Source: an uncultured bacterium
GTDB lineage: Bacteria > Oederibacteriota > Oederibacteriia > Oederibacteriales > Oederibacteriaceae
NCBI GenBank assembly: GCA_965112635.1
Contig: OZ218778.1
Coordinates: forward strand, 437,807 to 501,806
Length of the DNA stretch: 64,000 nt
Reading direction: 5' to 3'
Shown: positions 1 through 64,000 of the stretch, one piece after another
Position numbering within the stretch: the stretch's first letter is position 1
How the letters are laid out: each line of letters starts with the position of its first letter
Notes under the pieces: model-generated
The model's input: the letters and a program-made list of their open reading frames with translations, nothing else
The model's database searches: none
What the model was told of the DNA's origin: nothing
Position numbers and translations under genes: made by a program

Positions 1-685
1 GACCCGAGGAACAAAAAGTGTCGATGCGGATATCTTGGGGCTGGATATTGACTTCAATCTCCTCAGCTTCAGGCAGAACGGCCACTGTGACTGCCGAGGT
101 ATGGATGCGACCCTGGGTCTCCGTGATGGGAATGCGCTGAACCCGGTGCACACCGCTCTCGTACTTCAGGTATTTATAGGCCTGCCTCCCCTGCACCGCG
201 AAAATAACTTCTTTTAGCCCTCCGAGGTCAGTCGGATTGCTCTCTAAAAGTTCGGTTTTCCAATTCCGGCTTTCACCAAATCTGGAATACATCCTGTAAA
301 GGTCAGAAGCGAACAAGGCGGCTTCCTCGCCCCCTGTTCCAGCTCTGATCTCCATGATCAGGTTCTTATCGTCATCCAGGCCTTTGGGGACCAGCAAAAC
401 CTTTAATTCTTCCTCCAGGACGGCCAACTTGGCCTTAAGAGGCTCCAACTCGTTCTTGGCCAGCTGAGAAAGCTCCTTATCCTTGCTCTCCACTAAGAGC
501 TTGGCTTCTTCGAGGTCTTTCTGGACCTTTTGGTAATCCTGGAACTTTTCCACAACAGACTTAAGCTCTGCGTAGGCTTTGGCGACCCTCTGCAAATCAC
601 CGGGATTAGACAATACCTTTGGATCAGCCAATTGCTTCCCCAGGTCTTGGAATTTTGCTTCCATCGTTTTCAGTTTATCCAGCAT
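1..685 (-). CDS. prfA: Peptide chain release factor 1, partial; the C-terminal end runs off the window. The ORF track does not list it because of the edge.
   Basis: Manual minus-strand translation from the ATG at 685 gives [24 protein letters not shown]...[28 protein letters not shown]..., which matches the RF1 N-terminal and central domains. The GGQ region lies outside the window. An RBS-like AAGGTGAG sits upstream. Confidence 0.85.
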
Positions 686-706
686 AGCTCACCTTGTGTT
701 GTAAAT

Positions 707-741
707 AAAAAAGACAGGCGTATTGAGCCTGTCTTTTTTAT
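707..741. terminator. GC-rich hairpin with flanking A/T runs (aaaaagacaggc-gtattga-gcctgtctttttt); probable intrinsic terminator after rpmE
   Basis: A perfect 12-bp inverted repeat flanked by an A-run and a T-run, read directly from the sequence. It lies between rpmE and prfA. Confidence 0.5.
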
Positions 742-750
742 TGATTGAAT

Positions 751-957
751 TTAGGCTTGTTTTTTGGCGTACTTTTTCCTGTATCTCTCCACCCTGCCGT
801 CCGTATCAATCAGCTTGTGCTGTCCCGTGAAAAGCGGATGGCATTTGGAACAGATTTCAATGTGCATATTTTCCCTGGTCGAGCGCGTATGGATGATTTC
901 CCCGCACGCGCAGGTGATAGTGGTCTCCTTATAAACTGGCTGAATACTTTTGTTCAT
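751..957 (-). CDS. rpmE: 50S ribosomal protein L31
   Basis: The 68-aa product carries two Cys pairs (TCACGE...CSKCHP) and the length and composition typical of L31 type A. Confidence 0.9.
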   Translation of the reverse strand: MNKSIQPVYKETTITCACGEIIHTRSTRENMHIEICSKCHPLFTGQHKLIDTDGRVERYRKKYAKKQA

Positions 958-1030
958 TGTTTTCTCCTTTTCATATTAATCTACCAAAAAACTTTCATTT
1001 TGAGAACAAAATCCTGATTCTATCCGGCTC

Positions 1031-1984
1031 TTATTCACCTCCGACAGCGGCCCTCCTGCTCATAACGGTCACTGACTGAATACCTAGATAGACATAAGGG
1101 CTGACCGGCTTCCCGTTCCTTCTTACTTCAAAGTGCAGGTGAGGCCCTGTGGAAGAACCCGTGCTGCCCACTTGTGCTATCACCTGCCCCTTTTTCACCC
1201 TTTGGCCGGCGTCAACGAACGATTTGGAGGTATGACCGTAATAGGTGGACAAACTTCCTTTATGGTCTAAAATCACCAGCCGTCCATACCCTCCCATCCA
1301 ACCCACGAATTCCACGATTCCGTCCGCAGCGGCATGAATAGGGGTCCCCCAGGCGGCCCTGAGATCGACGCCCCGATGAACCTCCCTTAGGCCTGTGACT
1401 GGGTTTTTGCGCCGGTCCCCGTATCCGCTGCTGATGGACAGATTGCCGTCCAAGGGTCTGGCGAACTTAGCTCGTATACTTCGTTTTAATTTGATTAGCA
1501 GCCGCCCGCTGGCCCGGTCTAGGGGCTTGGCTCCGGGGATAAAAATTTCCTGGCCCATTCGCAGACGCTCGGGCTTGCTGATACCGTTGGCTTTTAAAAT
1601 ATCCTCTATTTTTACTTTAAAGGCATTGCTCAAATCGCTTAGAGTCTGGCCTTCCCGTACGCGGTAAAAGATCCCCTTTTGATCCACGACCTCGATGATC
1701 ATGCCGGGAACCAGCGTGCGGATACCTTTGAAGTTGTTGACCCCCCGGTACTGGTCCACGTTAAGGCCCCGCAAAGTGTCCACATCGATGTAAAAACGGT
1801 CGGCAACGGTGGCCAGAGTGTCTCCGGGACGGACTTGGTAGGTCACCATCTTGATTTCCTGTTGTTCCGTGGACTCGGCCCCAATACAATGGCAGAGCCC
1901 TAAAACAATTAAAAAAAACGCGAGGATTAGGACACGGAATTTAAGATTGGGGAGGCGGGCAAAATCGCTTTCAACAAAACTCAT
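1031..1984 (-). CDS. LysM-domain M23 family metallopeptidase (peptidoglycan hydrolase)
   Basis: An N-terminal signal/TM segment is followed by two LysM-like repeats (YQVRPGDTLATVADRF; YRVREGQTLSDLS) and a C-terminal M23 core with HRGVDL...HLHFEV motifs. Confidence 0.85.
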   Translation of the reverse strand: MSFVESDFARLPNLKFRVLILAFFLIVLGLCHCIGAESTEQQEIKMVTYQVRPGDTLATVADRFYIDVDTLRGLNVDQYRGVNNFKGIRTLVPGMIIEVVDQKGIFYRVREGQTLSDLSNAFKVKIEDILKANGISKPERLRMGQEIFIPGAKPLDRASGRLLIKLKRSIRAKFARPLDGNLSISSGYGDRRKNPVTGLREVHRGVDLRAAWGTPIHAAADGIVEFVGWMGGYGRLVILDHKGSLSTYYGHTSKSFVDAGQRVKKGQVIAQVGSTGSSTGPHLHFEVRRNGKPVSPYVYLGIQSVTVMSRRAAVGGE

Positions 1985-1995
1985 CGATCCTACCT

Positions 1996-3252
1996 TTATC
2001 CTACAGTCATGGATTTCAAAAATTCTTTGTTCGATTTGGTTTTACCCATTTTTTCAATGACCAATTCCATGGCATCCACGGGGTTGGAATTGATTAGGAC
2101 TTTTCGCAGCACCCACATCTTATTGAGCTCTTCCTCAGCTAAGAGGAGTTCTTCTTTACGAGTGCCGGATTTGCAGATATCAATGGCAGGGAAAACCCTC
2201 CGGTCAGCCAGCCGGCGATCCAACCAAAGCTCCATATTACCGGTGCCTTTGAATTCTTCAAAAATAACGTCGTCCATACGGCTGCCGGTCTCGATAAGCG
2301 CCGTGGCCATGATGGTCAGACTGCCTCCCTCTTCGATGTTCCTAGCCGCCCCAAAAAACCTTTTGGGCCTCTGCAAAGCGTTGGAATCAACGCCACCCGA
2401 TAATATTTTGCCGCTGGGAGGAACAATGGTGTTATAAGCGCGGGCCAGACGGGTAATACTGTCCAGAAGGATCACCACGTCCTTCTGGTGTTCGACCAGG
2501 CGTTTGGCTTTTTCTATGACCATCTCCGCCACTTGGACATGCCGTTCCGCGGGTTCGTCAAAAGTGGAACTCACCACCTCGCCTTTGACCGACCTTTGCA
2601 TATCCGTGACTTCCTCGGGTCTTTCATCGATGAGAAGAACGATGAGTACGATTTCAGGATGGTTGGTCGTGATACTGTTGGCGATCTTCTGCAGCAACAC
2701 CGTCTTTCCAGTCCTCGGGGACGCCACGATCAAACCTCTTTGCCCTTTTCCGAGTGGAGTAAAAAGGTTCATAATCCTCATGGATACTTCTTCGGTGCTG
2801 GTTTCCAGATTGACCCTTTCATCAGGATAAAGAGGGGTAAGGTTATCAAAAAGGATCTTATCCTTTGTGGCCTCAGGATTCTCGAAGTTGACCGCCTCGA
2901 CCTTGAGCAGAGCGAAATAGCGTTCTCCCTCTTTAGGCGGACGTACCTGCCCGGAAACAGTATCGCCTGTCCTTAGGTCAAATCGCCGAATCTGTGATGG
3001 CGACACATAGATATCATCAGGCCCGGGCAGGTAGTTATAATTGGTGGACCTTAAAAAACCAAAACCATCCTGCAAAACTTCTAGGACGCCTTCAGCGAAA
3101 ATAAGCCCGTTTTTCTGGGCTTGCCCTTCCAATATCTTGAAGATAAGCTCCTGTTTCTTAATCCCGCTTATTCCCTCCAGCTTGAGTTCTTTGGCGATAG
3201 CAGAAAGGTCGGATATCGTTTTTTTCTTCAATTCAGCTAAATTTAGATTCAT
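1996..3252 (-). CDS. rho: Transcription termination factor Rho
   Basis: The 418-aa product has the Rho N-terminal domain, an RNA-binding OB fold, and RecA-like ATPase motifs ([12 protein letters not shown]; [11 protein letters not shown]). Confidence 0.95.
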
Positions 3253-3501
3253 TAAAACTCCTTTGTCATGAATAATTTATTTCGCAAAATGGATTTTGAT
3301 AGCAGGAACATCAGCAGGATTTTATAAAGTGAATAATGACATGGTTAATAATTTGGGCTCCACGCAGACATGCAAATACTAAAAAAGATTTAACAGCTGA
3401 TTTTTTGCGCTTTCTGGTAAGTGCTATATTTCTATATCTTTTCTTCCCTTCTGTCAAGGGCAATCTCGGAACAACCAATTCTCCCAGCGAAATCCTTTAT
3501 T

Positions 3502-4128
3502 TCAATATCCTTTTTTGTTTCTGGCCCTCGTAAGGGATTGCCATATTCTCAGAGCTTTTGTCCTCAAATTCCCTAGTGTTGAACTGTTATGTATTACAAA
3601 ATCTGCATTCCTCAGCCTCTTTTTAGGGGCCATTTGGCTTCTGATCCTTATCCCTGCGTCCTGCCCAGCGAACCCTCTCTTGCGCAACCAATGGATTTGA
3701 TTGGTCCGCGAGGCCATGACAATGATCACTACATCCACATCAGCAACCAGTCCAGCCTCTAGTAAAAGAGGGGCATCCACGACAATAAACCTAGCTGAAG
3801 AATGACGCAGCCGCTTGATTGTTTTCCGCAGGTCCCTGACTACAGATGGATGAATAATGCGATTTAGTCTTTTTAAGGCCCTGGGGTCCCTAAAAACAAT
3901 GTCACCCAGTTTCTTACGGTCTATCTGCCCACTGTTTTTCAGGATCGTTTGCCCGAAAGTCCTGACCAGTCTGGCGTAACTCTGTTGATTAGGCTGCAGG
4001 TAAGTTCGGGCTAATTGGTCAGCATTGAGGATCCTGGCTCCCCAGCGATGGAATAATCCAGCTACGGTGCTTTTCCCGGAGGCAATCCCGCCAGCGATGC
4101 CAATGACCAGGGGCTTAGGGGCATTCAT
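3502..4128 (-). CDS. coaE: Dephospho-CoA kinase. The start is moved to the internal Met MNAPKP; the longer track ORF looks like a 5' over-extension.
   Basis: P-loop IGIAGGIASGKST and CoaE-family conservation (HPSVVRD, DAPLL). The RBS context favours the ATG at 4128. Confidence 0.8.
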   Translation of the reverse strand: MNAPKPLVIGIAGGIASGKSTVAGLFHRWGARILNADQLARTYLQPNQQSYARLVRTFGQTILKNSGQIDRKKLGDIVFRDPRALKRLNRIIHPSVVRDLRKTIKRLRHSSARFIVVDAPLLLEAGLVADVDVVIIVMASRTNQIHWLRKRGFAGQDAGIRIRSQMAPKKRLRNADFVIHNSSTLGNLRTKALRIWQSLTRARNKKGY

Positions 4129-4147
4129 TAGACAACCTCGATTTTTC

Positions 4148-5580
4148 TCAGGATAATACCAACCGTTTGATGAGCGCTTTGCCGACACCAAGGATTTGCT
4201 GTACCTTTTTCCAGTTCTGACTTTCACAATAAAGTCTTAGCAATGGTTCCGTACCCGATCCTCTGAAAAGCAACCAGCTACCCCCTCGTAGAACATACTT
4301 GACGCCGTCCAAGGTGTCTATTTTTTGAATAGGCAATCCCGCCAAGGAAGACACTGGGTTTTTTACTAAAGATGAAAATATCTTTTCTTTTTATCCATCG
4401 GCACAAAAAGATCGTTCCGATGGTAAAAAGAAGGTCCACATATTTTTTCGATATCTTTTAGGATCTCCTCCGGCCGGCGACGTTCCATGGCGACCAACTC
4501 CAACAATAACAACGCCCCCAAAATTCCGTCTCGCTCAGGAATATGATTTTTGAATCCAATGCCGCCGCTTTCTTCTCCGCCTATCAGCACATCACCGTCG
4601 ATCATATGCCGGGCGATATTTTTAAAACCAACTGGCGTAACATGGCTTTTTAAATTGAACTTTCTAGTTAGGTTTTCTACTATGCTCGTCGTAGAAACCG
4701 TATAGACCACATCACCCCTTATCCCCTTGTTCTTATAAAGGTGCCACAAAAGCAAAGCCAATATCTGTGAGGAATACAAGAATCGCCCTCGCCCATCTAC
4801 CCCGCCCATGCGGTCAGCATCTCCATCGCTGGCAATGCCAAAGTCACAACGATGCTTTTTGACCGTCTTCTCCAAGTCCCCTAGATTTTCCTCGATAGGT
4901 TCTGGAAATATTCCTCCAAACATAGGGTTGGGAGTCCCGTGTATTTGCAATAAGTTGATCCTGGAGCCTACCAGAATATTCTGGACGCAACCGATCCCGG
5001 CCCCATACATCGGGTCAATAGCCACCTTTAATTTGGAATTTCTGATCGTTTTCAAATCCACATATCCAGCGACCTTTTTAAAATAGAGGGGCAGCAGATC
5101 GACCTTAGTGATTAAACGCTCTTTTTGACTGACTGAAGCTACCTTGGCCTGATGCTTATGGACCAACTGCTCCACGGCCTGGGTTGTTTCCGGGAACGCC
5201 GAACCTCCAAAATAAGATTTAATTTTTATGCCGTTATATTCGTAAGGGTTATGACTGGAGGTAACCATCACCCCTCCGCCACAACCTCTTTTGACGATAT
5301 TGAGGGATACCGCAGGAGTAGGGGCAACAGAGCTGCTCAGGAGAACCGGGATGTTATTGGCTGCTAGGACTTGCGCAACAGTTTGCGCGAATTTGGAAGA
5401 CAGGAACCGGGTATCATAGCCGACCACCAGCCCCTTGCGGGTGACACTTTTATCATGAGCCTTGAAATATTCGGCTATGGCCTGGGACACGGACCTGACA
5501 TTATCAAAAGTGAATTCTTCGCCTATTTTGGCACGCCAACCGTCCGTGCCGAATTTTATCGCTTTTTTCTCTTGCGTCAT
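4148..5580 (-). pseudogene. Phosphomannomutase/phosphoglucomutase split by a frameshift near 4355-4366. The 404-aa N-terminal part (4366..5580) and the 68-aa C-terminal part (4148..4354) are in different frames.
   Basis: The N-terminal ORF has the PGM/PMM active-site loop (TSSHNPYEYNGIK) and metal loop (DGDADR). The downstream fragment has the PGM/PMM C-terminal motif (RGSGTEPLLRLYCE). The frame change falls at a T-run (AGATATTTTCATCTT on the coding strand), and a 1-nt indel would restore a single ~470-aa protein. Confidence 0.6.
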
Positions 5581-5593
5581 CCTGAGTTCCTGG

Positions 5594-6640
5594 TTAGATT
5601 TTGCTATGGGGGGCTATAGTGGTACCCTCGCCAAGTACGGTACCTTCTCGCAATTGGGCAAAAGCCCCGATGTGGCATCTGCTTCCGACGATACAGCCGC
5701 GCAAGATCGCTTCTTCGTCGATCCTGACGTTTTCCCACAGAACAGACTCATGCAGCAAAGCCCTCTTTTTGACATGGCTGCTTCTGCCGATCACGCATCG
5801 TTCTACATGGACCCCGCTGTCTATTTTGCATGTTTCCGCGATAGCCAGAGGGCCGACCAGCTTGGCGTCTTTAGCGACAGATGTTTTTTTTCCTATCTTA
5901 ATACCGTTTCTTCCCATCGTGAGCCCGGTGCTCACCCGCTTTTCCAGGATATCCATGTTGGCTTGCAGATAATTTTCCGGCTTGCCGATATCCAGCCAGT
6001 AACCCTTGTAAGGATAGGCATAAAAACGTTCTTTTTGTTTTAAAAGCAAAGGAAATAGTTCCCGCTCCACAGAATAGACAGTTTTTTCCGGCATCAGGGA
6101 AAAAACTTCCGGTTCAAAAAGATAAGTACCCGCGTTGATCCAATTGCTTCTTGCCTCCGCCCAGCTGGGCTTCTCCAAAAACCGCCGTATACGCCTAAAC
6201 GGACTAGTCTCCACCACACCATAACTTGTTGGATCCTCAATTTTATTTAGGACTATGGTAGCCATGGCTTTCTTTTTGTGATGAAATTTGGTCAAAACAG
6301 TCAGATCCAGGTCTGTAAAAACATCGCCGTTAAAAATGATTGTTGGCCCATGGATAAACTTTTCTGCGTTTTTAATAGCACCCCCGGTTCCCAGAGGTTT
6401 GGATTCAATCGCATAGAAAATCTGCATTCCCATTTTGGAGCCATCGCCGAATACTGCTTTGATCAGATCAGGTTTGTATCCTACCGCAAAAATAACCTCC
6501 CTGATTCCGTGTCTTTTTAATAATTCGAGCTGATATTCCAACAAAGGTTTGTTAACCAAGGGAACAATGGGTTTGGGAAGATTTAAAGTAAGTGGCCTCA
6601 ACCGAGTTCCTTCTCCACCAACTAAAATAATAGCTCTCAT
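5594..6640 (-). CDS. Mannose-1-phosphate guanylyltransferase-like NDP-sugar pyrophosphorylase (N-terminal nucleotidyltransferase plus C-terminal left-handed beta-helix)
   Basis: GGEGTRLRPLT...KP nucleotidyltransferase signature. The C-terminal hexapeptide-repeat region resembles GDP-mannose pyrophosphorylases. The gene is adjacent to the PMM gene. Confidence 0.75.
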   Translation of the reverse strand: MRAIILVGGEGTRLRPLTLNLPKPIVPLVNKPLLEYQLELLKRHGIREVIFAVGYKPDLIKAVFGDGSKMGMQIFYAIESKPLGTGGAIKNAEKFIHGPTIIFNGDVFTDLDLTVLTKFHHKKKAMATIVLNKIEDPTSYGVVETSPFRRIRRFLEKPSWAEARSNWINAGTYLFEPEVFSLMPEKTVYSVERELFPLLLKQKERFYAYPYKGYWLDIGKPENYLQANMDILEKRVSTGLTMGRNGIKIGKKTSVAKDAKLVGPLAIAETCKIDSGVHVERCVIGRSSHVKKRALLHESVLWENVRIDEEAILRGCIVGSRCHIGAFAQLREGTVLGEGTTIAPHSKI

Positions 6641-6671
6641 CTTTTCTCCTTAGTCGGTATTTTATCCGTAT

Positions 6672-7607
6672 TTAGCAGACATGCCTTCTGGCTAGACCGG
6701 TAAAATATTTGATAGTTTCTTGGACTCCAATTTCAAGTTTCACCTGAGGACTCCACCCTAACCCATACCTAGCCTTTTGATAACTGAGGGTATTTGCCCT
6801 TAAGTCTCCCTTGCGAGGCGGCCCGCAAAATGGTTCTTCCTGATATCCCATAGCTTTTTTTATCATATTAAACAACTGCTTTACTGTGGCACCCCGGCTG
6901 GTACCAATATTAAAAGCCTGACCCTGTCCCTTGCTCAAAGCTAGCAGGTTCGCCCTAGCGACGTCTTGAACAAAAACATAATCCCGGATACACCCTCCAT
7001 CCCCAAAAATGATAGGTCTTTTACCTTCTAAAATAGCTTTGATAAAAATAGCCACAACCCCTGCTTCACCGTGTGGCTCCTGTCTGGGTCCATATACATT
7101 GCTGTATCGCAAAATCGTATATTTCAGGCCAAACTGCCTTGCATAAAACCTCAGGTAGTATTCTCCGGTTACTTTACTGATGCCGTAAGGATTTAGCGGA
7201 TCCAAAGGATATTTTTCTGTGCAGGGTAGTTTTTTAGGTTCCCCATAAACCGTACCTCCGCTGGAGATAAAAATGAATTTTTTGACCTTAAAACGCTTGC
7301 AGTTTTCCAGCAGATTCAATGTCCCCAGGGTATTGATCCCCGCATCCTCTTCTGGGTGGTCAACGGAATAAGGCACACTGATCTGTGCCGCATGGTGACA
7401 GACCACGTCAAACTCTTCCTTTTGGAACATTTTTTCAATCTTTGACGAGCGAATGTCCATCCGGAAAAACTTGGCTTTGGCAGGAATATTGGTTCTTTTC
7501 CCGCTGGAAAGATTATCCACCACCGAGACCTTGTGCTCTTTGGAAAGGAAAAGTTCGGCCACATGTGAACCGATAAAACCAGCTCCTCCAGTTACCAATA
7601 TTTTCAT
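6672..7607 (-). CDS. NAD-dependent sugar epimerase/dehydratase (UDP-hexose 4-epimerase-like). The start is moved to MKILVTGGAGFIGS.
   Basis: Rossmann motif GGAGFIGS and YxxxK catalytic motif (YGISK). An RBS (GAAAGGA) lies before the ATG at 7607. Confidence 0.8.
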   Translation of the reverse strand: MKILVTGGAGFIGSHVAELFLSKEHKVSVVDNLSSGKRTNIPAKAKFFRMDIRSSKIEKMFQKEEFDVVCHHAAQISVPYSVDHPEEDAGINTLGTLNLLENCKRFKVKKFIFISSGGTVYGEPKKLPCTEKYPLDPLNPYGISKVTGEYYLRFYARQFGLKYTILRYSNVYGPRQEPHGEAGVVAIFIKAILEGKRPIIFGDGGCIRDYVFVQDVARANLLALSKGQGQAFNIGTSRGATVKQLFNMIKKAMGYQEEPFCGPPRKGDLRANTLSYQKARYGLGWSPQVKLEIGVQETIKYFTGLARRHVC

Positions 7608-7680
7608 GGCTATTCCTTTCTCATGAAAATTGAGGACAGTATAGCAGAACAAAAACCTTTAAAATAAAACAAAATACCAT

Positions 7681-9088
7681 CTAATACGCGTGCTTGTGCT
7701 CAAGGATATCCAGGACCGTGCGAAGGATGATGGTGACGTCCAAAAGCAGCGACCAATTCTCGATGTAGTAGATGTCATATTTGACACGTTCCTCAATAGA
7801 TGTATTACCCCTCAAACCGTTGACCTGGGCCCAACCCGTGAGCCCCGCCCTGACTTTATGCCTTTCTAAGTAGCGGGGTATCTTATTTTTGAACTGGTTG
7901 ACAAAATGCGGCCGTTCCGGACGCGGTCCTACCAGGCTCATGTCCCCTTTAAGGATATTCAAGAGCTGTGGCAGCTCATCCAGGCTGGTCTTGCGCAAGA
8001 CTCGGCCCAGCCTGGTGCATCGCTGGTCATCCCGGCTTGCCCATACTGGCCCGCTGTGGGTTTCCGCATCCATCCGCATGGACCGGAATTTATAGGTCCA
8101 GAAAATTTTATTATCCCTCCCCACCCTCTCCTGCTTAAAGAACACCGGCCCCTTGGAATCGAGTTTGATCAGCACCATGATGACCAGCCAAACAGGTGAC
8201 AACACAACGATACCGATAAAGGAAAGGATAATATCCATGGTCCTTTTGATAAAACGGTTATAGGTTTTTTCCAGGGGTTCTTCCAGCAAGCCAAAGATGG
8301 GCATGCCCTGGATGTCATCCACATGAACAGGGCCGGTGATTAAGTGGAATACATCTGGAATGATTTTGACTTCTACTCCCTGTCCAGAGCAAACCTCGAT
8401 AATCTTGATGAGATGCTGGTCATCCGAACCGGAAACCGCCACAAAGATCTCCTCGATTTCGTATCTCCGTATTAACTGTCCCAACTGGGAGACCTGGCCT
8501 ACGACCCTCTGTTTAAAATGCTTGGCCATAAGAGCCTTGCCTGAAGGCCGCACAAAACCCAGCACCCTATAACCATACCTGAGATTGGTCCGCAAGCGTT
8601 CGTAGGTGGACCACGCGGCGTCGCTGGTTCCTACGATGAGGCAGCGGGTCACGCCGAACCCTCTCCTTCTCAGAATGATCTGCAATCGGCGCAAAATACC
8701 TCGGGACACAGCCAAAAAAAGGATATTGAGAGCCCAGTTAAAACTGAGCATGATCCTGGAAAAAGAAACCGTGCGGATGAAAAAAGTCGCGGCAATGAGC
8801 AGAATAAAACTGATGGTCACGGACTTAAAGATGGAACCGAACTCGTCCGCCCCGGAGATGGAATGCCTCTGCCGGTAGAGCCCGGTATATTTAAAAACAA
8901 ATACCTGCACTAACAAGGAAACCAACAGAGCCCAAGCATACCACTTGGGATTGGACAGGAACGCGTGGGGCACCCATCCCGAAAAGAACCTAACCCAGAA
9001 AATGGCCCCAAAGGACATGCTCAGAACCATCAGGTCCGCTAAAAGCAGGAGCAAAAGGAAGAAACGATGGATGTTCCGTTTAGGCATT
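7681..9088 (-). CDS. Undecaprenyl-phosphate hexose-1-phosphate transferase (WbaP/EpsB-type polyprenyl glycosylphosphotransferase); initiating enzyme
   Basis: Multiple TM helices are followed by the bacterial sugar-transferase C-terminal domain (KFRSM...[21 protein letters not shown]). The start is placed at the internal ATG (MPKRNIHRF), which overlaps the upstream gene's stop by 9 nt. Confidence 0.85.
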
Positions 9089-10198
9089 ATGGATGCGGCC
9101 TTCCCTGAATGCTTTATATTTGGTATTGATAAACTCCAAGAAATTGTGCTTAAAATTTTCCCGGTTAAACCGCTGGGCGTTCCTCCTGATCTTCTCAGGG
9201 TCGAACTTGATGCTGGCAAGTGTTTTTAAAGCCTCAACAAGAGAGGTTTCGCTTAGTTCATTGAAAAACAATCCGCTTTCTCCTGGAATGACCGTTTCCA
9301 GACACCCTCCCTTGGCATAGGCCACCACGGGCTTGCCCATGGCCTGCGCCTCGACCGGCACAATACCAAAGTCCTCTTCTCCTGGGAAAACCAAGGCTTT
9401 GCACTTGCTGTAATAATCTCTAAGCTCCTCATTGGACCGCCATCCCAGGAAACGCACTGTGGAACCGGCAGTTTTCTCTAGTCTTTTCCTTTCCACACCT
9501 TCGCCAATGATGACCAAAGGCCAACCCAAAGTGTTAAAAACCTTGATCGCCAGATCTATCCTTTTATAAGGAACCAGGGCCGAAACAATGAGATAAAAAT
9601 CCTCCCCTCTGGATTTCTCGTTCTTAAAAAACTCAACATCGGCTGGAGGATAAATGACCTCGGCTTTCTGGTTGTAATACTTGTCTATCCGTGTGGCAAC
9701 GTGTTTAGAAATGGCCGAAAAATAGTTGACCCTGGCGCTGGAGGCGGCATCCCAAGTTCTAAGGTAGCTTAAAAAATATGAAAGCAACTGGTATTTAAAG
9801 AACGAACTTTTTTCTTTTGGAAAATATTCAAAGGTCTGGTCCCAAGCATAGCGCATGGGTGTGAAGCAGTAGCACAGGTGCAAGGTTTCTGGCCTAGTGA
9901 TCACCCCTTTGGCTACGCAATGACTGGTGCTGATGACCAGGTCATAGGCCCTGAGATCGAACTGTTCGATGGCCATGGGGAACAGAGGCAGGTAATGCTG
10001 GTACTTGGTCTGGGCAAACGGCAGATGCTGGATAAAAGAAGTCTGAATGCGGTGCTGGAGTAAGGCGGCTGAAACATTGGGCCTATTGAGCACAAGGGTA
10101 AAAATATCCGCCTCCGGAAAAAGTTCTCCCAAGCACTCCAGGACTTTTTCTCCCCCGCGCATGCCGGTCAGCCAGTCATGGACTAAAGCGACTTTCAC
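9080..10198 (-). CDS. Family 4 glycosyltransferase (GT-B)
   Basis: C-terminal GT4 signature with E...E motifs (FPGEEDFGIVPVEAQAMGKPVVA). Confidence 0.8.
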   Translation of the reverse strand: MKVALVHDWLTGMRGGEKVLECLGELFPEADIFTLVLNRPNVSAALLQHRIQTSFIQHLPFAQTKYQHYLPLFPMAIEQFDLRAYDLVISTSHCVAKGVITRPETLHLCYCFTPMRYAWDQTFEYFPKEKSSFFKYQLLSYFLSYLRTWDAASSARVNYFSAISKHVATRIDKYYNQKAEVIYPPADVEFFKNEKSRGEDFYLIVSALVPYKRIDLAIKVFNTLGWPLVIIGEGVERKRLEKTAGSTVRFLGWRSNEELRDYYSKCKALVFPGEEDFGIVPVEAQAMGKPVVAYAKGGCLETVIPGESGLFFNELSETSLVEALKTLASIKFDPEKIRRNAQRFNRENFKHNFLEFINTKYKAFREGRIHNA

Positions 10199-10420
10199 GT
10201 CTTAGATTCTCCTCATGAACTTGGATCATTCGTTCTTTTATTTTACCCTAATATTTTAGGACTACCCATAATATCTATGTGCCCTTTTTTCAACTGGTTC
10301 CTGGTGTTTCTCCTACCGTTTTTGTCCTCAAAAACCCCACAGTTTTTCTTGATAATCCTTGAGGTTTCACCTCTATCAAATAATAGGGGATATGACATTG
10401 AGGATAAACTGCGGGAAAAC

Positions 10421-11131
10421 CTAATCAAACAGATTGTATCTTAAGATAGTCCAGATAGCCGACACGCCATCTTTCCAGCTTATTTTTTTGCCTTCCGAAT
10501 AATCCCGGCCGTAGTAGGAGACTGGTACTTCGTACACGCGGCATTTAAGCTTGGCTACTTTAGCGGTTACTTCCGGTTCAATTCCAAACCGATTGGATTT
10601 TAAATTCATCTTTTTTAGGACCTCCATCCGGAAGGCTTTATAGCAGGTTTCCATATCTGTCAGATTGAGGTCCGTCAACATATTGGAAAGCAGGGTCAAA
10701 AAAGTATTGCCCACAAAATGCCAGAAAAATAAAACCCGACGCGGAGCCCCGTCAAAACGGGAACCGTAAACAACATCAGCTTTATTTTCAAGGATTGGGG
10801 CCAGCAATTTACCGTAATCCTTTGGATCGTACTCCAGGTCGGCGTCCTGAATGACGGCGTAGTCTCCGGTGGCTGCTTCCATGGCCCTGCGTATGGCCGA
10901 ACCTTTCCCTTGGTTCTTCTCTTGGTAGTAGACCTTCAAAAATTTCGATCCGCGATATTTTATTTCCATAGCCTGCAGTATTTTTTTGGTACGGTCCGTC
11001 GAATCGTCATCCACGATGATGAGCTCCTTGGTCAATGAGCCCGGAAGCTTGGCCTTCCTGACTTTTAGGACAATCTCTTCAAGGGTCCTTTCTTCGTTAT
11101 AAACCGGCATTAACACGGAAAGTTTTTTCAT
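10421..11131 (-). CDS. Family 2 glycosyltransferase (DPM1-like polyprenyl-phosphate glycosyltransferase)
   Basis: LSVLMPVYNEE...VDDDSTD...DADLEYDP motifs typical of GT2 / Dpm1-like enzymes. Confidence 0.8.
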   Translation of the reverse strand: MKKLSVLMPVYNEERTLEEIVLKVRKAKLPGSLTKELIIVDDDSTDRTKKILQAMEIKYRGSKFLKVYYQEKNQGKGSAIRRAMEAATGDYAVIQDADLEYDPKDYGKLLAPILENKADVVYGSRFDGAPRRVLFFWHFVGNTFLTLLSNMLTDLNLTDMETCYKAFRMEVLKKMNLKSNRFGIEPEVTAKVAKLKCRVYEVPVSYYGRDYSEGKKISWKDGVSAIWTILRYNLFD

Positions 11132-11177
11132 CTTTGTCCTTTTTGGCGGATCCTTCTCCCTAGAACCGCCTGCTTTT

Positions 11178-12188
11178 TTATCTTGAGGGATTCAAGATCC
11201 GCTTGAACCGATTGGCTAAAAGACGTCGGTCCAAGACAGGGGTCAAGATAGATCTCAAATATCTGATGGAAACAACTCTTTTCTGTTGGATACCCTTCCT
11301 TTTTGCCAGTATCAAAGGGAAGTTCCTCAGAAAATCAAGCTTCCCTTTCAAATAGGCGCGCCACTGCCCGCGGATAACGCAAAAATAAAATAACCCACCG
11401 ATCTCTTGGACGACCTTATGGTGCAGATAACGGACCATCAGAGGAAAAGGCATGTTCTTCAGTCCGACATACTCATCGTTCCTGGCTAAAAAATAAATGC
11501 CTCTGTCAAAGGTCTTGGAAAGGGTCGCGTTGACCCTGTGGCGCACCCAGGCCTGGGATACATAAAGGCATTTCCATCCCATAAGCTGGGCCCGAAAATT
11601 AAGGTCCGTATCTTCACAGTTCAAGTAAAAATCTTCATCAAAAAAACCTATCTCATCGATCATCTTTCTGCGGTATAGGGCCGCCCCGGCACAGGCGCCA
11701 AAAACAAACTTCTTTTCCATAAAACCCAGGGCGGGCTCACGGTTCCCCATTTTGATACCATGGCCGGAGGTAAGGCATCCGTCGCCCCCGCTGTCTATGA
11801 TGTCGGGCCGGTCGTAAAAGACCATCCTCGACGCGCATAGTCCTATCCGGTCGTCCTCTGCCATACCCTGGACCAGCGCCGCGAGCCATTTGCTGTCAGG
11901 GCAGGCATCGTTGTTGAGCAGAGCGACCAGTTCCCCTGTAGCGGACTTTAACCCCTCGACGTTCCCGCCGGCAAATCCTTTATTCTCGGACAAGGCCACA
12001 CTCTTGACGGCCGGATAATGGCTTTTGAGGAAGAAAACGGAATCATCTTTGGAACCGTTATCGACGACGACGATCTCGACCGCCGGATAAGTCTGGGCCA
12101 ACAGCGCGTCCATGCACTCCTGCAGCATGGACCGCCCGTTCCAGTTGACAACGATGACCGATACGAGCTTCAGGGACATTGGCTTCAC
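11178..12188 (-). CDS. Family 2 glycosyltransferase
   Basis: VSVIVVNWNG...VDNGSKDDS plus a DxD-type region (NNDACPD); GT-A fold. Confidence 0.8.
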   Translation of the reverse strand: MKPMSLKLVSVIVVNWNGRSMLQECMDALLAQTYPAVEIVVVDNGSKDDSVFFLKSHYPAVKSVALSENKGFAGGNVEGLKSATGELVALLNNDACPDSKWLAALVQGMAEDDRIGLCASRMVFYDRPDIIDSGGDGCLTSGHGIKMGNREPALGFMEKKFVFGACAGAALYRRKMIDEIGFFDEDFYLNCEDTDLNFRAQLMGWKCLYVSQAWVRHRVNATLSKTFDRGIYFLARNDEYVGLKNMPFPLMVRYLHHKVVQEIGGLFYFCVIRGQWRAYLKGKLDFLRNFPLILAKRKGIQQKRVVSIRYLRSILTPVLDRRLLANRFKRILNPSR

Positions 12189-12242
12189 CGACCTGCCCTT
12201 CCCAAGACTGGATAACCGCCAAGCGTCTGTTCCAAGGGCGGC

Positions 12243-13889
12243 CTAGTTTTCCGCTCCGCCCTCATATAATCCGCAGAACCTGAATCTAAGGATCGCCCAC
12301 AACCAGGTCAAAGGGTCCCAGAGCATCTTAACTTTTTTCCCCTCTCTAAAGGACCTCGATCTGTAGTTGACCGGAATCTCCAACGGCTGGTATCCTTTGC
12401 GCAAAAGCTTGATCATGAGCTCGAAATCAAAATCAAAGCGGTTAGCCTTGAAAGTCAAACCATATATGCAGTCTTTCCGAAATACCTTGAACATGGTGAA
12501 GGGGTCTTTTAACTTTGAACCGCAAAAAATGTTCAACAAAAACGTAAAAATAAGGTGACCCAGATTCAAAGAAAACGCCTTGGCTGGCTCATGCGTAAAT
12601 TCCCTTATTTTCCAGCTTTTGGAGTGGCGGGACCCCAGGACAAAAGACTGCTGATGCCGTAAAATAGGTTCTAACAATTGTTCGTAATCATTCAGGTCAT
12701 ATTCTAGGTCCCCGTCTTGGATAATCACGATGCCCCCCGAAGCCTGGGCAAGTCCTGTCCTGACCGCGTGGCCCTTCCCTTTGGGTGACTCCTCCAGAAC
12801 AACCTTAACGCCCTGCCTGTTCTTATATTTCAGCACCGCTTCCCGTGTTCCATCGGTCGAACCGCTTTCCACGACAATAATCTCTCTTTTAATCCCGGAG
12901 ATTTTCTTTTTGAGTAATAATTCCATCAAGTTTTCAAAAGTCTTTATTTCATTAAAAACCGGAATAATGACGGACAGCTTCTCCTCTTCTTTGGTTTCGA
13001 CGCTTCGGCATAATACGTTTATCCCGCTGGCGACTGTTTTAACTTTCAACGTTTTCAAAAACCTAGGGGAAATACGGGTCAATAAAGCCAGTAAACTCGA
13101 AAAAAACGGGACTTTAAAACGGGAAAAATGGTGGTTGATATAATCCAGGGTTAAATACTTATAGGTTGGTGTTATTTGGATATTCTCAAACCCGCTTTTG
13201 ATAAGAAGATTTCTGCTTGTTTGTTTATTAAAATAAAACAAGTGTTCTGCTTTAAATTCCAGCCAATTTTGTTTCAATAGTCTGGCCGACCAATTGTCCA
13301 GACTGGGAGTGGAAAAAAACAGAACACCATCAGGCTTTAAGGATTTTTTTACGTTCTTTAGCAGGGCAATGGGGTCGCGCGAGTGTTCGATAACATCGAA
13401 CATTACGCAAACATCAAAGTATTTATCCGGAAATTTAATCTTTTCAAAACTACCGCACTGGACGCGCCTGCCGCCAAGTTTTTGATTTGAAATTTGGCAG
13501 GCATGGGGTGATATATCGTTGCCCGTAACTGTAAACCCGTACTCTTTGGCTGCGGCAAGAAAATGCCCTTCCCCGCACCCGATCTCCAGTAATCTACCTT
13601 TACTGTGGCCTTTATAGTTGACCAATTGTTGAAGGTATAAATCAACGGTGGCTTTTTTCATTGCCTGAATATTTGCGTTATCTTCTTCCGATTTACTGCC
13701 CAGAAAATAATCACAAGAGTATATTTCCTTTAAGGCTTGATCGGAAGGTTGGGGGTTAAAAAACATTAGGCCGCAGTCGGAGCATTCGCATACAGGATAA
13801 CCTTTAGAAACAAATTCATAAATAAGTCTATCCCCATTGCAAATGGGACAAAAATGCCTAAAAAAGCGACTTAAATTTTTTCTGGCCAT
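12243..13889 (-). CDS. Bifunctional protein: N-terminal class I SAM methyltransferase with a Zn-ribbon, fused to a C-terminal DPM1-like GT2 glycosyltransferase
   Basis: The N-terminal part has Cys pairs (CPICNG...CECSDCG), MTase motif I LLEIGCGEGHF and post-I FDVIEHSRDP. The C-terminal part has LSVIIPVFNE...ESGSTDGT...DGDLEYD. Confidence 0.75.
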   Translation of the reverse strand: MARKNLSRFFRHFCPICNGDRLIYEFVSKGYPVCECSDCGLMFFNPQPSDQALKEIYSCDYFLGSKSEEDNANIQAMKKATVDLYLQQLVNYKGHSKGRLLEIGCGEGHFLAAAKEYGFTVTGNDISPHACQISNQKLGGRRVQCGSFEKIKFPDKYFDVCVMFDVIEHSRDPIALLKNVKKSLKPDGVLFFSTPSLDNWSARLLKQNWLEFKAEHLFYFNKQTSRNLLIKSGFENIQITPTYKYLTLDYINHHFSRFKVPFFSSLLALLTRISPRFLKTLKVKTVASGINVLCRSVETKEEEKLSVIIPVFNEIKTFENLMELLLKKKISGIKREIIVVESGSTDGTREAVLKYKNRQGVKVVLEESPKGKGHAVRTGLAQASGGIVIIQDGDLEYDLNDYEQLLEPILRHQQSFVLGSRHSKSWKIREFTHEPAKAFSLNLGHLIFTFLLNIFCGSKLKDPFTMFKVFRKDCIYGLTFKANRFDFDFELMIKLLRKGYQPLEIPVNYRSRSFREGKKVKMLWDPLTWLWAILRFRFCGLYEGGAEN

Positions 13890-14119
13890 AATGTCGAGGG
13901 TTACTCCTTTTATGAATTAAGAAAGCATCACTGACTCGGCATGAAATGCTTTTATCTCTTTAATTGACCAAGCTTAATCCCAGAACAGCATTATACATTA
14001 ATCAAATGTATCATAACTTACCCTTAAACTTGTTCGAAGTACGGCTTGGCTTTGACATTAACCATAAAATAAAATTTATCTATTTAATCTCCACTGATTC
14101 TTTTTTTAAATTGCTTAAT

Positions 14120-14974
14120 TTAAAAAGGTGATTGTTTCTGAGCTATAACTAAAAATTCACCGATTTTGAAAGCAATGGGACATTGAAAAATAACGGGTAG
14201 GCGTTTTCCTATATTTAAGCCTATCTTGACAGACTTTGGAAAGTAAATAATCAATTGTTTGAGCAGAAAATCTAGGCTCATCACTTTGACGGCGTCCTGG
14301 ACAGCTAAAGTTCTAAGGCCGGCCTGGACTAGCAAAGTATTGAAATAGCGGCGTGAAAAAAGATGGGTGTGTTGGTAAGGTTCTAACATGGGCCAGCGTC
14401 GTCCCATCAAGACCCTTAACCAAGAATCCGTATTCGGGGTGGCCACCATTAGGAACCCGCCCGGCTTGATCAGGCTGGCCCATTGCTTGAGGCTCTCCAG
14501 GGGTTGGCGTGTATGCTCTAGGATATCGAATGCGGTCACCACATCATACTGACCGATATTCATCTGATTGATATCCCCCACCCGAATCCTTTCTTTGATC
14601 CCTGGTGCCGCGGCCCCAACAGCCTCTTCTGAGAGTTCCACTCCCCAGGCATCAAAACCGTCTTTGAGAGCGACCTCTACCATGTACCCGCTTGAGCATC
14701 CTAGATCGAGTAACTTGCCCTTGGAAGCGAAACGATCGAGCAATTTCAAGCGCCTTTCAAAGGTCTTGATCTTGAGGTCACGTCCCTTGAGGTTCTCCTT
14801 GTACAATCCTTCCCGGTAGTGTTCTTCCACGTATTTTTTCATGGCCTCAGGTGTGGGTAAAGGGTCCAGGAACACGGTCCGGCAGTTTGGACAGCGCCAG
14901 TAGGTCCCCTCTGAGAATTTATGGTACAGGGAGGACGGAGTGGCGCAAAGATGACAGGTCACTTTCGTTTCCAT
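14120..14974 (-). CDS. Class I SAM-dependent methyltransferase with an N-terminal Zn-ribbon
   Basis: CHLC...CPNC, then LLDLGCSSGY (motif I) and FDILEHTRQP. The start is placed at METKV, which has the better RBS (GGGGAAAA). Confidence 0.75.
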   Translation of the reverse strand: METKVTCHLCATPSSLYHKFSEGTYWRCPNCRTVFLDPLPTPEAMKKYVEEHYREGLYKENLKGRDLKIKTFERRLKLLDRFASKGKLLDLGCSSGYMVEVALKDGFDAWGVELSEEAVGAAAPGIKERIRVGDINQMNIGQYDVVTAFDILEHTRQPLESLKQWASLIKPGGFLMVATPNTDSWLRVLMGRRWPMLEPYQHTHLFSRRYFNTLLVQAGLRTLAVQDAVKVMSLDFLLKQLIIYFPKSVKIGLNIGKRLPVIFQCPIAFKIGEFLVIAQKQSPF

Positions 14975-15162
14975 ATTTTCCCCTATCCTTTCCATTCAAG
15001 GGATGACCGGGAACGCAGCGCGTAAGGGTCGTCAAATATATTAGTTCGCGACTATAAAATAACTTCCCTGCATCCTATCTCAAACAATTTCCTGGAGTAT
15101 TTTCCCCTGTACCTGCCAGCTCCTGGAAATGCAAATCGCTTGCACCCTTCTTCATCTTGGGG

Positions 15163-18117
15163 TTAATTTTTCAATACTGTCATTATTACAATCCCCAAAA
15201 AAGCAATACAAGTTATTATCAAACCGAGCATGAACAAAAATGGCTTGTAGACAAATTCAACGATGTGCCTGCCTGGATCCAAAAAGACCCCGCGGAATAA
15301 ATAGTTGACACCCAAAAGGCTTGAGGCTTTGCCGTCCACATAGACCTTCCATCCAGGATAGTTCGAATCCGTTAGCATCAAGATCCCCGGTTTCTTGGTT
15401 TCCGCTTCAATTTTGACCCTTTGCGAGCTATAGGACAAAATACTGGCTGGGACAGCTTTACTAGCCAGACCTCTGCTCAAAGTCTTTAGTTGTTCCACTT
15501 TATCTGCTTGTTCCTTTGATAAGACCACGTATCTCCAGGGGTCAAAACGGCCGTCTTTTAACCGGGAAAGCACTTCCCTTTCACTGCCAACAACTTCTAT
15601 AGAATTAAAGATAGCGGCCCTTGGCAAGGGGTCTGAAATTTCGTAGATCTTAACCTCATTGTCGTAGATCTTCTTAAAAAAAGGATCTTGTTTCCGCCTT
15701 TGGTGCTGAACCCCTTGGTCATCGACAAAACTCAGCTTTCCCCATCCTGCCCGAGATGCCGAGATCAAATTACTGACACCAGGGCCCGTTGAAAACAGCA
15801 GATCGATTCTTTTTCCAGAGAACCTTCGCAGATCTAAATTTAGTTCCTGCCATCCTCTGTCCTGGGAGTTGTTCTTAGGATCAAGGATCCTTTCAAATAC
15901 TTTCTCGATGTTTTTCCCGTCCCTGACCTCCAAAATAAACCTGGCCCCGCTGGTCACCGAGTAAACATTGGGCTCAAGGATAATACCCAAATGGAGAAAA
16001 GGGGTTCGCCGATCAATAACGGTTGTATACGGAAGTCTTGAACTGGGCGGATATTGGCACAGGACCGTTTCAAAACCTCCGTTCACTTTGATGGTTTTTT
16101 TCGTAAACCCGCTCTCATCAGCGCGGTCCTGTCCAGCCAGGATCGCTTCAGAAACATCACCCCTGGAGCCATAAGACGAGATGCTCAACAAATATTTGAT
16201 AGAGGACAACTCAAGGAATCTCTTTTCTAGAGGGGTCTTAAACGAGTAATCGTACATTTTATCGTAGCCGGTGAACCTGTCGGCTAGGTCCTCATGGACC
16301 CTCGCCTCATCACCAGGAGCAAGAAGAAAATTCCTGATAAATTCCCTGTAAGGCCGGTACATCATCGCGGTCAAAGAGCGGACGTCATACAAACCGAATG
16401 TCCCTGCCCAATTGGGAAACAGGACCCCTTCCCGCCCGAACACCCTTGAACCATCGCTCGTTTTGGTCTCTAAAAAATCAACATAGGAGGCTCCCTGGTA
16501 GGGGCTGTATCGGGCAGGAGGGATTTTGTTGACGGAATACAGGCAAGGAAAAATATAATTCAGGAACAGTTCAGCGCAAAGAAAGACCAGCAGCAGCAGC
16601 GGCGCCCAGGAATGTTTTTCCTTTCTGAATAGAAACAAGAACAGGGTGACCGCCGCCAAACTAACCGCCGTGACAAGGACACTACCATAAAAGACCAATG
16701 ACCAGGCGGGTAAAACATGTATCTGGGGGAGCCAAGACAGGGCCAGTCCCATAAGCACCGCCAGGCAAATCACTCCAGTAGTCACGCCAAGCCATCGCTC
16801 CTCCCGGTGCTCCATCCAGGCGAACAAACCCGTTCCCGCCAGAAAAGCCATGGAAAAACCCATCAAAGGTTCTTGGTATTTCGTAAAAGTGACCATATTG
16901 GCGACCGGGACCCCTCCGATCCAATTCACCAGGGGAGAACCGAATCGTTTCATGAGCATCAAAATGATACTAAGACCGAAGAAGCAAACGATGATCCGCA
17001 GGGGGTTACGGGTTCTTTCCCAAAAACTCATGGAGGCCAAAACCGCCATAAGAGCGAATAAAAAAACCACGCCCCCCCAATAAGCCACGAGCCCGGTAAA
17101 ACCCGTTAAGCCCGTGAGGATGCAGTTATAGATTGGGCCGAATGCCAGAGGGACCAGATAGGTAAGGGTCATGCGGAGGTCTCCCTCATGGAGCAAGCCC
17201 ACGATATCTCTAACATTCCCCGGTTGGTGAGTATCTGAGGAGAGGCGCATGAACTCAACGAACGGCAGGAGCAGAAAAGCGGCCAGGCAAAAACCCATCG
17301 CGTAGGCCGCAACGATCTCCATGATGGGGACAGACCAATTAGCCCGCAGTTCGCTATCCGTCAGGATGCGAAACAGAGCATATAGACATCCATAAACCAG
17401 GATCAGGAATGTACTTTCCGGCATACCGGCCACGATAACCTGCCATATCATAAGGGATGCCAGCACGATGTTTTTCTTGCCTTTATTCCTAAGGAGCAGT
17501 TCAAAAGCCCAGAACACGGAAGGCAGTAAAACTTCCACGCTCAGATGATCCACCGGGAGGAAAACGATAAAATACCCGGAGAACATGAAAGCAATGGACG
17601 AGAATAGAGAGGGCAGGAACGGGAGGAACAACTTTGCGAAAAGGAACATGAAAACACCCGCGGTCAAAAACCGGAATATAAGGAAAAGATCCCTGGACGC
17701 TATATTAGGGAAAGGAAAGAACAACAGGTTGGACGGATTGAATGCGGCCGCCTGCATACCTGCTGCCAGGGGCATGCCGTAAGCTTCATAGGGGTCCCAC
17801 AAAGGGAGATTTTTCTCCTGGAAATATTGGTGGGAAATGATCTTGAACAAGGGGTCTGCGTGCCAGGCGGAGGCACCAGGATCGGCTGTCCACAGGAATC
17901 TTTTGGGGGGAATATTTTCTCCGTAGGCTCCGGTTGGCAGGATGCTGGGAACGTCCCGGACACTGGTCAACAGGGTCTTTCCACACCAAATAACGGGAAA
18001 AAAGAAAATATTAAGGACCACAATTAAAATAAATAATGCTTTCAGAGCATCGTTCCGTAACAGTTTCAACGCCCTCATCCTCCAGCTTTCGGTAGTCCGC
18101 CATGCTCTTTCCACCAC
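15163..18117 (-). CDS. Large polytopic membrane protein, YfhO-like (putative membrane glycosyltransferase / glycan-modifying enzyme)
   Basis: 984 aa. More than 12 predicted TM helices fill the N-terminal two thirds, followed by a soluble C-terminal domain. The architecture and size resemble the YfhO family; the assignment rests on architecture only. Confidence 0.5.
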   Translation of the reverse strand: MVERAWRTTESWRMRALKLLRNDALKALFILIVVLNIFFFPVIWCGKTLLTSVRDVPSILPTGAYGENIPPKRFLWTADPGASAWHADPLFKIISHQYFQEKNLPLWDPYEAYGMPLAAGMQAAAFNPSNLLFFPFPNIASRDLFLIFRFLTAGVFMFLFAKLFLPFLPSLFSSIAFMFSGYFIVFLPVDHLSVEVLLPSVFWAFELLLRNKGKKNIVLASLMIWQVIVAGMPESTFLILVYGCLYALFRILTDSELRANWSVPIMEIVAAYAMGFCLAAFLLLPFVEFMRLSSDTHQPGNVRDIVGLLHEGDLRMTLTYLVPLAFGPIYNCILTGLTGFTGLVAYWGGVVFLFALMAVLASMSFWERTRNPLRIIVCFFGLSIILMLMKRFGSPLVNWIGGVPVANMVTFTKYQEPLMGFSMAFLAGTGLFAWMEHREERWLGVTTGVICLAVLMGLALSWLPQIHVLPAWSLVFYGSVLVTAVSLAAVTLFLFLFRKEKHSWAPLLLLVFLCAELFLNYIFPCLYSVNKIPPARYSPYQGASYVDFLETKTSDGSRVFGREGVLFPNWAGTFGLYDVRSLTAMMYRPYREFIRNFLLAPGDEARVHEDLADRFTGYDKMYDYSFKTPLEKRFLELSSIKYLLSISSYGSRGDVSEAILAGQDRADESGFTKKTIKVNGGFETVLCQYPPSSRLPYTTVIDRRTPFLHLGIILEPNVYSVTSGARFILEVRDGKNIEKVFERILDPKNNSQDRGWQELNLDLRRFSGKRIDLLFSTGPGVSNLISASRAGWGKLSFVDDQGVQHQRRKQDPFFKKIYDNEVKIYEISDPLPRAAIFNSIEVVGSEREVLSRLKDGRFDPWRYVVLSKEQADKVEQLKTLSRGLASKAVPASILSYSSQRVKIEAETKKPGILMLTDSNYPGWKVYVDGKASSLLGVNYLFRGVFLDPGRHIVEFVYKPFLFMLGLIITCIAFLGIVIMTVLKN

Positions 18118-19004
18118 TCAATGGCTTGGTCCAACCCCTGCTCCAGATCGTACTTGGGGTGGAAACCGACCTCATCTTTTAACCGCCCAACATCTGCCGT
18201 GAGCTGAAAGGGTTCATTTTCAGGAAAAGGGACCGCACCAAAGTCGACCAAGCCCATTCTGCCTAACTTCAAGGCGATCGTTTCAACGACCTGTCGGACG
18301 GGTTGGGCTTGGCCCGAAGCAATATTGACCGGACCTTCCACCCCAGAATCCAAAAGGGCCACAAAAGAGTTCGCGACATCTTCCACGTGCATGAAATCCC
18401 TTTGCTGGCGGCCATGGGTGCATCGGGCGCGTTCTCCTTTTAATAACGCAAGGATTACTGAGGGGACTAACCGGGCAGGGTTTTCATAGGGACCGTAGAG
18501 AAGGAAGATCCTTCCCCAGGCCCCGCTTAGTCCGTTCTGCTGGCAGGTGGCTGTAAAGGTCTGCTGCAGCAAATGCTTGCTTTTTCCATACAAAGTACCG
18601 GGATTCAAGGGTGTTCGCCCCTCTAGGCACGTCCCATAGCTCCAATCGTATTCAGCACAGGTGCCGGCGAACACCAAACGTTTCCCGCCGTTCCTAGAAA
18701 AGTTCTTGAGAAGCTCTTGGCTGGCCTGCACCCAACGGTGGTTTTCCGGGGAGGCCCAGAACTTACCATGTACGGCATACCAGGCGAAATGAAGGAGAAA
18801 GGAAGGTTTGACCTCTGCAAAAAGCTCTGCCTGCGCCCTGGGGTCCAAAAGGTCGCATTCATGCCTTTGGACTTTTTGAGGAAGCCAAGCCATTTCACGG
18901 GTCCGGATATCGGCCAGATGTACCTCGTATCCGCGTCTCAGGAGTTCAGGAAGAGCCTGGCGACCGATGAATCCGCCGCCTCCGGTCAGGATGATCTTTT
19001 TCAT
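18075..19004 (-). CDS. NAD(P)-dependent NDP-sugar epimerase/reductase (SDR family); probable 4-ketoreductase of the CDP-sugar branch
   Basis: GGGGFIGRQ Rossmann motif and YGKSK catalytic motif. Co-operonic with rfbF, rfbG, the C-methyltransferase and the RmlC-like gene. Confidence 0.7.
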   Translation of the reverse strand: MKKIILTGGGGFIGRQALPELLRRGYEVHLADIRTREMAWLPQKVQRHECDLLDPRAQAELFAEVKPSFLLHFAWYAVHGKFWASPENHRWVQASQELLKNFSRNGGKRLVFAGTCAEYDWSYGTCLEGRTPLNPGTLYGKSKHLLQQTFTATCQQNGLSGAWGRIFLLYGPYENPARLVPSVILALLKGERARCTHGRQQRDFMHVEDVANSFVALLDSGVEGPVNIASGQAQPVRQVVETIALKLGRMGLVDFGAVPFPENEPFQLTADVGRLKDEVGFHPKYDLEQGLDQAIEWWKEHGGLPKAGG

Positions 19005-19531
19005 GGTTCAAAATCCGGATAGCTCAAGTCTTTCTCAGAAATGGCGGTGACGGGCAAAGGCCATTTGATCCCAAAGGCCGGATCATCCCAGCGCACCCCT
19101 TGAGCGGACTCCTTGTGGAAATAACTGGACATCTGGTAAAAGACCTCGGTGCGATCCTGTAGGGTCTGAAAACCGTGCGCCAAACCCTTGGGAATATAGA
19201 GCATCCTATGATTGTCGGCCGAAAGTTCCACGGCATAGGTTTTTTTGAAGGTTGGGGAATGAGGGCGGAGGTCAACGACCAGATCCAGGATAGCGCCCCG
19301 GGTGCAGCGGACGACCTTGCATTCTTCATGGGGGGCCGCTTGAAAATGCATCCCCCTGACCGTTCCCTTTTTGTGGTTAAAGGAAATGTTGCACTGGACC
19401 AGCTCCGGCTCCAGGCTGTGATCGACGAACTCTTGATGGCACCAGCTTCTGGCAAAAAACCCCCGTTCGTCGCTCAGGGGATCCAGATCGATGACCCAAA
19501 CGTCTTGGAGGGGAGTTTCCAAAAATTTCAC
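19001..19531 (-). CDS. RmlC-like cupin NDP-4-keto-6-deoxyhexose 3,5-epimerase
   Basis: The 176-aa product has the RmlC family core (RGMHFQ...K...YIPKGLAHGFQTL). Confidence 0.75.
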   Translation of the reverse strand: MKFLETPLQDVWVIDLDPLSDERGFFARSWCHQEFVDHSLEPELVQCNISFNHKKGTVRGMHFQAAPHEECKVVRCTRGAILDLVVDLRPHSPTFKKTYAVELSADNHRMLYIPKGLAHGFQTLQDRTEVFYQMSSYFHKESAQGVRWDDPAFGIKWPLPVTAISEKDLSYPDFEP

Positions 19532-20763
19532 GGGAGGACCTCGGTCTCAGGGATAGGAACGACGAATTGGCCTCCCCACTCTTTGATATAGGACATTTGT
19601 GCCATGACCTCGCTCTTCAAATTCCAGGGGAGGATCAGTAAATAGTCCGGCTTGGTTTTTTTTATCCTATCCGGGGAAAAGATGGGGATATGGGTTCCCG
19701 GCAGGAAATGGTTCTGTTTATAAGGGCTCCTATCTACCACATAGTCGATCAGGTCTGTCCGGACCCCGCAATAGTTCAAAAGGGTATTGCCTTTGGCCGC
19801 CGCCCCATATCCCACCACGACCTTTCCCTTTTCTTTGGTTTTTATCAGGAATTCCAAAAGCTTGCCTTTGGCCCGAACAGCCTTTTGGCCGAACGAGGTA
19901 TAAGTCTCCAGCTGGTCCAGACCGGCTCTGATCTCCTTGTCCTTGAGCGAGGCGACCCTGGGGCTCAGGGCCTGGATGCCGGTATCCTCATGCTGCCCAT
20001 AGATCCGCAAAGACCCGCCGTGAGTGGGCAGCTCTTCCACATCGAACAAAATCAGTCCGTGTTTCTTGAATATGGCTTCCACCACCATGAAAGAGAGGTA
20101 GGAAAAATGTTCGTGGTAAATGGTGTCGAACTGGTTCTTCTCCATCAGCTGTAGGAGATGGGGAAATTCCATGGTGATCACCCCGGCGTCTTGCAGGATC
20201 ACCTTCATGCCGGCCACAAAATCATTGATGTCCGGCACATGGGCCAGCACATTGTTGCCCAGGAGCAGGTCAGCTTGGACGCCTGAGTCTTTCAGCTCTT
20301 TTGCGGTTTGGACGCCGAAAAACTCGACCAAGGTTGGTATGCCTTTTTCTTCCGCTACCTTGGCAACATTTTTTGCCGGCTCGATGCCGAGAATGGGGAT
20401 GTTTTTCTTTTTGAAATACTGGAGCAGGTAACCGTCGTTACTGGCGATCTCGATCACCTGGCTGTCTTCGCCAAGCGCGAATCTTTCCGTCATCGCTTGG
20501 ACATACTGGGCGCAATGGCTTAGCCAGGCGTCGGCATAGGAGGAGAAATAGGCATAATCGCTGAAAATATTCTCAGGGCTTTCAAATTCTTCCAGCTGAA
20601 CCAGGAAACATTTATCGCACACATAGGCATGGAGCGGATAAAAAGGCTCCATTTTCTTGAGGTTTTCGGGTTTAACATAAGCATTGGAAAGCGGGGACAT
20701 GCCCAGGTCGACAAAGGTCTTTGTTAAAGAAGCCCCGCAAAACCTGCATTTTCCGGTGTTCAT
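19528..20763 (-). CDS. NDP-hexose C-methyltransferase (TylCIII/EvaC type), copy 1, in the CDP-sugar branch
   Basis: N-terminal Cys4 Zn-binding CRFCG...CDKC, a central class I MTase fold, and the C-terminal C-methyltransferase domain. Good RBS (GGGAGGG). Confidence 0.75.
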   Translation of the reverse strand: MNTGKCRFCGASLTKTFVDLGMSPLSNAYVKPENLKKMEPFYPLHAYVCDKCFLVQLEEFESPENIFSDYAYFSSYADAWLSHCAQYVQAMTERFALGEDSQVIEIASNDGYLLQYFKKKNIPILGIEPAKNVAKVAEEKGIPTLVEFFGVQTAKELKDSGVQADLLLGNNVLAHVPDINDFVAGMKVILQDAGVITMEFPHLLQLMEKNQFDTIYHEHFSYLSFMVVEAIFKKHGLILFDVEELPTHGGSLRIYGQHEDTGIQALSPRVASLKDKEIRAGLDQLETYTSFGQKAVRAKGKLLEFLIKTKEKGKVVVGYGAAAKGNTLLNYCGVRTDLIDYVVDRSPYKQNHFLPGTHIPIFSPDRIKKTKPDYLLILPWNLKSEVMAQMSYIKEWGGQFVVPIPETEVLP

Positions 20764-21826
20764 TTACCCTCCCTGGCCATATAGTCTTCGATCTGCATAT
20801 CGGTAAATCCGCGCATATCCCGTTTTTCTTGATAAGCCTTATACCAATCAGCGGTCCATTTCAAGGCCGTGGCCAGGTCCAATTTAGGATGCCATCCCAG
20901 TCTTGTATTAGCCTTGGTGGTGTCCAATTTTAAGAGGCGGGCTTCATGGGGATGCATCCGGGCATCTTTTTTCCAGGCAGCTTTACCTCTCCACTCTTGG
21001 GCCAATCTATCAACCACCCAGGAAACAGGTTTACACCCCTCTTTTTTGGGCCGAAATTCCACCCCTCGGCGAATTCGTCCCCTTTCTGCCATAATTTTTC
21101 CACGAGTTCCATATATCCGAAAACAGGTTCCAGGACATGCTGCCAGGGCCGCACCGCGCCGGGATGGCGCAGTACCACAGGCCTCCCAGCCATAAAGGAG
21201 CGCATGACATCGGGGACCAGCCTGTCTTTGGCCCAATCCCCCCCGCCAAAGACATTCCCAGCCCTGGCCGAAGCGACCGCAGCCGATCCTTTTCTCACCG
21301 AAAAAAAGGACCTCCGGTATGAGGCGACTGCAAGCTCCGCGCAACCTTTGCTGCTGGAATAGGGGTCGTGCCCGCCCATGGTATCCTCTTCGCGGTAACC
21401 CCTGGCCCACTCCCTGTTCTCATAGCATTTATCCGTGGTGATGATCAAAACCGCCCTGGTCCCTCTGGTTTGACGGACCGCCTCCAGGACATTGACCGTC
21501 CCCATGAGGTTAGTATCAAAGGTTTCGACGGGGAATCGGTAGGAATGCCGCAGGATAGCTTGAGCCGCCATATGAATAACGATCTCAGGTCTGTATTTTT
21601 TCATGACCCGGACCAGAGGGTTCAGATCTCGGATGTCTCCCTTCCGGGAGACCATCCCTTGATCCACCTGGAGGATCTCGAACAGGCTGGGACGGGTGGG
21701 AGGATCCAGTGAATAGCCAATGAGCCTAGCACCCATCTTTTTCAGGATTACGGAAAGCCATCCACCCTTAAAACCGGTATGACCGGTCAACAGGACCCTT
21801 TTCCCTTTCCAAAACTGCGGGGTCAT
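20760..21826 (-). pseudogene. rfbG: CDP-glucose 4,6-dehydratase (RfbG/DdhB) with a 1-nt frameshift in an A6 run at about 21049-21054
   Basis: The N-terminal 300 aa (frame of ORF 20930..21910 from MTPQFW) match RfbG through ...EGWNFGP. The true RfbG C-terminus (KPVSWVVDRLAQEW...HPHEARLLKLD...LGWHP) continues in the -1 frame, inside ORF 20760..21410. One extra A would give ...NFGPKKEGCKPVSW... as a single 355-aa protein. Confidence 0.7.
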
Positions 21827-22593
21827 CCCCACATCCTCCACGGAGCTTTTCCCGAAGACCACAGGTCGTTGAGATAGTGCTTGTCCCGGAGAGTATCCAT
21901 GGGTTGCCAAAATCCTTCATGCTTGTAGGCGTTAAGCTCTCCCTCTTGGGCCAGCCGCTCTAGTGGCTCCCTTTCCCATACCGTCGAGTCGCTCTGGATA
22001 TAATCGATGACCTTGTGAGAGAGTACGAAAAACCCCCCATTGATCCACCCTCCGTCCCCTTGAGGCTTTTCCTGAAAACCGGTCACGGCTTGACCTTTCA
22101 TTTGTAAAGCTCCAAAACGGCCTGGCTGACGGGTCGCGGTCAGGGTGGCCAACCGTTTTGACCGTTTATGAAAGGAGAGGAGTTCGGCCAGGTGCACATC
22201 GCCCACTCCATCCCCATAGGTCATACAAAAATCTTTGCCCTCCAGATAGTCCCGTATCCGCTTCAACCGCCCGCCGGTCATGGTGCTTTCACCGGTGTCT
22301 ACCAGGGTCACTTTCCAGGGTTCCGCGCTGTTCTGATGGACCTTCATGCGATTGTGCTTCATATCAAAGGTCACATCCGACATATGGAGGAAGTAGTTAG
22401 CAAAATATTCTTTGATCAAATACCCCTTATACCCCAGGCAAATAATGAACTCGTTGAGCCCAAAATGGGAATAGATCTTCATGATATGCCAAAGGATCGG
22501 CTTCCCCCCGATCTCGATCATGGGTTTGGGCTTGAGGTCTGTCTCTTCTGAAAGCCGCGTCCCCATTCCACCCGCTAAAATGACAACCTTCAT
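21823..22593 (-). CDS. rfbF: Glucose-1-phosphate cytidylyltransferase
   Basis: [14 protein letters not shown]...[19 protein letters not shown] and full-length similarity to RfbF/DdhA. The start is placed at MKVVIL. Confidence 0.85.
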
Positions 22594-22650
22594 ATCATTC
22601 CTCGTTTCAATCACTCAGGTTTAAAAGGAGGTCCTCACAGAGCTGATTTA

Positions 22651-25600
22651 CTATATCATTTTAGTCTTAAAATTTGGAGGAGCGTCCTCCAAGTTCGGGT
22701 TATAGTAAGGATCAACCTTGGTTTTCCATCGCCACAGTTTGACGAACAGGTCTATTTCCTTTTGGCTTACGCTCTTTTCGCGATTTTGAGATTCGTAATG
22801 GTAAAACAGGCCGAAGGGCGTATACACGATCCGGTAGCCGGCTTCGTGGACCCGGAGGCAATAATCGATATCATTGTAATTCACCGCGAATTCCTCATTG
22901 AACCCCTTCAATTTTTTGAACAGGTCCCTGCGCGTCATCATGCACGCACCCGTCACCGCCAGATAGTTGCGGTTTCCGCAGAGATTGAAAAAGTGCCCTG
23001 GAAAATCCCCGGGATATCCCCTAAAGACATGGTCCGGCAGGCCGTCAATGAATGACACACCGCCATGCTGGAGCGTGCCGTCCCCGTAAAGGAGTTTGGG
23101 ACCCACAACGCCCACATGGCAGTTTTGCATGATCCCAACCATACCTTCGAGCCAGTCCGGGCTGATCAGCTTCACGTCGTCGTTCATAAAAAAAAGGAAT
23201 TCGCCTTTGGCTACCCTTGCCCCTAGGTTCATTTTTTTAGCTACATTGAAGACCGGCTCCCTATAATGAACGAACTCCTTGGCAAGTCTTCTCACATGCT
23301 TTAGGGTTTTCTCGCGCAGGTCTCCGTTATCCACTACAATGATCTCAAAATTCCGATAGGAACTTTTCTTCACGATGGACTCTATACATTCAGCCAAAAG
23401 ATCGGTTTTATGTCCTTTGACCTCCGCGTCCCTGCCCGCGCTAGGTATTACGATCGACACCAAAGGTTCATCCTTGACCTCATACCGGACATAAAAGCAT
23501 CCGGCAAAAGGGCTGTTGCTGACCTTGGCTTTTCCGTTCTTCCTTTCAACACGGCCGCCCAATGCTTTAATAGCGGCATCGGTAACATAATGTTTTTGCT
23601 CCATGGTCAAAGCTGTGGAACCAGGAATGGCTCGCCAGTGATAGAAAACTTTGGGAATATGTTTGATCTTTCTGGCTTTTTCTGTGAATCTTAGAACAAA
23701 ATCAAAATCCTGCGCACCTTCATACCCAAGCCGCATGCCTCCTAGTTCCTTGACCAGAGAGGACCTATAACAAGCTAAGTGCGCGATATACATGCAGGAT
23801 TCAAGGTATTCCGGAGACCAGTCCGGCTTGAAGAAAGGTTCGTAGCGCTGTCCCCGGATGCTGATTTTATCCTCATCGCTGTATATCAGATCTATTTCCC
23901 GGTCCTGGTTGAGCATCCGGGCAAATTCAAAAAGCGCATCAGGAGAAATTTCGTCGTCATGATCCATAAGACAAATATAATCCCCCGTGGCAAGTTCGAG
24001 GGCGGAATTGGTGGAAGCTGAGATATGACCGTTTTTTTCGCGGAAGACAACTTTGATCCTGGGATCCTTGTCGCGGTATCTCTCCAGGACTCGTCTTACA
24101 TGGGACTGAGTGGAGGCGTCATCGGCCAGGCATATTTCAAAATCCGGATAGATCTGACCTAGGATAGAATCCAAGCAGGCATTCAGCCAATGCTCTTCTA
24201 CATTATAGACCGGGATGGCAAAAGAAAATCGAGGACGCCAGCTGAAAGATTTGATCTCATTAGACATTTGGACGCAATCCTGATCCGTAAAGGTATGTTT
24301 TTTTAGCCAGAACTGGTACCGTTCATAATCCAATCTATCCAAGGACTGGAACTGCCCTCTAAGCCGTTGCTTTAAAGAGGCGTATCCCTCGGTAAGCATT
24401 ATTCTAAGGACCTTCAGAGCAAATGTCTTCAAGGTCCCCTGACTAAAGTGATGTTGAAGCTTTTTAACAATGACCGTGAAGCCGATCTCCAAGCGGGTAA
24501 CTTGATAAAGTTCAAGACCAGCTAAGGCGAACTCTGTCGCGTCCGGGAAAGGAACCACTTTGATTTGCAAAATATCACTATTTAATGGGAGAAAGACCGG
24601 CCTCATTTTGATATCAGAGAATCGGATAATCAAAGGATTGGTCACGATAAATCCTTGACCATAATTGAAATACAAATAAATCATTTCTGGCATCGGAACC
24701 GACCCCTGATAGGATACCTTAACCCAGCCTCGCGGAAGTTCAGCCTCTAAAATGAATTCAGAGCTTGGCCTGGCCATCCTCCATCGATTCTCTTTGTCAA
24801 GGATAGGTTCCACATCAAGAAAAGGTTTAAATTTTATAGGGACCTTTTTTCTTAAAAAAAACATTTTCTGTTTTTTGGGACCAAGAAAGCTCCTAAGATA
24901 ATTCTCACGCTCTTCCGTTGTGGTCGGCTTATACGATCTCGTCGGGTCCAGGCTCAGGAGTCGGGCATAGTAACGGACATCCGGTATATGGTCAGCATAG
25001 GTTCTCGTAAATGTTCCCAGTTCTAGAGAAGGGACCAAATCATCCAGATTTTTGGCGCACAGGCCGGACATGAAAGGCGTAAAGACAATCCTTTTCTTTT
25101 GTCTCATGGCATGGGCCCCTGTCCAGGCACCCAAAAAAATCAGAGAGCCACCTGCCCACCTGCCATTTTCCAAAAGCTCCAACAAAAAGGACGCATCAAT
25201 AACTGAAAGGGCACTGGAAACTGCGCTAACCGAATGCGGCTTCCACATCTGGCCGAAATATCCCGGCTTGTCCTTAGAATACCCTCGATCCGGACAGCCC
25301 ACCGCTCCTCCAAACCCGAAGTAGTCCCCTGCGGCCAAGAGATCTCCCTTTTCATTGAAAATCCTTCCTCCGACCATGACCGTATCAGGAAAAAGCTCGA
25401 AATATTTCAGCGTTTCCCAAGGCCAGGAACTCCCCTCCGTTTTGACCCCCTGATAGAGCGTATGGACATATCCTCCGGCTTGCGCTGTATCTCTTACTAG
25501 ATCGGCTATCTCCTTGGGTGTCGCCACCAATGGGACCGCTCTTACCTGATGAACAGGATAGGCCGCGGAGTTCAAAAGAGCACCGCCATCAAAGGTCTCC

Positions 25601-27414
25601 GGATCGTCGCAAAAAACCAAGGTCAGGAAAGGTTTGGAATTTTTATGACCCGGAAAAATGTGCCAATCCGGTGTTTTCTTGTCAAAAAGCGGGCTCAGAC
25701 CGATAGTATATTGTTCGGATGGCCGACAAGATGTCAGGTACTTCCCTATAACGTGTTTTTGGGAATCATAGACATAAGCTTTGGATTCGATATTCAAGGC
25801 GCAAGAATCCGAATGCATGCGCCAGCTATAGAGGATCTCAGGGACGTGTACCGGAACTTGTCCGGCAAGTGTAAAACGCATGAAAGTGTCCCAGTCGTGA
25901 CATCCTTCGGCCTGGGGATCGGAATAGACACCCAACTTCAAAGCGGTTTCCCTATGAATAGCGCCTAAATGGGCTATATAACAGGAGTGGGTAAAAAGGA
26001 CCGGGTCCCAGTCGGGTTTAAGGTAGGGATCGCTCCGCGTTTCTTTCCATCTTTTTTCCTGTTCAATATAAATGAGCCGGATCTTATCTTCATCGGAATA
26101 AAAAAGGTGTGCATTCGGGTTTTTGCGGATATACCACTCCATGATGCGGAGGCTGTCTGGATAAAGGGTATCGTCCGAATCCATGGGGAGAATGAACCGT
26201 CCCTTGGCCTGTTCCAGGCAATATCGCATGCCACCCATTATCCCCAGGTTGTTCTCCACGCGAAAAAGTCTGACCTGTTTATTTTGACCTAACCTCTTGA
26301 GGAACTGGACCGTATCAGGAGCCGTGGAACCATTGTCCAACACGATCCATTCGAAAGAGGGTCGGCCTTTTTGGGACCGTACGCTTCGAGCTAAAGCTTC
26401 TAAATATCGGACCTGGGTATTCCAGGTGCACGTTAATAGCGACATGGTTTTTGCTTCGTTAGGCGCTTTGAAACCATGCGAAATACGTTCCAACCACCCA
26501 TCCTGGTAGCTGTTTCGGCGGTCCCGGACCCTCTTTCGTATCCATAGTTCGTATTCATTCTCATCTCGCATGCCCAGCAAGAACTTCAGGAGGCGCTTGA
26601 TTGCTCGGCCCGGCACTGTCCCGAGGAATTTACGGACCATGGGGTTCATTTTAAGCTTTTCTTTGAGGGTTGTTGGGGCCGCTTCCTCGCGTTTTTTCTG
26701 TTCTTCGTGGCGCTGGTTTTCCAGCTCTTTCTCATGAGATAAGACCCTGGCCGTGAGTTTCTCCGTAAAGAGGATCAGATCTTCTTCAGAGATGGACGGT
26801 CCTTTTTTGAAGACCATGGCCTGAAGTGTCAGGACATCGGGATTGAGTGTGGCATCAGGGTGAAAGCCGTTCTCTCGGAATATTCTGGCCCAATACAAAA
26901 TGGGACGCACATTGATATGGGTCGGTTCGGTAAAATCCGTGGGGGAAGAGGAAAAAAGCACGGCCCCGGCCTTTTCCGTGAGATGCTTGATGCATGCCCG
27001 GCCATCTTGATCCGTCAGATGCTCCACAACCTCAATGCAGGTGACAAGATCATATTCTCGGTTAAGCGGTTCGGTCGCCAAGCCTACCCGGCAGTAGGGA
27101 CGGATGTCTTCACGAACTTGGCTGATAGCGTACTTGGACACGTCCACGCCGTAAGCCAGGACACCGCGGTCCCGGAGCGCCTCCACCAGGAAACCTTTGG
27201 CGCAGCCCACGTCCATGACGGTTCTAGGCTTAAGGTTCTGAACGATCCAGTCCGCCACTTTCCCAAAAAAGTCTAGAAAATGCGGATGACTCCGGTCGTA
27301 TGGGATTGGGCCACAATTATTTTTATAATACTTTTTGCCGAAAAGGGATTGTGCCTTACCAATATTGATTCCGTCATGTTTTTTCAAGGATCTTCCCCGC
27401 CAAATCAAATCCAA
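22651..27414 (-). CDS. 1587-aa multidomain glycan-assembly enzyme (WbdA/WsaE-like): an N-terminal SAM methyltransferase followed by three GT2 glycosyltransferase domains
   Basis: MTase motif I VMDVGCAKGFL and post-I CIEVVEHL. The three GT2 modules begin about aa 330 (WIVLDNGS...PMDSDDTLYPD), about aa 750 (FAIPVYNVEE...ADDAST...DHDDEISPD) and about aa 1230 (VSIVIPSAG...VVDNGD...FMNDDV). The gene sits directly downstream of wzm-wzt-MTase. Confidence 0.8.
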   Translation of the reverse strand: MDLIWRGRSLKKHDGINIGKAQSLFGKKYYKNNCGPIPYDRSHPHFLDFFGKVADWIVQNLKPRTVMDVGCAKGFLVEALRDRGVLAYGVDVSKYAISQVREDIRPYCRVGLATEPLNREYDLVTCIEVVEHLTDQDGRACIKHLTEKAGAVLFSSSPTDFTEPTHINVRPILYWARIFRENGFHPDATLNPDVLTLQAMVFKKGPSISEEDLILFTEKLTARVLSHEKELENQRHEEQKKREEAAPTTLKEKLKMNPMVRKFLGTVPGRAIKRLLKFLLGMRDENEYELWIRKRVRDRRNSYQDGWLERISHGFKAPNEAKTMSLLTCTWNTQVRYLEALARSVRSQKGRPSFEWIVLDNGSTAPDTVQFLKRLGQNKQVRLFRVENNLGIMGGMRYCLEQAKGRFILPMDSDDTLYPDSLRIMEWYIRKNPNAHLFYSDEDKIRLIYIEQEKRWKETRSDPYLKPDWDPVLFTHSCYIAHLGAIHRETALKLGVYSDPQAEGCHDWDTFMRFTLAGQVPVHVPEILYSWRMHSDSCALNIESKAYVYDSQKHVIGKYLTSCRPSEQYTIGLSPLFDKKTPDWHIFPGHKNSKPFLTLVFCDDPETFDGGALLNSAAYPVHQVRAVPLVATPKEIADLVRDTAQAGGYVHTLYQGVKTEGSSWPWETLKYFELFPDTVMVGGRIFNEKGDLLAAGDYFGFGGAVGCPDRGYSKDKPGYFGQMWKPHSVSAVSSALSVIDASFLLELLENGRWAGGSLIFLGAWTGAHAMRQKKRIVFTPFMSGLCAKNLDDLVPSLELGTFTRTYADHIPDVRYYARLLSLDPTRSYKPTTTEERENYLRSFLGPKKQKMFFLRKKVPIKFKPFLDVEPILDKENRWRMARPSSEFILEAELPRGWVKVSYQGSVPMPEMIYLYFNYGQGFIVTNPLIIRFSDIKMRPVFLPLNSDILQIKVVPFPDATEFALAGLELYQVTRLEIGFTVIVKKLQHHFSQGTLKTFALKVLRIMLTEGYASLKQRLRGQFQSLDRLDYERYQFWLKKHTFTDQDCVQMSNEIKSFSWRPRFSFAIPVYNVEEHWLNACLDSILGQIYPDFEICLADDASTQSHVRRVLERYRDKDPRIKVVFREKNGHISASTNSALELATGDYICLMDHDDEISPDALFEFARMLNQDREIDLIYSDEDKISIRGQRYEPFFKPDWSPEYLESCMYIAHLACYRSSLVKELGGMRLGYEGAQDFDFVLRFTEKARKIKHIPKVFYHWRAIPGSTALTMEQKHYVTDAAIKALGGRVERKNGKAKVSNSPFAGCFYVRYEVKDEPLVSIVIPSAGRDAEVKGHKTDLLAECIESIVKKSSYRNFEIIVVDNGDLREKTLKHVRRLAKEFVHYREPVFNVAKKMNLGARVAKGEFLFFMNDDVKLISPDWLEGMVGIMQNCHVGVVGPKLLYGDGTLQHGGVSFIDGLPDHVFRGYPGDFPGHFFNLCGNRNYLAVTGACMMTRRDLFKKLKGFNEEFAVNYNDIDYCLRVHEAGYRIVYTPFGLFYHYESQNREKSVSQKEIDLFVKLWRWKTKVDPYYNPNLEDAPPNFKTKMI

Positions 27415-27433
27415 AAATATTATTCACAACCAG

Positions 27434-28594
27434 TCACATTCGACGAAAGCTAACAACAAATTCATCAGTATGTGCGTAAGGTTCAAATGTTTCTTCCAAA
27501 GAAAGGGGTAAAAGCTTAAGCCTCCTGATCACTTCCCAGCACTCAATGAATGAATCAAGCGTCCAAACATTGCAGTGGACATCATGATAATGATTATTTG
27601 ATAACAGATCGACAGCTGCCTGAAATGCTGATTTCAATTTTTCATCATTATAGGTGGAAGTTTTTACAGGCTTTGGTTCAATGTATGACATAAATGCTAT
27701 AAAATCAAACACCTGCTTGACCGAAGGGCGTTCCAGATTCCGTATGTAGGCATCCACTAGGTCTGATGGGGTGGACAGAGCGCGAAAATGGTCAAAAGTG
27801 CGTGTTTTCTCGGGAATCGCCAAATTGATCAGACCTCCTGGCTTAATGACCGAAGCGATCTGGGACAGCCATCCTATGGGGTTCGGGACATGCTCTATCA
27901 CATGTGCCGCAACGCAGTAATCAAAAGTTATATCCTGCGGGATCACATTTCGGATAGGCCCGCCGGACCAGATAAAATCAATATCGCAAATCTTGTCTAT
28001 ATCTACGTATATCGTTTGATTTGCCTTGTATTTTTTTATGAGACCGTCCCTGTCCGCATGGTCTACATATTTGACATTGGTTTTTTGTTTGGAGAGAAGC
28101 GGGCGGTCAAGCGGACCCAGCTCTATCCCAACCATGGTATCCAGGGATATTCCCCTCAATAGCCGCCTCAAACGCTCTTGATGCCAGGTGCATGGTGAAT
28201 TCACCAGATGCGCGCCATTGGGGAAACGGACTTCCAGGGTATCCGAGACGGTCAACGGTTCGGGGAAGTTGAAGTTAAAGCCAGCTTCCCGCGGCAATCC
28301 CGCCGCTGCAAGATCATCCCTGGAGTTATTTGGCGGCACCCGAGCCAGCAATTTACCGTTTAAAAAAAGGTCCACGGAGGATGGCTGTTTTTTTGAATCA
28401 ACCGCCCAGCCGGCTATATGGCTTTGGTGGCACATATCTACGTACCCCTGGTAACCGCCCTTATCCTCGGCTCCAAGCGGACGCTTGTTAAAGCTAAACG
28501 CGCTCAGTCCGGATTTGAAAGAAGATAACAATTTGCGTATTGTCCCTTTTTTGTGTTCAGTCATGATCAATCCTTTAACATGCGCCATTGACAT
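27434..28594 (-). CDS. Putative chain-terminating methyltransferase (WbdD-like position; divergent MTase fold with an N-terminal beta-rich domain)
   Basis: The C-terminal half has an MTase-like layout (GIELGPLD...; CVAAHVIEHVPNP...IKPGGLINLAIPE). The gene order wzm-wzt-this gene-polymerase mirrors E. coli O8/O9a wzm-wzt-wbdD-wbdA. The start is uncertain (28594 or 28564). Confidence 0.45.
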   Translation of the reverse strand: MSMAHVKGLIMTEHKKGTIRKLLSSFKSGLSAFSFNKRPLGAEDKGGYQGYVDMCHQSHIAGWAVDSKKQPSSVDLFLNGKLLARVPPNNSRDDLAAAGLPREAGFNFNFPEPLTVSDTLEVRFPNGAHLVNSPCTWHQERLRRLLRGISLDTMVGIELGPLDRPLLSKQKTNVKYVDHADRDGLIKKYKANQTIYVDIDKICDIDFIWSGGPIRNVIPQDITFDYCVAAHVIEHVPNPIGWLSQIASVIKPGGLINLAIPEKTRTFDHFRALSTPSDLVDAYIRNLERPSVKQVFDFIAFMSYIEPKPVKTSTYNDEKLKSAFQAAVDLLSNNHYHDVHCNVWTLDSFIECWEVIRRLKLLPLSLEETFEPYAHTDEFVVSFRRM

Positions 28595-29799
28595 GGAAGA
28601 TACGCAACCCCAAGGTTTCCCTTAACTTTTTCTGATTCTAAAACTATGAATGGAAAATGCTTATCCCAATGGTCATAACATATTGAACCGGTATAATTAT
28701 AAATAGCCGCCGTAAAATTATATCTCCCGGGTAAAAGGGGTAACGAATCGATCGAATATTCAACGGCTCCCTCCCCCTTAACAGTCGAAGTATTAAAATC
28801 ACTTATCTTGGTATTGGTACCATTGACATGGAACCCGTCTTCACGATGAATGGCCACACCGAACATAGGCTTTTCTATTTCTTTATGAGCAATATATTCA
28901 ATATGCACAGCAAAAGGTTCATTGGTTCTAAAAACATTACCCATGGTTCCATCACTTTTCACAAAATTGACGGCTGTAATTTCCATTTCTTTGTTCCCCC
29001 ATCGGTTCGGGACATTTTGATAATGCAGGGTGCGGCGGACAGCTTCGGCGTTGGTGTGCAAGAGTTGGTGATACGTGGCGATCACACTATTCGGCTCCCC
29101 GATCTTAAAGCATGCCCCCTGGTCCAGAAGACACACCTGGTCGCACATCTGCTCCACCGCATTGAGGTCGTGGGATACCAGCAGGATGGTCTTGCCGCTT
29201 TTCCTCAGGTCCCTTACCTTCTCAAGGCACTTGGCCTGGAAACTTTCGTCACCCACGGCAAGGATCTCGTCGATGATCAGGATATCGGGGACCACATGGA
29301 TGGCCACGGAAAAGGCCAGCTTCATGTACATGCCGCTGGAGTAGGTTCGGACCGGGTCGTCGATATACTCCCCCATCTCGGCGAACTCGACGATCTCGTC
29401 GAACTTGGCCTTGATCTGGTTTTTGGAGAGTCCCAGGATGATACCGTTGATGATCACGTTTTCCCGCCCTGATAATTCAGGATGGAATCCGGCTCCCAGC
29501 TCGATCAAAGCGGCGATATTGCCTTGGACCGTGATAGCGCCCTCGTCCGGCTTGAGAATGCCGCTGATCAGTTTGAGAAGGGTGCTTTTACCCGAACCGT
29601 TCCTGCCGATGATCCCAAGCGTGGTCCCTTTTTCGATTTGCAGAGTAACGTCCTTTAGGGCCCAAAGCAGATCCCTGCCAGTATCCTTTCGGGGATGCCA
29701 TAGGTCGTAAAGGATATAGGATTTAAGGGAGGTCATGATGGGCCGCCGTCCATGGCGGGAGAATTTTTTTGACACTCCTTTTATCTCGATACTGTGCAT
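28567..29799 (-). CDS. wzt: O-antigen/glycan ABC transporter ATP-binding protein with a C-terminal carbohydrate-binding domain
   Basis: Walker A GRNGSGKST, signature YSSGM, Walker B ILIIDE. An extra ~150-aa beta-rich C-terminal domain is typical of Wzt proteins that recognise a terminal glycan modification. Confidence 0.85.
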   Translation of the reverse strand: MHSIEIKGVSKKFSRHGRRPIMTSLKSYILYDLWHPRKDTGRDLLWALKDVTLQIEKGTTLGIIGRNGSGKSTLLKLISGILKPDEGAITVQGNIAALIELGAGFHPELSGRENVIINGIILGLSKNQIKAKFDEIVEFAEMGEYIDDPVRTYSSGMYMKLAFSVAIHVVPDILIIDEILAVGDESFQAKCLEKVRDLRKSGKTILLVSHDLNAVEQMCDQVCLLDQGACFKIGEPNSVIATYHQLLHTNAEAVRRTLHYQNVPNRWGNKEMEITAVNFVKSDGTMGNVFRTNEPFAVHIEYIAHKEIEKPMFGVAIHREDGFHVNGTNTKISDFNTSTVKGEGAVEYSIDSLPLLPGRYNFTAAIYNYTGSICYDHWDKHFPFIVLESEKVKGNLGVAYLPCQWRMLKD

Positions 29800-29802
29800 G
29801 GC

Positions 29803-30579
29803 CTACACTTCCTCCGCGAAAACGTCTTTTCGTGAATCAAAGAACATCAAGGCCAATACAAAGAAGACTAAAGTGAAAAGGGTCAGCAGGGCGAGACCCG
29901 TGAGGGAAGGCATCCGGTCATAAAAGAAAATATCATGGTAAGCCCCGATGAACCAAGCCATGGGGTTGTAGTTCAGCAGAAACTGATATTTGGCCGGGAT
30001 CATGCTCTCGGGATAGACCACCGGCGTGGCGAACATCCAGATCATAAGGAGATTGGGAACGATATGTATCAGGTCCCGGAACTGCACCACCAGGGAGGAA
30101 GTGATCAGGGTCAAACTAAAAGCAAAGACGAACTGGACCGCCATAATGAAGGGCAGGAGAAGCAGGATCCATGAAAATTTGATCCCAAAACAAGCCAAAA
30201 AGATCAAAAGAATAGGAAGGCTGAGCAGATAATGGATCATGGTCGAGGCCGTGGTGACCAGGGGAAATATCTCCGCGGGAAGGGACACTTTTTTGATCAG
30301 GCCTCCGTTGACCAGGATAGAGCTGGACCCCTCGGTCAGCGCCGACGAGAACCACGCCCAGGGCAGGATCCCGCACAGAAGATAGGCGGAAAAATGCTCC
30401 ATCTGTACCCGCATATATACGGAGAACACAAGCACATAGATCAGCATCAAAAGTAGAGGGTTGATGAAGGACCACAAAAATCCCAGGGAAGTGCCCCGGT
30501 ACCGCACCTTGAGCTCTTTCGCGATAAGCACCTGGGCCAGGCCGTAATACCTATAAAGCTGAAGGATGCGTTCTATCAC
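29803..30579 (-). CDS. wzm: ABC-2 type polysaccharide export permease
   Basis: 258 aa with six predicted TM helices and ABC-2 family features. Translationally coupled to wzt. Confidence 0.85.
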   Translation of the reverse strand: MIERILQLYRYYGLAQVLIAKELKVRYRGTSLGFLWSFINPLLLMLIYVLVFSVYMRVQMEHFSAYLLCGILPWAWFSSALTEGSSSILVNGGLIKKVSLPAEIFPLVTTASTMIHYLLSLPILLIFLACFGIKFSWILLLLPFIMAVQFVFAFSLTLITSSLVVQFRDLIHIVPNLLMIWMFATPVVYPESMIPAKYQFLLNYNPMAWFIGAYHDIFFYDRMPSLTGLALLTLFTLVFFVLALMFFDSRKDVFAEEV

Positions 30580-30657
30580 TGCACAACTCCTACCCTGTCA
30601 ATTTTTTATCGATTTTTCTAAATCCTGCAGCACTGTGCACGGGAGCAGATAAAAACC

Positions 30658-31659
30658 TTATGCGTTGTTCTTTAGATAGATGATCGTGCTTCCTTCTTCT
30701 TCAAATTTGAAATCAACTTCCAGAAGGCCTTTCAACGCTTTCCTCACCGCGGATTTTTTTGACGGGTCCACGATAAAGGTCAGAAATCCGCCGCCGCCGG
30801 CTCCGGCGATCTTGCCGCCATAGGCTCCGGCTTTGACGGCGCGGCTGTAAGCCTGATCGATGAACTGGTTGGACACTTGTTTTGAAAGCGACTTTTTCAA
30901 CTCCCAGCCTTGTCGCATGAGTTTTCCCAGCGCGGACAGCATATGCTTCTCAGGTTCATCGGAAATGATCTTCACGGCCCTATCCACCATGCGGTACATT
31001 TCCTTAAGATATTCATCGTTCCTTTTAGCCTGGGTCCGCTCTATCTGCTCATGGAGCACCTCATGAGCTAGGCGTGTTTGGCCGGTATAAAAAACCATCA
31101 GAGAGCTTTCCAGGAGCTTGCGTTTCTCCCGGGTAATGATGAGCGGCTGGACTTTATACTCTGAGCCGCTGAACCGGATGATATTGATCCCCCCATAGGC
31201 GGCGAGGATCTGGTCCTGGAAGCCAACGTTTTCCCTGAGCATTTCATGCTCAACATACAGGGCGTCTTTGGCCAGTTGGTCCTTGGAAACGACCTTGCCT
31301 TCTGAAGCATAAAGAGCATGGAGGAAACCAACCGTAAACGCCGAGGAGGACCCCAGGCCCGACCGGGCCGGGAGATCGGCGAAGATATGGATATCAAGAT
31401 TGCCGCCGATCTTCTTGAATTTCAGGCATTCCCTCACGCTGGGATGTTCGATCTCCTGGATCGAATTGACCAACTCAGCTTTGGAATACCCTACTCTTAT
31501 CTTATGGTCAAAAAAATCACTTAAATAATTGAGACTGATATAGATGTACTTATTAATCGTAGTCCCCAGAACGGCCCCTTCGTTCCGGGAGAAATACTGC
31601 TTGTAGTCTGTGCCGCCGCCAAAAAAACTGATGCGGACCGGTGTCCTGGAAATGATCAA
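30658..31659 (-). CDS. GHMP-family sugar kinase (HddA-like D-glycero-D-manno-heptose 7-phosphate kinase / fucokinase-like)
   Basis: GHMP motifs PVRISFFGGGTD and ARSGLGSSSA (ATP-binding). The size and N-terminus resemble HddA. Confidence 0.7.
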   Translation of the reverse strand: MIISRTPVRISFFGGGTDYKQYFSRNEGAVLGTTINKYIYISLNYLSDFFDHKIRVGYSKAELVNSIQEIEHPSVRECLKFKKIGGNLDIHIFADLPARSGLGSSSAFTVGFLHALYASEGKVVSKDQLAKDALYVEHEMLRENVGFQDQILAAYGGINIIRFSGSEYKVQPLIITREKRKLLESSLMVFYTGQTRLAHEVLHEQIERTQAKRNDEYLKEMYRMVDRAVKIISDEPEKHMLSALGKLMRQGWELKKSLSKQVSNQFIDQAYSRAVKAGAYGGKIAGAGGGGFLTFIVDPSKKSAVRKALKGLLEVDFKFEEEGSTIIYLKNNA

Positions 31660-31734
31660 TGTGCCTCCTTGGGCTCTTTGAGCCTCATCGTTCTATCTCG
31701 ACTCATCAATATAACACCAATTTTCATTGCCTGG

Positions 31735-32991
31735 CTACCCCTTAGGGCCTTTGCCCATCCGGTCCACCAATAACTCGGCAAAAACAAAAGAACAGGTAAA
31801 AGCAGGTGAAATGGAGTTCAAGACGTGGGTGGAATCCGGGGTCTGCTCGATGACGTAATCCATTTCCAGGGAGCGGGTGCGGATATTGACAAGCTGGGGC
31901 CTGATTCCGACCTTGGAGGACGGGATAAGGTCATCCACGGCCAGTTCCGGCACTAGCCGTTGGGCTGACCTGAAAAAATTCGATTTCAGGTATTTTTTGA
32001 TCTCCGTATGGACCATCATCCTGAAATGGTGCTCGTTCTTGATATACATTCCGGCCAGCTGCCAGAGTATGCCTACGGATTCCACGGGCCTTATGCCCTC
32101 CAAAATGCCGTAATTTTCGCGCCCAAAAGCCGGGATGGAGGTCGGACCCACGAAGACATCCTCCCCGATCAGCCTGGTCAAATGCACCCCGAGAAAAGGG
32201 AGGAACAGATTGGGCACCGGATAGATATTATTCCTAACCAGGGTGCTTTTCTCCGGACGCAGCTTGTAATAAAGGCCCTTGAACGGAAGCAGGGTATAGT
32301 CCCCGGCCAGGCCGAATCTTTTCGCTATCACATCCGCGTAAGCCCCGGCGCAGTTGAAAAGGTATCCGTATCCGACAGCCCGGGAAGGCGTATAAACCAT
32401 TTTCTCTTTGGGCTTAATTTTGATGACGGTCTGGTTAAAATGGATCTCCACTCCGTTGGCTTTGAGTATCTCTTGCAGTTTATTCAGGACCGCGTGGATA
32501 TCAATGACCGATGTGTCCGGGCAGAAAATACCTTTGCGAAAAGGCCCGGCATGCGGCTCCAGTTCCCTGACTCCCTTCTCATTCAGCTCCACGGCGTTTA
32601 TATGACTTTCTTTGGCGTTGACCAGCAGTTTTTGTATCACCGGCAGGTCCTGCTCGCTGGTCGCGATGATCACCTTACCCGAACGCTTGCAGGGGATCTG
32701 GTATTCCTGGGCGAAGTCGCGCATTCTGGACGCCCCCGCGGCGCATAATTTCGCTTTAAGAGTGCTGCTGGAGTAATAGATACCGGAATGAAGCACCCCG
32801 CTGTTGCGGCCGCTGGCATGGGCCCCCAAATAACTTTCTTTTTCCAGGACGGCGATTTTTGACCCAGGAAACCTTTTTCTTAACTCCAGAGCGGCGGCCA
32901 GGCCGATGATGCCCGCGCCGACGATAAGGTAATCGTAATTTAATGAGCCGGATACAGATATGGGCGCGGGAGCGGCTTGAGGTTTATCCAA
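31735..32991 (-). CDS. FAD-dependent oxidoreductase (LhgO / L-2-hydroxyglutarate oxidase-like family)
   Basis: Dinucleotide-binding GxGxxG (DYLIVGAGIIGLAAA) and overall similarity to the LhgO/DAO family. The substrate is unknown. Confidence 0.65.
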   Translation of the reverse strand: MDKPQAAPAPISVSGSLNYDYLIVGAGIIGLAAALELRKRFPGSKIAVLEKESYLGAHASGRNSGVLHSGIYYSSSTLKAKLCAAGASRMRDFAQEYQIPCKRSGKVIIATSEQDLPVIQKLLVNAKESHINAVELNEKGVRELEPHAGPFRKGIFCPDTSVIDIHAVLNKLQEILKANGVEIHFNQTVIKIKPKEKMVYTPSRAVGYGYLFNCAGAYADVIAKRFGLAGDYTLLPFKGLYYKLRPEKSTLVRNNIYPVPNLFLPFLGVHLTRLIGEDVFVGPTSIPAFGRENYGILEGIRPVESVGILWQLAGMYIKNEHHFRMMVHTEIKKYLKSNFFRSAQRLVPELAVDDLIPSSKVGIRPQLVNIRTRSLEMDYVIEQTPDSTHVLNSISPAFTCSFVFAELLVDRMGKGPKG

Positions 32992-33006
32992 GGAAGTCAG
33001 CCTGTT

Positions 33007-33945
33007 TCAAACGTTGCCGTACTTGGTATTTTTGATCATGGTATAACCTTTGATTAACTCGCCGATGCCGAAATCCAGGGAATGGGTAGTTTTAAAGCCT
33101 ACTTTCTCTATTTTTGCGTTAGAAACGATGTAATTCCGCTGGTCCGGGTCTTTGCCTACCGGAGCCTCCAAAAACACGAAGTCCGGAAGATGTTTTTTGA
33201 TCACCTCGCATAACTCTTTTTTGGAAACATTGGCCTCCGACAAACCCACATTATAGATTTGCCCTTTCATCTTTTCAAAATTAGCCAGGCCGAATTGGAA
33301 AACGCGGGATACATCCCGGATATGGACATAGTTGCGCTTAAAATGGGCTTCGAACAGGACCACGAACCGGTCATAGACCGCCCTGTAGGTGAAGTCATTG
33401 ACCAGCAGATCGATCCTCATTCTCGGAGACATACCGAATACCGTGGCCAGCCTGAAGCTGACGGCGTTGGGGTGTTGCATCAGCGCTTTTTCCACCTCCA
33501 CTTTTTCTATGGCGTACTGCGAGATCGGGTTCAGCGGCGAGGTCTCGTCGCAGTAATTATTCTTATCGCCCGTGCCGTAGGCGCTGTTCGTGGTCGGCAT
33601 CAAGACCCGCTGTTCCCTGCTCAAATTTTTCAGCATCATTAAAACAGCGTCGCGGTTTGTGGTCATAGCGCCGACCGGGTCCTGATTGCACAGGGGAGCC
33701 CCAACCAAAGCCGCGAGAGGAATGACGATATCGGCCTTCTTGATCAGGGGCAAAACCACCCTGTCCATTCTCACGTCGCCCCGGACCACGCTAAAGTTCG
33801 GGTCGACACATAACTGCGCCAGGCTGTTCTGGCCGTACAAAAAACTGTCCAGGACAGTGACTTTATGTCCCAGGGCCAGTAGTTCCGGCACCAGAATGGA
33901 CCCGATATAGCCTGCTCCACCCGTGACAAGGATGTTAGTACCCAC
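33007..33945 (-). CDS. NAD-dependent NDP-sugar epimerase/dehydratase (SDR family)
   Basis: VTGGAGYIGS Rossmann motif and YAIEK catalytic motif. Confidence 0.75.
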   Translation of the reverse strand: MGTNILVTGGAGYIGSILVPELLALGHKVTVLDSFLYGQNSLAQLCVDPNFSVVRGDVRMDRVVLPLIKKADIVIPLAALVGAPLCNQDPVGAMTTNRDAVLMMLKNLSREQRVLMPTTNSAYGTGDKNNYCDETSPLNPISQYAIEKVEVEKALMQHPNAVSFRLATVFGMSPRMRIDLLVNDFTYRAVYDRFVVLFEAHFKRNYVHIRDVSRVFQFGLANFEKMKGQIYNVGLSEANVSKKELCEVIKKHLPDFVFLEAPVGKDPDQRNYIVSNAKIEKVGFKTTHSLDFGIGELIKGYTMIKNTKYGNV

Positions 33946-33978
33946 GATTCTTCCTCCGATCTAAAAAAAGAATGATAA

Positions 33979-34926
33979 CTATTTTCTGGATATTTTAGCA
34001 ACATCCTCTGGCTTCAGGTAAGCCTTTTCTTCGTAAAACCATTTTATTGTGCTTTCCAAACCTTCCCGTAAAGACATGAGTTTATAGGAGGGCAATAAGG
34101 ATTTCGCCTTATCGATAATTAAGCACTTTGACACCACTCCCACATACCGGGTGGTATCATATTGGATTTTATCGGCCGGATAATCAACGATCTCGCAGAT
34201 ATGCCGGGCAAACTCACGGATGGAATATTCTTCACCTGCCCCTATATTAACAAGATCATTATCTCGGGTCGCATTAAGCTGGCAAAGCAGCCGGATAAAG
34301 TCCGACAAATGGACCAACTCCCGCTTTTGGTGCCCGTCTCCCCATAATACAACAGGCTCTTTAAACTCCTTGCCCCGGATGATCTTCCGGATCAGGTCAA
34401 AAATGAAATGCATCTGCCGGCCGTCGTTATGATAGCCAGAACCATACAGGGTGGATGGGATCGCGCAAAGGTAGCGGAGGCCGTATTGTTTGTTCAGGGA
34501 GAGTAAACCCTGATAAAGCATGCGCTTGGTCATGGCATAGGTGTAAAGGCTTGCGATGGGCTCCCCAAGAAGGTAGTTTTGTTCTTTTAATTCCATACCC
34601 GGCGCGTAAGAACAACTTGTCCCCATGCAGATCATTTTAGCTTGTGGCTGGTATTGCTGCCACCAGGCCAGGACATGGGTATTGATCAGTTGGTTGATGA
34701 CCCATTGTTCTCCGGGATGTTTCAGACAAAAATCCCCGGCCTGCGTCCACGCCGCGAGATGGAATATTTGATCAAAAGTTCCCTTGACGGTTTTTTCCAG
34801 GCTGCCCTGTATGGTCAGATCGCAGTTCTTGGAATTAAGCCGGGTGACACTATGCCCTTCTTGGTCTAAATATTTACAGAGGGATTTCCCTAAAAAACCA
34901 GAGGCGCCGGTTACAACGATCTTCAT
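33979..34926 (-). CDS. GDP-L-fucose synthase-like GDP-4-keto-6-deoxyhexose epimerase/reductase
   Basis: VTGASGFLG..., IFHLAAW, MGTSCSYAPG (compare Fcl GSSCIYP) and YAMTK catalytic motif. Adjacent to the second C-methyltransferase, with gmd in the same block. Confidence 0.7.
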   Translation of the reverse strand: MKIVVTGASGFLGKSLCKYLDQEGHSVTRLNSKNCDLTIQGSLEKTVKGTFDQIFHLAAWTQAGDFCLKHPGEQWVINQLINTHVLAWWQQYQPQAKMICMGTSCSYAPGMELKEQNYLLGEPIASLYTYAMTKRMLYQGLLSLNKQYGLRYLCAIPSTLYGSGYHNDGRQMHFIFDLIRKIIRGKEFKEPVVLWGDGHQKRELVHLSDFIRLLCQLNATRDNDLVNIGAGEEYSIREFARHICEIVDYPADKIQYDTTRYVGVVSKCLIIDKAKSLLPSYKLMSLREGLESTIKWFYEEKAYLKPEDVAKISRK

Positions 34927-34928
34927 GA

Positions 34929-36131
34929 TTAGTTCTCTTTCGGATTGACGGGAAAATAGAATTGTATCCCCCGCTCTACGAGGTTCTTATTGTTTTCCAA
35001 TATTTCTTTTTTAAAATTCCACGCCAGGACATAATAGACATCGGGTAGTTCTTTAAGCTCTTTCTCTATGACCACCGGAATATGCATACCTGGTGAATAT
35101 AGGTTGCGCCTCAATTCGTTTTTTTCCACCAGACAGTCGATCATATCTGTCCCCACTCCGAAGTAATTCAGCATGGTATTACCTTTGACGGGAGCGCCAA
35201 AGCCGAATATTTTTTTCCCAGAACGCTTGGCCTGGCTTAAAAACTCCAGATTTTCTTTTTTCATCCTCTGGATGCGGCGGTAAAACTCCTGATAGGTTTC
35301 GATGCGATTGAACTCCGCCTCTTCTTCCAATTGCCGCATTTTTTTAAGATTTTGGCTTATCTCTTTTTTGCCGCGGTGCGTGACATACCCCACGATGGAG
35401 CCGCCATGGATCGGGTGCAGTTGGGCGTCGAACATTTCTAGTCCATGTCGGCTCAACAGGATCTCAATGGTTTTCAGGGTATAGTAAAGCAAGTGTTCAT
35501 GATAGACCTGGTCAAAAGCCAGGTTCTCCACTATATTTTTCATATATAGGAATTGAACAACAAAAACACCGTTTTCTTTAAGACCCTCTCTGATTCCATC
35601 CGTCACGGAATGAAGCTCTTCCAGATGGAAGAAAACCCCGGCAGCATTGATAACATCGAATTTCCTTCCGATCTGTTTCATGGTCTCAAGATTGAAAAAC
35701 TGGTTCAGGGTGGGCACGCCTGCGTCCACTGCTATTTTGGCAGTGGTCTTGGAGGATTCCACCCCCAGAACCTCATAACCTAGCTTCTGGAAATGTTTGA
35801 GCTGGGTACCGTCATTGGAGCCTATATCCAGGACCGACTTGGCCGGGGTCGTCTTAAAAAACTTCTCATCCACTTCCACAGCCGTCCTGCGAAAATGTTC
35901 ACCTAGTGATTTGGTCACTCCGGAAAGATAGGTATGGTCCCCGAACATGATCTCTTTTTTGACCGTGTAATCAAGCTGCACCGTGGAGCACTTATGGCAA
36001 AACAGAAGATGGAGAGGATAAAAAGGCTCCTTGCCTACTTCCTCTTTTTTCAAGAAATGGTTGCACCAGGGTTGAGACCCCAGGTCTACAACAAGCTCTA
36101 GTTTGTCGGAATCACAGACACGGCAGTTCAT
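34929..36131 (-). CDS. NDP-hexose C-methyltransferase (TylCIII/EvaC type), copy 2, in the GDP-sugar branch
   Basis: The architecture matches 19528..20763: Zn-binding CRVCDS...CHKC, MTase motif I VLDIGSNDG, and the C-terminal C-methyltransferase domain. Confidence 0.75.
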   Translation of the reverse strand: MNCRVCDSDKLELVVDLGSQPWCNHFLKKEEVGKEPFYPLHLLFCHKCSTVQLDYTVKKEIMFGDHTYLSGVTKSLGEHFRRTAVEVDEKFFKTTPAKSVLDIGSNDGTQLKHFQKLGYEVLGVESSKTTAKIAVDAGVPTLNQFFNLETMKQIGRKFDVINAAGVFFHLEELHSVTDGIREGLKENGVFVVQFLYMKNIVENLAFDQVYHEHLLYYTLKTIEILLSRHGLEMFDAQLHPIHGGSIVGYVTHRGKKEISQNLKKMRQLEEEAEFNRIETYQEFYRRIQRMKKENLEFLSQAKRSGKKIFGFGAPVKGNTMLNYFGVGTDMIDCLVEKNELRRNLYSPGMHIPVVIEKELKELPDVYYVLAWNFKKEILENNKNLVERGIQFYFPVNPKEN

Positions 36132-36186
36132 GATTTTCTCCCATGAAACAGGATAGTGTGTTTTAGTTCGGATTTTAAAATTGCTT

Positions 36187-37125
36187 TTATCTTGATGACT
36201 TTTTCAGGATCAAATGCATCCCGTAACCATCATCAGGATGCCAGTCCTTTAAGCCTAACCCGTTGCCCCTGACCATATCCTGGGTTTCAAAAGGATGATT
36301 GGTTTCCAGCGTAAATCCCCGGTCCAGAAAGTATTTTTTCCACCATTCGCTGGATTTCAAAGTCCTGTGATAGATACCTCCGATGACAGGATTCTCATCG
36401 GGGAGCAGATCAATGGAACAAACAAAATACCCTCCGGGTTTTAAATGAGTCCTGATATTTCTTACCAATTGCTCCAGATCAGGCTCGGCGATATGTTCGA
36501 CCACTTCCCACGCTGTGATCATGTCAAAGAGCGCTTTTTTATTATGACCTGTATAAACCTGGAAGGGTTTTGATAGGTCACAGGTAAAAAGATGATTGGG
36601 TATGGTATCCCATTCACCGGACCGGAACCTTCGGGAAACATCCGAACCCTCAAGACCTATGGCTGTATAGCCATCCTCCAAAATGGATTTTACGAAACCG
36701 CCTCCCGAACAGCCCAGGTCAAGCAGATGAATATCTTCACGATATCCAAATAACTCATAAAGCTTTAAATTGAATCTATAGTTTTTGGAATTATCATGCA
36801 TCGTACCGCGCGGAAATTTATGGTCATCGCTTGTATAAGCCACGGGGTAATTGGTTTTTATTTTGAAAATTTCTTGTGGATTTAATTTATAGTACAAGAA
36901 ATAGTTGTTTTTCCATAATGTATTGGCCAACTGCTCAAATTTGGTCAAACGCCGCGCCGATATCAGGCGGTCAAGCAGTGATAGGACAAAAAAGAAAAGA
37001 CCCGTCACCACCGGCGGTTTGTGGATCAACAGCCACCCTTTGAGGATCCTGTAATATTTGTTCAATAAACGGATCAAAACCAGTTTCAAGGATGCATCCT
37101 TCCATTCAGAAATCCCTAGCTTCAT
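36187..37125 (-). CDS. Class I SAM-dependent methyltransferase with an N-terminal membrane anchor
   Basis: An N-terminal TM segment, then motif I LLDLGCSGGGF and post-I WEVVEHIAEPD. Confidence 0.7.
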   Translation of the reverse strand: MKLGISEWKDASLKLVLIRLLNKYYRILKGWLLIHKPPVVTGLFFFVLSLLDRLISARRLTKFEQLANTLWKNNYFLYYKLNPQEIFKIKTNYPVAYTSDDHKFPRGTMHDNSKNYRFNLKLYELFGYREDIHLLDLGCSGGGFVKSILEDGYTAIGLEGSDVSRRFRSGEWDTIPNHLFTCDLSKPFQVYTGHNKKALFDMITAWEVVEHIAEPDLEQLVRNIRTHLKPGGYFVCSIDLLPDENPVIGGIYHRTLKSSEWWKKYFLDRGFTLETNHPFETQDMVRGNGLGLKDWHPDDGYGMHLILKKSSR

Positions 37126-37143
37126 TCTAATACCTGACTTGTC

Positions 37144-39660
37144 CTATTCAACCTTTATATTAGCCAGCCAGGACTGGCCCCATGGCGCCCCGGGGTTTCT
37201 GCCCATCGTCGCAATGGATAGAGTACCCGCACCCTGACCTTTGGGTAAAGATATTTTAAATGCCTGGCGCCCCTGGTCTTTTTTGAATTGCACAGGCATG
37301 AGCATGCGCTCAAAAAGTACCTTTGACACCGGACCTTTCTTCATGAACGAGACCTTGAACTTCACACCGTCTGTCTGCCCGCCGTCGGAATAGGCGCTCG
37401 GCAAAAGACCAAAATCCCCGCTCAGGGTCTTTTCCGTACCGTTTAGATGAAATCGGATTTCTCCAGGGGCATGGACCAGGAGCACTTGGTCATCCCCGAT
37501 TTCATGTATATCAACGGGGAACGGGGAATCAATGAGATAAGGAGCGATATTGAAACCGGGATAGAAGTGCAGTAACAGATCACGACCGATTTTCATGTTT
37601 GCTTCACGAGGCCTATCCGCCTCATAAAAAGTCACCTGGAACTTGTCTGTTTTATAAAATCTGGCCATTCTCGGCTCAACTTTCAAATCCAATGACCGCA
37701 CTTCCCGCGGGCTGCGGCCATACAAGATCCTGACCAGATCGGCATTGTCCCTGAGCATCCAGCTCACCATGACCGGCATCCGCATCAGGGTGGGTATGAT
37801 CCGGTAGTTCCACTCAGCATGTTCGCCGTTACACTTCATGGTTAAAGAAAGCATGGGTGGCTTATAAAATACAGACCTCAGTTTGCCAAGCCAGTTCAGG
37901 TCCAGCTGAGCCGTGGCATAAAGGACCTTATCCGGAGCTGTTACGGGCAAAGAAACGGGGTTATCGGGAAGAAGGGCGGCGGAAGATATCATTTTTAGTT
38001 CCCTGCCCGGGTCGGGCCGGGCTTTTTGCCTGAATAATAAAAATCCCTTTTCAGCTAGGACGGGTTCGTAAATATCCAGGATAGCTCTCAGGGCCAGGGC
38101 GTCATCCTGCGCCAAAAGCCGGTAGTCAATGGTCGCCATCTTAAATAAAAAATATTTCGGCCGCTTACCGGGGTCAAGAACATGATCTCGGTTTATCCTT
38201 TCCAAGGTGTCGTTAAAAGTATTAAAAGTCACGGACATGGGGAGGGGACGATAATTAAGCCCGTTGAGCATGACAACACCCTCTTCACAGCCGAAAAAAT
38301 CTATGGTTTCGTTCCCCACTATTTTTCGTACTAGGGGAAGATTGAATTTTTGCCTGTTGATATCCAATCTTTTATCCAGGTCTTTTTTTAGTTCCCTGAT
38401 GCCGATGACATGGGCCACATTATCTTTCAAGGTAATGAAGGGCTGGCTCATGAGATGTCCCAGGTTCATCCTGCCTTCCGTGACCCCGATCAGCGCAAAA
38501 AAGATGCACGCAAGGCAGAGCACTGGCTCAACATAGCTCTTGAAACGCATGCGGCTGCTGCGCCAATCGCTTGGTGGCCCCGCCTGAAGGCCATTGTTTC
38601 CCCTGACAACCAGATCGATGAGGGCGGCAATGACAGCGAACCTGAAAAAAAATTGCACATGCGCATCGGCTCTGACGAATCCATGTTTCCAATCTAGAAA
38701 GGTGCAAAATAACAGCAACAGGCATATCATAACTTTTTGCTTGTTTTGATAGTTGGTTATCCCTGTCCAACATATCAATAGGATCAGAAAAAATAGGGTG
38801 GCTATCCCTGTATTGAAGATATTATTCCCTTCTTGCAAAGACATAGCATCGTTATATCCAGAGGTCATGTATTTGATCCCCATGAAATATTGTGGAATGT
38901 GTAAAAGATTTTGTCCGGCAAAAACCCAGGACACCACAAAAACAGACGCAAAAGCGGCCAAGAGACCTGGTATGAACCGTTTTCGGCCCTGCAAAACATA
39001 AAGTGTGCAGACGAGAGCCAGGGTGAATCCTGCCATGGTAAGGAGAGTCCCCTTACAAAGCGGAAGAAACCCTAAAAAACCGGCTACGAGATAGTTGGGC
39101 CATGGTCTTTCGTTTATTTTTGGGTGCTGAATGAGAAAAATACCGGCAAAAAGGATGCAGGAATCGTAGTAAAGATCAGGCGGCCATCTTAAGGCAATGA
39201 ACGGAAGCAACCATATCCATCTCAAAAATCGAAGCGGGGATTCAAGGATGAACATAATGACCAGAAATGCCAGGGCTCCCTGCACCAAAAGTTCCAAGAT
39301 CATGCGGGTCCAGAATAAATATCCGGCATAGACATATCCGAACATGACAAATCCGTATGGTCCTATGATATGCAAAACATCGGTGCCATATTGAAAATGA
39401 TTGAAAGTAAAGTAGGAGTACGCCGCAGCATTGGAAGAATCAAGAGAATTGTCCAGCACCAGATAGGGAGAGTTGTAAAAGAAGAGAGTCAAAACAAACC
39501 ATAACAATACTACGGCTGAACCGGTAATGACTTTATGACGAAAAAGGTTCACAGGAAACAATCCTGAATATTTTTGTTTCATCTTTCCCTCAAACTCCTC
39601 TTTCATATTGTTATTTGATCCGCATATGAACCCATTAGGACTAATCCAAGCTGGTTTCAC
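37144..39660 (-). CDS. 838-aa polytopic membrane protein with a large C-terminal extracytoplasmic domain (candidate GT-C-like glycosyltransferase / oligosaccharyltransferase)
   Basis: About 13 hydrophobic helices fill the N-terminal 400 aa, followed by a soluble ~430-aa domain. No recognisable family motif such as WWDYG is present. The call rests on architecture and locus context only. Confidence 0.4.
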   Translation of the reverse strand: MKPAWISPNGFICGSNNNMKEEFEGKMKQKYSGLFPVNLFRHKVITGSAVVLLWFVLTLFFYNSPYLVLDNSLDSSNAAAYSYFTFNHFQYGTDVLHIIGPYGFVMFGYVYAGYLFWTRMILELLVQGALAFLVIMFILESPLRFLRWIWLLPFIALRWPPDLYYDSCILFAGIFLIQHPKINERPWPNYLVAGFLGFLPLCKGTLLTMAGFTLALVCTLYVLQGRKRFIPGLLAAFASVFVVSWVFAGQNLLHIPQYFMGIKYMTSGYNDAMSLQEGNNIFNTGIATLFFLILLICWTGITNYQNKQKVMICLLLLFCTFLDWKHGFVRADAHVQFFFRFAVIAALIDLVVRGNNGLQAGPPSDWRSSRMRFKSYVEPVLCLACIFFALIGVTEGRMNLGHLMSQPFITLKDNVAHVIGIRELKKDLDKRLDINRQKFNLPLVRKIVGNETIDFFGCEEGVVMLNGLNYRPLPMSVTFNTFNDTLERINRDHVLDPGKRPKYFLFKMATIDYRLLAQDDALALRAILDIYEPVLAEKGFLLFRQKARPDPGRELKMISSAALLPDNPVSLPVTAPDKVLYATAQLDLNWLGKLRSVFYKPPMLSLTMKCNGEHAEWNYRIIPTLMRMPVMVSWMLRDNADLVRILYGRSPREVRSLDLKVEPRMARFYKTDKFQVTFYEADRPREANMKIGRDLLLHFYPGFNIAPYLIDSPFPVDIHEIGDDQVLLVHAPGEIRFHLNGTEKTLSGDFGLLPSAYSDGGQTDGVKFKVSFMKKGPVSKVLFERMLMPVQFKKDQGRQAFKISLPKGQGAGTLSIATMGRNPGAPWGQSWLANIKVE

Positions 39661-39736
39661 GGGGAATTAAGAACATACGGCACAGGCCCGCATCTACATA
39701 TTGTCATTCAGTTAGTGATCCTAGATGCCTGCTCGA

Positions 39737-40495
39737 TTACTTCCTGTAGCTTTCCAAAACCTTAAAAACACCCAAACAGGCGCGAAAACCTTCAAAAAAA
39801 TATCGGACCGGAGGGAGACCCCGGCTTTTACCGTATTTTCTTTCTCGATGCGTAATATAAATTTGTTTTATGGAATAATTCTCGAATTGGCATCTCAAAA
39901 ATAGTTCGGTGTTCAACAGGGTGGGCATACAATTCACCTGCGGCAGAATTTCTTTAATGACCTCTGCTTTTATCAATCGGAAAGCTGAATTGATATCAAA
40001 ATAATTGACATGAGCGATCATACATGTAATCTGATTAAAAAGTCCTGAAAAAAAACGCCTGAAGAAAGAATCTTTGCGCCCGAACTTGGCCCCATGAACA
40101 ACGTCATAGGCCGGTATATACTTAGCAAGCTTCCAAAAATCAGCCGCCACGTATTGGCCGTCCGAATCGGTAAAAAAAACAAGAGGACACCTGGCCTCGC
40201 TATAAAGTCTTCTAGCCGAAGGGCCGAATCCATCCTTGGTATCGTGATAATTCACTCGGATAAAAGGGTATTTTTTACACAAACGCGCCAGGATCTCCCT
40301 GGTGCCGTCCGTGCTGAGAGCCTCGTCAAAAACAAATTCCGAGCCCTTGGGAAGATATTGAAAAACGTCCCTCACCCATTCCTCAACCACGTCTTCTATG
40401 ATATCCGCCTCGTTGTGCACGGGCATCAGAACCGACACGGGAAGACTTATCCTTGTTTTACTGGTAGCATGGTATTTCTTCAAGTAAAACCTCAT
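39737..40495 (-). CDS. Family 2 glycosyltransferase
   Basis: SVLMPVHNEADII...DEALSTDGT...FFTDSDGQ motifs. Confidence 0.75.
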   Translation of the reverse strand: MRFYLKKYHATSKTRISLPVSVLMPVHNEADIIEDVVEEWVRDVFQYLPKGSEFVFDEALSTDGTREILARLCKKYPFIRVNYHDTKDGFGPSARRLYSEARCPLVFFTDSDGQYVAADFWKLAKYIPAYDVVHGAKFGRKDSFFRRFFSGLFNQITCMIAHVNYFDINSAFRLIKAEVIKEILPQVNCMPTLLNTELFLRCQFENYSIKQIYITHRERKYGKSRGLPPVRYFFEGFRACLGVFKVLESYRK

Positions 40496-40620
40496 CCATT
40501 AATTTTTTATGGATCAATTACATAATTTTAATTGCTTGGTTTAAATATTCAATATTATTCAACTAACAAAAGAACCTTATGGGCAATTACTTACGCCTCC
40601 CCCCGGAGAGAACTTGCTGC

Positions 40621-42066
40621 CTACCTGGTTCTCCCCGAAAAGAAAGATGGAACGATGTACTTGAGACTTTTCAATCCGAAAACGATGGTTTCCCACCAAC
40701 CGCGGTTCTCCACCCTGATATAGACGTAGCCATACATGATGGCGAACCAGAGCCGGAATAGCGGATTGGGCGGCAGATGGATCAATTTTTTTATGATCGG
40801 GAACGACCACGGGATAAGGACCGCGGTCTGAAAAAAATATTGGAGGTTCTCCACTTCCCTGGCATGAGGAAGTTTGAGCGGGGTGCCGGCATGGTAGGTT
40901 CCAATCACATCGTCCGGCCCGTAATTGGGATCAAGAAGTCCCTGTCTTTTGCTCTGCTCAGCCAGCTCAGTCCCCGGGTATGGGATGAAGACCGCGATCT
41001 GCGGGTAATCCGTGCCTATCTTGATATTGATCTCCACGGTCTCCAGGGCTTGTTCCAAAGTCTCATCCGGCAGTCCCACCATGTTGAAAGTCCGGAAGAT
41101 GATATGGTTCTCCTTGAGATAACCCGCTACCCGAATGATCTGTTCATCGGTCACGCCCTTACGCAAGAGACCGTTGCGGAGTTTCTCATTACCGGTCTCC
41201 AGACCGAACAATGCGCTCCTGCATCCAGCCCTGGCGATCATCTTGACAGTTTCCTCGTCCGTCAAATCCGCCCGGATCAGACAGGTGAAAGGGATTTTAA
41301 TTTCTTTTTCGTATATTTCGGTCAGCTCTCTGATCCATTGCTTGTTCATGATGAAAGTGTCGTCAATGAAAAAAACATTTTTAGTCCTTATCCTTGAGGT
41401 GACCTCATGGACCTCGTCCATGAGGTTCCGGGGAGATCGGAAACGGACAGGTTTGCCTTTGCCCCTGTAAAGATCGTTATAGACATGATTGAAACAGAAT
41501 GTGCAGTTGAAAGGACATCCCCTGCCTGCCCTGAAAACCTGTGTCTGCGTGTTCAGGACTTTCGGGTAACGACCGTAAAGTTCTCTCCAGGGAAATGGGA
41601 GCGAATCCATATCCGCTACGAGAGGCCTCACATCGTTCTTTACGATCTCTCCGTTCTTTTTTTTGACCCAAAAATTCGCGATAGCGTCCAGGGGTTTGCC
41701 TTTATCAATGGCTTCAGCCAGCTCCACGATGGCGTTATCGGCTTCGCCCCGGCAGATGATGTCCAAACCCTCCTTTTCGATCACCTCAGGAACGAAGGTT
41801 GGATGAGCTCCACCCATGACAGTCAAGGCATCGGGAAATTCTTTCTTCAATTCCTTGGCCATATTCACAGCCCAGTAATGCCCGCCTGTCATGGCTGAAA
41901 AAGCCAGAACTTGAGGCTTCTCTTTCCTCAATATAGGGATGAAATCTCCTGGTTTCTCGCCGATCAAGGCATCCACCTGGTGCCCGTGCTTTTTCAGCAT
42001 GGCCGCCAAGTACATGGGCCCGAAGAACGGATATCCAATGTCTTGAAGAAAAATGAATTTTGCCAT
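40621..42066 (-). CDS. Cobalamin-binding radical SAM enzyme (class B radical SAM; probable methyltransferase or other radical tailoring enzyme)
   Basis: An N-terminal B12-binding Rossmann-like domain, then the radical SAM CxxxCxxC cluster (GRGCPFNCTFC) and a downstream TIM-barrel region; 481 aa. Confidence 0.85.
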   Translation of the reverse strand: MAKFIFLQDIGYPFFGPMYLAAMLKKHGHQVDALIGEKPGDFIPILRKEKPQVLAFSAMTGGHYWAVNMAKELKKEFPDALTVMGGAHPTFVPEVIEKEGLDIICRGEADNAIVELAEAIDKGKPLDAIANFWVKKKNGEIVKNDVRPLVADMDSLPFPWRELYGRYPKVLNTQTQVFRAGRGCPFNCTFCFNHVYNDLYRGKGKPVRFRSPRNLMDEVHEVTSRIRTKNVFFIDDTFIMNKQWIRELTEIYEKEIKIPFTCLIRADLTDEETVKMIARAGCRSALFGLETGNEKLRNGLLRKGVTDEQIIRVAGYLKENHIIFRTFNMVGLPDETLEQALETVEINIKIGTDYPQIAVFIPYPGTELAEQSKRQGLLDPNYGPDDVIGTYHAGTPLKLPHAREVENLQYFFQTAVLIPWSFPIIKKLIHLPPNPLFRLWFAIMYGYVYIRVENRGWWETIVFGLKSLKYIVPSFFSGRTR

Positions 42067-42140
42067 CTAAACTCCGATCGTTTTTTCTTACCGGGACGCC
42101 CGTGGGGGACCCGCTTTGGGGCACTGACTTAACAGCTTTT

Positions 42141-43118
42141 CTAGCCTTTGCCCTGCACCAGGGCCAGGTCCGCGTCCACCATCATGGTCACCAATTCCTT
42201 CAATTTAACCTTTGGCTTCCAGCCCAGGATCTTCCTGGCCTTGGAATAATCGCCCTGCAACAGGTTGACCTCGGCGGGCCTGTAAAAATCCTTGTCCACC
42301 TTGACGTATTTTTTCCAGTCCAGGCCCGCATGGCCGAAAGCAAGCTGGACAAACTCCCTGACGCTGTGCGTTTCTCCGGTGGCGATCACATAATCATCCG
42401 GCTTGCTCTGGTGCAGCATCAGCCACATGGCCTCGATGTAATCCCTGGAAAAACCCCAGTCCCGTTTCGCTTCCAGGTTGCCCAGCCTCAGCTCACGGGC
42501 CAGCCCGCATTTGATCTGCGCGACCGCGTGGGTGATCTTGCGCGTCACGAACTCAAAACCTCTCCGGGGAGATTCGTGGTTGAACAGGATGCCGCTGCAG
42601 CAGAACATGCCGTAACCTTCCCGGTAATTGCGGGTCAGATCAAAACCAGCGACCTTGGATATGCCGTAGGGAGACCGGGGATGGAACGGGGTATCCTCGT
42701 TCTGGGGAATCTCCCTGGCTTTGCCGAACATTTCACTGGAGGCGGCAAAATAAAACTTGCACTTCGGAGCCGATTCCCTGATGGCGGTAAGAATATGATG
42801 GGTGCCGTTGATGTTCGTATTGAGGGTGGAGAACTCGTCCTCAAAGGAATAGCTCACGAAACTCTGGGCCGCCAGATGGTAGCATTCATCGGGCTTTATC
42901 TTGAGGATGACCTTGAACAGGCTGGGGAAGCTTTCCAGGGACCCGGCATGCAGGGTGATCTTGTTTAAAATATGCCTAATTCTCCACATCTGGTGTTCCG
43001 GGTCTTCCAAAGCGACCCGCCTGACGATCCCATGGACCTGGTAACCTTTTTTAAGCAAGAATTCTGATAAATAAGAGCCGTCCTGGCCGTCAATTCCCGT
43101 GATCAGAGCCTTTTTCAT
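42141..43118 (-). CDS. gmd: GDP-mannose 4,6-dehydratase
   Basis: ITGIDGQDGSYL..., YHLAAQS, SSEMFG and YGISK give near-canonical Gmd conservation over the full length. Confidence 0.9.
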   Translation of the reverse strand: MKKALITGIDGQDGSYLSEFLLKKGYQVHGIVRRVALEDPEHQMWRIRHILNKITLHAGSLESFPSLFKVILKIKPDECYHLAAQSFVSYSFEDEFSTLNTNINGTHHILTAIRESAPKCKFYFAASSEMFGKAREIPQNEDTPFHPRSPYGISKVAGFDLTRNYREGYGMFCCSGILFNHESPRRGFEFVTRKITHAVAQIKCGLARELRLGNLEAKRDWGFSRDYIEAMWLMLHQSKPDDYVIATGETHSVREFVQLAFGHAGLDWKKYVKVDKDFYRPAEVNLLQGDYSKARKILGWKPKVKLKELVTMMVDADLALVQGKG

Positions 43119-43164
43119 ATCTTCTCAGTTCCCCTCCCCGTAAGTTTTGCTGGTCTGTGCGCGA

Positions 43165-43225
43165 TCTTTAAAAACTAGAATTACATTTTAGCCTGTTTTG
43201 AGGGTATAAACTACCCCAAACCTGC
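43165..43225 (+). repeat. Copy 1 of a ~60-bp dispersed repeat with core ttttagcctgttttgRgggNRtaaactaccccaaac
   Basis: Compared directly with 46100-46165; the core contains a conserved hairpin (ttggggg...ccccaa). Confidence 0.5.
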
Positions 43226-43316
43226 ACTTTTGCCACGGTACCCACTAAGATTTTTAGATAGAGATGTGATAAAATTTGTTCAATTGTACTAAAACAAACT
43301 TGGATATTGCTAGGAG

Positions 43317-43628
43317 ATGGGAAAAATGCCTGTTCAAATTACCGTTGACGACAAAAAAATAGCCGATTTCTGCGTGCGGAACCATATCAGGAAACTATCC
43401 TTTTTCGGATCGGTGTTGGAGGAAAAATTCAGGCCGGACAGCGATATTGACGTTTTGTTGGAATTCGATACCCAATATCCTGTTGGTTTCAGGATCATTG
43501 ACATGGAAGAAGAGCTTTCCCGTCTGTTGGACGGCCACAGGGTGGATATTGTAAATGCTAAATACCTTAATCCCCGCATGAGGAACAATGTGTTGGCCGG
43601 GGCGGAAATGCACTATGCCCAGGGATGA
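43317..43628 (+). CDS. Minimal nucleotidyltransferase (MNT) antitoxin of a HepT/MNT module
   Basis: Pol-beta-type NTase motif GS...DSDIDVLLEF. Confidence 0.8.
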   Translation: MGKMPVQITVDDKKIADFCVRNHIRKLSFFGSVLEEKFRPDSDIDVLLEFDTQYPVGFRIIDMEEELSRLLDGHRVDIVNAKYLNPRMRNNVLAGAEMHYAQG

Positions 43629-43953
43629 AATGATTTATCTGGGGCATATGCTGGATATGACCCAAAAGGCGGTTGATTCGCTAAGAGGAAAATCCCGTGC
43701 CGATTATGATGGGGATGAAATTCTAAGACTGGCCTTGGCTCACCTGGTGCAGACCATCGGAGAAGCAGCTTCCCACGTGTCAAAAGATACTCACGCGAAA
43801 TACCCCAATATCCCATGGAAAAAAATTATCGGGATGCGGCACAAAGTCGTTCACGACTATATGTATGTGGATTATGACATCCTGTGGGACGTTGTTTCCA
43901 TTGAGCTTCCCGCCATTATTCCTCAACTCAAAAAAACATTGGGCATTAATTAA
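43615..43953 (+). CDS. HepT-like (DUF86) toxin, HEPN RNase
   Basis: Overlaps the MNT gene by 14 nt. DUF86/HepT conservation includes an Rx4HxY-type motif (RHKVVHDY). Confidence 0.8.
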   Translation: MPRDEMIYLGHMLDMTQKAVDSLRGKSRADYDGDEILRLALAHLVQTIGEAASHVSKDTHAKYPNIPWKKIIGMRHKVVHDYMYVDYDILWDVVSIELPAIIPQLKKTLGIN

Positions 43954-43984
43954 GCGCTGCGGCACTGTGCCGCCTCCGTGTCAT

Positions 43985-44013
43985 GCCGAGGCCAGCTGAA
44001 GGCTGGCCTCGGC
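43985..44013. terminator. Perfect 12-bp stem hairpin (gccgaggccagc-tgaa-gctggcctcggc) between the convergent HepT and GMC genes
   Basis: Inverted repeat read directly from the sequence, lying between two convergent genes. Confidence 0.5.
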
Positions 44014-44025
44014 AATCAACCCCTT

Positions 44026-45633
44026 TTAAATGCCAGATTGCTTCGTCCTCAGCCCTTTGACCGCCTGGTCCGCGATACGCATGGCTATGGCCATGATGGC
44101 GAAAGACAGGTTCTTGGCTGGAAGCACCGGAAATACTCCGGCATCAGCCACATAAACATTTTTGGTGCAAGCCAGTTTGCCATCGGCTTCGGTCCGGTAA
44201 ATGAGGTTCGGGTCATTGCTCATAGCTAAAGTCCCGGCGTAATGGATGCCGTTCCCCGGTGAGGGGTACTGGACCAGGGAACTGTGGGACAAAAACCCCG
44301 CCTTGCGGAAAAGTTTGATGAGATGCTCCTCTACCTTCCCCACTTGGGGCGGCCGGCTATAGAATACCGAGAGCGCCCCATTGGGTTCTAATTTTAAATA
44401 ATTGTCCGGGTTGGGCTCATCCTGGTAAAAAAGCTGCAGCACTGAAATAGCGGGAAGCACATATTTGCTGGCCATCAGGTTGCCCCGCCCAGCCAGGGGC
44501 AGGTCCCGGAATATATCCGAAGCCAGGGGCGAACTGATCCCGAAATAGCTGGCCTGCACATAGCTGTCCCACAGGGGGCCCTCATAAACCGCGTTGAGCT
44601 GGACCAACCCTGTGCTTTGTTCTTCTATCGGGTATCCCAGAAACCGCGGATGCAAAAACGGGATCAGGCTGATCTGGTTTTCCAGCAAAGGCAAATGTGT
44701 TTTAAAGTCGTTGTAGGACTGCAAAACGATCCTGGCGCTGTTGAGCGTGCCTGCGCCCAGGATCAATTTTTTCGCCTCAAATCGTTCCTCGGTCCCTTTC
44801 CTGAGATTTTTGACCGATACTGCGACCCCGTCGTCCGTGTCTTCGAATTTTTCCACCAGGCACTGGTCCGCATATTCTATCTTTTTATCGGCTATCAATT
44901 TTTTCATGGTCATGGCCGGAGAGTATATATATGGTAGGTCTGCCTGCCAAAAAGTAAGATTGTCGTAGTTGCAGGCAGGCCGGTCTGGGAGCGGTTCGCT
45001 GAGCAGACAAACTCTGGAATGGCCCAGAGTAAATCCGTTCCTGCGGAAACAGGATTTTTTAGCCTGGTATTTTTGCAGCAGATGAGCGGACAAGGTATCC
45101 AACCTTAAAGGTTTTTGCAGTCCTGTCCCCGGCCCCAAATGGCCGGCCATGTCATCCACGGCTCCGCTGACCCCTACTTCCCGGGTCAGAATATCGAAGT
45201 AAGGCTCCAGATCTTTGCCTTTAAAAGGGAACTGCTTGAGATCCTTGTCCAGGTAGCGGTAAACTCCCCCGCCCCAGGCATTGGCCAGGCCTCCCAGAGC
45301 AAAACTTTGTACCGGGTCAAACCCCTGTTTGTTGAGTGGAGCCAGCTCTGTGGTCCGGTCTATGACATATCGGAAACGCGGAGCTTTGAGTTTGGAGGTC
45401 ATATAGCTGTGATGCAGGTTATGCAGAGACTCGTACTGCGGCCCGAGCAGGTATTGCCTTTGGTTCTCGTCCTTTTCCCTGAGCTCAAAAATATTTTTGG
45501 ACAGCACCGGTTCTGGCCCGGGTTTTATGCCCACATCCAGGACCAAGGGCTTGAACCCTCTTTGGACCGCCTGGTAAGCTGCCCAGGCTCCGCTGCACCC
45601 TGAACCCACAATGATCAAATCATGAATGGGCAT
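44026..45633 (-). CDS. GMC-family FAD-dependent oxidoreductase
   Basis: N-terminal DLIIVGSGCSGAW (FAD-binding) and a C-terminal GMC active-site region (YVADAGVFP). Confidence 0.8.
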   Translation of the reverse strand: MPIHDLIIVGSGCSGAWAAYQAVQRGFKPLVLDVGIKPGPEPVLSKNIFELREKDENQRQYLLGPQYESLHNLHHSYMTSKLKAPRFRYVIDRTTELAPLNKQGFDPVQSFALGGLANAWGGGVYRYLDKDLKQFPFKGKDLEPYFDILTREVGVSGAVDDMAGHLGPGTGLQKPLRLDTLSAHLLQKYQAKKSCFRRNGFTLGHSRVCLLSEPLPDRPACNYDNLTFWQADLPYIYSPAMTMKKLIADKKIEYADQCLVEKFEDTDDGVAVSVKNLRKGTEERFEAKKLILGAGTLNSARIVLQSYNDFKTHLPLLENQISLIPFLHPRFLGYPIEEQSTGLVQLNAVYEGPLWDSYVQASYFGISSPLASDIFRDLPLAGRGNLMASKYVLPAISVLQLFYQDEPNPDNYLKLEPNGALSVFYSRPPQVGKVEEHLIKLFRKAGFLSHSSLVQYPSPGNGIHYAGTLAMSNDPNLIYRTEADGKLACTKNVYVADAGVFPVLPAKNLSFAIMAIAMRIADQAVKGLRTKQSGI

Positions 45634-46075
45634 GGATTAGCTCCCGGAAAAGCTTGGTCTTTAATAACATAGTTCCCTTGGTCACCTTGTAAGCCGACCG
45701 GACACCCTGATACGCCATCACCAGACAAGCCTTGAACCATGATTTCCTGCGGTTCACGAACAAATGAAAATACCTGCGGTCCGTCTCCACCAAATAGAAC
45801 AGTATTTGCATTTTTTTGGACAAAGGATTATTTTTATCGCGAACGCGCCAAGCGTACTCCACAGCTTCCAAGTCATAATATTTTTCCACTGCCCGGGCCA
45901 GCCGGGTTTGCCACAAGGAAATCTCTGCATCCGTAAAAACAATGCGGTGGGCTTCCTGATAAGCTCGGACTATGCTCGCGTCAGGCTTAAATCCAAAAAC
46001 CTCCTGGCACAGCCATCCACATTCTTTCTCTAAAATAATCCCCATCTCATTTTCCCCGTTTGTCTTATCCGGCAT
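45620..46075 (-). CDS. Hypothetical protein (about 150 aa); overlaps the GMC start codon region
   Basis: ORF only, with no recognisable motifs. The start is uncertain (ATG at 46075 has a good RBS; the track uses TTG at 46120). Confidence 0.4.
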   Translation of the reverse strand: MPDKTNGENEMGIILEKECGWLCQEVFGFKPDASIVRAYQEAHRIVFTDAEISLWQTRLARAVEKYYDLEAVEYAWRVRDKNNPLSKKMQILFYLVETDRRYFHLFVNRRKSWFKACLVMAYQGVRSAYKVTKGTMLLKTKLFRELIHAHS

Positions 46076-46099
46076 ATCTTTCCCTTTTTCCTTGCAGAC

Positions 46100-46165
46100 T
46101 CTTAAAAACATGAAAAACAAAACCTTATTTTAGCCTGTTTTGGGGGCGTAAACTACCCCAAACAC
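46100..46165 (+). repeat. Copy 2 of the ~60-bp dispersed repeat (see 43165-43225)
   Basis: cttaaaaac...ttttagcctgttttgggggcgtaaactaccccaaac, in the same orientation as copy 1. Confidence 0.5.
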
Positions 46166-46359
46166 ACCACTTCCAGGGGCTAATTTATCAAGGGTTCCAG
46201 GGGAGTTTCAATAGGGGATGGGGGGGAGGCGGGATGTCAAATGTCAGACCTGCCCTCCGTAGTGTTTTAAAGGGGGGACGCGACCCCGGGTGTTCTCTCA
46301 GCACCCCCTTGTGGGGTGGTTCTAGAACTACCGAACTAGCGTCTCCGATGCAATGGCCG

Positions 46360-47076
46360 CTACCTAGAGTTTTGTGGTATGCCCTGATTAGCGGGAGCTG
46401 GTGGTCTTAACTGGGGACCATTAAGAACAGCATCCACAAACCGATTCCTTGTTAAAGCGACAATAATTGCATTTCCATCCTTACGGTCAGGATGCAATTG
46501 CCAGAGAACATTTCGCTTTTGATCCTGGTCATACTTTAATACAAACCCCAGAAAATCGAAAAACACCGACACTCGGCTATTGAGCCAGGCGACAGGAAGG
46601 CATTTTTCAGGATTGGGAACTAAGTAATAATCAATCTTGTTTGTGCGTTTAAAACTACCAAAACCCTTTTGAAAACGAGGATAGTCTCTCTTTAGCCGCG
46701 TCCCATCAACAACCCATGCCATTTTTCCATAGAAAGCCTCACGGCTTTGCACCTCACTAGCCTTGATCGCAGAATGCTGAAATTCTATTACGAACCCATT
46801 CTTAGCCTTTATATCTGCAATATGTTTTTCTCCAGTTGTATCTGTATGGATTACCTCCTGCCAATTATCAGGAAAATGTTCTTTCCATTTTCTGTGCCAC
46901 TCTGTTTCATTTTCCCACCAATGATCACAGTCTGCGGTTCTTTTGTGAGCCCAATGCCAGACCTTTACCAGCCCGCACTTGGCGATCATTTCACTTTCGC
47001 AATATCTGCAAGTACCCCGCAGCCCTCGCTGAGCCTCTACCTTGTTTCCATTTACCTTAGCAAATTTCATATTCAT
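46360..47076 (-). CDS. CoiA-like family protein (competence protein CoiA-like; predicted Zn-finger plus nuclease-fold domain)
   Basis: CRYCESEM...C Zn-ribbon, then HWAHKR...H...E...DIKAKNGFVIEFQHSAI, which matches the CoiA-like domain pattern (HFAH...iEfQ.S). First gene of the AT-rich island. Confidence 0.6.
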   Translation of the reverse strand: MNMKFAKVNGNKVEAQRGLRGTCRYCESEMIAKCGLVKVWHWAHKRTADCDHWWENETEWHRKWKEHFPDNWQEVIHTDTTGEKHIADIKAKNGFVIEFQHSAIKASEVQSREAFYGKMAWVVDGTRLKRDYPRFQKGFGSFKRTNKIDYYLVPNPEKCLPVAWLNSRVSVFFDFLGFVLKYDQDQKRNVLWQLHPDRKDGNAIIVALTRNRFVDAVLNGPQLRPPAPANQGIPQNSR

Positions 47077-47105
47077 TTCCTTTTAACACCAAAAATAAGT
47101 CTTAA

Positions 47106-47276
47106 TTACTTTTGCGAACCGTTTTTTTCTAATAATGAACGGATATTTTTTAAATGCTCTTCTATTTTATCTAACTTGAAATACCAAAGGACAATGCTTC
47201 GAAAAATATAAAACAATGAAATCATAATAGCCAAAACTATAATAAAAGCTACTAAGTAGGCCACCGCATCAACCAT
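47106..47276 (-). CDS. Small (56 aa) single-TM peptide with a perfect Shine-Dalgarno sequence; not in the ORF track because it is shorter than 60 aa
   Basis: GGAGGATTTT-ATG, then MVDAVAYLVAFIIVLAIMISLFYIFRSIVLWYFKLDKIEEHLKNIRSLLEKNGSQK, which has one strongly hydrophobic helix. Translated manually. Confidence 0.35.
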   Translation of the reverse strand: MVDAVAYLVAFIIVLAIMISLFYIFRSIVLWYFKLDKIEEHLKNIRSLLEKNGSQK

Positions 47277-47506
47277 AAAATCCTCCTTTAAAATAAAATC
47301 GAAACACCATTAAAACTACATATTGATTTTACGCCCACTGCTATTCCTGTCAAACATTTCACCCAAATATCTATTTCGGCGTTACGGCGATTGCCGAAAC
47401 GCCGAAGGAGATTTGGTAGCGATAAAAGAAGAGGAATTACTGGTTGGGAGTAAAAGGGTGGAAAGAGGCGACTGCTAGACCTTATAACTGAAGACCTGAC
47501 CCCCAT

Positions 47507-48451
47507 TTACAATAATTTTCCTTGGTTTTTATTAGCATATGCTAAATGCCGTAAGTTGTAGAATTGATCCTTTTTAAAATAAATATCCTGACTAATTATT
47601 TGTTTCTTGGATAATTTATTTTTAGGAAAGAAGGATAATCCATATTTTTTATAATACACACTTTTAAAATTAGATGCATTAAACTCCATAATCTGTATTG
47701 GTAATGAGTTTTGCAACATTTTCTCCGCACAGTTACATTTTCCTTGATGTTCCGAGGTATTATCCAATATCTGCCCAAAGGTCCCTGTAATTAAATCTAC
47801 GTACTGAATAATATGACTCTGTTCTTTATATAATGCTTCCTTCTCATGATCCGAATCCACTTCCAATATTTCATGGTTCTCAAATTTGATATGTTCATCA
47901 TTAATAAAAGCTTTAGTGCCAATCTCAAAAATTGGTTTAGTGTGAAAATTGTCCTCAGATTCTCTGGTTTTTGAATCAGAATAAATATTTTTTATTGTTA
48001 CCTTATCAAATCCAGCGGACTTATTTAGAAAAAACCATTTTAAAGCACCATATAATCCTATTTGGAAAAATCTATTATAGATTTTAAAATCCCTGGTTTG
48101 ATTATCATTCCATAAAGATTTATCCACTTTTGTCAAATCTACCCCAAAAAAATAAAAATAACTTGATTTCATATTTTGATTACAAAATAAATTTAACCAT
48201 CTATTTGCCAAATCATTCTGCGTCAGCGTATTGTTCAGCTTATGAAAATGCAATTCTTTGTTCCACGTGCTTTTTTCACGTTGCTGCAAAAGAGAACCAA
48301 CGAATTTGTCTTCTTTATCAAACGGTATAAATAAATAACCGTGATATAACCACGATTTCGATAATATTCTTTCATCATGAAAAACATTGCATTTAATTTC
48401 TTTATTTTGTACAGGAATATTAAAAAGATCCACATTCATTTCAGTAAGCAA
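47507..48451 (-). CDS. Hypothetical 314-aa protein, very AT-rich and Lys/Asn/Phe-rich; no recognisable domain
   Basis: A long uninterrupted ORF in the AT-rich island, immediately downstream of the HerA-like gene in the same orientation. Confidence 0.5.
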   Translation of the reverse strand: MLTEMNVDLFNIPVQNKEIKCNVFHDERILSKSWLYHGYLFIPFDKEDKFVGSLLQQREKSTWNKELHFHKLNNTLTQNDLANRWLNLFCNQNMKSSYFYFFGVDLTKVDKSLWNDNQTRDFKIYNRFFQIGLYGALKWFFLNKSAGFDKVTIKNIYSDSKTRESEDNFHTKPIFEIGTKAFINDEHIKFENHEILEVDSDHEKEALYKEQSHIIQYVDLITGTFGQILDNTSEHQGKCNCAEKMLQNSLPIQIMEFNASNFKSVYYKKYGLSFFPKNKLSKKQIISQDIYFKKDQFYNLRHLAYANKNQGKLL

Positions 48452-48458
48452 CCATGTT

Positions 48459-50153
48459 CTAGTCCTGCTTATAAGCTGGCTTTGGAAAAATAACCTTCAC
48501 TGGCTGACGAAATATTGCATGCTGAACGAGTAGCTCCCCTTTGGTTAATCTTGTCACCGAAGACTTTAATTCCTGTTCTAAAAATCGGTAATCCGGTTGC
48601 ATGATTTCGCTTGATGTACTACGTCCAATTATTTTTGTTGCGGCATTTCCGGTCACGCGTGGATGCACGGCACTCAAAAACTGTTGGGCTGAAAGCAAAA
48701 TAACACCAAGAGACCGGCCACGTTCTGATATATCAAGTATCTGTTCAATAAGTGGAGATTCCTTACCACCGGAAGGTGCGTATTTATTGAGCTCGTCTAC
48801 AAAAATCAATACTTTCTTGGGAAGATTAAGTGTTTCATCAGACTCTGCAAACATTTCATAAATATTTCGTATCACATCTCCGAAAACGAAAGCCTGTTCA
48901 TGATCTAGTAATTTTGCTATATCAATAACATATGTATGTCCGCCTTCTATTTTATGTATTTCATCTGCCAGGTGGTGCTCTAGACGTGTGCGACGGTCCG
49001 TAAAAAGACCCGTAGTACGCGTCTTTACCATTCGGCGAAGGTGTCTCCGAAACTTACCGACAGAACTGGGTTTTATGTCACCTATTCCTTGGGATTTTCC
49101 AGAATCAGCAAGAGGATATCCGTCCAGAAGGCTACTCCAATCCTGAACTTTAGCAAACGGTGATTTCGCTGTCTTATTCATTAAACCGCTCGATATTTCT
49201 CCTATAAGGGAATCAATAGTTTCTGTTGGATCAGGAATGCTGGAAAATAGTAAATCCAGCTTATCCGCAGAGTCATTTAATTCATAAGCATAAACTTTGT
49301 GTTGATTTGGCCTGACAAAACTATTGGCCTCTCCATTTTTAGCTCGAGGCAAATAGTAATGGACATTCTGAAATGGTTTTGGCTCTAACCCAAGACGCAG
49401 CCAAAGACCCTTTTGCTCTTCACTTAAATCTTTTGGCGGCTCATCAATCTTAAGCAAATCTCCATGCTTAACATTTAAAATGATAACAGCGACTTCCGAT
49501 GATTCAATTTTTTGAATAATAGACTGTAGTAAAAACATTGCATAACTTGTTTTAGTAGCCAGCCCACTAATCCCTGAAATATTGACGTGAGCCGATTCGG
49601 GACCGATTACATAATCTTTATCAAGATAAACTACTGCCTCAACATCGTTACTCATTTTAATTAGTCCGGCAGGGATCCGATTCTCTTGTTTCATAGTGTC
49701 TATTCCTAAAGCCGCATGGATGCCTGACTCGTCAGCAAACCGAACATTTCTTTCATTTTCAATGGGCATGTAGATTCCATCTTTAGTTGTTCCATCAGAA
49801 TTTTTGCCACCGCCGTCATTCATCATAACGTTAGCTTTAGCAAGAGTTGCTCCCACCCGTGGCGTATTTGGCTCTTCCGCAACTGATCCAAAATTATTTG
49901 ACACAAAATTCGCGAGATGACTTGCAGCGTCCGTCCTGTGCTCCAGACCAGCGATTAGCCCATATGTTTTACTTCCGTTAAAATGTTCCGATTCAACAAT
50001 GTCAAAAGGATTTACAAGAACATTCGCAGTTATCCAGAAATTAAACTTGTCGGCTGTAGTTGGTTCCTTGTCTGTCGCTGATGTCCTCCCGATTATCGGA
50101 TTTTCTTTCTTATCACTCATATACGCTACCTCCTCAAAGCAGAATTTATACAA
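48459..50153 (-). CDS. HerA/FtsK-superfamily-like P-loop ATPase (tentative)
   Basis: Deviant Walker A region (NISGISGLATKTS), Walker B hhhhDE (VLIFVDELNKY) and a downstream Arg-containing segment (ERGRSLGVILLSAQQ); 564 aa. Overlaps the upstream NurA-like gene by 28 nt. Confidence 0.5.
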   Translation of the reverse strand: MYKFCFEEVAYMSDKKENPIIGRTSATDKEPTTADKFNFWITANVLVNPFDIVESEHFNGSKTYGLIAGLEHRTDAASHLANFVSNNFGSVAEEPNTPRVGATLAKANVMMNDGGGKNSDGTTKDGIYMPIENERNVRFADESGIHAALGIDTMKQENRIPAGLIKMSNDVEAVVYLDKDYVIGPESAHVNISGISGLATKTSYAMFLLQSIIQKIESSEVAVIILNVKHGDLLKIDEPPKDLSEEQKGLWLRLGLEPKPFQNVHYYLPRAKNGEANSFVRPNQHKVYAYELNDSADKLDLLFSSIPDPTETIDSLIGEISSGLMNKTAKSPFAKVQDWSSLLDGYPLADSGKSQGIGDIKPSSVGKFRRHLRRMVKTRTTGLFTDRRTRLEHHLADEIHKIEGGHTYVIDIAKLLDHEQAFVFGDVIRNIYEMFAESDETLNLPKKVLIFVDELNKYAPSGGKESPLIEQILDISERGRSLGVILLSAQQFLSAVHPRVTGNAATKIIGRSTSSEIMQPDYRFLEQELKSSVTRLTKGELLVQHAIFRQPVKVIFPKPAYKQD

Positions 50154-51253
50154 CCTTGGATAACTTCCGTAGAAAAGAACAACTGTTTTGAAGCATGTTC
50201 AGCTTGATAGATAGGGTAAAGATGAGAATGCCAACGATCATCTGATCCATAAGGGGTCACAAATCGCTCTGCGAGTAAGGCTCCTGATATTTGATCCAAA
50301 AGCTCTGTTGTTAAAGGTTGTTCTTCAAGAATAGGAATCTCTACCTTTATTACGCCAAATAAGGGGTATAAAACCTGCTGTGATTTCCTTAATCTTAAAT
50401 ACCAGAATGCAGTTTTGCCCCCATATCCTTCATACGCAGCAGTTCGATTATTTTGTGGCAGATTACCAAGTAAGGAAACTACGCTCTCACTCTGCCTAGC
50501 TTTACCTTGCTGAGAATAAAATTTTTGTACAGTTGTAAAATTTTTTGCTACTCCAATTACCTTGGGGCTTTGCATGCCACCGCCAAAATGACCGAAGGAG
50601 ACAAGACCATCCTTTAAAAGCCATCCATCGGGAACCTTATCACGAAATTCTTTAGCAATTTCAAACTCCATGGTGCTCATCAAATGTCTTGTTTTGCTCC
50701 TTCCCCTTTCTCTTAAATCCTGCGTTTCCAGGAATTCACCGCTAAGGGCATCAAGTTCAATTAAATCTTTAATAATAATATTTACCCCTGCATCTTTAGT
50801 TGAGTCTTGTATTTTTTGCCACGCCAACTCTGATACTCTTGATTTAGCTATCAAAAGAAACCACTGATGTCTCTTGAAAACAGAAGTTAACCTTCCCTCA
50901 CCACTACGTTTTAAAATAGTAACTGATATTTGAGAAAGGAATATCGGGGTTGCGCGGTCATGTTCAAGGCCGGTTGCCAGAAAATAATGCCGGTAGGAGC
51001 CGTCGAGAAAATACCTGAAAAAATGATTTTGTTCTCTAGTTATTGGCTGTAGTTCCTTGTATTTCCATGTTGGTTTGGGAACTTCAAGTAAAGAATCAAT
51101 TTGCAGGTGATCGCCAACGAGTTTAGTGTCATCCCTTTCTTCTTCTCCAACAAAGGTCATTTCCTCAGTAGCTCCCCCACTAGCGGGAAGTAGCTCTAGT
51201 TGATTAGAAACAACAGACATAATTGATTTAAGGGTACTTACAAATTCCCTCAC
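50126..51253 (-). CDS. NurA-like nuclease (tentative)
   Basis: 375 aa with a NurA-like first catalytic motif (FLDGSYRHYF). An overlapping operon arrangement with a HerA-like ATPase is typical of NurA-HerA pairs. Confidence 0.45.
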   Translation of the reverse strand: MREFVSTLKSIMSVVSNQLELLPASGGATEEMTFVGEEERDDTKLVGDHLQIDSLLEVPKPTWKYKELQPITREQNHFFRYFLDGSYRHYFLATGLEHDRATPIFLSQISVTILKRSGEGRLTSVFKRHQWFLLIAKSRVSELAWQKIQDSTKDAGVNIIIKDLIELDALSGEFLETQDLRERGRSKTRHLMSTMEFEIAKEFRDKVPDGWLLKDGLVSFGHFGGGMQSPKVIGVAKNFTTVQKFYSQQGKARQSESVVSLLGNLPQNNRTAAYEGYGGKTAFWYLRLRKSQQVLYPLFGVIKVEIPILEEQPLTTELLDQISGALLAERFVTPYGSDDRWHSHLYPIYQAEHASKQLFFSTEVIQGCINSALRR

Positions 51254-51758
51254 CTATCCTCCAAACTTAAATTTACTTCCTTTAATTCGTCCTTATTTAT
51301 ACCCCATATATCTGACGCAATCTCATTGATCTGGTCCTCATATTCACTTACATTTATTCCAGACATAACCTTGTCATGACATATTTTCGAGAGTCTTGCC
51401 AATTCTTGGTGAGCTTCTAAAATTTTAGTAAATTTAGGTATTTTTATTTTTTCCAAAATGTGAGTACTCTGTGATGTAGATATTGTGTAAGACCGAACAA
51501 TTAGTCTAGTAATAGACGAATTTAATAGCGCACACAAATAATGAGCTTCTATTTCATCTTGAATATCAACCATCATAAGTTTATGATCTGGAATAATTGT
51601 TTTACCATTTAATTCGGAAATAACAGCACATTCAAACTCTGAAGATTGTTCCTTCCAAACAACCTTAAACGGACTAAATGTATACGGTCCAATATTATAA
51701 ATAGCGTATGACCTGCCCCCATTCTTTGTACCACTTGTTAAGTTAGAGTTAAGCAGCA
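51250..51758 (-). pseudogene. C-terminal fragment of an N6-adenine DNA methyltransferase (TaqI_C/Eco57I-type target-recognition region), truncated at its 5' side by the IS3 insertion
   Basis: ...FKVVWKEQSSEFECAVISELNGKTIIPDHKLMMVDIQDEIEAHYLCALLNSSITRLIV... has the hallmark LLNS motif of the TaqI_C domain. The track ORF's first ~45 codons (51759-51897) lie inside the IS end and are spurious. Confidence 0.5.
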
Positions 51759-52465
51759 TGACATAGGGCAATGCAAGGTTGCAGCAACCTTGCTTCCGGA
51801 GCTGGTGGCCGATACCCCAGTGAGCTATGCGGTCTTTTTGTATTGTACTCCTTCCTCCAGTTTTCGATAACATACTTTGCCTCCCACAGATTATCAAATA
51901 TTTCTCCGGCTAAGACCTCGTCCCTGAGTTTCCCATTAAAAGACTCGCAGTATCCGTTCTCCCACGGACTTCCAGGTTCGATAAATAAAGTCTTAACGCC
52001 GATATTACCCAGCCAACCTCTGATCATTTCTGAAGTAAACTCGCTTCCGTTATCCGACCTGATGTACTCAGGAATACCTCTACTGATGAATAGATCCATC
52101 AAACATTCCTGAACATCATCCGCCTTGAGACTTCTTCCCACTACCAGAGCCAGGCACTCCCTGGTGTATTCGTCTATCACGGTCAAGATCCGGAACGCTC
52201 GTCCTTCGCTTGTTCTATCCTTTACAAAATCATAGCTCCAGACATGGTCCTTATGATCTGGCCTTAATCTGACACAGGAGCCGTCGTTGAACCACAGACG
52301 CCTTCTTTTACGCTGCTTCTTCGGTATTTTTAGCGCTTCCTGTCTCCATATTCGCTCAACTTTCTTGTGATTAACCAGCCATCCCTCATCTCTGAGCATT
52401 GCCGTAATCCTACGATATCCGTAACGGCCATACTGGTTGGCCAGATTGATGATAGTTTCTGCCAA
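51749..52465 (-). CDS. IS3-family transposase OrfB (rve integrase core), 5'-truncated/separated from orfA by the IS256 insertion
   Basis: YGYRRITAMLR...HKDHVWSYDFV...IDEYTRECLA...E DDE-type integrase core. Confidence 0.85.
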   Translation of the reverse strand: MAETIINLANQYGRYGYRRITAMLRDEGWLVNHKKVERIWRQEALKIPKKQRKRRRLWFNDGSCVRLRPDHKDHVWSYDFVKDRTSEGRAFRILTVIDEYTRECLALVVGRSLKADDVQECLMDLFISRGIPEYIRSDNGSEFTSEMIRGWLGNIGVKTLFIEPGSPWENGYCESFNGKLRDEVLAGEIFDNLWEAKYVIENWRKEYNTKRPHSSLGYRPPAPEARLLQPCIALCHAA

Positions 52466-52585
52466 CCCCCAATCCCTTCCTTCGCGCTTTTGCTGGTACC
52501 TGGTTGTGTACCATTCCTGGGTGTAACTTCAACGAGGGGAAAGGCAAGGTTAGATTGCAGCAATCTAACCTTGCGGCCCCAAAAA

Positions 52586-53906
52586 TAAGTCCACGGGCGT
52601 AGACTAGGTGATTGCTTAGGTCACCAAACCCAAAATAAAAGGAGGTCTACACCCGTGAAGTCATTATCCCAAAGAATTGAGATTTATACGAATCAGAAAA
52701 TCAGAGAAAAAGTCAGAAAGATCGCACAGCCCGGTGTCGCTCTGGAAGTAATTGGCCAGGAGGTCAATGCCATCATTGCCCAGGCTTTAGATATTCAACT
52801 GGAGGCTGAAAGGGACGAGTTTTTGGGCCGTCAGCCTTATGAACGCCTTGAAAACAGCCCTAAAAGAAACGGTTTTAAATCCACCTCTGTCCCCGGCTTT
52901 TTTGGCAGACTTTTTCTGCACAAACCAGCTCTACGCCAGGGGTCCCTTCACTCGCCCTTGCTTACCGCCCTCAAACAAGCTGGAAAAGGCCTGGCTTCCT
53001 TCCTCGCCATCCGCTTCTGGCTCAAAGGCGCTGCCACTCGCTCTACCGCCGCTGAGATAAATGCCGCTTTGGGCACAAAGCTCTCTCACTCCACCGTCTC
53101 CACTCTCACCAACGCCTTGGAGCCAGCCATCCGTCAGTGGATGAATCGTCCCATTCCTCCCAACATCACCTACCTGCTCCTGGACGCCGCCTACCTGCCT
53201 GTCAGAAGACCTGGTTTTACCTCCAAACAAGCTCTATTGCTCGCCCTAGGCATGGATTCCTTTGGCAATCGCCATGTCCTGGGTTTCCTTCTCGGCGATA
53301 GAGAGTCCTTGGACTCCTGGCAGGCTTTTATCAATGACCTCCTCAAAAGAGGCCTTAACCGCAACACCCTCAGGCTCGTCATCTCCGATGAACACAAGGC
53401 CATTGAGCAGGCCGTCAAAAACCTCCTGGCTGTCCCTCACCAGCTCTGCCTGGTCCACAAGATCCGAAACCTCAGAGCCATTATGCCTCGCCGTGACTGG
53501 GGTGCCTTCCTTAACGATTTCAAAGCTATCTATTGGGCCGATTCCCGCAAACTGGCTCTCCAGGCCTTTGGCCGCCTCCAAGCTCGCTGGATGAAACTCT
53601 ATCCTAGAGCTACGGCTATGGCTCTCGATAGGTTCGACAACCTCACCACCTTCATGAACGAACCCCAGCATGTCTGGCGCACTCTCCGCTCCAGCAATCT
53701 CATCGAACGCTTTATCGCCGAGATCAAACGGCGCACCCGTGCTGCCGGCACCATGCACTCCGAATTGGAGGTCGCTAAGATCGTCTGGTCTGTTTCTACC
53801 ACTCAGGAAGATAATTGGTCTAAAAGAAAACTCTGGAAATCTCAAGGAGGTGATCTGGTTCAGGAAGGCTTGCTAAATGTTGCTTAACCTACTACCCGTG
53901 GACTTA
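52586..53906 (+). mobile_element. IS256-family insertion sequence with imperfect terminal inverted repeats (taagtccacgggCgtagACtagg / cctaCtacccgtggactta)
   Basis: The inverted repeats were found by eye and flank the transposase gene. Confidence 0.65.
52655..53887 (+). CDS. IS256-family (Mutator-like) transposase
   Basis: 410-aa product with the DDE region YLLLDAAYL...VISDEHKAIE...E and IS256-type N-terminal conservation. It starts at GTG. Confidence 0.9.
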   Translation: MKSLSQRIEIYTNQKIREKVRKIAQPGVALEVIGQEVNAIIAQALDIQLEAERDEFLGRQPYERLENSPKRNGFKSTSVPGFFGRLFLHKPALRQGSLHSPLLTALKQAGKGLASFLAIRFWLKGAATRSTAAEINAALGTKLSHSTVSTLTNALEPAIRQWMNRPIPPNITYLLLDAAYLPVRRPGFTSKQALLLALGMDSFGNRHVLGFLLGDRESLDSWQAFINDLLKRGLNRNTLRLVISDEHKAIEQAVKNLLAVPHQLCLVHKIRNLRAIMPRRDWGAFLNDFKAIYWADSRKLALQAFGRLQARWMKLYPRATAMALDRFDNLTTFMNEPQHVWRTLRSSNLIERFIAEIKRRTRAAGTMHSELEVAKIVWSVSTTQEDNWSKRKLWKSQGGDLVQEGLLNVA

Positions 53907-54046
53907 ACAACTTACACCCGAAAACTTGACATAATCCTGGTACCTCTGCGTTGAGCGCCCTTGCTCTACTGCTTTGCATGCCCGGCGCTCAGAAACTCCC
54001 ATATTTACGCAGACTTCTTCTACCGCTGCGCGTCTTTTCACCGGGC

Positions 54047-54337
54047 TTAATATTTTCCCGAACTTATCACCTTGTTGTATTCCTTCAGTATCTGGATATC
54101 CAAAGCTTGATTTGCGATCACTTTCTTTAACTGGTTATTTTCTTGCTCCAGCGACCTTAATCGCTTGGCCTCGTCCACTTTCATCCCGCCGTATTTCTGC
54201 CGCCACTTGTAGTAGGTATTCGCCGATATTCCTTTTGCCCGACAAAGCTCCTCTACCGTCTTGCCTTTGGCTATCTCTACCTCAAACTCCCGTAGCATGG
54301 ATACGACCTGCTCGGGTTTGTTGTATTTCCTTGGCAT
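54047..54337 (-). CDS. IS3-family transposase OrfA (HTH)
   Basis: MPRKYNKPEQVVSMLREFEVEIAKGKTVEELCRAKGISANTYYKWRQKY...LEQENNQLKK gives an HTH plus a leucine zipper, as in IS3 OrfA. Confidence 0.8.
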   Translation of the reverse strand: MPRKYNKPEQVVSMLREFEVEIAKGKTVEELCRAKGISANTYYKWRQKYGGMKVDEAKRLRSLEQENNQLKKVIANQALDIQILKEYNKVISSGKY

Positions 54338-54406
54338 AAAAATCCCCCTTCCTTTGTCCTTCCTTTAGAGTTATTCTAACTCAAAAGGTGGACCAGTTTT
54401 AGGGGG

Positions 54407-55264
54407 TCAGGTCATGGCACCCTCTTTTTTTTGGTCTAAATAGGCCCTGACCCTTTCCTGGTTACTTGAAAAATTCTGTTCTTGCGCATCCTCAGAAGGC
54501 ATAGGCTGTCCGGTTTCCCCGTCAAGTGAGGCCGTTGTTTCAACCACAGAACCTGTCCCGGCCTCCGGCCTGGGAGGTCCTGGAACAGGCCTGTCCTGGG
54601 TCCGTGTTTTGGTCCCCGGCCCTGTCATGGCTGTGGTATCCCTGGTTTTTCCCGGTTTGCTTACGGCCAGGGCCAGCACTTCCAGCCAGGAGAAACGGAA
54701 CATGGAGAGCATGGCCTGCTTGATCTTTTCCACTTCCTTGGGATCGGTCCGGTCCCTCAGGAGCCTCAAGCGCCTGAGGTTCCATTCGCTTATTATTTGC
54801 AGGAGGGAAAGGACCAGGCTAAACCAGATGGACGAGACCAGGAACATGATCCGGTTATCCCCGGCTATGGACAAGTCTGCCCACCCCAATTTCTCCAGGA
54901 TATGCAGCAATATCCAGAGGCTAAACCACATAGCCAGGGTAATTAAGGAGGGTATCCTAAACCAGGGCCTGTCCGGCTCGGTCTGGCCTGCCCGGAAAAA
55001 CGCCCAGGCTTTGAACTCCTGCCAGTAAACATAGAGGCTGAACAGGACCGTATAGCACAGGAAAAACCACCTGGTGCCAGCCAGGGCAGTCAGCGCATTA
55101 GTGTTGCCCCAGAAAATGTTGTAAAAACCCCGATGATAGAATTTCAAGTTTATGTCCAGGGGATCGGCCCAAACCCGAAAAAGGATACAGCCCAGGTTCA
55201 GCCCGGCGCTGAGCCAGGCCAGCATGGAAAACAGGCTTTTGGGGAGGTTTTCAGACCTAGTCAT
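54407..55264 (-). CDS. Integral membrane protein with a Pro/Thr-rich C-terminal tail; function unknown
   Basis: Six or more TM helices, then a low-complexity tail (PGTKTRTQDRPVPGPPRPEAGTG). Confidence 0.5.
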   Translation of the reverse strand: MTRSENLPKSLFSMLAWLSAGLNLGCILFRVWADPLDINLKFYHRGFYNIFWGNTNALTALAGTRWFFLCYTVLFSLYVYWQEFKAWAFFRAGQTEPDRPWFRIPSLITLAMWFSLWILLHILEKLGWADLSIAGDNRIMFLVSSIWFSLVLSLLQIISEWNLRRLRLLRDRTDPKEVEKIKQAMLSMFRFSWLEVLALAVSKPGKTRDTTAMTGPGTKTRTQDRPVPGPPRPEAGTGSVVETTASLDGETGQPMPSEDAQEQNFSSNQERVRAYLDQKKEGAMT

Positions 55265-55311
55265 GGGAGGAATTATATCAGGGGTTTTTCTAGACTCAAT
55301 ATGCCCGGTTC

Positions 55312-55456
55312 AACTAGTGTCACCACTAGTGTCACCAAGGCATGGGTCATGACACTAGCTAGGCTGGCGGGGCAAGATGATTGTTTATAGCCTGTAATAT
55401 ATAAAGAAACACTAGTGTCATGACTAGTGTCACCAGGCTATGGGTCATGACACTAG
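55312..55456. promoter_or_regulatory. Two ~46-bp blocks of operator-like half-sites (actagtgtca x2, then an inverted tgacactag) about 97 bp apart, in the intergenic region upstream of the T9SS-CTD protein gene
   Basis: Block 1 at 55312-55357 is actagtgtcacc-actagtgtcacc-aaggcatggg-tcatgacactag. Block 2 at 55409-55456 is actagtgtcatg-actagtgtcacc-aggctatggg-tcatgacactag. Confidence 0.5.
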
Positions 55457-55519
55457 TTGGACTGGCCGAGGGTGGCATAAGCTGGCCAGGGGATGGCAAG
55501 GGACTGAGCAGGGATTGTT

Positions 55520-57070
55520 TTATCTGACTATCGCCAGCTTTTTGATGACGGTGGTCTCTTTGCCTGAAAGGTCTTTGACCCTGATCCTGTAAAGGTAAGC
55601 CCCGTTAGCCAGACCAGAGACGCCAAAAAAGAACTGATTTGTGCCTGCGTTGGTTGGTGCAGGTTTGGTCCAGATACTTCTACCGTTGGAAGTAAATATT
55701 TCAATAGAGGCGCTCTGCGCCTGCCCGGCCAGGTAGTACTGGATAACCCCTGTATTTCCCTTAATGGGATCAGGAACTGTATGCACATTACTTTCTTGAA
55801 TTAAAGTGGAGGGTATAGGAGTAGGCATATTTGTTGGAGTAGAGGTTGGAGGGTTATAGCATATTTGAAGCTGAGGACAATTGTTAGAAAAACCTCCGAA
55901 ATATAAAGCTGTTAAATTATAGCCAGGTAATAAACACATACCTTCATTACTGGATAACATATTTAAAACCTCTGAATTGCTTAACGGAACCGTAAATTGT
56001 GTATATGAAAAGGAAAGGGGATTGATGATTCCCATATAGGGATAAAAACAATCCCACCCTAAATCCATACATCCACCTCCGCCCCCTACCCATTGCGTTG
56101 TTCCTGTTTGATAGTTCCAACATGCTCCATATTGAGTATATAAATTATTTGCCGGTGCAATTCTAGAAACATAACATGTCGTCATACCGCCCGCATTTGC
56201 AACATACATTGATAAAAAAGCCCAATTTATAGTTGAACCAGGTTGAATAGCGGATAAATTCCATTTTAAAACTGCAGTGGAATTTGTTGAGTTATAATTA
56301 TTACCTACAAAATAATATGATGGACATCCATAATTTTGACTAGGTTGTGATTGAACTAATTCAGCCATAATTATAGGTGTTGCTATAAAATTAGGAGTTG
56401 GAGTGAAAGAAGGTGAGCAAACGCCACTGGTAACTCCGATCATAAAATTACTCCATCTCGCCGCAATATTCATTGAACCAATCTGGGAATCACCGCTTAA
56501 CATACCACATTGAGTGCCTGTATTGGTAAACGTATTATCAGTTATGGTGGTGAGCAAGGCATCATCGACATAAATATTGCAGGTGCACCATTTGCAAACG
56601 ACCTTAATAATATCCCCGTTTGCCGGAGCGGGCCCACCGCTGCCGAGAACTCCCAGGGTGTTGTTCGCGAAATAGCCCCATTTATAATTATGTCCCCCGG
56701 AAGTATCGTCCCAAACAACATAAAAATTATTTTGGTCTTGCGCCCTGAAGATCACTCCCTGGTTGGTTTCATGATTGGATAATACGCATTGAACGGTGTA
56801 GTCAGGGCCGCCTGAATTAATTAATGCTCTTCCGTACTGCGTGGGAGCGTAGGCCTGGCCTGATGATATGCCGAAATTTTGATTATAGGCCAGCCAGGAT
56901 TGCCCTGTGTCAGCCGTTCCCAGGGATGATGAATTATCAGGACGATTGAAACTGTCAGTAACAATAGGACACGCGGTTGGGGTTGGTGTTTGACAAAAAA
57001 CAGACTTTGCCATTGATAATGAAATGATAAAAAAAATCAAATACTCAAACCACAAAAACGACTTTTTCAT
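55520..57070 (-). CDS. Secreted protein with a T9SS-type C-terminal sorting domain
   Basis: Signal peptide (MKKSFLWFEYLIFFIISLSMA) and a C-terminal ~80-aa beta-sandwich tail (...GAYLYRIRVKDLSGKETTVIKKLAIVR) that resembles the Por/T9SS CTD. Confidence 0.55.
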   Translation of the reverse strand: MKKSFLWFEYLIFFIISLSMAKSVFCQTPTPTACPIVTDSFNRPDNSSSLGTADTGQSWLAYNQNFGISSGQAYAPTQYGRALINSGGPDYTVQCVLSNHETNQGVIFRAQDQNNFYVVWDDTSGGHNYKWGYFANNTLGVLGSGGPAPANGDIIKVVCKWCTCNIYVDDALLTTITDNTFTNTGTQCGMLSGDSQIGSMNIAARWSNFMIGVTSGVCSPSFTPTPNFIATPIIMAELVQSQPSQNYGCPSYYFVGNNYNSTNSTAVLKWNLSAIQPGSTINWAFLSMYVANAGGMTTCYVSRIAPANNLYTQYGACWNYQTGTTQWVGGGGGCMDLGWDCFYPYMGIINPLSFSYTQFTVPLSNSEVLNMLSSNEGMCLLPGYNLTALYFGGFSNNCPQLQICYNPPTSTPTNMPTPIPSTLIQESNVHTVPDPIKGNTGVIQYYLAGQAQSASIEIFTSNGRSIWTKPAPTNAGTNQFFFGVSGLANGAYLYRIRVKDLSGKETTVIKKLAIVR

Positions 57071-57090
57071 CTACCCTTCCCTGCCTCTTT

Positions 57091-57939
57091 TTATTTATTG
57101 TATTCTTTGACAAACTCCGCCAGGGACTGTTTCCACGGTCGCATGCTAAACCCGGTTTTTTTGAGCTTGGCTTTGCTGAGCACCGTATAGGCCGGCCTCG
57201 CAGCCGGCTGTTCCAGCTCCTCAAATTTAATAGGCCTGACCTTTTTTGTAAGCCTTGCCAGCTTTAAAACAGCCTTGCCGTATTCCAGCCAGTTGCAGGA
57301 CCCTTGTCCGGACACATGATAGACGCCTTTTGCCTTGATATGGATGAGATGTTTGATGGCCAAAGCCAAATCCTTGGTGTAGGTCGGCGAACCTTTTTTA
57401 TTGTCCACCAGCTTGAGTTCCGGCTTGGTCCTGGCCCACTCCAGCACATTGGTCACGAAATTGGTCCGGCCAAATCCGTACACCCAGGAAGTCCGCACAA
57501 TGGTCCACGCGCCCCCCGCGGCCTGCACAGCCTGCTCTCCCATCAGCTTGGTCTCACCGTAAATATTGATAGGGTGTACCGGGTCGGTTTCTTTATAGGG
57601 CGTTTTTTTCTTGCCGTCAAAAACATAGTCCGTGGAAACATAGATGAGCCGTGCCCCGGCTTTTTTCGCACCCTGTGCCACCAGGGCCGTACCGATCTTA
57701 TTTACCTTTTCTGCTTCTTCCCTGTCCACCTCGCACCCGTCCACATCCGTCAAGGCCGCCCCATGGATGACCACCTCAGGCTTGAAATGACAGATGGTCT
57801 CTATAATTTTGGGAGAGGTGATGTCGTCCGTGACCAGGCGCGCCAAAAAAAGCTTGTGGTCCTTAAAAACCTTTTCCAGGGCCCGGCCCAGCTGGCCCTC
57901 GCTGCCGGTAATGAATATCCTGAGTGATTTAGAGGTCAT
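57091..57939 (-). CDS. rmlD: dTDP-4-dehydrorhamnose reductase
   Basis: ITGSEGQLG..., STDYVFDG and YGETK motifs show RmlD-family conservation. Confidence 0.85.
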   Translation of the reverse strand: MTSKSLRIFITGSEGQLGRALEKVFKDHKLFLARLVTDDITSPKIIETICHFKPEVVIHGAALTDVDGCEVDREEAEKVNKIGTALVAQGAKKAGARLIYVSTDYVFDGKKKTPYKETDPVHPINIYGETKLMGEQAVQAAGGAWTIVRTSWVYGFGRTNFVTNVLEWARTKPELKLVDNKKGSPTYTKDLALAIKHLIHIKAKGVYHVSGQGSCNWLEYGKAVLKLARLTKKVRPIKFEELEQPAARPAYTVLSKAKLKKTGFSMRPWKQSLAEFVKEYNK

Positions 57940-58934
57940 CTTTTGCCGTACATCTTTTCATAATATTTCTTGAATTCGCCTGACTTTATCTTTTTCCACC
58001 AGGCCGTTTCTTGTTTGTACCACTCCACGGTCAGGGCTATGCTCTCGCTGAAACTATACCTGGGTTTAAAACCTATTTTTTTGACCTTGCTGCAGTCCAG
58101 CGAATACCTGCGGTCATGGCCCGGCCTGTCCTTGATGTACTGGATGGTCTTTTCCGGCCTAGCCAGCTGCCTGAGGATCTCCCGGCTGATGTCCAGGTTG
58201 CTCATCTCCTGCCCGCCTCCTAAATTGTAAATCTCACCGGGTTTGCCTTTTTGCAGGATAAAATCCACCCCTGCGCAGTGGTCCTCCACATAGATCCAGT
58301 CGCGGACATTCATCCCGTCTCCGTAAAGGAAAATAGGCTTGCCTTCCAGCACATTGGTGATGGAGAGGCTGATCAGCTTTTCCGGATACTGATAGGACCC
58401 GTAATTGTTGGTGCACCGGGTGATGAGCACAGGCAAGCCAAAAGTCCGGAAGTAGGACAGGACCATGAGGTCAGCGCTCGCCTTGGCCGCGGAATAGGGG
58501 CTGTTGGGATGGAGCTGGGATTTTTCATTGAAGGAGCCTTTATCAATGCTCCCGTAAACCTCATCCGTGCTGATCTGCAGATATTTCTTGTGTTTGAATT
58601 TCCTGGCCGCCTCCAGGAGCACATAAGTGCCGTAAACATTGGTCTGGACAAACCCTCCGGGCTCCTGGATGGAGCGGTCCACGTGGGTCTCCGCCGCGAA
58701 ATTGATGATAACGTCTGTTTTTTGGGCCAGGGATCCCACTATTCTGCGGTCGCAGATATCCCCTTTGACGAATTTATACCTGGGGTTCTTTTCCACATCC
58801 CGCAGGTTGTCCAAGTTGCCCGCGTAGGTGAGCTTATCAAGATTAACAATGGACCAGGCTGGATGTTTGTGGAGCATAAAGCGGATAAAGTTACTGCCGA
58901 TAAATCCCGCCCCGCCGGTTACTAAAAGTCTCAT
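57936..58934 (-). CDS. rmlB: dTDP-glucose 4,6-dehydratase
   Basis: VTGGAGFIGSNF, STDEVYGS and YSAAKA motifs give canonical RmlB. Confidence 0.9.
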   Translation of the reverse strand: MRLLVTGGAGFIGSNFIRFMLHKHPAWSIVNLDKLTYAGNLDNLRDVEKNPRYKFVKGDICDRRIVGSLAQKTDVIINFAAETHVDRSIQEPGGFVQTNVYGTYVLLEAARKFKHKKYLQISTDEVYGSIDKGSFNEKSQLHPNSPYSAAKASADLMVLSYFRTFGLPVLITRCTNNYGSYQYPEKLISLSITNVLEGKPIFLYGDGMNVRDWIYVEDHCAGVDFILQKGKPGEIYNLGGGQEMSNLDISREILRQLARPEKTIQYIKDRPGHDRRYSLDCSKVKKIGFKPRYSFSESIALTVEWYKQETAWWKKIKSGEFKKYYEKMYGKR

Positions 58935-59050
58935 AAACCACCTCTTATTTTCCTGTCACTCCCGCGAAAGCGGGAGTCCAGTTAATTTCCTATCACAAAA
59001 CAATGGATTCCCGCTTAAACACTGCGGGAATGACAGCCGAATTTCGGTTG

Positions 59051-59611
59051 TCACTTTTTATAAACGAACACATCCTTCAGGTCTTTTAATCTGAGAAGAA
59101 CCGCGTCTTTTTTGGAAATAATGGGGTCTTTGACCGGCCACTTTACGCCGATGTCCGGGTCGTTCCAGATGATGCCTGCGTCATCCTGGGGCGAATATTC
59201 CGCCGTGGTCTTGTACAGCACTTCGGCCGTGTCGCTCAACATGCACATCCCATGGGCGAACCCGACCGGGATATAGATCATCTTTTTGTTTTCCGCCGAC
59301 AGATCGGCTCCTACCCACCTGCCAAAGGTCGGCGAACCCTGGCGGAGGTCCACAGCCACGTCAAAAATTTCACCCGCGACCACCCGGAGCAGTTTGCCCT
59401 GCGCATGGGGATTTTTTTGGAAATGCAGGCCCCGCAAGACATTCCTGGAGGACACAGAATGGTTGTCCTGCACAAAGTCCTCGGCAATGCCAAAAGCCCT
59501 GAACTCGGAGGATTTATAGGTTTCCATGAAAAAACCGCGCTCATCCTTGAATACTTTGGGTTCGATAAGGATAACTTCGGGGATCTCCAGGCGTTTAAAA
59601 CTGAAAGGCAT
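59051..59611 (-). CDS. rmlC: dTDP-4-dehydrorhamnose 3,5-epimerase
   Basis: RGLHFQ...K...YIPVGFAHGMCMLS RmlC core. Confidence 0.9.
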   Translation of the reverse strand: MPFSFKRLEIPEVILIEPKVFKDERGFFMETYKSSEFRAFGIAEDFVQDNHSVSSRNVLRGLHFQKNPHAQGKLLRVVAGEIFDVAVDLRQGSPTFGRWVGADLSAENKKMIYIPVGFAHGMCMLSDTAEVLYKTTAEYSPQDDAGIIWNDPDIGVKWPVKDPIISKKDAVLLRLKDLKDVFVYKK

Positions 59612-59768
59612 AATCTCCTCTTATGTTCCCAAACTAAAGTTAAAACAATATCCCCTCCCTTTTTCGACGCCCTCATGGGCTCATGCCCACGCACCTTGAG
59701 GGCGAGGTGCGCACGCATGAGCGTGTGGGAGGGGACTGAGGGGGAGGGTGGTACATTCACTACCCTTC

Positions 59769-60494
59769 TCACCTCTTATTTGCCCCAGTTTTGGCCACCA
59801 GGTTATTGACCGAAACAAGGGACTCAAAAGTCCCCGCGTCCGACCACCAGCCATTGAGAACGCTCCAGGTCAGGGTTCCCTGCCGGATATAGCTGTTGTT
59901 CACATCCGTGATCTCCAGCTCTCCCCGGAGTGAGGGTTTTAAGGTCCTGGTGACCTCAAATACCGAGTGGTCGTACATATAAATCCCGGTCACGGCATAA
60001 TCAGACTTTGGGTTTTTAGGTTTTTCTTCGATCCCTATTATTTTTTTCCCTTTAAAAACCGGCACTCCGAACCTCTGCGGGTCTTTTACTTTTTTGAGGA
60101 GGATCTTGGCTCCCTGAGCCTGCTGTTCGAACTCTTTGACCGCGCTGATAATGTTTTTCTCTATGATATTGTCTCCCAGAACCACGCAGACCTTGTCATC
60201 ATCCACAAAAAACTCGGCCAGCTTCAGAGCCGCGGCAATACCACCCTCTCCCTCCTGATAGGTATAGTTCAAATGCCTCAGGCCGAACTCTTTGCCGTTG
60301 CCCAATAGCTTGAGGAATCCCTCGTTGTTGCCGCCGGTCACGACCATGATGTCGCGGATGCCCGCCTGGACCAAAGTTTGGATGGGATAATAGATCATAG
60401 GTTTGTTGTAAACCGGCAGGAGATGCTTGTTGATGATGCGGGTCAGCGGAAAAAGCCTTGTCCCCAGCCCTCCAGCCAATATGACGCCCTTCAA
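59769..60494 (-). CDS. rmlA: Glucose-1-phosphate thymidylyltransferase-like sugar nucleotidyltransferase (short form)
   Basis: MKGVILAGGLGTRLFPLT...K nucleotidyltransferase signature; 241 aa. The rmlBCD context supports the call. Confidence 0.7.
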   Translation of the reverse strand: MKGVILAGGLGTRLFPLTRIINKHLLPVYNKPMIYYPIQTLVQAGIRDIMVVTGGNNEGFLKLLGNGKEFGLRHLNYTYQEGEGGIAAALKLAEFFVDDDKVCVVLGDNIIEKNIISAVKEFEQQAQGAKILLKKVKDPQRFGVPVFKGKKIIGIEEKPKNPKSDYAVTGIYMYDHSVFEVTRTLKPSLRGELEITDVNNSYIRQGTLTWSVLNGWWSDAGTFESLVSVNNLVAKTGANKR

Positions 60495-60597
60495 TGGTTC
60501 CTCCTGAACTGCAAAAATGACGAGATTTGAATATGTTAGGTTATTTATCCTTAAGTTTCAACCAAAACGGTAGGGGTAAAAAATAGAGCTTTTTGCA

Positions 60598-61704
60598 TCA
60601 TTGTTGTTCAGATTTATTTTTGTAATATTCCTTGGTCAACTTCCCTAACTGCCTTTGTTTCTTATTATTATTCTGCTGCCTGCCTATGGAATCTTTTTTT
60701 GCGTTAAATTCCATTTCCCGGTGCAGTTTCATATAGCTGTCGTAGCGCGCCTGTTTGAGACTACCCTTGGCCAAGGCGGCCAGGACAGCGCACCCAGGTT
60801 CCACCAGGTGCGAGCAATTGGAAAATTTGCATTTCCTCCCCAGGTCCTCAATATCAGTAAAGGTGGCGCTGGGTTCGCTTTCTTCCATCAGGCCCATTTC
60901 GCGCAGGCCGGGTGAATCAATGATCATGCCGCCTTCAGGAAGGAACAACAGAGTGCGGCTGGTCGTGGCATGCCGGCCCTGGTCGTCGTTCTCCCGGATG
61001 GCCAGAGTTTTACGCTCTGTCCCGCACAAAGCGTTGATCAGCGTGGTTTTGCCTGAGCCGGATGAACCGATCAAACAACCGGTGACTCCGGGCTGGAAAT
61101 AACTCCGAACCACCGCTAGACCCTGCTCTTTCACGTTGCTGATCGTATGAACCTGGGCCCCGCTGGCAATGGCTCGTATTTTTTTGGTGATGGCCTCAAT
61201 ATCCGAGCTCAGGTCCGCTTTGCTCAATAGCACCACCGGCGTTGCCCCGCTGCCCCCTATGACAGCAAGGGCCCTTTCCAGGCGGGCGGGATTGAGGTCC
61301 TTATTCAGGCTCATGACGATAAATACATAATCCAGGTTGCTGGCCAAAACCTGTCGCCCGCTGGAAGTATTACGCGAATTGCGGGCCAAAGGCTGGCGGC
61401 GGGACAGTTCGGTGCGGCGCTCCAGGCGGCGGACAATGACTGTAGTGCCGTCTGCCGGCGGCCGGGCCAGAACCCAGTCTCCCACCACAGGCAAGTCCAG
61501 ACCGCTTTTGATCTTATGCAGGATATTTCCGGTCACTGTTGCCGCAAACGGCCCTGAATCATCAATGAGCGTAAAAGAATATTTGTGCACCCCAGTGATG
61601 CGCGCAGCGATGCAGCTATTCCATTCTTCTTCGGTGACCTGTTTTTCAAAAAACGGTCCCCAGCCCAGGGCCGACAAACTAGCTTTTGTTTGCATGACTC
61701 CCAT
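60598..61704 (-). CDS. rsgA: Ribosome small-subunit-dependent GTPase A
   Basis: Circularly permuted GTPase motifs (LLSKADL; GSSGSGKTTLIN; DSPG) and a C-terminal Zn-finger (C..C.H...C). Confidence 0.85.
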   Translation of the reverse strand: MGVMQTKASLSALGWGPFFEKQVTEEEWNSCIAARITGVHKYSFTLIDDSGPFAATVTGNILHKIKSGLDLPVVGDWVLARPPADGTTVIVRRLERRTELSRRQPLARNSRNTSSGRQVLASNLDYVFIVMSLNKDLNPARLERALAVIGGSGATPVVLLSKADLSSDIEAITKKIRAIASGAQVHTISNVKEQGLAVVRSYFQPGVTGCLIGSSGSGKTTLINALCGTERKTLAIRENDDQGRHATTSRTLLFLPEGGMIIDSPGLREMGLMEESEPSATFTDIEDLGRKCKFSNCSHLVEPGCAVLAALAKGSLKQARYDSYMKLHREMEFNAKKDSIGRQQNNNKKQRQLGKLTKEYYKNKSEQQ

Positions 61705-61749
61705 CCTGCTTTCTACACAAAAACCCCGCGGCTCTGCTGCGGGGGATGT

Positions 61750-62223
61750 TTATCGGATTATCTTTGGATTTAAATTACCCCGTTTCAGCCGTTCATTCAA
61801 TTCCCAAAGCGCTGTCTTGTCACTGTCCCACTTCAATAACGCCACGGCTTCCTTGTAGCGCACCCACCTATACTCGGTATGTTCTCCCGAAAGCTTTATC
61901 TCAAGCTCCTCCATTTTAGCAGCGTAATAGTAACAAGGTATTATACACAGCTCTTTAGGCCAATCTTTTTTGGCCTCAAGAGAGATATGCGAGGTTGCGA
62001 TGGAAGCAGTGGTATCCAATTTAATATAGGATGCGGTTAAAAGTATGCCGCCCTCTTCTAAAGCCTCTCTGCGAGCAGCTTGTTCGGGAGTTTCCTTATC
62101 TTCTCCCCCGCCCGCAATAAATTGCCAATAACCCTCGTCGCTCCGCTGGAATACAGCAAATAGAGTGTTTGACTCGGTGTCTTTAAAAGGTATGACACAA
62201 ACTTGATACATTGCTCTTGGCAA
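61750..62223 (-). CDS. NUDIX hydrolase
   Basis: Nudix box GGGEDKETPEQAARREALEEGGI. Confidence 0.75.
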   Translation of the reverse strand: MPRAMYQVCVIPFKDTESNTLFAVFQRSDEGYWQFIAGGGEDKETPEQAARREALEEGGILLTASYIKLDTTASIATSHISLEAKKDWPKELCIIPCYYYAAKMEELEIKLSGEHTEYRWVRYKEAVALLKWDSDKTALWELNERLKRGNLNPKIIR

Positions 62224-62233
62224 CCCTAGCTCC

Positions 62234-63874
62234 TTAGTGAGATCCTTTCAATTTCCTATATCTCCTGATCAGGGCATTGGTGGAAGAGTCATGCTTGAGA
62301 GGCGGCTCGGTTTTGCTTTCCAGCTCCGGCACAATGCGTTCAGCTAAAACCTTGCCCAGTTGGACTCCCCACTGGTCAAACGAGTTTACCTGCCAGATGA
62401 TGCCCTGAGTAAACACGCAGTGTTCATAGAGCGCCACGAGTTTTCCCAGCGCTTCCGGGGTCAGCTTTTCCAAAAGGAGCGTGCTGGAGGGCCGGTTACC
62501 GGGAAAGGTTTTGTGGCTGACCAGCTCGGGAGGTGTTTCTTCCGCTTTCACTTCCTCCGCGGTCTTGCCAAAGGCTAAAGCCTCGGCCTGGGCAAAAACA
62601 TTGGCCATCAAAAGGTCATGGTGCCGTCCCAAAGGCTGGAGCGGCTGGGCAAAGGCGATAAAGTCGCAGGGAATGAGCTTGGTGCCCTGGTGGATCATCT
62701 GGTAAAAAGAATGCTGTCCGTTGGTGCCTGGCTCGCCCCAGTAAACCTGCCCGGTCTGGTAATCGATCTTGGTCCCGTCCAAAGTCACACCCTTGCCGTT
62801 GCTCTCCATAGTCAACTGTTGGAGATACGCCGGAAAGCGCTTCAAATACTGCTCATAAGGCAGGACAGCCATAGTTTCTACTTTAAAAAAGTTGTTATAC
62901 CAGATACCCAGCAGGGCCATCAGCACCGGCAGATTGTGCTCCAAAGGGGCTGTGCGGAAATGTTCATCCATCTGGTGAAAACCATCCAGCATAGCGCGGA
63001 AATGCTCCGGGCCCAGGGCGATCATGGAGGACAGCCCAATGGCCGAATCCATAGAGTAACGGCCGCCCACCCAGTCCCAAAACCCGAACATATTAGCCGT
63101 ATCAATCCCAAATTTAGCCACTTCCCCGGCATTGGTGGACACAGCCACAAAATGTTTAGCCACTGCTTTGGGGTCTTTCAAAATCTGGAGCACCCACTCG
63201 CGAGCCGTATGCGCGTTGGTCATGGTTTCTAATGTTGTGAAAGTCTTGGAGGAAATGATGAACAGGGTTTCTTCGGCATTTAAATCCTGAGTAGCTTCGG
63301 CAAAGTCCGTACCGTCAATATTGGAAACAAAGCGGAAGCACAGGTTGCGCTGGCTATAGCTTTTCAAGGCCTCATAGGCCATGACCGGTCCCAAATCAGA
63401 CCCGCCGATACCTACATTGACGATATTGCGGATGGGCTTGCCTGTAAAACCTTTCCACTGTCCCTGGCGGACCTGGTTGGAAAATCCTTCCATCTTTTTA
63501 AGGACCACATGGACTTGAGGCACCACATCTTCCCCATCCACAATGATGCTCTTGCCTTGGGGAGCACGCAGGGCCGTATGCAGGACCGCCCGTTTTTCCG
63601 TGACATTGATCTTGTCTCCCCGGAACATGGCCTCCCTGCGCTCCTTGAGGCCGGACTCCTCTGCCAGCCGGACAAGCAGCTTGATGGTCTCCTCGGTCAC
63701 GCGGTGCTTGGAGTAGTCGAAATAAATCCCCAGGTCCTCCACCGCCATCTTTTCTCCGCGTTTCGGGTCATCCCTAAACATCTGCCGCAAATGCAGGTCT
63801 TTAATCTTGTGGTAATGTTCCCCCAGCGCCTTCCACGCCGGGAGTTGGGTAAGAGGTGTCGTTGCAGGTGTCAA
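62234..63874 (-). CDS. pgi: Glucose-6-phosphate isomerase
   Basis: 546 aa with PGI family conservation throughout (DYSKHRV...; SNIDG; GGRYS...; [11 protein letters not shown]). Confidence 0.9.
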
Positions 63875-64000
63875 ATGATTCTCCTTATAAAATTATTACT
63901 TCTACAATTCCAAATGTGTCTTTAAAGACTCTAAAATACTCTCCCTTGTTTCAGAAGAAACAATATCCCCGATCTTTTTTATTAACCGTTGTTTGGAAAT

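Follow-up and report, generated by a model that had tools for sequence, protein, structure and literature searches.

A translationally coupled gene module for a predicted CDP-linked C-methyl-branched 6-deoxy sugar in a surface-polysaccharide cluster of an uncultured bacterium

The window analysed here (64,000 nt from an uncultured bacterium) contains five genes that run along the minus strand from 22593 to 18075 in the order rfbF, rfbG, TylC3-type C-methyltransferase, RmlC-type epimerase and SDR reductase. At each of the four junctions, start and stop codons overlap by 4 nt (ATGA or GTGA). A sequence-only reading had placed and assigned the five genes in this way, and the profile scores and coordinates given below bear it out. 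Directly upstream, 36 nt from rfbF, lies the minus-strand gene (22651..27414) for a 1587-aa protein with an N-terminal methyltransferase domain (PF13489, residues 60-160) and three GT2 domains (three PF00535 stretches), a candidate polymerising or terminating glycosyltransferase. At the other end, a minus-strand gene for a 984-aa polytopic membrane protein (15163..18117) begins inside the reductase gene, with an overlap of 43 nt; the YfhO-like C-terminus of this protein matches PF09586 (46.4 bits) over its last 80 residues only. Wzt, an ABC ATPase with a Wzt_C carbohydrate-binding domain, and the ABC-2 permease Wzm (28567..30579, minus strand; PF14524 84.7, PF00005 78.6 and PF01061 65.9 bits) are the predicted export system of the cluster, which also has, on the strand of the module, genes for numerous glycosyltransferases and for an initiating transferase of the WcaJ type. 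The five genes most likely form one translationally coupled module, within this surface-polysaccharide cluster, that makes a CDP-linked C-methyl-branched 6-deoxy sugar.

The products of rfbF and rfbG are assigned as CDP enzymes, both passing NCBIfam equivalog models. RfbF, a glucose-1-phosphate cytidylyltransferase (21823..22593, minus strand), matches TIGR02623 over its full length with 467.4 bits (cutoff 300.25). If translation starts at the ATG at 22593, which has a GAGG ribosome-binding site on its 5' side, the protein comprises 256 aa; a GTG at 22614 is an alternative start. The CDP-glucose 4,6-dehydratase gene rfbG (20760..21826, minus strand) is split over two frames in this assembly, the N-terminal part matching TIGR02622 with 409 bits (profile 1-262) and the C-terminal part, in the other frame, with 71 bits (profile 244-352). 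The apparent frameshift is present in the window's own sequence at an A6 homopolymer (21042..21047, minus strand; T6 on the plus strand). Adding one A to the run gives a 355-aa protein ending in AREGK. L082, an ENA assembly from this organism, has A7 at this site and encodes the intact 355-aa RfbG; over 3236 nt it shows 0 mismatches to the window, the A6/A7 run being the sole difference.

An independent Logan contig (L081) shares the A6 run with the window, so that rfbG is broken in two of the three assemblies. This would fit a real and fixed frameshift in a decaying pseudogene cassette; formation of the CDP-4-keto sugar would then have ceased, leaving the downstream genes as silent passengers or supplied by another pathway. 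We consider such decay improbable. The frame-shifted C-terminal part of RfbG fits the family profile through its last residue, and the ORFs of the other four genes are uninterrupted, their 4-nt overlaps are kept and, in the case of the epimerase and the C-methyltransferase, the catalytic residues are conserved; long inactivation would be expected to have eroded these features. Because the otherwise identical L082 has A7 and an intact gene, the frameshift probably reflects a miscalled homopolymer or variation within the population (minority slippage). The concern, raised earlier, that rfbF or rfbG might be pseudogenes thus comes down to a lone A6/A7 difference.

The third gene (19528..20763, minus strand) encodes a 411-aa nucleotide-sugar C-methyltransferase of the TylC3/TcaB9 type, with an N-terminal Cys4 zinc ribbon (PF08421, 94.5 bits) and a PF08484 domain (224.9 bits). 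Solved sugar C3-methyltransferases in the PDB match it at 1e-90 to 2e-70, among them MtmC (4rv9, 1e-90), KijD1 (5t64) and TcaB9 (3ndi). The zinc cysteines (Cys6/9/49/52) are kept, as are Tyr70, His175, Tyr216, Glu218 and His219, the five residues that mutagenesis of TcaB9 has probed. Identity is 57% to the Bacillus operon enzyme Cmt, compared to 34-38% for dTDP enzymes (MtmC 38%, KijD1 and TcaB9 34%). In a neighbour-joining tree without bootstrap, the protein falls inside a clade of rfbF-linked homologues that includes the Bacillus operon enzymes, with the dTDP enzymes outside. Given the MtmC match, the retained residues and this clade, its identity as a sugar C-methyltransferase stands, and the clustering with non-sugar methyltransferases that had been put forward as a check was not seen. 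TylCIII methylates at C3 with inversion (PMC3539893). Since C5-methyltransferases also occur in the family, whose set includes NovU, the C3 regiochemistry of the window's enzyme rests on its identity to the Bacillus enzyme. The window also contains a second C-methyltransferase; the conserved cassette to which it belongs, which also encodes a GDP-heptose C4-dehydrogenase similar to Cj1427, appears to be more novel than the CDP module.

The fourth gene (19001..19531, minus strand, GTG start) encodes a 176-aa RmlC-type (cupin) NDP-4-keto-6-deoxyhexose epimerase, matching PF00908 with 217 bits and TIGR01221 with 170.5 bits (cutoff 155.75). Its residues His62, Lys72, Tyr132 and Asp168 align with His63, Lys73, Tyr133 and Asp170 of S. 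enterica RmlC. It is a second paralogue, 40% identical to the product of the window's own rmlC (59611-59051), and is 55-66% identical to epimerases encoded after the C-methyltransferase in other genomes. The fifth gene (18075..19004, minus strand) encodes a 309-aa candidate SDR-family NDP-sugar 4-ketoreductase (PF01370, 146 bits) with GxxGxxG and YxxxK motifs. It is 42% identical, over its full length, to the product of the gene right after Cmt in Bacillus loci L083, L085 and L087. Its relatives bear generic names only, and no close solved structure was found in the PDB (best match UXS1, 83 bits).

A complete rmlABCD set is also present in the window (60494-57091). The last three enzymes of the module could in principle draw on dTDP-4-keto-6-deoxyglucose supplied by rmlAB and make a dTDP-mycarose- or evalose-like sugar, with rfbF and rfbG serving otherwise. 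The epimerase exceeds the cutoff of a dTDP-specific RmlC model and its nearest structures are true RmlCs (138 bits); dTDP sugars are also the substrates of all solved homologues of the methyltransferase. However, translational coupling ties the three genes to rfbF and rfbG, synteny with the cytidylyltransferase gene is kept across phyla, and the methyltransferase groups with rfbF-linked enzymes, including those of Bacillus operons, apart from the dTDP enzymes. We therefore regard the use of dTDP sugars by the module as very improbable.

No DegT/DdhC-like gene was found in the window by tblastn (best E = 1.1), and Pfam and NCBIfam surveys found neither DdhC nor DdhD among its large ORFs. The CDP-3,6-dideoxyhexose pathways (ddhABCD or ascA-F, leading to abequose, paratose, tyvelose and ascarylose) have their first two enzymes, RfbF/DdhA and RfbG/DdhB, in common with the window but also have DdhC (E1) and DdhD (E3). 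C3 would therefore be methylated here, not deoxygenated. These results agree with the sequence-only reading, which had noted the absence of 3-deoxygenation genes and, from the CDP enzymes and the sugar C-methyltransferase, had proposed a CDP-activated C-methyl-branched 6-deoxyhexose. The CDP-6-deoxy-D-gulose pathway of Yersinia enterocolitica O:8 (DdhA, DdhB, WbcA, WbcB), a listed known pathway, likewise has no DdhC or DdhD and has a cupin epimerase and an SDR after the 4,6-dehydratase; unlike the window, it has no C-methyltransferase. In the dTDP-L-mycarose pathway, TylC3 is the C3-methyltransferase, TylK the 5-epimerase and TylC2 the 4-ketoreductase. This pathway and its relatives (EvaC/EvaD/EvaE, MtmC, TcaB9, KijD1) have the methyltransferase family and catalytic residues in common with the window, and also the methylate, 5-epimerise, reduce logic, the gene order and C3 methylation with inversion. 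They differ in using dTDP and a 2-deoxy or 3-amino substrate for actinomycete natural products, and in having the more distant methyltransferases that lie outside the rfbF-linked clade.

Such logic on a CDP scaffold had been thought not to be commonly described. CDP-cereose and CDP-cillose are in fact listed among experimentally characterised pathways, the characterised enzymes including Q81B31, a C-methyltransferase from B. cereus, and the Bacillus operons are homologous gene for gene. The B. cereus work is cited by others as Li et al. 2017, J Biol Chem 292:7636. Like the window, the Bacillus operon uses CDP, has the cytidylyltransferase, 4,6-dehydratase, SAM C-methyltransferase and SDR genes in the same order, and has no 3-deoxygenation genes. 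The four-gene operon of Li et al. is said to yield CDP-3-C-methyl-6-deoxy-gulose (cereose) or -allose (cillose). Identity to Bacillus loci other than the characterised ATCC 14579 operon is 60% for RfbF, 44-46% for RfbG, 57% for the methyltransferase and 42% for the SDR. Because four of the five genes match the characterised B. cereus operon, the module is, by homology, a variant form of an already known pathway, extended by an RmlC-type epimerase. This epimerase, which lies between methyltransferase and reductase and is absent from the Bacillus operon, is what sets the module apart. The context also differs, being a spore glycan in Bacillus, whereas the window's module comes from an uncultured bacterium and lies in a polysaccharide cluster of the ABC-transporter type. 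In S. meliloti, SMb21416-21418 have been annotated as ddhA, ddhB and NDP-hexose 3-C-methyltransferase since at least 2013. At least 15 genomes, spread over several phyla, carry the colinear five-gene cassette: it is present at 15 of 80 loci from species-representative genomes (67 of these loci with long enough flanks on both sides), in Proteobacteria, Cyanobacteria and Planctomycetota, and in a Chloroflexi MAG.

What the sequences show directly is the family to which each enzyme belongs, the retention of catalytic residues, the coupling of the genes, their synteny, and their homology to Bacillus operons of characterised type. The order of methylation and epimerisation, the regiochemistry and stereochemistry, and use of the product by a glycosyltransferase are inferred. 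RfbF would convert CTP and glucose-1-phosphate to CDP-D-glucose, and RfbG would form CDP-4-keto-6-deoxy-D-glucose. The zinc-ribbon methyltransferase would then take the C3 proton beside the 4-keto group and put the SAM methyl on C3. As C3 would now be quaternary, the RmlC-type enzyme could work solely at C5, leading to the L series, and the SDR would reduce C4.

The same enzymes might instead act in another order or at other positions. Epimerisation of CDP-4-keto-6-deoxy-D-glucose could come first, the enzyme being either a 3-epimerase, as Yersinia WbcA is, or a 3,5-epimerase, with methylation later, or NovU-type C5 methylation could be paired with C3 epimerisation. These routes would end in another stereoisomer or in a 5-C-methyl sugar. 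The RmlC-type catalytic residues are all conserved, so C3 chemistry is possible. Membership of NovU in the methyltransferase family set and the listed CDP-6-deoxygulose pathway are also consistent with such schemes, as is the existence in the PDB of a CDP-specific cupin epimerase (5buv, which we take to be WbcA), although at 94 bits it is more distant than the true RmlCs. However, the genes run methyltransferase, epimerase, reductase, as in TylC3/TylK/TylC2, and the methyltransferase most resembles, among the enzymes compared above, that of Bacillus operons with no epimerase gene. If the four Bacillus genes suffice, as reported for ATCC 14579, the methyltransferase would act directly on the dehydratase product. 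We consider a different order or regiochemistry unlikely.

Methylation at C3 before epimerisation at C5 would give CDP-6-deoxy-3-C-methyl-L-mannose (3-C-methyl-L-rhamnose) or CDP-6-deoxy-3-C-methyl-L-talose, the latter being the unmethylated vinelose core; the stereochemistry in this organism is entirely a prediction. CDP-vinelose (CDP-6-deoxy-3-C-methyl-2-O-methyl-L-talose) was reportedly obtained from Azotobacter vinelandii by Okuda, Suzuki and Suzuki in the 1960s and, to our knowledge, is known as a compound with no gene set assigned. Like the predicted product, it is a CDP-linked 3-C-methyl 6-deoxy L-hexose, equivalent before 2-O-methylation to the Bacillus pathway plus a 5-epimerase. Nearby O-methyltransferases may modify the product further. 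A bacterial O-antigen containing 3-C-methylrhamnose has been described (PMC7203242). Since the window has an epimerase, an L-series C5 epimer of cereose or cillose is expected. It is therefore likely that the module makes a CDP-activated 6-deoxy-3-C-methyl-hexose, the C5 epimer of the Bacillus sugars, for the surrounding ABC-transporter-dependent surface glycan.

All five cassette genes that the sequence-only reading had described were found on the minus strand, each with a matching family profile. The first gene, rfbF (22593-21823), encodes a glucose-1-phosphate cytidylyltransferase that matches the TIGR02623 equivalog over its full length (467 bits against a cutoff of 300), and its ATG at 22593 has a GAGG ribosome-binding site in front of it. 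Next come rfbG (21826-20760), a CDP-glucose 4,6-dehydratase gene that matches the TIGR02622 equivalog in two frames, and the gene for a 411-aa C-methyltransferase (20763-19528; PF08421 zinc ribbon, 94.5 bits; PF08484, 224.9 bits). A 176-aa RmlC-type epimerase (19531-19001; PF00908, 217 bits; TIGR01221, 170.5 bits against a cutoff of 155.75) and a 309-aa extended SDR, the candidate 4-reductase (19004-18075), complete the set. Adjacent genes overlap by 4 nt (ATGA or GTGA) at all four junctions, and the five genes therefore form a translationally coupled unit. Promoter-like sites (17 seen, 16.1 expected) and terminator-like sites (17 seen, 22.1 expected) were at chance level.

The reported lack of 3-deoxygenation genes was borne out. 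No DegT/DdhC-like gene was found in the whole window (best E = 1.1), nor was a DdhD-like gene found in domain-family surveys of its large ORFs. Since neither DdhC (the PMP-dependent E1 enzyme of the DegT family) nor DdhD (the E3 reductase) is present, we rejected a CDP-3,6-dideoxyhexose pathway (ddhABCD). The functional reading of the cassette, a CDP-activated C-methyl-branched 6-deoxyhexose, is essentially right.

The same reading held that such logic on a CDP scaffold is not commonly described, and here it was wrong. The pathways to CDP-cereose and CDP-cillose have been characterised and diverge at the C4-reductase step, B. cereus Q81B31 is among the experimentally characterised nucleotide-sugar C-methyltransferases, and the CDP-cereose/CDP-cillose pathway occurs in 81 of 12,939 genomes; CDP-6-deoxygulose is a further CDP branch without 3-deoxygenation (PMC7725333). 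S. meliloti SMb21416-21418 are annotated as ddhA, ddhB and NDP-hexose 3-C-methyltransferase. Bacillus cereus-group plasmids carry homologous operons of rfbF, rfbG, methyltransferase and SDR in the same order as the window, with identities of 60, 44-46, 57 and 42%, respectively, and the cytidylyltransferase is the first gene in both. An operon of this type was described by Li et al. in 2017. Its cytidylyltransferase, CDP-glucose 4,6-dehydratase, SAM C-methyltransferase and NADPH-dependent 4-reductase reportedly make CDP-3-C-methyl-6-deoxygulose (cereose), probably along with the allose epimer (cillose). In the window, however, the methyltransferase and reductase genes are separated by an RmlC-type gene, which the Bacillus loci lack. 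Because of this extra epimerase gene, compared with a four-gene composition that gives D-gulo/D-allo products, the cassette is a variant and not a plain member of the Bacillus type. We conclude that the cassette represents a characterised route, that to CDP C-methyl-6-deoxyhexoses, in a variant form with an extra, predicted 5-epimerase, that it is widespread, and that its novelty was overstated. We know of no biochemical study of the epimerase-containing form. In two of the Bacillus loci (L083, at 7182-8111, and L085, on B. cereus/B. thuringiensis plasmids) the reductase gene is broken into two ORFs, with IS4 and TnpB elements flanking the operon, which suggests a decaying mobile copy.

In a PDB search, the C-methyltransferase matched MtmC (4rv9, 1e-90), KijD1 (5t64) and TcaB9 (3ndi), each over the full length. 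It has the domain set of the TylC3/TcaB9 family, namely an N-terminal Cys4 zinc ribbon with all four cysteines conserved (Cys6, Cys9, Cys49 and Cys52), a class I SAM fold and a C-terminal PF08484 domain. Its Tyr70, His175, Tyr216, Glu218 and His219 align with residues 78, 183, 224, 226 and 227 of the TcaB9 chain, active-site residues that were reportedly mutated by Bruender and Holden (2012). Rather than grouping with non-sugar methyltransferases, the enzyme is thus a sugar C-methyltransferase, as indicated by the solved homologues, the zinc cysteines and the active-site set. It is 57% identical to the Bacillus proteins, compared to 34-38% for the dTDP enzymes (MtmC, KijD1 and TcaB9), and a neighbour-joining tree places it with the Bacillus enzyme inside an rfbF-linked clade, with those three enzymes outside. 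From its identity to the Bacillus-type enzyme, we infer that it would methylate C3 rather than C5 of the 4-keto sugar. TylCIII methylates C3 with inversion at that carbon (PMC3539893), and NovU-type C5 enzymes belong to the same methyltransferase family (PMC7725333).

In the epimerase, His62, Lys72, Tyr132 and Asp168 align with His63, Lys73, Tyr133 and Asp170 of Salmonella RmlC (1dzr). The window also holds a complete dTDP-L-rhamnose set on the minus strand: rmlA (60494-59769), rmlC (59611-59051; 246 bits), rmlB (58934-57936) and rmlD (57939-57091). The cassette epimerase is only 40% identical to this rmlC product, compared to 55-66% for epimerases that follow the methyltransferase in other genomes, and is therefore a second paralogue, probably a dedicated one. 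It scores above the dTDP-RmlC equivalog cutoff (TIGR01221), yet its gene is coupled to CDP-pathway genes. A dTDP substrate supplied to the cassette by the rml genes of the window is highly improbable, as the coupling, the synteny and the methyltransferase clade all speak against it.

The SDR contains GxxGxxG and YxxxK motifs in its translation, and over its full length it is 42% identical to the product of the gene that follows the methyltransferase gene in the Bacillus loci. This full-length comparison was made with L087, the third of those loci, as the fourth gene is disrupted in L083 and L085. No close solved structure was found among the PDB matches, and relatives from the homologue search carry generic names only. 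A CDP-tyvelose 2-epimerase type was rejected, as 1orr was absent from the PDB matches at E <= 1e-8.

We propose the following route for the cassette. Because both are equivalog matches, RfbF would form CDP-glucose and RfbG would convert it to CDP-4-keto-6-deoxy-D-glucose. The TylC3-type enzyme would then methylate C3, likely with the face selectivity of the Bacillus operon methyltransferase given the identity between them. Since a methylated C3 has no proton, the RmlC-type enzyme would be limited to C5, where it would act next, and the SDR would finally reduce C4. With this predicted step order, regiochemistry and stereochemistry, the expected product is 6-deoxy-3-C-methyl-L-mannose or 6-deoxy-3-C-methyl-L-talose, the C5 epimers of 6-deoxy-3-C-methyl-D-gulose and -D-allose. 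The talose product corresponds to vinelose minus its 2-O-methyl group. CDP-vinelose carries the 6-deoxy-3-C-methyl-2-O-methyl-L-talose sugar and was isolated from Azotobacter vinelandii in the 1960s. A literature search on vinelose found nothing, and searches on 3-C-methyl sugars with cytidylyltransferase or C-methyltransferase, and on WbcA or 6-deoxy-D-gulose, found nothing relevant. The mannose product is 3-C-methylrhamnose, which occurs in the Burkholderia andropogonis O-antigen with its absolute configuration undetermined (PMC7203242). A different order or regiochemistry, in which the epimerase acts first or C5 is methylated as by NovU, is unlikely.

A frameshift had raised the concern that rfbF/rfbG might be pseudogenes. 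The frame break is real in this sequence: profile positions 1-262 of TIGR02622 match with 409 bits and positions 244-352 match in a second frame with 71 bits, the break itself being an A6 run at 21042-21047. The exact C-methyltransferase protein is present on three public contigs. A Logan contig (L081) is identical to the window, with A6. An ENA contig of the same organism (L082, 387 kb) carries a 355-aa dehydratase gene and, over 3236 nt, differs from the window by 0 mismatches and a single indel, A7 instead of A6. Adding one A to the window rfbG likewise gives a 355-aa protein whose C-terminus fits the family profile to the end. The other four cassette genes are intact and their catalytic residues are kept. 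A real, fixed frameshift that leaves the pathway inactive is quite improbable, given that an A7 allele exists and that the partner genes are intact. The evidence favours a miscalled homopolymer, or slippage variation inside one population, over an old pseudogene, and rfbG in the window likely contains an assembly error. A programmed frameshift was rejected, as nothing that would support it was found and there is an A7 allele.

The C-methyltransferase family is very large, with more than 8000 database matches, the closest (about 72% identity) in cyanobacteria. We compared synteny at 80 loci from species-representative genomes, 67 of which had enough flank on both sides to be judged. Across many phyla in this sample, the cytidylyltransferase and dehydratase genes lie directly upstream of the C-methyltransferase gene and an RmlC-type gene lies directly downstream. 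The complete colinear five-gene cassette is present at 15 of the 80 loci (67 judgeable), and the epimerase-less order, with the reductase directly after the methyltransferase, at four. Carriers of the five-gene form include Noviherbaspirillum sp. ST 5-3 (L032), Gammaproteobacteria, a Burkholderiales MAG, Phycisphaerales, Zetaproteobacteria and several Microcoleus species, and a Chloroflexi MAG reached via the reductase has the same set of five. The annotations in such genomes read simply "class I SAM-dependent methyltransferase" and "NAD(P)-dependent oxidoreductase". As for the uncultured host of the window, its Rho protein is closest to sequences of Methylomirabilota/NC10 (81-83% identity), which gives an approximate placement.

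It should also be noted that Microcoleus spp. (L023-L042) and three further loci (L001, L003 and L067) keep the five-gene order with a cytidylyltransferase about 50% identical to that of the window and a dehydratase only 31-34% identical; the first two steps in those cyanobacterial loci may belong to another enzyme lineage. A plasmid of Peteryoungia desertarenae (L084; NZ_CP058351.1, 1-9018) has two divergent CDP cassettes back to back. One contains rfbF, rfbG, an epimerase-family gene, the methyltransferase and a DegT aminotransferase gene, and perhaps makes an amino, C-methyl sugar. The other contains rfbF, rfbG, the methyltransferase, rfbC and GT2, without an adjacent reductase.

The gene context suggests that the product is used in an exported glycan. 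The cassette starts 36 nt downstream of a gene for a 1587-aa protein. It belongs to a cluster of genes on one strand, about 40 kb long, whose other products include Wzm, Wzt (with a Wzt_C domain), a WcaJ-type initiating transferase, O-methyltransferase candidates and more glycosyltransferases. The minus-strand region 22651-30579 encodes this 1587-aa protein (an N-terminal methyltransferase domain plus three GT2 domains), a 386-aa methyltransferase-like protein, Wzt with its C-terminal carbohydrate-binding domain, and Wzm. This layout resembles ABC-transporter O-antigen systems in which a terminal methyl cap sets chain length (E. coli O8/O9a type). On the other side, a gene for a 984-aa polytopic membrane protein (15163-18117, minus strand; YfhO match, PF09586, in the last 80 residues only) has a start that overlaps the reductase gene end by 43 nt. 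This protein is perhaps linked to the cassette, as a periplasmic glycosyltransferase of the GT-C type or as an enzyme that modifies the polymer. At 42066-40621 (minus strand) lies a gene for a B12-binding radical SAM enzyme, whose best matches (HpnJ and families of C- or P-methyltransferases) all score well short of the cutoff. It adjoins the gene for a GDP-mannose 4,6-dehydratase (43118-42141, minus strand; TIGR01472, 406 bits against a cutoff of 415), and the pair may represent a further unusual sugar modification. GC content falls to 0.38-0.39 at 46-52 kb, compared to about 0.48 elsewhere, and this stretch encodes a CoiA_N-like protein and has ORFs that match nothing in Pfam. Genes for an rve-family integrase (52465-51749) and a Mutator-family transposase (52655-53887, plus strand) adjoin it, and the region 46000-53900 was probably inserted as an island that now separates the glycan cluster from the rml genes.

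A second C-methyltransferase cassette occupies 30658-36131, also on the minus strand. It encodes a second TylC3-type methyltransferase (36131-34929; PF08421, 81.7 bits; PF08484, 173.7 bits) that is 35% identical to the first, a GDP-fucose-synthase-like (GMER-like) SDR (34926-33979), a Cj1427-like C4-dehydrogenase of the SDR type (33945-33007), an L-2-hydroxyglutarate-oxidase-like flavoprotein (32991-31735; NF008726, 336 bits against a cutoff of 299) and an HddA-like GHMP kinase (31659-30658). The Cj1427-like protein matches PDB 6vo6/6vo8, presumably Campylobacter jejuni Cj1427, over its full length with 355 bits. Cj1427-type enzymes produce L-2-hydroxyglutarate, and the adjacent oxidase could regenerate their co-substrate by recycling this product. 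Relatives of the second methyltransferase were compared at 80 loci. In the 41 metagenome loci that span at least 9 kb, a GMER-like gene is present in 32, a Cj1427-like gene in 29 and an HddA-like kinase gene in 24. The oxidase-like gene (33-50% identical) occurs in only 5 of the 80 loci. This pattern suggests a conserved pathway, apparently not yet characterised, by which GDP-heptose or GDP-mannose is turned into a C-methyl sugar.

Taken by itself, the window yields a modest gain, in that its annotation is correct, rfbG is likely to contain an assembly error and the claim of novelty has been corrected. It is possible, if on balance doubtful, that the five-gene form is the gene set, hitherto unassigned, for CDP-vinelose-type sugars (CDP-6-deoxy-3-C-methyl-L-talose or -L-mannose) and is widespread in bacterial phyla, and that a second, independent C-methyl branch with a Cj1427-like GDP-heptose C4-dehydrogenase operates here. 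If so, the exported polymer would carry two different C-branched sugars, one of a C-methyl-heptose type of which we know no earlier description. Branched-chain deoxysugars have mostly been studied as dTDP sugars in actinomycete antibiotics. The cassette and its many relatives indicate that surface-glycan clusters of environmental bacteria, cyanobacteria and uncultured lineages among them, commonly contain a CDP-based C-methyl pathway. The epimerase-containing form is a candidate gene set for CDP-vinelose and for O-antigen 3-C-methylrhamnose, and cultured carriers of the cassette exist, such as Noviherbaspirillum sp. ST 5-3.

Follow-up and report, generated by a model that had tools for sequence, protein, structure and literature searches.

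A probable core locus for an ABC-exported surface glycan, with a large methyltransferase-glycosyltransferase open reading frame, in an uncultured Oederibacteriaceae bacterium

We analyzed a 64,000-nucleotide stretch of DNA (the window) from an uncultured member of the Oederibacteriaceae, in which a surface-glycan cluster extends over ~4.4-43 kb. Within this cluster, four adjacent open reading frames (ORFs) lie on the minus strand at 22651-30579, where the initial annotation had placed them. In the direction of transcription these are:

29803..30579, minus strand: wzm, ABC-2 permease, 258 aa (ABC2_membrane PF01061, E 5e-18)
28567..29799, minus strand: wzt, 410 aa, ATPase with a C-terminal carbohydrate-binding domain (ABC_tran and Wzt_C)
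27434..28594, minus strand: 386-aa ORF, divergent methyltransferase fold (Methyltransf_23, E 2e-8)
22651..27414, minus strand: 1587-aa ORF, Methyltransf_23/11/12/25 at residues 60-160 and three Glycos_transf_2 stretches (Pfam)

The ORF positions and domain matches bear out the gene order transporter, methyltransferase, glycosyltransferase that had been proposed for this locus. The same order is found at a related locus in a metagenome-assembled genome (MAG), L002, which encodes wzm, wzt, a methyltransferase and two module-B proteins. In a scan of a genome collection, the top loci came from 'delta proteobacterium' MAGs, at ~55% identity. The best matches for rho were only 81-83% identical and came from many MAGs labelled NC10/Methylomirabilota, Nitrospinae and others. 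Scans of the window for tRNA genes and Rfam families returned zero matches. What the analysis shows directly is the identity of the domains, their homologies, the conservation of motifs and the order of the genes.

The permease and the ATPase are encoded together (PF01061 and PF00005), with a spacing of 3 nt between wzm and wzt. The NCBIfam Wzm/RfbD and KpsM models match wzm with scores under their cut-offs, and a hydropathy scan found five hydrophobic segments in Wzm. Wzt contains an ATPase (residues ~43-247) followed by a carbohydrate-binding domain, or CBD (residues ~262-406; nt 28582-29016). This extra C-terminal domain, which the initial annotation had predicted, is present: PF14524 (Wzt_C) matches with 84.7 bits against a cut-off of 30.4, and Wzt residues 43-406 align to full-length Aquifex aeolicus Wzt (8dku/7k2t; E 2e-77) across both NBD and CBD.

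Aquifex WzmWzt (7k2t, 8dku) is the best solved relative of the Wzt described here, and its CBD binds a 3-O-methyl-Man/Rha cap. The key residues of the 3-O-methyl-sugar pocket and sugar contacts are conserved, with Aquifex Asn313, Thr346, Ala348 and Trp362 corresponding to N329, T363, A365 and W378. As Wzt keeps the methyl-pocket residues of its Aquifex relative, a methyl cap is supported, and the general idea of an ABC-exported glycan whose methyl-capped end would be read by Wzt stands as a prediction from these positions. In comparison to the Aquifex protein, the trap loop here is two residues shorter, His350, Leu300 and Val380 are replaced by Tyr, Ala and Leu, respectively, and the hinge-helix Tyr233 aligns with His244. 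The shorter trap loop and the first two of these replacements were counted against the methyl-cap model.

The large ORF has an identical public gene call of 1578 aa, and its product divides into the following regions:

26800..27267, minus strand: WsaE-type N-terminal class I methyltransferase domain, residues ~50-205 (Pfam methyltransferase families)
25690..26514, minus strand: GT2-1, first half of module A, residues 301-575, DSDD at 412-415 (Pfam GT2)
24910..25689, minus strand: D4, cryptic fourth GT-A-like domain, second half of module A, residues 576-835 (hhalign)
24280..24831, minus strand: beta-sandwich, residues ~862-972, then helices, residues ~973-1045, leading into GT2-2 (homology)
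23515..24279, minus strand: GT2-2, first half of module B, residues 1046-1300, DHDD at 1151-1154 (Pfam GT2, 1064-1224)
22654..23514, minus strand: GT2-3, second half of module B, residues 1301-1587, NDD at 1411-1413 (Glyco_tranf_2_3, 1319-1552)

The methyltransferase domain contains a canonical motif I (DVGCAKG at residue 68) and matches the N-terminal domain of ~95 homologues with E values of 1e-50 to 1e-77. GT2-1 matches module-A proteins at E values of up to 1e-103 and is 29% identical to GT2-2 (E 2e-29), which in turn matches chondroitin synthase 2z86 (E 1e-24). GT2-2 and GT2-3 are two consecutive GT2 domains with metal motifs (DHDD and NDD), placed after ~840 residues of extra domains that follow the methyltransferase. 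We found no hydrophobic or predicted membrane segments in a hydropathy scan of the large protein.

D4 has no Pfam match and was identified with hhalign, which aligned it to the GT2-3 family over 235 columns (98.3% probability, E 2e-14). At the NxD/DxD position D4 reads Y654-Q655-G656 and the metal motif is missing; the motif columns are variable across the D4 family, whereas N and D are each present in 59/60 members of the GT2-3 family. From these alignments, D4 appears to be of the GT-A type but to have lost the metal motif, and it is probably non-catalytic. The beta-sandwich was modeled by AlphaFold2 at a pLDDT of only 60, from a four-sequence alignment, and its PDB matches in Foldseek were weak and jelly-roll/CBM-like (best E 4e-3). 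Homologous sequence precedes the GT domains in P0019, P0025, P0095 and a 738-aa protein of locus L013. The initial annotation had described an N-terminal methyltransferase and three GT2 modules; Pfam confirms the former, and the latter are replaced by four GT-A domains and a beta-sandwich, with D4 being invisible to Pfam.

A methyltransferase-GT2 fusion of this size had also been considered notable, which was not borne out. Many homologues of 1400-2470 aa with a methyltransferase and 3-6 GT-A domains are present in public data and, because such proteins are common, size alone is not notable. The commonest homologues are methyltransferase-linker-GT2-GT2 proteins of ~900-1300 aa, and in other organisms both methyltransferase types of the locus occur in fusions with A/B GT modules. 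The large ORF is a head-to-tail join of a methyltransferase plus module A with a beta-sandwich plus module B, which are separate proteins elsewhere, and no other protein spanning D4 into the beta-sandwich was found in a 5.8-billion-protein search or in a 1.84-billion-representative search.

The two parts of the large ORF meet at a homopolymer-rich site:

24843..24882, minus strand: junction GGTCCC-A6-CAGAAA-ATG(M851)-T8-AAG-A6-GG, where the C-terminus of module A meets the N-terminus of sandwich plus module B

Continuity of the ORF at residues ~845-857 hangs on three homopolymer lengths. Gain or loss of a single base in the first A6 would bring a stop within 6-19 codons and split the ORF into two overlapping genes. 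We consider it likely that the fusion is real. The alternative, a merger of genes by sequencing error that the initial annotation had already raised and that we regard as somewhat unlikely, is that the 1587-aa ORF is an assembly artefact in which a one-base miscall in the A6 before M851 merged two overlapping genes, one for the methyltransferase plus module A (about 855-870 aa) and one for the beta-sandwich plus module B (737 aa, from M851); there would then be no giant protein, yet the operon logic would be unchanged. Several observations on homologues point in this direction. In L013, a separately encoded 738-aa protein (16949-19165) matches residues 853-1586 along its entire length with 42% identity, and its Met1 falls on residue 853, two residues past M851. 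Methyltransferase plus module A occurs as a separate protein elsewhere (e.g., P0072, 896 aa), dozens of D4 proteins terminate near the equivalent of residue ~843-850 (within ~5-25 aa of ~843), and the D4-to-sandwich span is unique to the large ORF among the 1.84 billion representatives. The sequence context adds to this, as a single-base change in the A6-ATG-T8-A6 junction leads to an early stop and two neighbor genes, those for CDP-glucose 4,6-dehydratase and phosphomannomutase, are frameshifted at A-runs, which lie within 21036-21052 and 4371-4395, with one added base restoring each. The CDP-glucose 4,6-dehydratase break is at CCCAAAAAAG, a context identical to the junction. In L013, which like L002 is an MFD-named MAG, one gene is in four pieces.

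However, the sequence is identical in the public genome, and a Logan contig that spans 10.7 kb here agrees with the window base for base, although both may share reads. Frameshifts affect only about 1 in 120 A6/T6 runs of the window, and four further CCCAAAAAA sites fall within unbroken ORFs, in two of which (rho and the methyltransferase domain) homology crosses the site. Short-linker fusions of these modules are common in the family, and the ATG of M851 lacks the Shine-Dalgarno sequence that many genes here have. As a separate matter, a systematic miscall at CCCAAAAAA as a general rule was rejected because the ORF is unbroken at four of the six sites and homology continues across two of these.

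The established terminator paradigm includes a coiled coil, and a molecular ruler of this kind had been raised as a possibility in the initial annotation. Using our own heptad heuristic, in which the positive controls P0015 and P0044 score strongly, we found no coiled coil in any ORF of the cluster, the large and the 386-aa proteins included. The linker between the methyltransferase and the first GT domain is ~86 aa, essentially the minimum for the 94 homologues measured (range 85-747 aa, median 228 aa). As no coiled-coil ruler was found, chain length is probably set kinetically and not by a fixed spacer. A more specific reading of a real fusion, which we hold to be a long shot, is that the ORF encodes a ruler-less terminator-polymerase with four GT-A domains, created by a recent one-base homopolymer slip at a gene overlap, in which D4 and/or the beta-sandwich would bind glycan and take the place of a coiled coil in positioning or measuring the chain. 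In such a terminator-polymerase gene, the A6/T8 tract could toggle between fused and split states.

The locus had been likened to E. coli O8/O9a wzm-wzt-wbdD-wbdA. Like these systems, the locus has its genes in the order wzm-wzt-terminator-polymerase and a Wzt with a cap-dependent carbohydrate-binding domain, but the domain features of WbdD and WbdA are not shared. WbdD combines a kinase (in O9a) with an extended coiled coil and recruits WbdA through a membrane-proximal region; none of these features was found here. WbdA is a dual-GT-module mannosyltransferase (GT4/GT-B), whereas all transferase domains here are GT2/GT-A. Pfam and NCBIfam scans of the ORFs gave no kinase family match, and WbdD chains were absent from the PDB sequence matches of the 386-aa protein (E up to 1) and the large protein (E up to 0.01). 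Membership of WbdD or WbbB was rejected because a kinase, a coiled coil and GT99 are lacking.

Geobacillus wzm-wzt-wsaE, Klebsiella O7 ORF6 and the P. syringae TET operon are better matches than E. coli WbdD/WbdA. WsaE of Geobacillus stearothermophilus NRS 2004/3a contains an N-terminal 2-O-methyltransferase and two rhamnosyltransferase domains (PMC2943079); its gene overlaps wzm-wzt, and the methyl cap has been proposed to be read by Wzt (PMC2943079). The WsaE-like layout that had been suggested for the large protein holds when compared to this published description: an N-terminal O-methyltransferase and two GT2-type domains are combined in one soluble protein, which in the literature on WsaE is encoded directly downstream of wzm-wzt. 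The large protein differs from WsaE in having an extra module (a GT2 and a DxD-less GT-A domain) and a beta-sandwich between the methyltransferase and the GT2 pair, and the locus differs from the WsaE cluster in that wzt and the large ORF are separated by a second methyltransferase gene and in that the window contains no dTDP-rhamnose genes.

Klebsiella pneumoniae O7 ORF6 (1414 aa) has an N-terminal methyltransferase-kinase terminator and two C-terminal GT2 modules, DXDD and NXD, and functions with Wzm/Wzt (PMC11231755). GT2-2 is of the DXDD type of its GT module 1 and GT2-3 is of the NXD type of its module 2. O7 ORF6 also has a kinase, a long coiled-coil ruler and a methyl-phosphate cap, whereas the large protein has no kinase family match, no coiled coil and two extra GT-A domains. 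The Pseudomonas syringae CPA 'TET' operon consists of wzm, wzt, a wbdD-like methyltransferase gene and a wbdA-like GT gene, with methyltransferase and GT fused in some isolates (PMC7820976). It shares the four-function gene order and a methyltransferase-only terminator candidate with the locus described here, but its GT carries the annotation glycosyl transferase family 1 and is described as a homologue of WbdA, in contrast to the GT2/GT-A domains here.

The gene after wzt had been called a divergent methyltransferase, and structure prediction agrees. Methyltransf_23 matches the 386-aa protein with only the second half of the profile, but all top PDB matches of its AlphaFold2 model (pLDDT 88.6) in Foldseek are class I SAM methyltransferases (E ~1e-6). 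The first ~37 aa are disordered, and the position of the start codon is uncertain (the public call is 365 aa); a beta-rich domain (residues 49-125) precedes the class I methyltransferase fold (residues 137-386), and a hydropathy scan predicted no membrane segments. Motif I is atypical (GIELGPLDRP), and E158, G160, L162, P165, D178, E234 and H235 are invariant in the family alignment. The likeness to WbdD implied by the initial annotation does not extend beyond the fold, as the protein has neither a kinase nor a coiled coil and its sequence matches none of the WbdD structures.

This protein may nevertheless be the chain terminator, with the N-terminal domain of the large ORF methylating internal residues or being inactive, although we find this doubtful. 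The 386-aa protein is encoded directly after wzt, by analogy with the position of WbdD, structure prediction assigns it a methyltransferase fold with high confidence, its family conserves putative cofactor-motif residues and, in the predicted structure, the extra beta-rich domain could bind glycan. A domain of the same type is fused to the C-terminus of P0039 (E 4e-19), a TPR-containing, polymerase-like multi-GT2 protein. On the other hand, motif I departs from the norm (GxELGPLxxP) and the Pfam match covers just half of the profile, while the N-terminal domain of the large protein falls in the WsaE-like class, for which capping activity of WsaE has been reported. None of the three homologue loci examined is beside wzm/wzt (the neighbors are GT61, epimerase or multi-GT genes), and these contexts do not allow the 386-aa family to be regarded as a dedicated partner of Wzt.

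The wider cluster encodes at least five O-methyltransferase-like domains (in a 548-aa methyltransferase-GT2 protein, 291-aa, 312-aa and 386-aa proteins and the N-terminus of the large ORF), two Methyltransf_13/14 sugar C-methyltransferases and one B12-radical SAM enzyme. Given this many methyltransferases, methylation could be internal rather than terminal. The enzymes might decorate the glycan lengthwise, producing a poly-O- or C-methylated deoxyhexan, with the Wzt CBD reading a non-methyl feature or acting as a general tether, a possibility we rate as rather improbable. The unusual number of methyltransferases and the lack of a coiled-coil ruler in our heptad heuristic would fit lengthwise methylation, but the Aquifex CBD methyl-pocket residues are conserved in Wzt, published caps certify polymers for export by CBD transporters, and the CBD is essential for the export of capped O antigen. 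No Pfam match to Wzx or Wzy was found among cluster ORFs of at least 150 aa. rmlA, rmlB and rmlD are absent from the window, in which an RmlC-type epimerase is the sole Rml match above cut-off, and the adjacent nucleotide-sugar genes are of the CDP-glucose type (glucose-1-phosphate cytidylyltransferase and CDP-glucose 4,6-dehydratase).

On balance, we think it probable that the locus is the transport-elongation-termination core of an ABC-transporter-dependent cluster for a surface glycan that is elongated in the cytoplasm, methyl-capped and exported by Wzm/Wzt. In the model we propose, a polyprenol-linked primer would be made by the following enzyme together with small adaptor GTs:

7681-9219: Bac_transf phosphoglycosyl transferase

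The GT2 modules of the large protein would then elongate this primer in the cytoplasm. Module B would contribute a DXDD and NXD pair, as in the two modules of Klebsiella O7 ORF6 that depend on dTDP-rhamnose, and module A would contribute one DxD GT2 and the probably non-catalytic GT-A-like domain. Growth would end when the non-reducing terminal sugar is O-methylated by the WsaE-type N-terminal domain of the large protein, with the adjacent 386-aa methyltransferase possibly capping with it or instead of it. The Wzt C-terminal domain would bind the methylated end, and Wzm/Wzt would export the chain. The donor sugars, the methyl cap, the choice of terminator methyltransferase and the inactivity of the fourth domain are the parts of this model that we infer.

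This kind of system is already well known, and it is the domain order that is unusual here. The giant size of the protein, its standout feature, should be viewed with caution, as it rests on one homopolymer in an assembly that is frameshifted in two neighbor genes. If the model holds, the locus would represent another arrangement of modules in ABC-dependent glycan assembly, with a terminator and a polymerase but no coiled-coil spacer. It also draws attention to a widespread GT-A-like domain without a metal motif, which is invisible to Pfam in the large protein and always follows one type of GT2 domain in the proteins we examined.

The wzm and wzt genes, a gene encoding a 386-aa protein with a divergent methyltransferase fold, and the large methyltransferase-GT2 ORF form one tight operon on the minus strand.

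30579..29803, minus strand: wzm, 258 aa, Pfam ABC2_membrane
29799..28567, minus strand: wzt, 410 aa, Pfam ABC_tran and Wzt_C
28594..27434, minus strand: 386-aa ORF, partial Pfam Methyltransf_23 (public gene call, 365 aa)
27414..22651, minus strand: large ORF, 1587 aa (public call, 1578 aa)

The Wzt_C family matched Wzt at 84.7 bits (cut-off 30.4), and Wzt residues 43-406 aligned with full-length Aquifex aeolicus Wzt (8dku/7k2t; E 2e-77). In the large ORF, Pfam detected methyltransferase families at residues 60-160 and three Glycos_transf_2 stretches. Given the ORF coordinates, these Pfam families and the alignment to Aquifex Wzt, the initial annotation of the four genes is correct as a description.

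The carbohydrate-binding domain of Aquifex Wzt binds a 3-O-methyl mannose or rhamnose cap through Asn313, His350 and the backbone of Ile299, with a methyl pocket of Leu300, Thr346, Ala348 and Trp362 and a trap loop at residues 352-356 (PMC9445017). We mapped these residues by HMMER alignment, where the published numbering equals the chain number minus one (verified on five residues). Residues Asn313, Thr346, Ala348 and Trp362 correspond to N329, T363, A365 and W378 in the Wzt encoded here; His350, Leu300, Ile299 and Val380 correspond to Y367, A316, V315 and L396; and the trap loop is shorter by two residues. This comparison supports the view that the Wzt C-terminal domain binds a methylated sugar.

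In the confident AlphaFold2 model of the 386-aa protein (pLDDT 88.6, pTM 0.84), the N-terminus is disordered, residues 49-125 form a beta-rich domain and residues 137-386 a Rossmann-type domain. A Foldseek search of the PDB returned hundreds of class I SAM methyltransferases (E ~1e-6, 10-16% identity) and no close structural relative. Residues E158, G160, L162, P165, D178, E234 and H235 are invariant in the family alignment; we take them to be an atypical motif I and acidic residues at what are presumably the usual cofactor-binding positions, and the conserved residues are compatible with SAM binding. Neither a kinase nor a coiled coil was found in the protein, and it did not match WbdD. Three homologues adjoin GT61, epimerase or multi-GT genes, none of them beside wzm/wzt. 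A methyltransferase of this type is also fused to the C-terminus of P0039, a large-ORF homologue with the layout TPR-B-A (E 4e-19; A and B being the transferase modules defined below), and this fusion links the 386-aa family functionally to the module A/B transferases.

To describe the large ORF, we divided it into pieces and compared each with its 120 best homologues.

Residues 1-215: WsaE-type methyltransferase, motif DVGCAKG at residue 68
About 86 residues: linker from the methyltransferase to the first GT domain
Residues 301-575: GT2-1, DSDD at 412-415
Residues 576-835: D4, missed by Pfam
Residues ~862-972: beta-sandwich
Residues ~973-1045: helices
Residues 1046-1300: GT2-2, DHDD at 1151-1154
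Residues 1301-1587: GT2-3, NDD at 1411-1413

The N-terminal methyltransferase and three GT2 stretches proposed initially were both found by Pfam, but that layout omits D4, a further GT-A domain detected by hhalign. GT2-1 and GT2-2 are paralogues (29% identity, E 2e-29). In other proteins a GT2-1-type domain always precedes D4, and we therefore call this pair module A; GT2-2 and GT2-3 constitute module B. The D4 family aligned with the GT2-3 family over 235 columns (98.3% probability, E 2e-14), and D4 is predicted to be a divergent GT-A domain of full length. In the GT2-3 family N and D are each present in 59 of 60 sequences; the same columns are variable across the D4 family and read Tyr-Gln-Gly in the large ORF, so D4 is most likely not a metal-dependent transferase. 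It is probably a previously unrecognised, inactive GT-A domain. The sandwich was modelled poorly (pLDDT 60) and gave only weak jelly-roll or CBM-like matches.

As a class, judged by its homologues, the large ORF appears not very unusual. Its commonest matches are MTase-linker-GT2-GT2 proteins of ~880-1300 aa. Paraburkholderia and Bradyrhizobium encode MTase-moduleB-moduleA proteins of 1440-1570 aa; other homologues are TPR-B-A proteins, or reach 1750-2470 aa and combine WsaF domains with two or three copies of module A. The size of the fusion, initially considered notable, is thus matched or exceeded by relatives. The best non-self match covers at most 51% of the large ORF, and a search of 1.84 billion representatives found the span from D4 into the sandwich only in the large ORF itself. 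The order MTase-A-sandwich-B therefore appears to be unique.

Both halves of the large ORF occur elsewhere as separate proteins, as would be expected if two overlapping genes had been merged by a one-base homopolymer miscall. The MTase and module A stand alone in P0072 (896 aa), P0014, P0034, P0060 and P0061, and many D4 proteins terminate no more than ~5-25 residues from the equivalent of residue ~843. A 738-aa sandwich and module-B protein from L013, a related MAG locus, aligns over its full length with residues 853-1586 (42% identity), its Met1 falling two residues past M851. Across the junction (window 24882-24843, minus strand) the DNA reads GGTCCC-AAAAAA-CAGAAA-ATG-TTTTTTTT-AAG-AAAAAA-GG. 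With A5 instead of A6 the upstream frame terminates ...GPKNRKCFF*, and with A7 it terminates ...GPKKTENVFFKKKGPYKI*; in either case the M851 ATG starts a downstream gene, with an overlap of 13 or 38 nt.

Two nearby genes are broken at A-runs, and one added base mends each. Residues 1-290 of the CDP-glucose 4,6-dehydratase (window 20763-21910, minus strand) match 1rkx/1wvg (E 4e-108); the frame breaks at GGCCCAAAAAAG (window 21052-21036), and the conserved C-terminus, HPHEARLLKLD...LGWHP, runs on in a different frame until one added A restores the reading. Either the gene is a pseudogene or the homopolymer was misread in sequencing. The phosphomannomutase/phosphoglucomutase (window 4227-5580, minus strand) has a one-base frameshift in an A-rich stretch (4395-4371), where the reading ends after domain III and the domain IV motif lies just downstream in a different frame. 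The sandwich and module-B gene at L013 11793-14073 is split into four fragments lying in different frames, so frameshift errors or decay are present in these related assemblies. L013 and L002, another related MAG locus, bear MFD-series names; this series may consist of long-read nanopore assemblies, in which homopolymer errors would be plausible. However, only about 1 in 120 A6/T6 runs carries a frameshift, four other CCCAAAAAA sites fall inside intact ORFs, no Shine-Dalgarno sequence precedes the M851 ATG, and fusions with short linkers are frequent in this family. A Logan contig covering 10.7 kb of the region is identical, though the same reads possibly lie behind both. On balance, we regard a merging of two genes as rather unlikely and a genuine fusion as probable.

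We scored coiled coils with a custom heptad heuristic rather than a dedicated predictor. Across 94 homologues, 85-747 residues (median 228) separate the N-terminal methyltransferase from the first GT domain, and 61 of these linkers contain at least 56 coiled-coil-like residues. A check for a coiled-coil molecular ruler gave a score of zero for the ~86-residue linker of the large ORF and no extended coiled coil in other cluster proteins, while positive controls scored strongly. By this measure, the operon appears to be without a ruler.

The four genes are embedded in a glycan cluster of ~39 kb, which extends over roughly window 4.4-43 kb and lies on a single strand throughout. It encodes a phosphomannomutase and a mannose-1-phosphate guanylyltransferase-like protein, a Bac_transf initiating transferase, one GT1, several GT2 proteins, a 548-aa MTase-GT2 fusion and two further methyltransferases. 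Nucleotide-sugar genes include glucose-1-phosphate cytidylyltransferase, CDP-glucose 4,6-dehydratase, GDP-mannose 4,6-dehydratase, an RmlC-type epimerase and reductases; no cluster ORF of at least 150 aa matched Wzx or Wzy families, and no WaaL-type ligase was seen. Directly upstream of wzm (window 30658-32991) are a GHMP kinase, closest to the heptose-7-phosphate kinase HddA yet below the HddA cut-off, and an FAD oxidase that passes the L-2-hydroxyglutarate oxidase threshold. A 252-aa GT2 and, next to it, an 838-aa multi-pass membrane protein lie at window 37144-40495; the membrane protein has at least 8 hydrophobic segments and no family match, and its likely counterpart is an 819-aa ORF without Pfam match at a similar position in L002, with no direct match found between the two. 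A 984-aa YfhO-like membrane protein is encoded at window 15163-18117, and these cluster proteins together resemble components of extracytoplasmic glycosylation or transfer.

In a collection of species-representative genomes the nearest loci belong to 'delta proteobacterium' MAGs, and Rho is only 81-83% identical to that of MAGs labelled NC10/Methylomirabilota, Nitrospinae and others. The 548-aa fusion (window 12243-13889) is kept in the 'delta proteobacterium' locus L002 (18443-20098, E 4e-163), where wzt lacks the carbohydrate-binding domain and is followed by an unrelated methyltransferase and two separate module-B proteins. A low-GC island (39% vs ~49%) occupies window ~46000-54000. Within it are a CoiA-like ORF, unannotated ORFs, a TaqI_C fragment that an rve integrase gene overlaps and, encoded on the other strand, a Mutator-family transposase. 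We read this stretch as a probable mobile or defence island, truncated by IS elements.

Three cluster genes may bear on the composition of the glycan.

19528-20763: sugar C-methyltransferase (Methyltransf_13 and Methyltransf_14), 411 aa
34929-36131: sugar C-methyltransferase (same families), 400 aa
40621-42066: B12-binding radical SAM enzyme

Their presence beside the CDP-glucose and GDP-mannose 4,6-dehydratase pathways suggests that the glycan contains branched-chain (C-methyl) 6-deoxyhexoses.

The operon resembles several known systems. In G. stearothermophilus the wzm, wzt and wsaE genes overlap, and WsaE is a 2-O-methyltransferase and alpha-1,2 and alpha-1,3 rhamnosyltransferase (PMC2943079). 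Klebsiella O7 ORF6 joins a methyltransferase-kinase terminator and a coiled coil to two GT2 modules whose motifs, DXDD and NXD, are the pair seen in module B (PMC11231755), and the P. syringae TET operon has the order wzm-wzt-MTase-GT, with MTase and GT fused in some isolates (PMC7820976). The proposed analogy to E. coli O9a holds for gene order and logic, whereas the proteins encoded here lie outside the WbdD and WbdA families. We conclude that this operon is a real, coherent transport-elongation-termination unit of a kind already known.

Follow-up and report, generated by a model that had tools for sequence, protein, structure and literature searches.

The interval 33979..36131 of the window, the window being the whole 64-kb stretch of DNA analysed here, comprises two minus-strand genes, encoding a C-methyltransferase (CMT2) and an Fcl-like SDR. 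These genes belong to a minus-strand block that runs CMT2, Fcl-like SDR, Cj1427-like dehydrogenase, L-2-hydroxyglutarate oxidase and kinase, with gaps of 2, 33, 15 and 75 nt between successive genes. A promoter and terminator scan of 27000..46500 gave counts equal to those in shuffled sequence and did not inform the operon boundaries. Lineage is suggested only by Rho, whose similarity to NC10/Methylomirabilota is 81-83%. The genes of this block, and the others in the window that bear on its function, are as follows:

34929..36131, minus strand: CMT2, TylCIII/TcaB9-type SAM-dependent sugar C-3 methyltransferase by Pfam and PDB homology, 400 aa
33979..34926, minus strand: Fcl-like SDR, proposed NADPH-dependent C4-reductase and possibly also C5-epimerase (NCBIfam, PDB), 315 aa
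33007..33945, minus strand: Cj1427-like GDP-heptose C4-dehydrogenase, proposed source of the 4-keto substrate (PDB 6vo6/6vo8), 312 aa
31735..32991, minus strand: L-2-hydroxyglutarate oxidase-like FAD enzyme (NCBIfam NF008726), 418 aa
30658..31659, minus strand: HddA-like GHMP sugar kinase (NCBIfam, PDB), 333 aa
36187..37125, minus strand: class I SAM methyltransferase (Pfam Methyltransf_23, _12, _11), 312 aa
37144..39660, minus strand: membrane protein, N-terminal part with ~8 transmembrane helices, C-terminal domain large and soluble (hydropathy scan), 838 aa
39737..40495, minus strand: GT2 resembling polyprenyl-phosphate glycosyltransferases (Pfam Glycos_transf_2), 252 aa
40621..42066, minus strand: B12-binding radical SAM enzyme (Pfam B12-binding, Radical_SAM), 481 aa
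42141..43118, minus strand: GDP-mannose 4,6-dehydratase (Gmd), short type, alternative source of the 4-keto substrate (PF16363, PDB), 325 aa
19528..20763, minus strand: CMT1, C-methyltransferase paralogue of the CDP branch, Pfam architecture as CMT2
5594..6640, minus strand: ManC-like sugar-1-phosphate nucleotidyltransferase with LbH domain (NCBIfam), 348 aa
from 5580 downwards: PMM gene (manB), split by a frameshift in this assembly

CMT2 combines a Zn-binding domain (Pfam Methyltransf_13, PF08421, 4.4e-23), a central class I SAM methyltransferase core (PF13489, PF08242, PF08241; motif I, VLDIGSNDG) and a C-terminal Methyltransf_14 domain (PF08484, 3.4e-51) covering profile positions 1-159 of 160. 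The same Zn ribbon, SAM-binding Rossmann domain and C-terminal domain make up TylCIII, MtfC (4rv9), TcaB9 (3ndi) and KijD1 (5t64), and both MtfC (E 1e-66) and TcaB9 (E 2e-54) align with CMT2 over the full length, although CMT2 is only 29-31% identical to these dTDP-sugar C-3 methyltransferases. The alignment takes in the SAM motif, the four Zn-binding cysteines (Cys3, Cys6, Cys45 and Cys48 of CMT2), which at least 83 of the 85 members of the family retain, and a catalytic His/Tyr/Glu/His set. The active-site residues probed in TcaB9, which with their numbering and roles we take from the mutant structures 4e2w-4e31, are Tyr76, His181, Tyr222, Glu224 and His225. Four of these five are matched in CMT2, where His169, Tyr210, Glu212 and His213 correspond to H181, Y222, E224 and H225 and are kept in at least 84 of the 85 family members; the fifth is a family-specific change, Tyr76 being retained in CMT1, MtfC and TcaB9 and replaced by His66 in 83 of the 85. 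Other changes in the family include Leu to Trp22. On these features CMT2 is a complete TylCIII/TcaB9-type C-methyltransferase, predicted to methylate C3 of an NDP-4-keto sugar; since it is homologous to MtfC and TcaB9 and conserves their catalytic residues, its chemistry would require a 4-keto sugar. CMT2 presumably follows the same course as the dTDP-sugar enzymes, with deprotonation of C3 beside the 4-keto group and then transfer of the SAM methyl.

A sequence-only reading of the window had described CMT2 as a second TylCIII-type C-methyltransferase, built like the CDP-branch copy and divergent from it in sequence, and both points hold. CMT1 shows the same succession of Methyltransf_13, SAM core and Methyltransf_14, and the two proteins share 35% identity over their full length, which makes them divergent paralogues and excludes a recent duplication. 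CMT1 is closer to MtfC than CMT2 is (308 bits). The genes flanking it encode RfbF (467 bits with TIGR02623), a reductase, an RmlC-like epimerase and a CDP-glucose 4,6-dehydratase, the last of these with a frameshift. When 1.84 billion representative proteins were searched with CMT2, a large superfamily of 3385 representatives emerged at E <= 1e-30, with relatives graded from 56% down to 33% identity and no clean edge to the clade.

The Fcl-like SDR conserves the GxSC and YxxxK motifs. Among NCBIfam models it scores best with GDP-L-fucose synthase, reaching 126 bits where the cut-off is 500, and its top PDB matches are GDP-fucose synthases (E 1e-25 to 1e-19); since it scores so far under the cut-off, it is Fcl-like and no ordinary Fcl, in agreement with the sequence-only reading. 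Orthologues of this SDR (54-70% identity) begin between -10 and +15 nt from the CMT2 stop in ~45 related loci. The gene is a dedicated partner of CMT2, which fits a finishing role for an Fcl/GMER-family enzyme. The next gene product matches PDB 6vo6/6vo8 without gaps over residues 2-311 (E 4e-105, 355 bits, ~56% identity), the next-best PDB match reaching only 72 bits; these entries, labelled in the database merely 'Putative sugar-nucleotide epimerase/dehydratease', are presumably Cj1427. Cj1427 is a GDP-heptose dehydrogenase with a ping-pong mechanism, in which alpha-ketoglutarate is the oxidant and L-2-hydroxyglutarate the product (PMC10680097). The FAD enzyme that follows scores 336.5 bits with the L-2-hydroxyglutarate oxidase model NF008726, over the cut-off of 299. 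Such an oxidase is encoded in ~8 CMT2 loci, and related cassettes have recruited two subtypes of the family (535 bits at L085, 348 bits at L083), with a mutual identity of only 32%. The kinase has HddA (D-glycero-D-manno-heptose 7-phosphate kinase) as its top NCBIfam match, at 151 bits and under the cut-off of that model, and the heptose kinases 4n3o, 3k85 and 4usk as its top PDB matches. Its orthologues (40-67% identity) occur in ~38 related loci, adjoining HddC-like, GmhA and GmhB genes. The 64-kb window itself was searched for GmhA, GmhB and a short HddC-type gene, and all three were absent, the HddA-like kinase being the only one of the supply genes present. The Cj1427-like, oxidase and kinase genes had not figured in the sequence-only reading, and they change the interpretation of the locus.

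Orthologues of CMT2 with 67-76% identity to it were found in 80 species from many phyla, a conservation across phyla that is unusual when compared with TylCIII-type enzymes. Neighbours were counted within 10 kb of the orthologues in the 80 genomes, and ORFs were clustered over 83 loci. An Fcl-like gene lies near CMT2 in 48 of the 80 genomes and a Cj1427-like gene, often directly upstream of CMT2, in 36, with both present in 31. By ORF clustering, 38 loci have the kinase and 31 have an HddC-like nucleotidyltransferase; GmhA was placed in 21 loci and GmhB in 14. The families that NCBIfam named among these neighbours were HddC or mannose-1-phosphate guanylyltransferase, GmhA, GmhB and L-2-hydroxyglutarate oxidase, the kinase and nucleotidyltransferases scoring well under the HddA/HddC equivalog cut-offs. 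Tight operons such as gmhB-hddA-hddC-cj1427L-CMT2-fcl are seen at loci L075 and L071. Cultured strains with the complete cassette include Pseudanabaena biceps PCC 7429, Nostoc sp. FACHB-110 and Anabaena minutissima FACHB-250. In thirty loci a Cj1427-like gene occurs and every type of 4,6-dehydratase is absent, which leaves the Cj1427-like enzyme as the sole visible source of a 4-keto sugar there. The CMT2/Fcl-like pair may nevertheless be modular, since in 17 related loci it occurs without a Cj1427-like gene within the stretch examined; two of these (L061 and L062) have a CDP- or dTDP-type 4,6-dehydratase instead. All partners are absent within 10 kb of CMT2 in 27 loci, mostly from unicellular cyanobacteria. 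Stand-alone copies occur in Crocosphaera, and the conservation is strong enough for the methyltransferase to have persisted even where genomes are reduced, in UCYN-A and the spheroid bodies of diatoms.

It is suggested, at slightly better than even probability, that a compact, widespread cassette for GDP-heptose modification has CMT2 as its C-3 methyltransferase, and GDP-3-C-methyl-heptose would be its most likely product. A GDP carrier for the CMT2 branch is well supported, and the earlier proposal of two C-methyl branches on different carriers fits this, with CMT2 very probably acting on a GDP-sugar and CMT1 lying in the CDP branch defined by RfbF and CDP-glucose 4,6-dehydratase. Substrates and products are inferred throughout, and so are the use of a GDP carrier, the part played by the oxidase and the attachment of the sugar. 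In the proposed sequence, the Cj1427-like dehydrogenase would oxidise GDP-heptose at C4, its bound NAD+ being regenerated through conversion of alpha-ketoglutarate to L-2-hydroxyglutarate, and the adjoining oxidase would turn this by-product back into alpha-ketoglutarate. With His213, Glu212 and Tyr210, CMT2 would deprotonate C3, beside the 4-keto group, and transfer the SAM methyl to this carbon, after which the translationally coupled Fcl-like enzyme would reduce C4, possibly after inversion at C5, giving GDP-3-C-methyl-heptose. Transfer of the sugar via polyprenyl phosphate to a polysaccharide exported by Wzm/Wzt may then fall to the upstream GT2 and the 838-aa membrane protein. CMT2 would serve a pathway of GDP-heptose modification at a locus for cell-surface polysaccharide, whereas TylCIII-type enzymes serve dTDP-2,6-dideoxy sugar pathways in antibiotic gene clusters.

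The closest parallel is the capsular GDP-heptose pathway of C. jejuni, which comprises HddA/HddC, the C4-dehydrogenase Cj1427, Cj1430-type epimerases and Cj1428-type C4-reductases of the Fcl family. The logic of C4 oxidation of GDP-heptose, modification and C4 reduction is shared with the proposed cassette, the kinase and reductase are from the same families, and the alpha-ketoglutarate chemistry fits the oxidase of the cassette. The modification step differs, being epimerisation or C3-dehydration in C. jejuni and, as proposed, SAM-dependent C-methylation in the cassette; a survey of the C. jejuni pathway does not mention a C-methyltransferase (0 occurrences of 'methyltransferase'). The Fcl-like reductase of the cassette also forms a separate subfamily, scoring only about 54-90 bits with solved structures of the Fcl family, and a dedicated L-2-hydroxyglutarate oxidase is encoded in addition. 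A broader proposal, held with a little less than even confidence, is that the cross-phylum combination of HddA/HddC/GmhA/GmhB, a Cj1427-type dehydrogenase, CMT2 and the Fcl-like enzyme makes an undescribed natural branched heptose, GDP-3-C-methyl-heptose, sometimes with its own oxidase for recycling the co-substrate. Literature searches found no report of a natural 3-C-methyl-heptose or of a GDP-heptose C-methyltransferase, and none that connects L-2-hydroxyglutarate oxidase with heptose genes. If the proposal is correct, C-methylation would join epimerisation, 6-deoxygenation, 3-deoxygenation and O-methylation among the modifications of GDP-heptose, and many environmental bacteria and cyanobacteria would be predicted to carry a new branched sugar on their surfaces. 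The oxidase encoded beside Cj1427-type dehydrogenases would then provide a genomic rationale for their alpha-ketoglutarate-dependent mechanism, and an enzyme set for C-branched heptose nucleotides would be on hand. For annotation, it would follow that a TylCIII-like gene near gmd need not imply a 6-deoxy sugar.

The sequence-only reading, which is partly supported as a whole, had instead traced the 4-keto substrate to Gmd, leading to a GDP-6-deoxy sugar with a C-methyl branch; this part of it is not supported. Gmd itself is real (PF16363 5e-123; TIGR01472 406 bits against a cut-off of 415; E ~1e-110 to the Gmd structures 1n7g and 1rpn in the PDB), it lies upstream of CMT2 on the same strand, and no dedicated reductase for it (Rmd or Fcl) was found in the window. 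The genes manB and manC, which had been placed upstream, do exist, but lie ~28 kb downstream of CMT2 in the direction of transcription; the ManC-like gene is the only candidate guanylyltransferase in the window (297 bits with the NCBIfam mannose-1-phosphate guanylyltransferase model, cut-off 440; 147 bits with HddC, cut-off 300), and the PMM gene beside it is frameshifted in this assembly. The presence of these two genes in a window lacking GmhA, GmhB and HddC suits a Gmd route, as does the finding that C. jejuni heptose-pathway epimerases and reductases also take 4-keto-6-deoxy substrates derived from GDP-mannose (PMC7949155). A similar logic underlies the pathway proposed for GDP-beta-D-virenose in the O-antigen locus of Coxiella burnetii, which is essentially the one predicted in the sequence-only reading and joins a TylCIII-type C-methyltransferase to GDP-sugar enzymes, namely Gmd, the TylCIII-like CBU_0691 and a GMER-like reductase (PMC3539893; PMC3204966). 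This virenose pathway was drawn up in silico, starts at Gmd and ends in a 6-deoxy product, whereas the C4-dehydrogenase that partners CMT2 would keep the C6/C7 side chain; CBU_0691, reported as 42-44% identical to TylCIII, EryBIII and AviG1 (PMC3539893), resembles the dTDP-type enzymes more than CMT2 does. The single block in which gmd and the methyltransferase had been thought to lie does not exist, the two being separated by ~6 kb and four unrelated genes (encoding the B12-radical SAM enzyme, the GT2, the 838-aa membrane protein and a methyltransferase), whereas the Cj1427-like, oxidase and kinase genes are contiguous with the CMT2/Fcl-like pair. Across genomes, Gmd (>=45% identity) is near CMT2 orthologues in only 4 of 80, and in each of the three Bacteroidota among them a canonical Fcl of its own comes next, 27-28% identical to the Fcl-like protein of the cassette; the conserved partners are instead the Cj1427-type, HddA-like and HddC-like proteins, GmhA and GmhB. 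A route fed by Gmd, whether as the only one or alongside the heptose route, is therefore considered unlikely.

Less probable again, and doubtful on present evidence, is a reading in which the Cj1427-like enzyme oxidises GDP-mannose and not GDP-heptose, so that the module would make GDP-3-C-methyl-mannose. The same gene content, ManC-like and PMM genes without GmhA, GmhB or HddC, would suit it, and 3-C-methyl-D-mannose is a known natural sugar, occurring in some Helicobacter pylori O-chains (PMC12961483, PMC4205683), for which a literature search found no description of the biosynthesis. Against this, the HddA-like kinase is contiguous with the module and is paired in its relatives with GmhA, GmhB and HddC-like genes, none of which is needed for GDP-mannose, and the characterised homologue, Cj1427, has been described as acting on GDP-heptose. 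It is very improbable that the CMT2 substrate is not GDP-linked (a CDP- or dTDP-4-keto-6-deoxyhexose from the rml/rfb genes of the window) or not a sugar, with the neighbourhood reflecting general clustering of glycan genes: the biochemically characterised relatives all use dTDP-sugars, rmlABCD and a CDP-glucose branch are also encoded in the window, and the dehydratases at L061 and L062 and the stand-alone cyanobacterial copies point the same way, but the coupling to a reductase of the Fcl (GDP-sugar) family and to a Cj1427-type dehydrogenase is very consistent across phyla, and the CDP branch already has a methyltransferase of its own in CMT1.

The remaining results concern the genes between CMT2 and Gmd. 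Gmd and the B12-radical SAM enzyme were considered as a separate module, which was rejected since homologues of that enzyme are not found beside Gmd; they adjoin GT9 heptosyltransferases, ADP-heptose genes and a GMC oxidoreductase. The methyltransferase at 36187..37125, with homologues (37-56% identity) in ~10 CMT2 loci, is possibly an O-methyltransferase for the CMT2 sugar or the glycan. The 838-aa membrane protein gave no match in Pfam and NCBIfam searches; it is GT-C-like by its layout only, and its position beside the GT2 suggests its role. The GT2 has weak NCBIfam matches to PgfS, dolichyl-phosphate hexose transferase, AglJ and ArnC, and homologues with 48-67% identity at L038, L050, L069 and L084. 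The idea that the membrane protein is likewise common to L084, a Methylomirabilota locus, was rejected, the similarity being undetectable. L084 has a second C-methyltransferase as well, just 26% identical to CMT1.

The window holds one long series of polysaccharide genes on the minus strand, two of which, encoding the C-methyltransferase CMT2 and an Fcl-like protein, fall within 33979..36131. They are followed on the same strand, at short gaps, by three genes that were not used in the sequence-only reading:

34929..36131 (-), CMT2, 400 aa; Methyltransf_13 Zn-binding domain (4.4e-23), class I SAM core and Methyltransf_14 C-terminal domain (3.4e-51) (Pfam)
33979..34926 (-), Fcl-like protein of the NAD-dependent epimerase/dehydratase family, 315 aa; 126 bits to NCBIfam GDP-L-fucose synthase, cut-off 500
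33007..33945 (-), Cj1427-like protein, 312 aa; PDB 6vo6/6vo8 at E 4e-105, gapless over residues 2-311, ~56% identity
31735..32991 (-), L-2-hydroxyglutarate oxidase-like protein, 418 aa; 336.5 bits against an NCBIfam equivalog cut-off of 299
30658..31659 (-), GHMP kinase, 333 aa; closest, in family and structure searches alike, to D-glycero-D-manno-heptose 7-phosphate kinases (HddA, 4n3o, 3k85, WcbL 4usk)
19528..20763 (-), CMT1, second C-methyltransferase, with the domain architecture of CMT2
42141..43118 (-), Gmd

Over its whole length, CMT2 aligns with the solved dTDP-sugar C-3 methyltransferases MtfC (4rv9, E 1e-66), TcaB9 (3ndi, E 2e-54) and KijD1 (5t64). In an alignment of 85 CMT2-family members with CMT1, MtfC and TcaB9, the Zn-binding Cys3, 6, 45 and 48 are conserved, as are His169, Tyr210, Glu212 and His213; these last four correspond to His181, Tyr222, Glu224 and His225 in the active site of TcaB9, known from mutant structures. 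TcaB9 Tyr76 is also Tyr in CMT1 and MtfC, whereas 83 of the 85 family members carry His. C-3 methylation of this kind requires a 4-keto sugar. The claim that CMT2 is a second, divergent TylCIII-type enzyme with the architecture of the CDP-branch copy was borne out, the two sharing Pfam domains and 35% full-length identity rather than the very high identity that had been considered. CMT1 is the closer to characterised enzymes (308 bits to MtfC vs 228 for CMT2), and its neighbours include RfbF (TIGR02623, 467 bits), CDP-glucose 4,6-dehydratase (TIGR02622), an RmlC-like epimerase and a reductase. The locus can therefore fairly be said to hold two C-methyl branches, each on its own nucleotide carrier. 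Such an arrangement is not unique: two C-methyltransferase genes within 10 kb also occur in the comparison loci L084 and L076.

The closest solved relatives of the Fcl-like protein are GDP-fucose synthases (E 1e-25 to 1e-19), and at that distance it is not an ordinary member of that group. The Ser/Thr-Tyr-Lys triad is kept in its family. Compared with E. coli GMER, the epimerisation acid/base cysteine has a conserved match but the histidine does not clearly have one, so that C5 inversion is possible but uncertain; C3 epimerisation cannot take place once methylation has made C3 quaternary. With both C-methyltransferases, this gene and Gmd found as described, the underlying observation of the sequence-only reading was correct.

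The structures 6vo6/6vo8 are presumably those of Cj1427 from C. jejuni, the database giving the annotation name only, and the next-best PDB match of the window protein reaches just 72 bits. Cj1427, described as a GDP-heptose C4-dehydrogenase, carries tightly bound NADH, which is re-oxidised by alpha-ketoglutarate to give L-2-hydroxyglutarate, and its 4-keto product is epimerised and then reduced by Fcl-family C4-reductases (PMC10680097). The adjoining L-2-hydroxyglutarate oxidase fits this chemistry directly. No literature report linking such an oxidase to heptose genes was found.

CMT2 orthologues with 67-76% identity occur in Cyanobacteria, Verrucomicrobiota, Nitrospirota, Planctomycetota, Chloroflexota, Bacteroidota, Proteobacteria, Armatimonadota and Patescibacteria. 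Their neighbourhoods were surveyed in 80 species loci, up to 10 kb per side, in two ways: the window proteins served as tblastn queries, and every ORF was clustered in an unbiased manner. An Fcl-like gene was present in 48 loci, starting -10 to +15 nt from the CMT2 stop in about 45, and a Cj1427-like gene in 36, 31 of which had both. Clustering (83 loci) recovered a GHMP kinase (38), a 240-aa nucleotidyltransferase (31), GmhA (21) and GmhB (14); NCBIfam labels for neighbour-family representatives were HddC or mannose-1-phosphate guanylyltransferase, GmhA, GmhB and L-2-hydroxyglutarate oxidase. The oxidases form two subtypes, both above the NCBIfam cut-off with a mutual identity of only 32%; both lie next to the Cj1427-like gene inside heptose/C-methyl cassettes (L085, L035, L045, L049, L083, L044 and window 31735..32991). 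Compact operons such as gmhB-hddA-hddC-cj1427L-CMT2-fcl are found in L075 and L071, and Pseudanabaena biceps has the order wzm-wzt-oxidase-cj1427L-hddA-...-CMT2-fcl-gmhA-gmhB. A Methylomirabilota ("Rokubacteria") locus reads hddA-gmhA-cj1427L-CMT2-fcl; upstream of this it has another C-methyltransferase as well as homologues of two window proteins, the GT2 and the 312-aa methyltransferase. Rho from the window shares 81-83% identity with proteins of NC10/Methylomirabilota.

It is proposed, with about an even chance of being right, that CMT2 acts in GDP-heptose modification. The Cj1427-like enzyme would oxidise C4 of a GDP-heptose, the oxidase recycling L-2-hydroxyglutarate; CMT2 would methylate C3, and the Fcl-like enzyme would reduce C4 to yield GDP-3-C-methyl-heptose. 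Literature searches found neither this sugar nor a C-methyltransferase that acts on GDP-heptose. The upstream GT2 resembles polyprenyl-phosphate glycosyltransferases (NCBIfam) and the upstream 838-aa protein combines ~8 transmembrane helices with a large soluble domain, which suggests that the sugar might be attached through a lipid carrier to a Wzm/Wzt-exported polymer. The enzyme kind is already known; the conserved cassette around it is uncharacterised.

The GDP-6-deoxy-C-methyl-hexose predicted earlier very probably retains its carrier, but its Gmd origin and 6-deoxy character are unlikely: Gmd occurs in 4 of the 80 loci, and 30 loci have the Cj1427-like gene without a 4,6-dehydratase of any type. 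The three Bacteroidota cases each have, behind Gmd, a canonical Fcl that shares only 27-28% identity with the Fcl-like protein of the cassette. The dehydratase distribution points the same way as the other comparative evidence. A Gmd route to a C-methyl sugar, alone or parallel to the heptose route, is nevertheless kept in contention by the lack of GmhA, GmhB and short HddC genes in the window, whose sole guanylyltransferase candidate is ManC-like and adjoins a frameshifted PMM gene, and by a Gmd without its own reductase there. Heptose-pathway relatives also take GDP-mannose-derived 4-keto-6-deoxy sugars (PMC7949155), and for Coxiella virenose an in silico study proposed a scheme of Gmd, a TylCIII-like enzyme and GMER (PMC3539893). 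We consider this route improbable. Oxidation of GDP-mannose without deoxygenation is quite doubtful, and a carrier other than GDP very unlikely.

UCYN-A and the Epithemia/Rhopalodia endosymbionts, whose genomes are reduced, retain intact CMT2 orthologues (72-75% identity). Loci of this type (L055 of UCYN-A4; L043/L046/L047/L053 of diatom spheroid bodies; L019, L032 and others from Crocosphaera) have no Cj1427-like, Fcl-like or kinase gene within 10 kb; a conserved block of FkbM-type methyltransferase, GT2 and CMT2 lies there, beside a WecG/TagA transferase and a pair of large membrane proteins.

Directly after Gmd lies a further candidate:

40621..42066 (-), B12-binding radical SAM enzyme; best matches HpnJ, BchE and PhpK-type methylases, all below cut-off

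It is not a regular partner of Gmd elsewhere. Homologues (46-64% identity; loci L086, L087, L088) lie by GT9 heptosyltransferases and the ADP-heptose genes GmhA, GmhB and HldE, and in L087 also by a GMC oxidoreductase like that at window 44026..45633. The enzyme may provide a third activity that modifies glycans, this one radical-based and tied to heptose. In the stretch that separates Gmd from the GMC oxidoreductase gene, two small overlapping ORFs of 103 and 121 aa (43317..43953 (+)) look, by eye only, like a putative nucleotidyltransferase-type antitoxin (motif DSDIDVLLEF) and HEPN/DUF86-type toxin.

A large multi-span membrane protein lies near each C-methyl branch (CDP: 984 aa, YfhO-like C-terminus, 15163..18117 (-); GDP: 838 aa, 37144..39660 (-)), and small GT2 genes are present at 10421..11131 and 39737..40495, a layout reminiscent of two separate decoration systems via polyprenyl-phosphate-sugar. 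A frameshift divides the PMM/phosphoglucomutase gene, 4148..5580 (-), into ORF 4366..5580, with domains I-III, and ORF 4148..4354, which has the domain IV signature RGSGTEPLLRLY in another frame; either the assembly contains an indel here or the gene is a pseudogene. The CDP-glucose 4,6-dehydratase gene, 20760..21910 (-), is likewise split over two frames (ORF 20930..21910, TIGR02622 1-262; ORF 20760..21410, 244-352), and the occurrence of two such breaks in sugar genes suggests that the long reads carry indel errors or that the locus is decaying. A complete rmlA-rmlC-rmlB-rmlD set for dTDP-L-rhamnose at 57091..60494 (-) brings the nucleotide carriers of the window's sugar branches to three (dTDP, CDP and GDP). 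A low-GC island (46000..53900; 38-39% vs ~48-52% elsewhere), with a CoiA-like nuclease, a TaqI_C-like specificity domain, three ORFs without family match and then a Mutator-family transposase (52655..53887 (+)), separates the rml genes from the remaining polysaccharide region.
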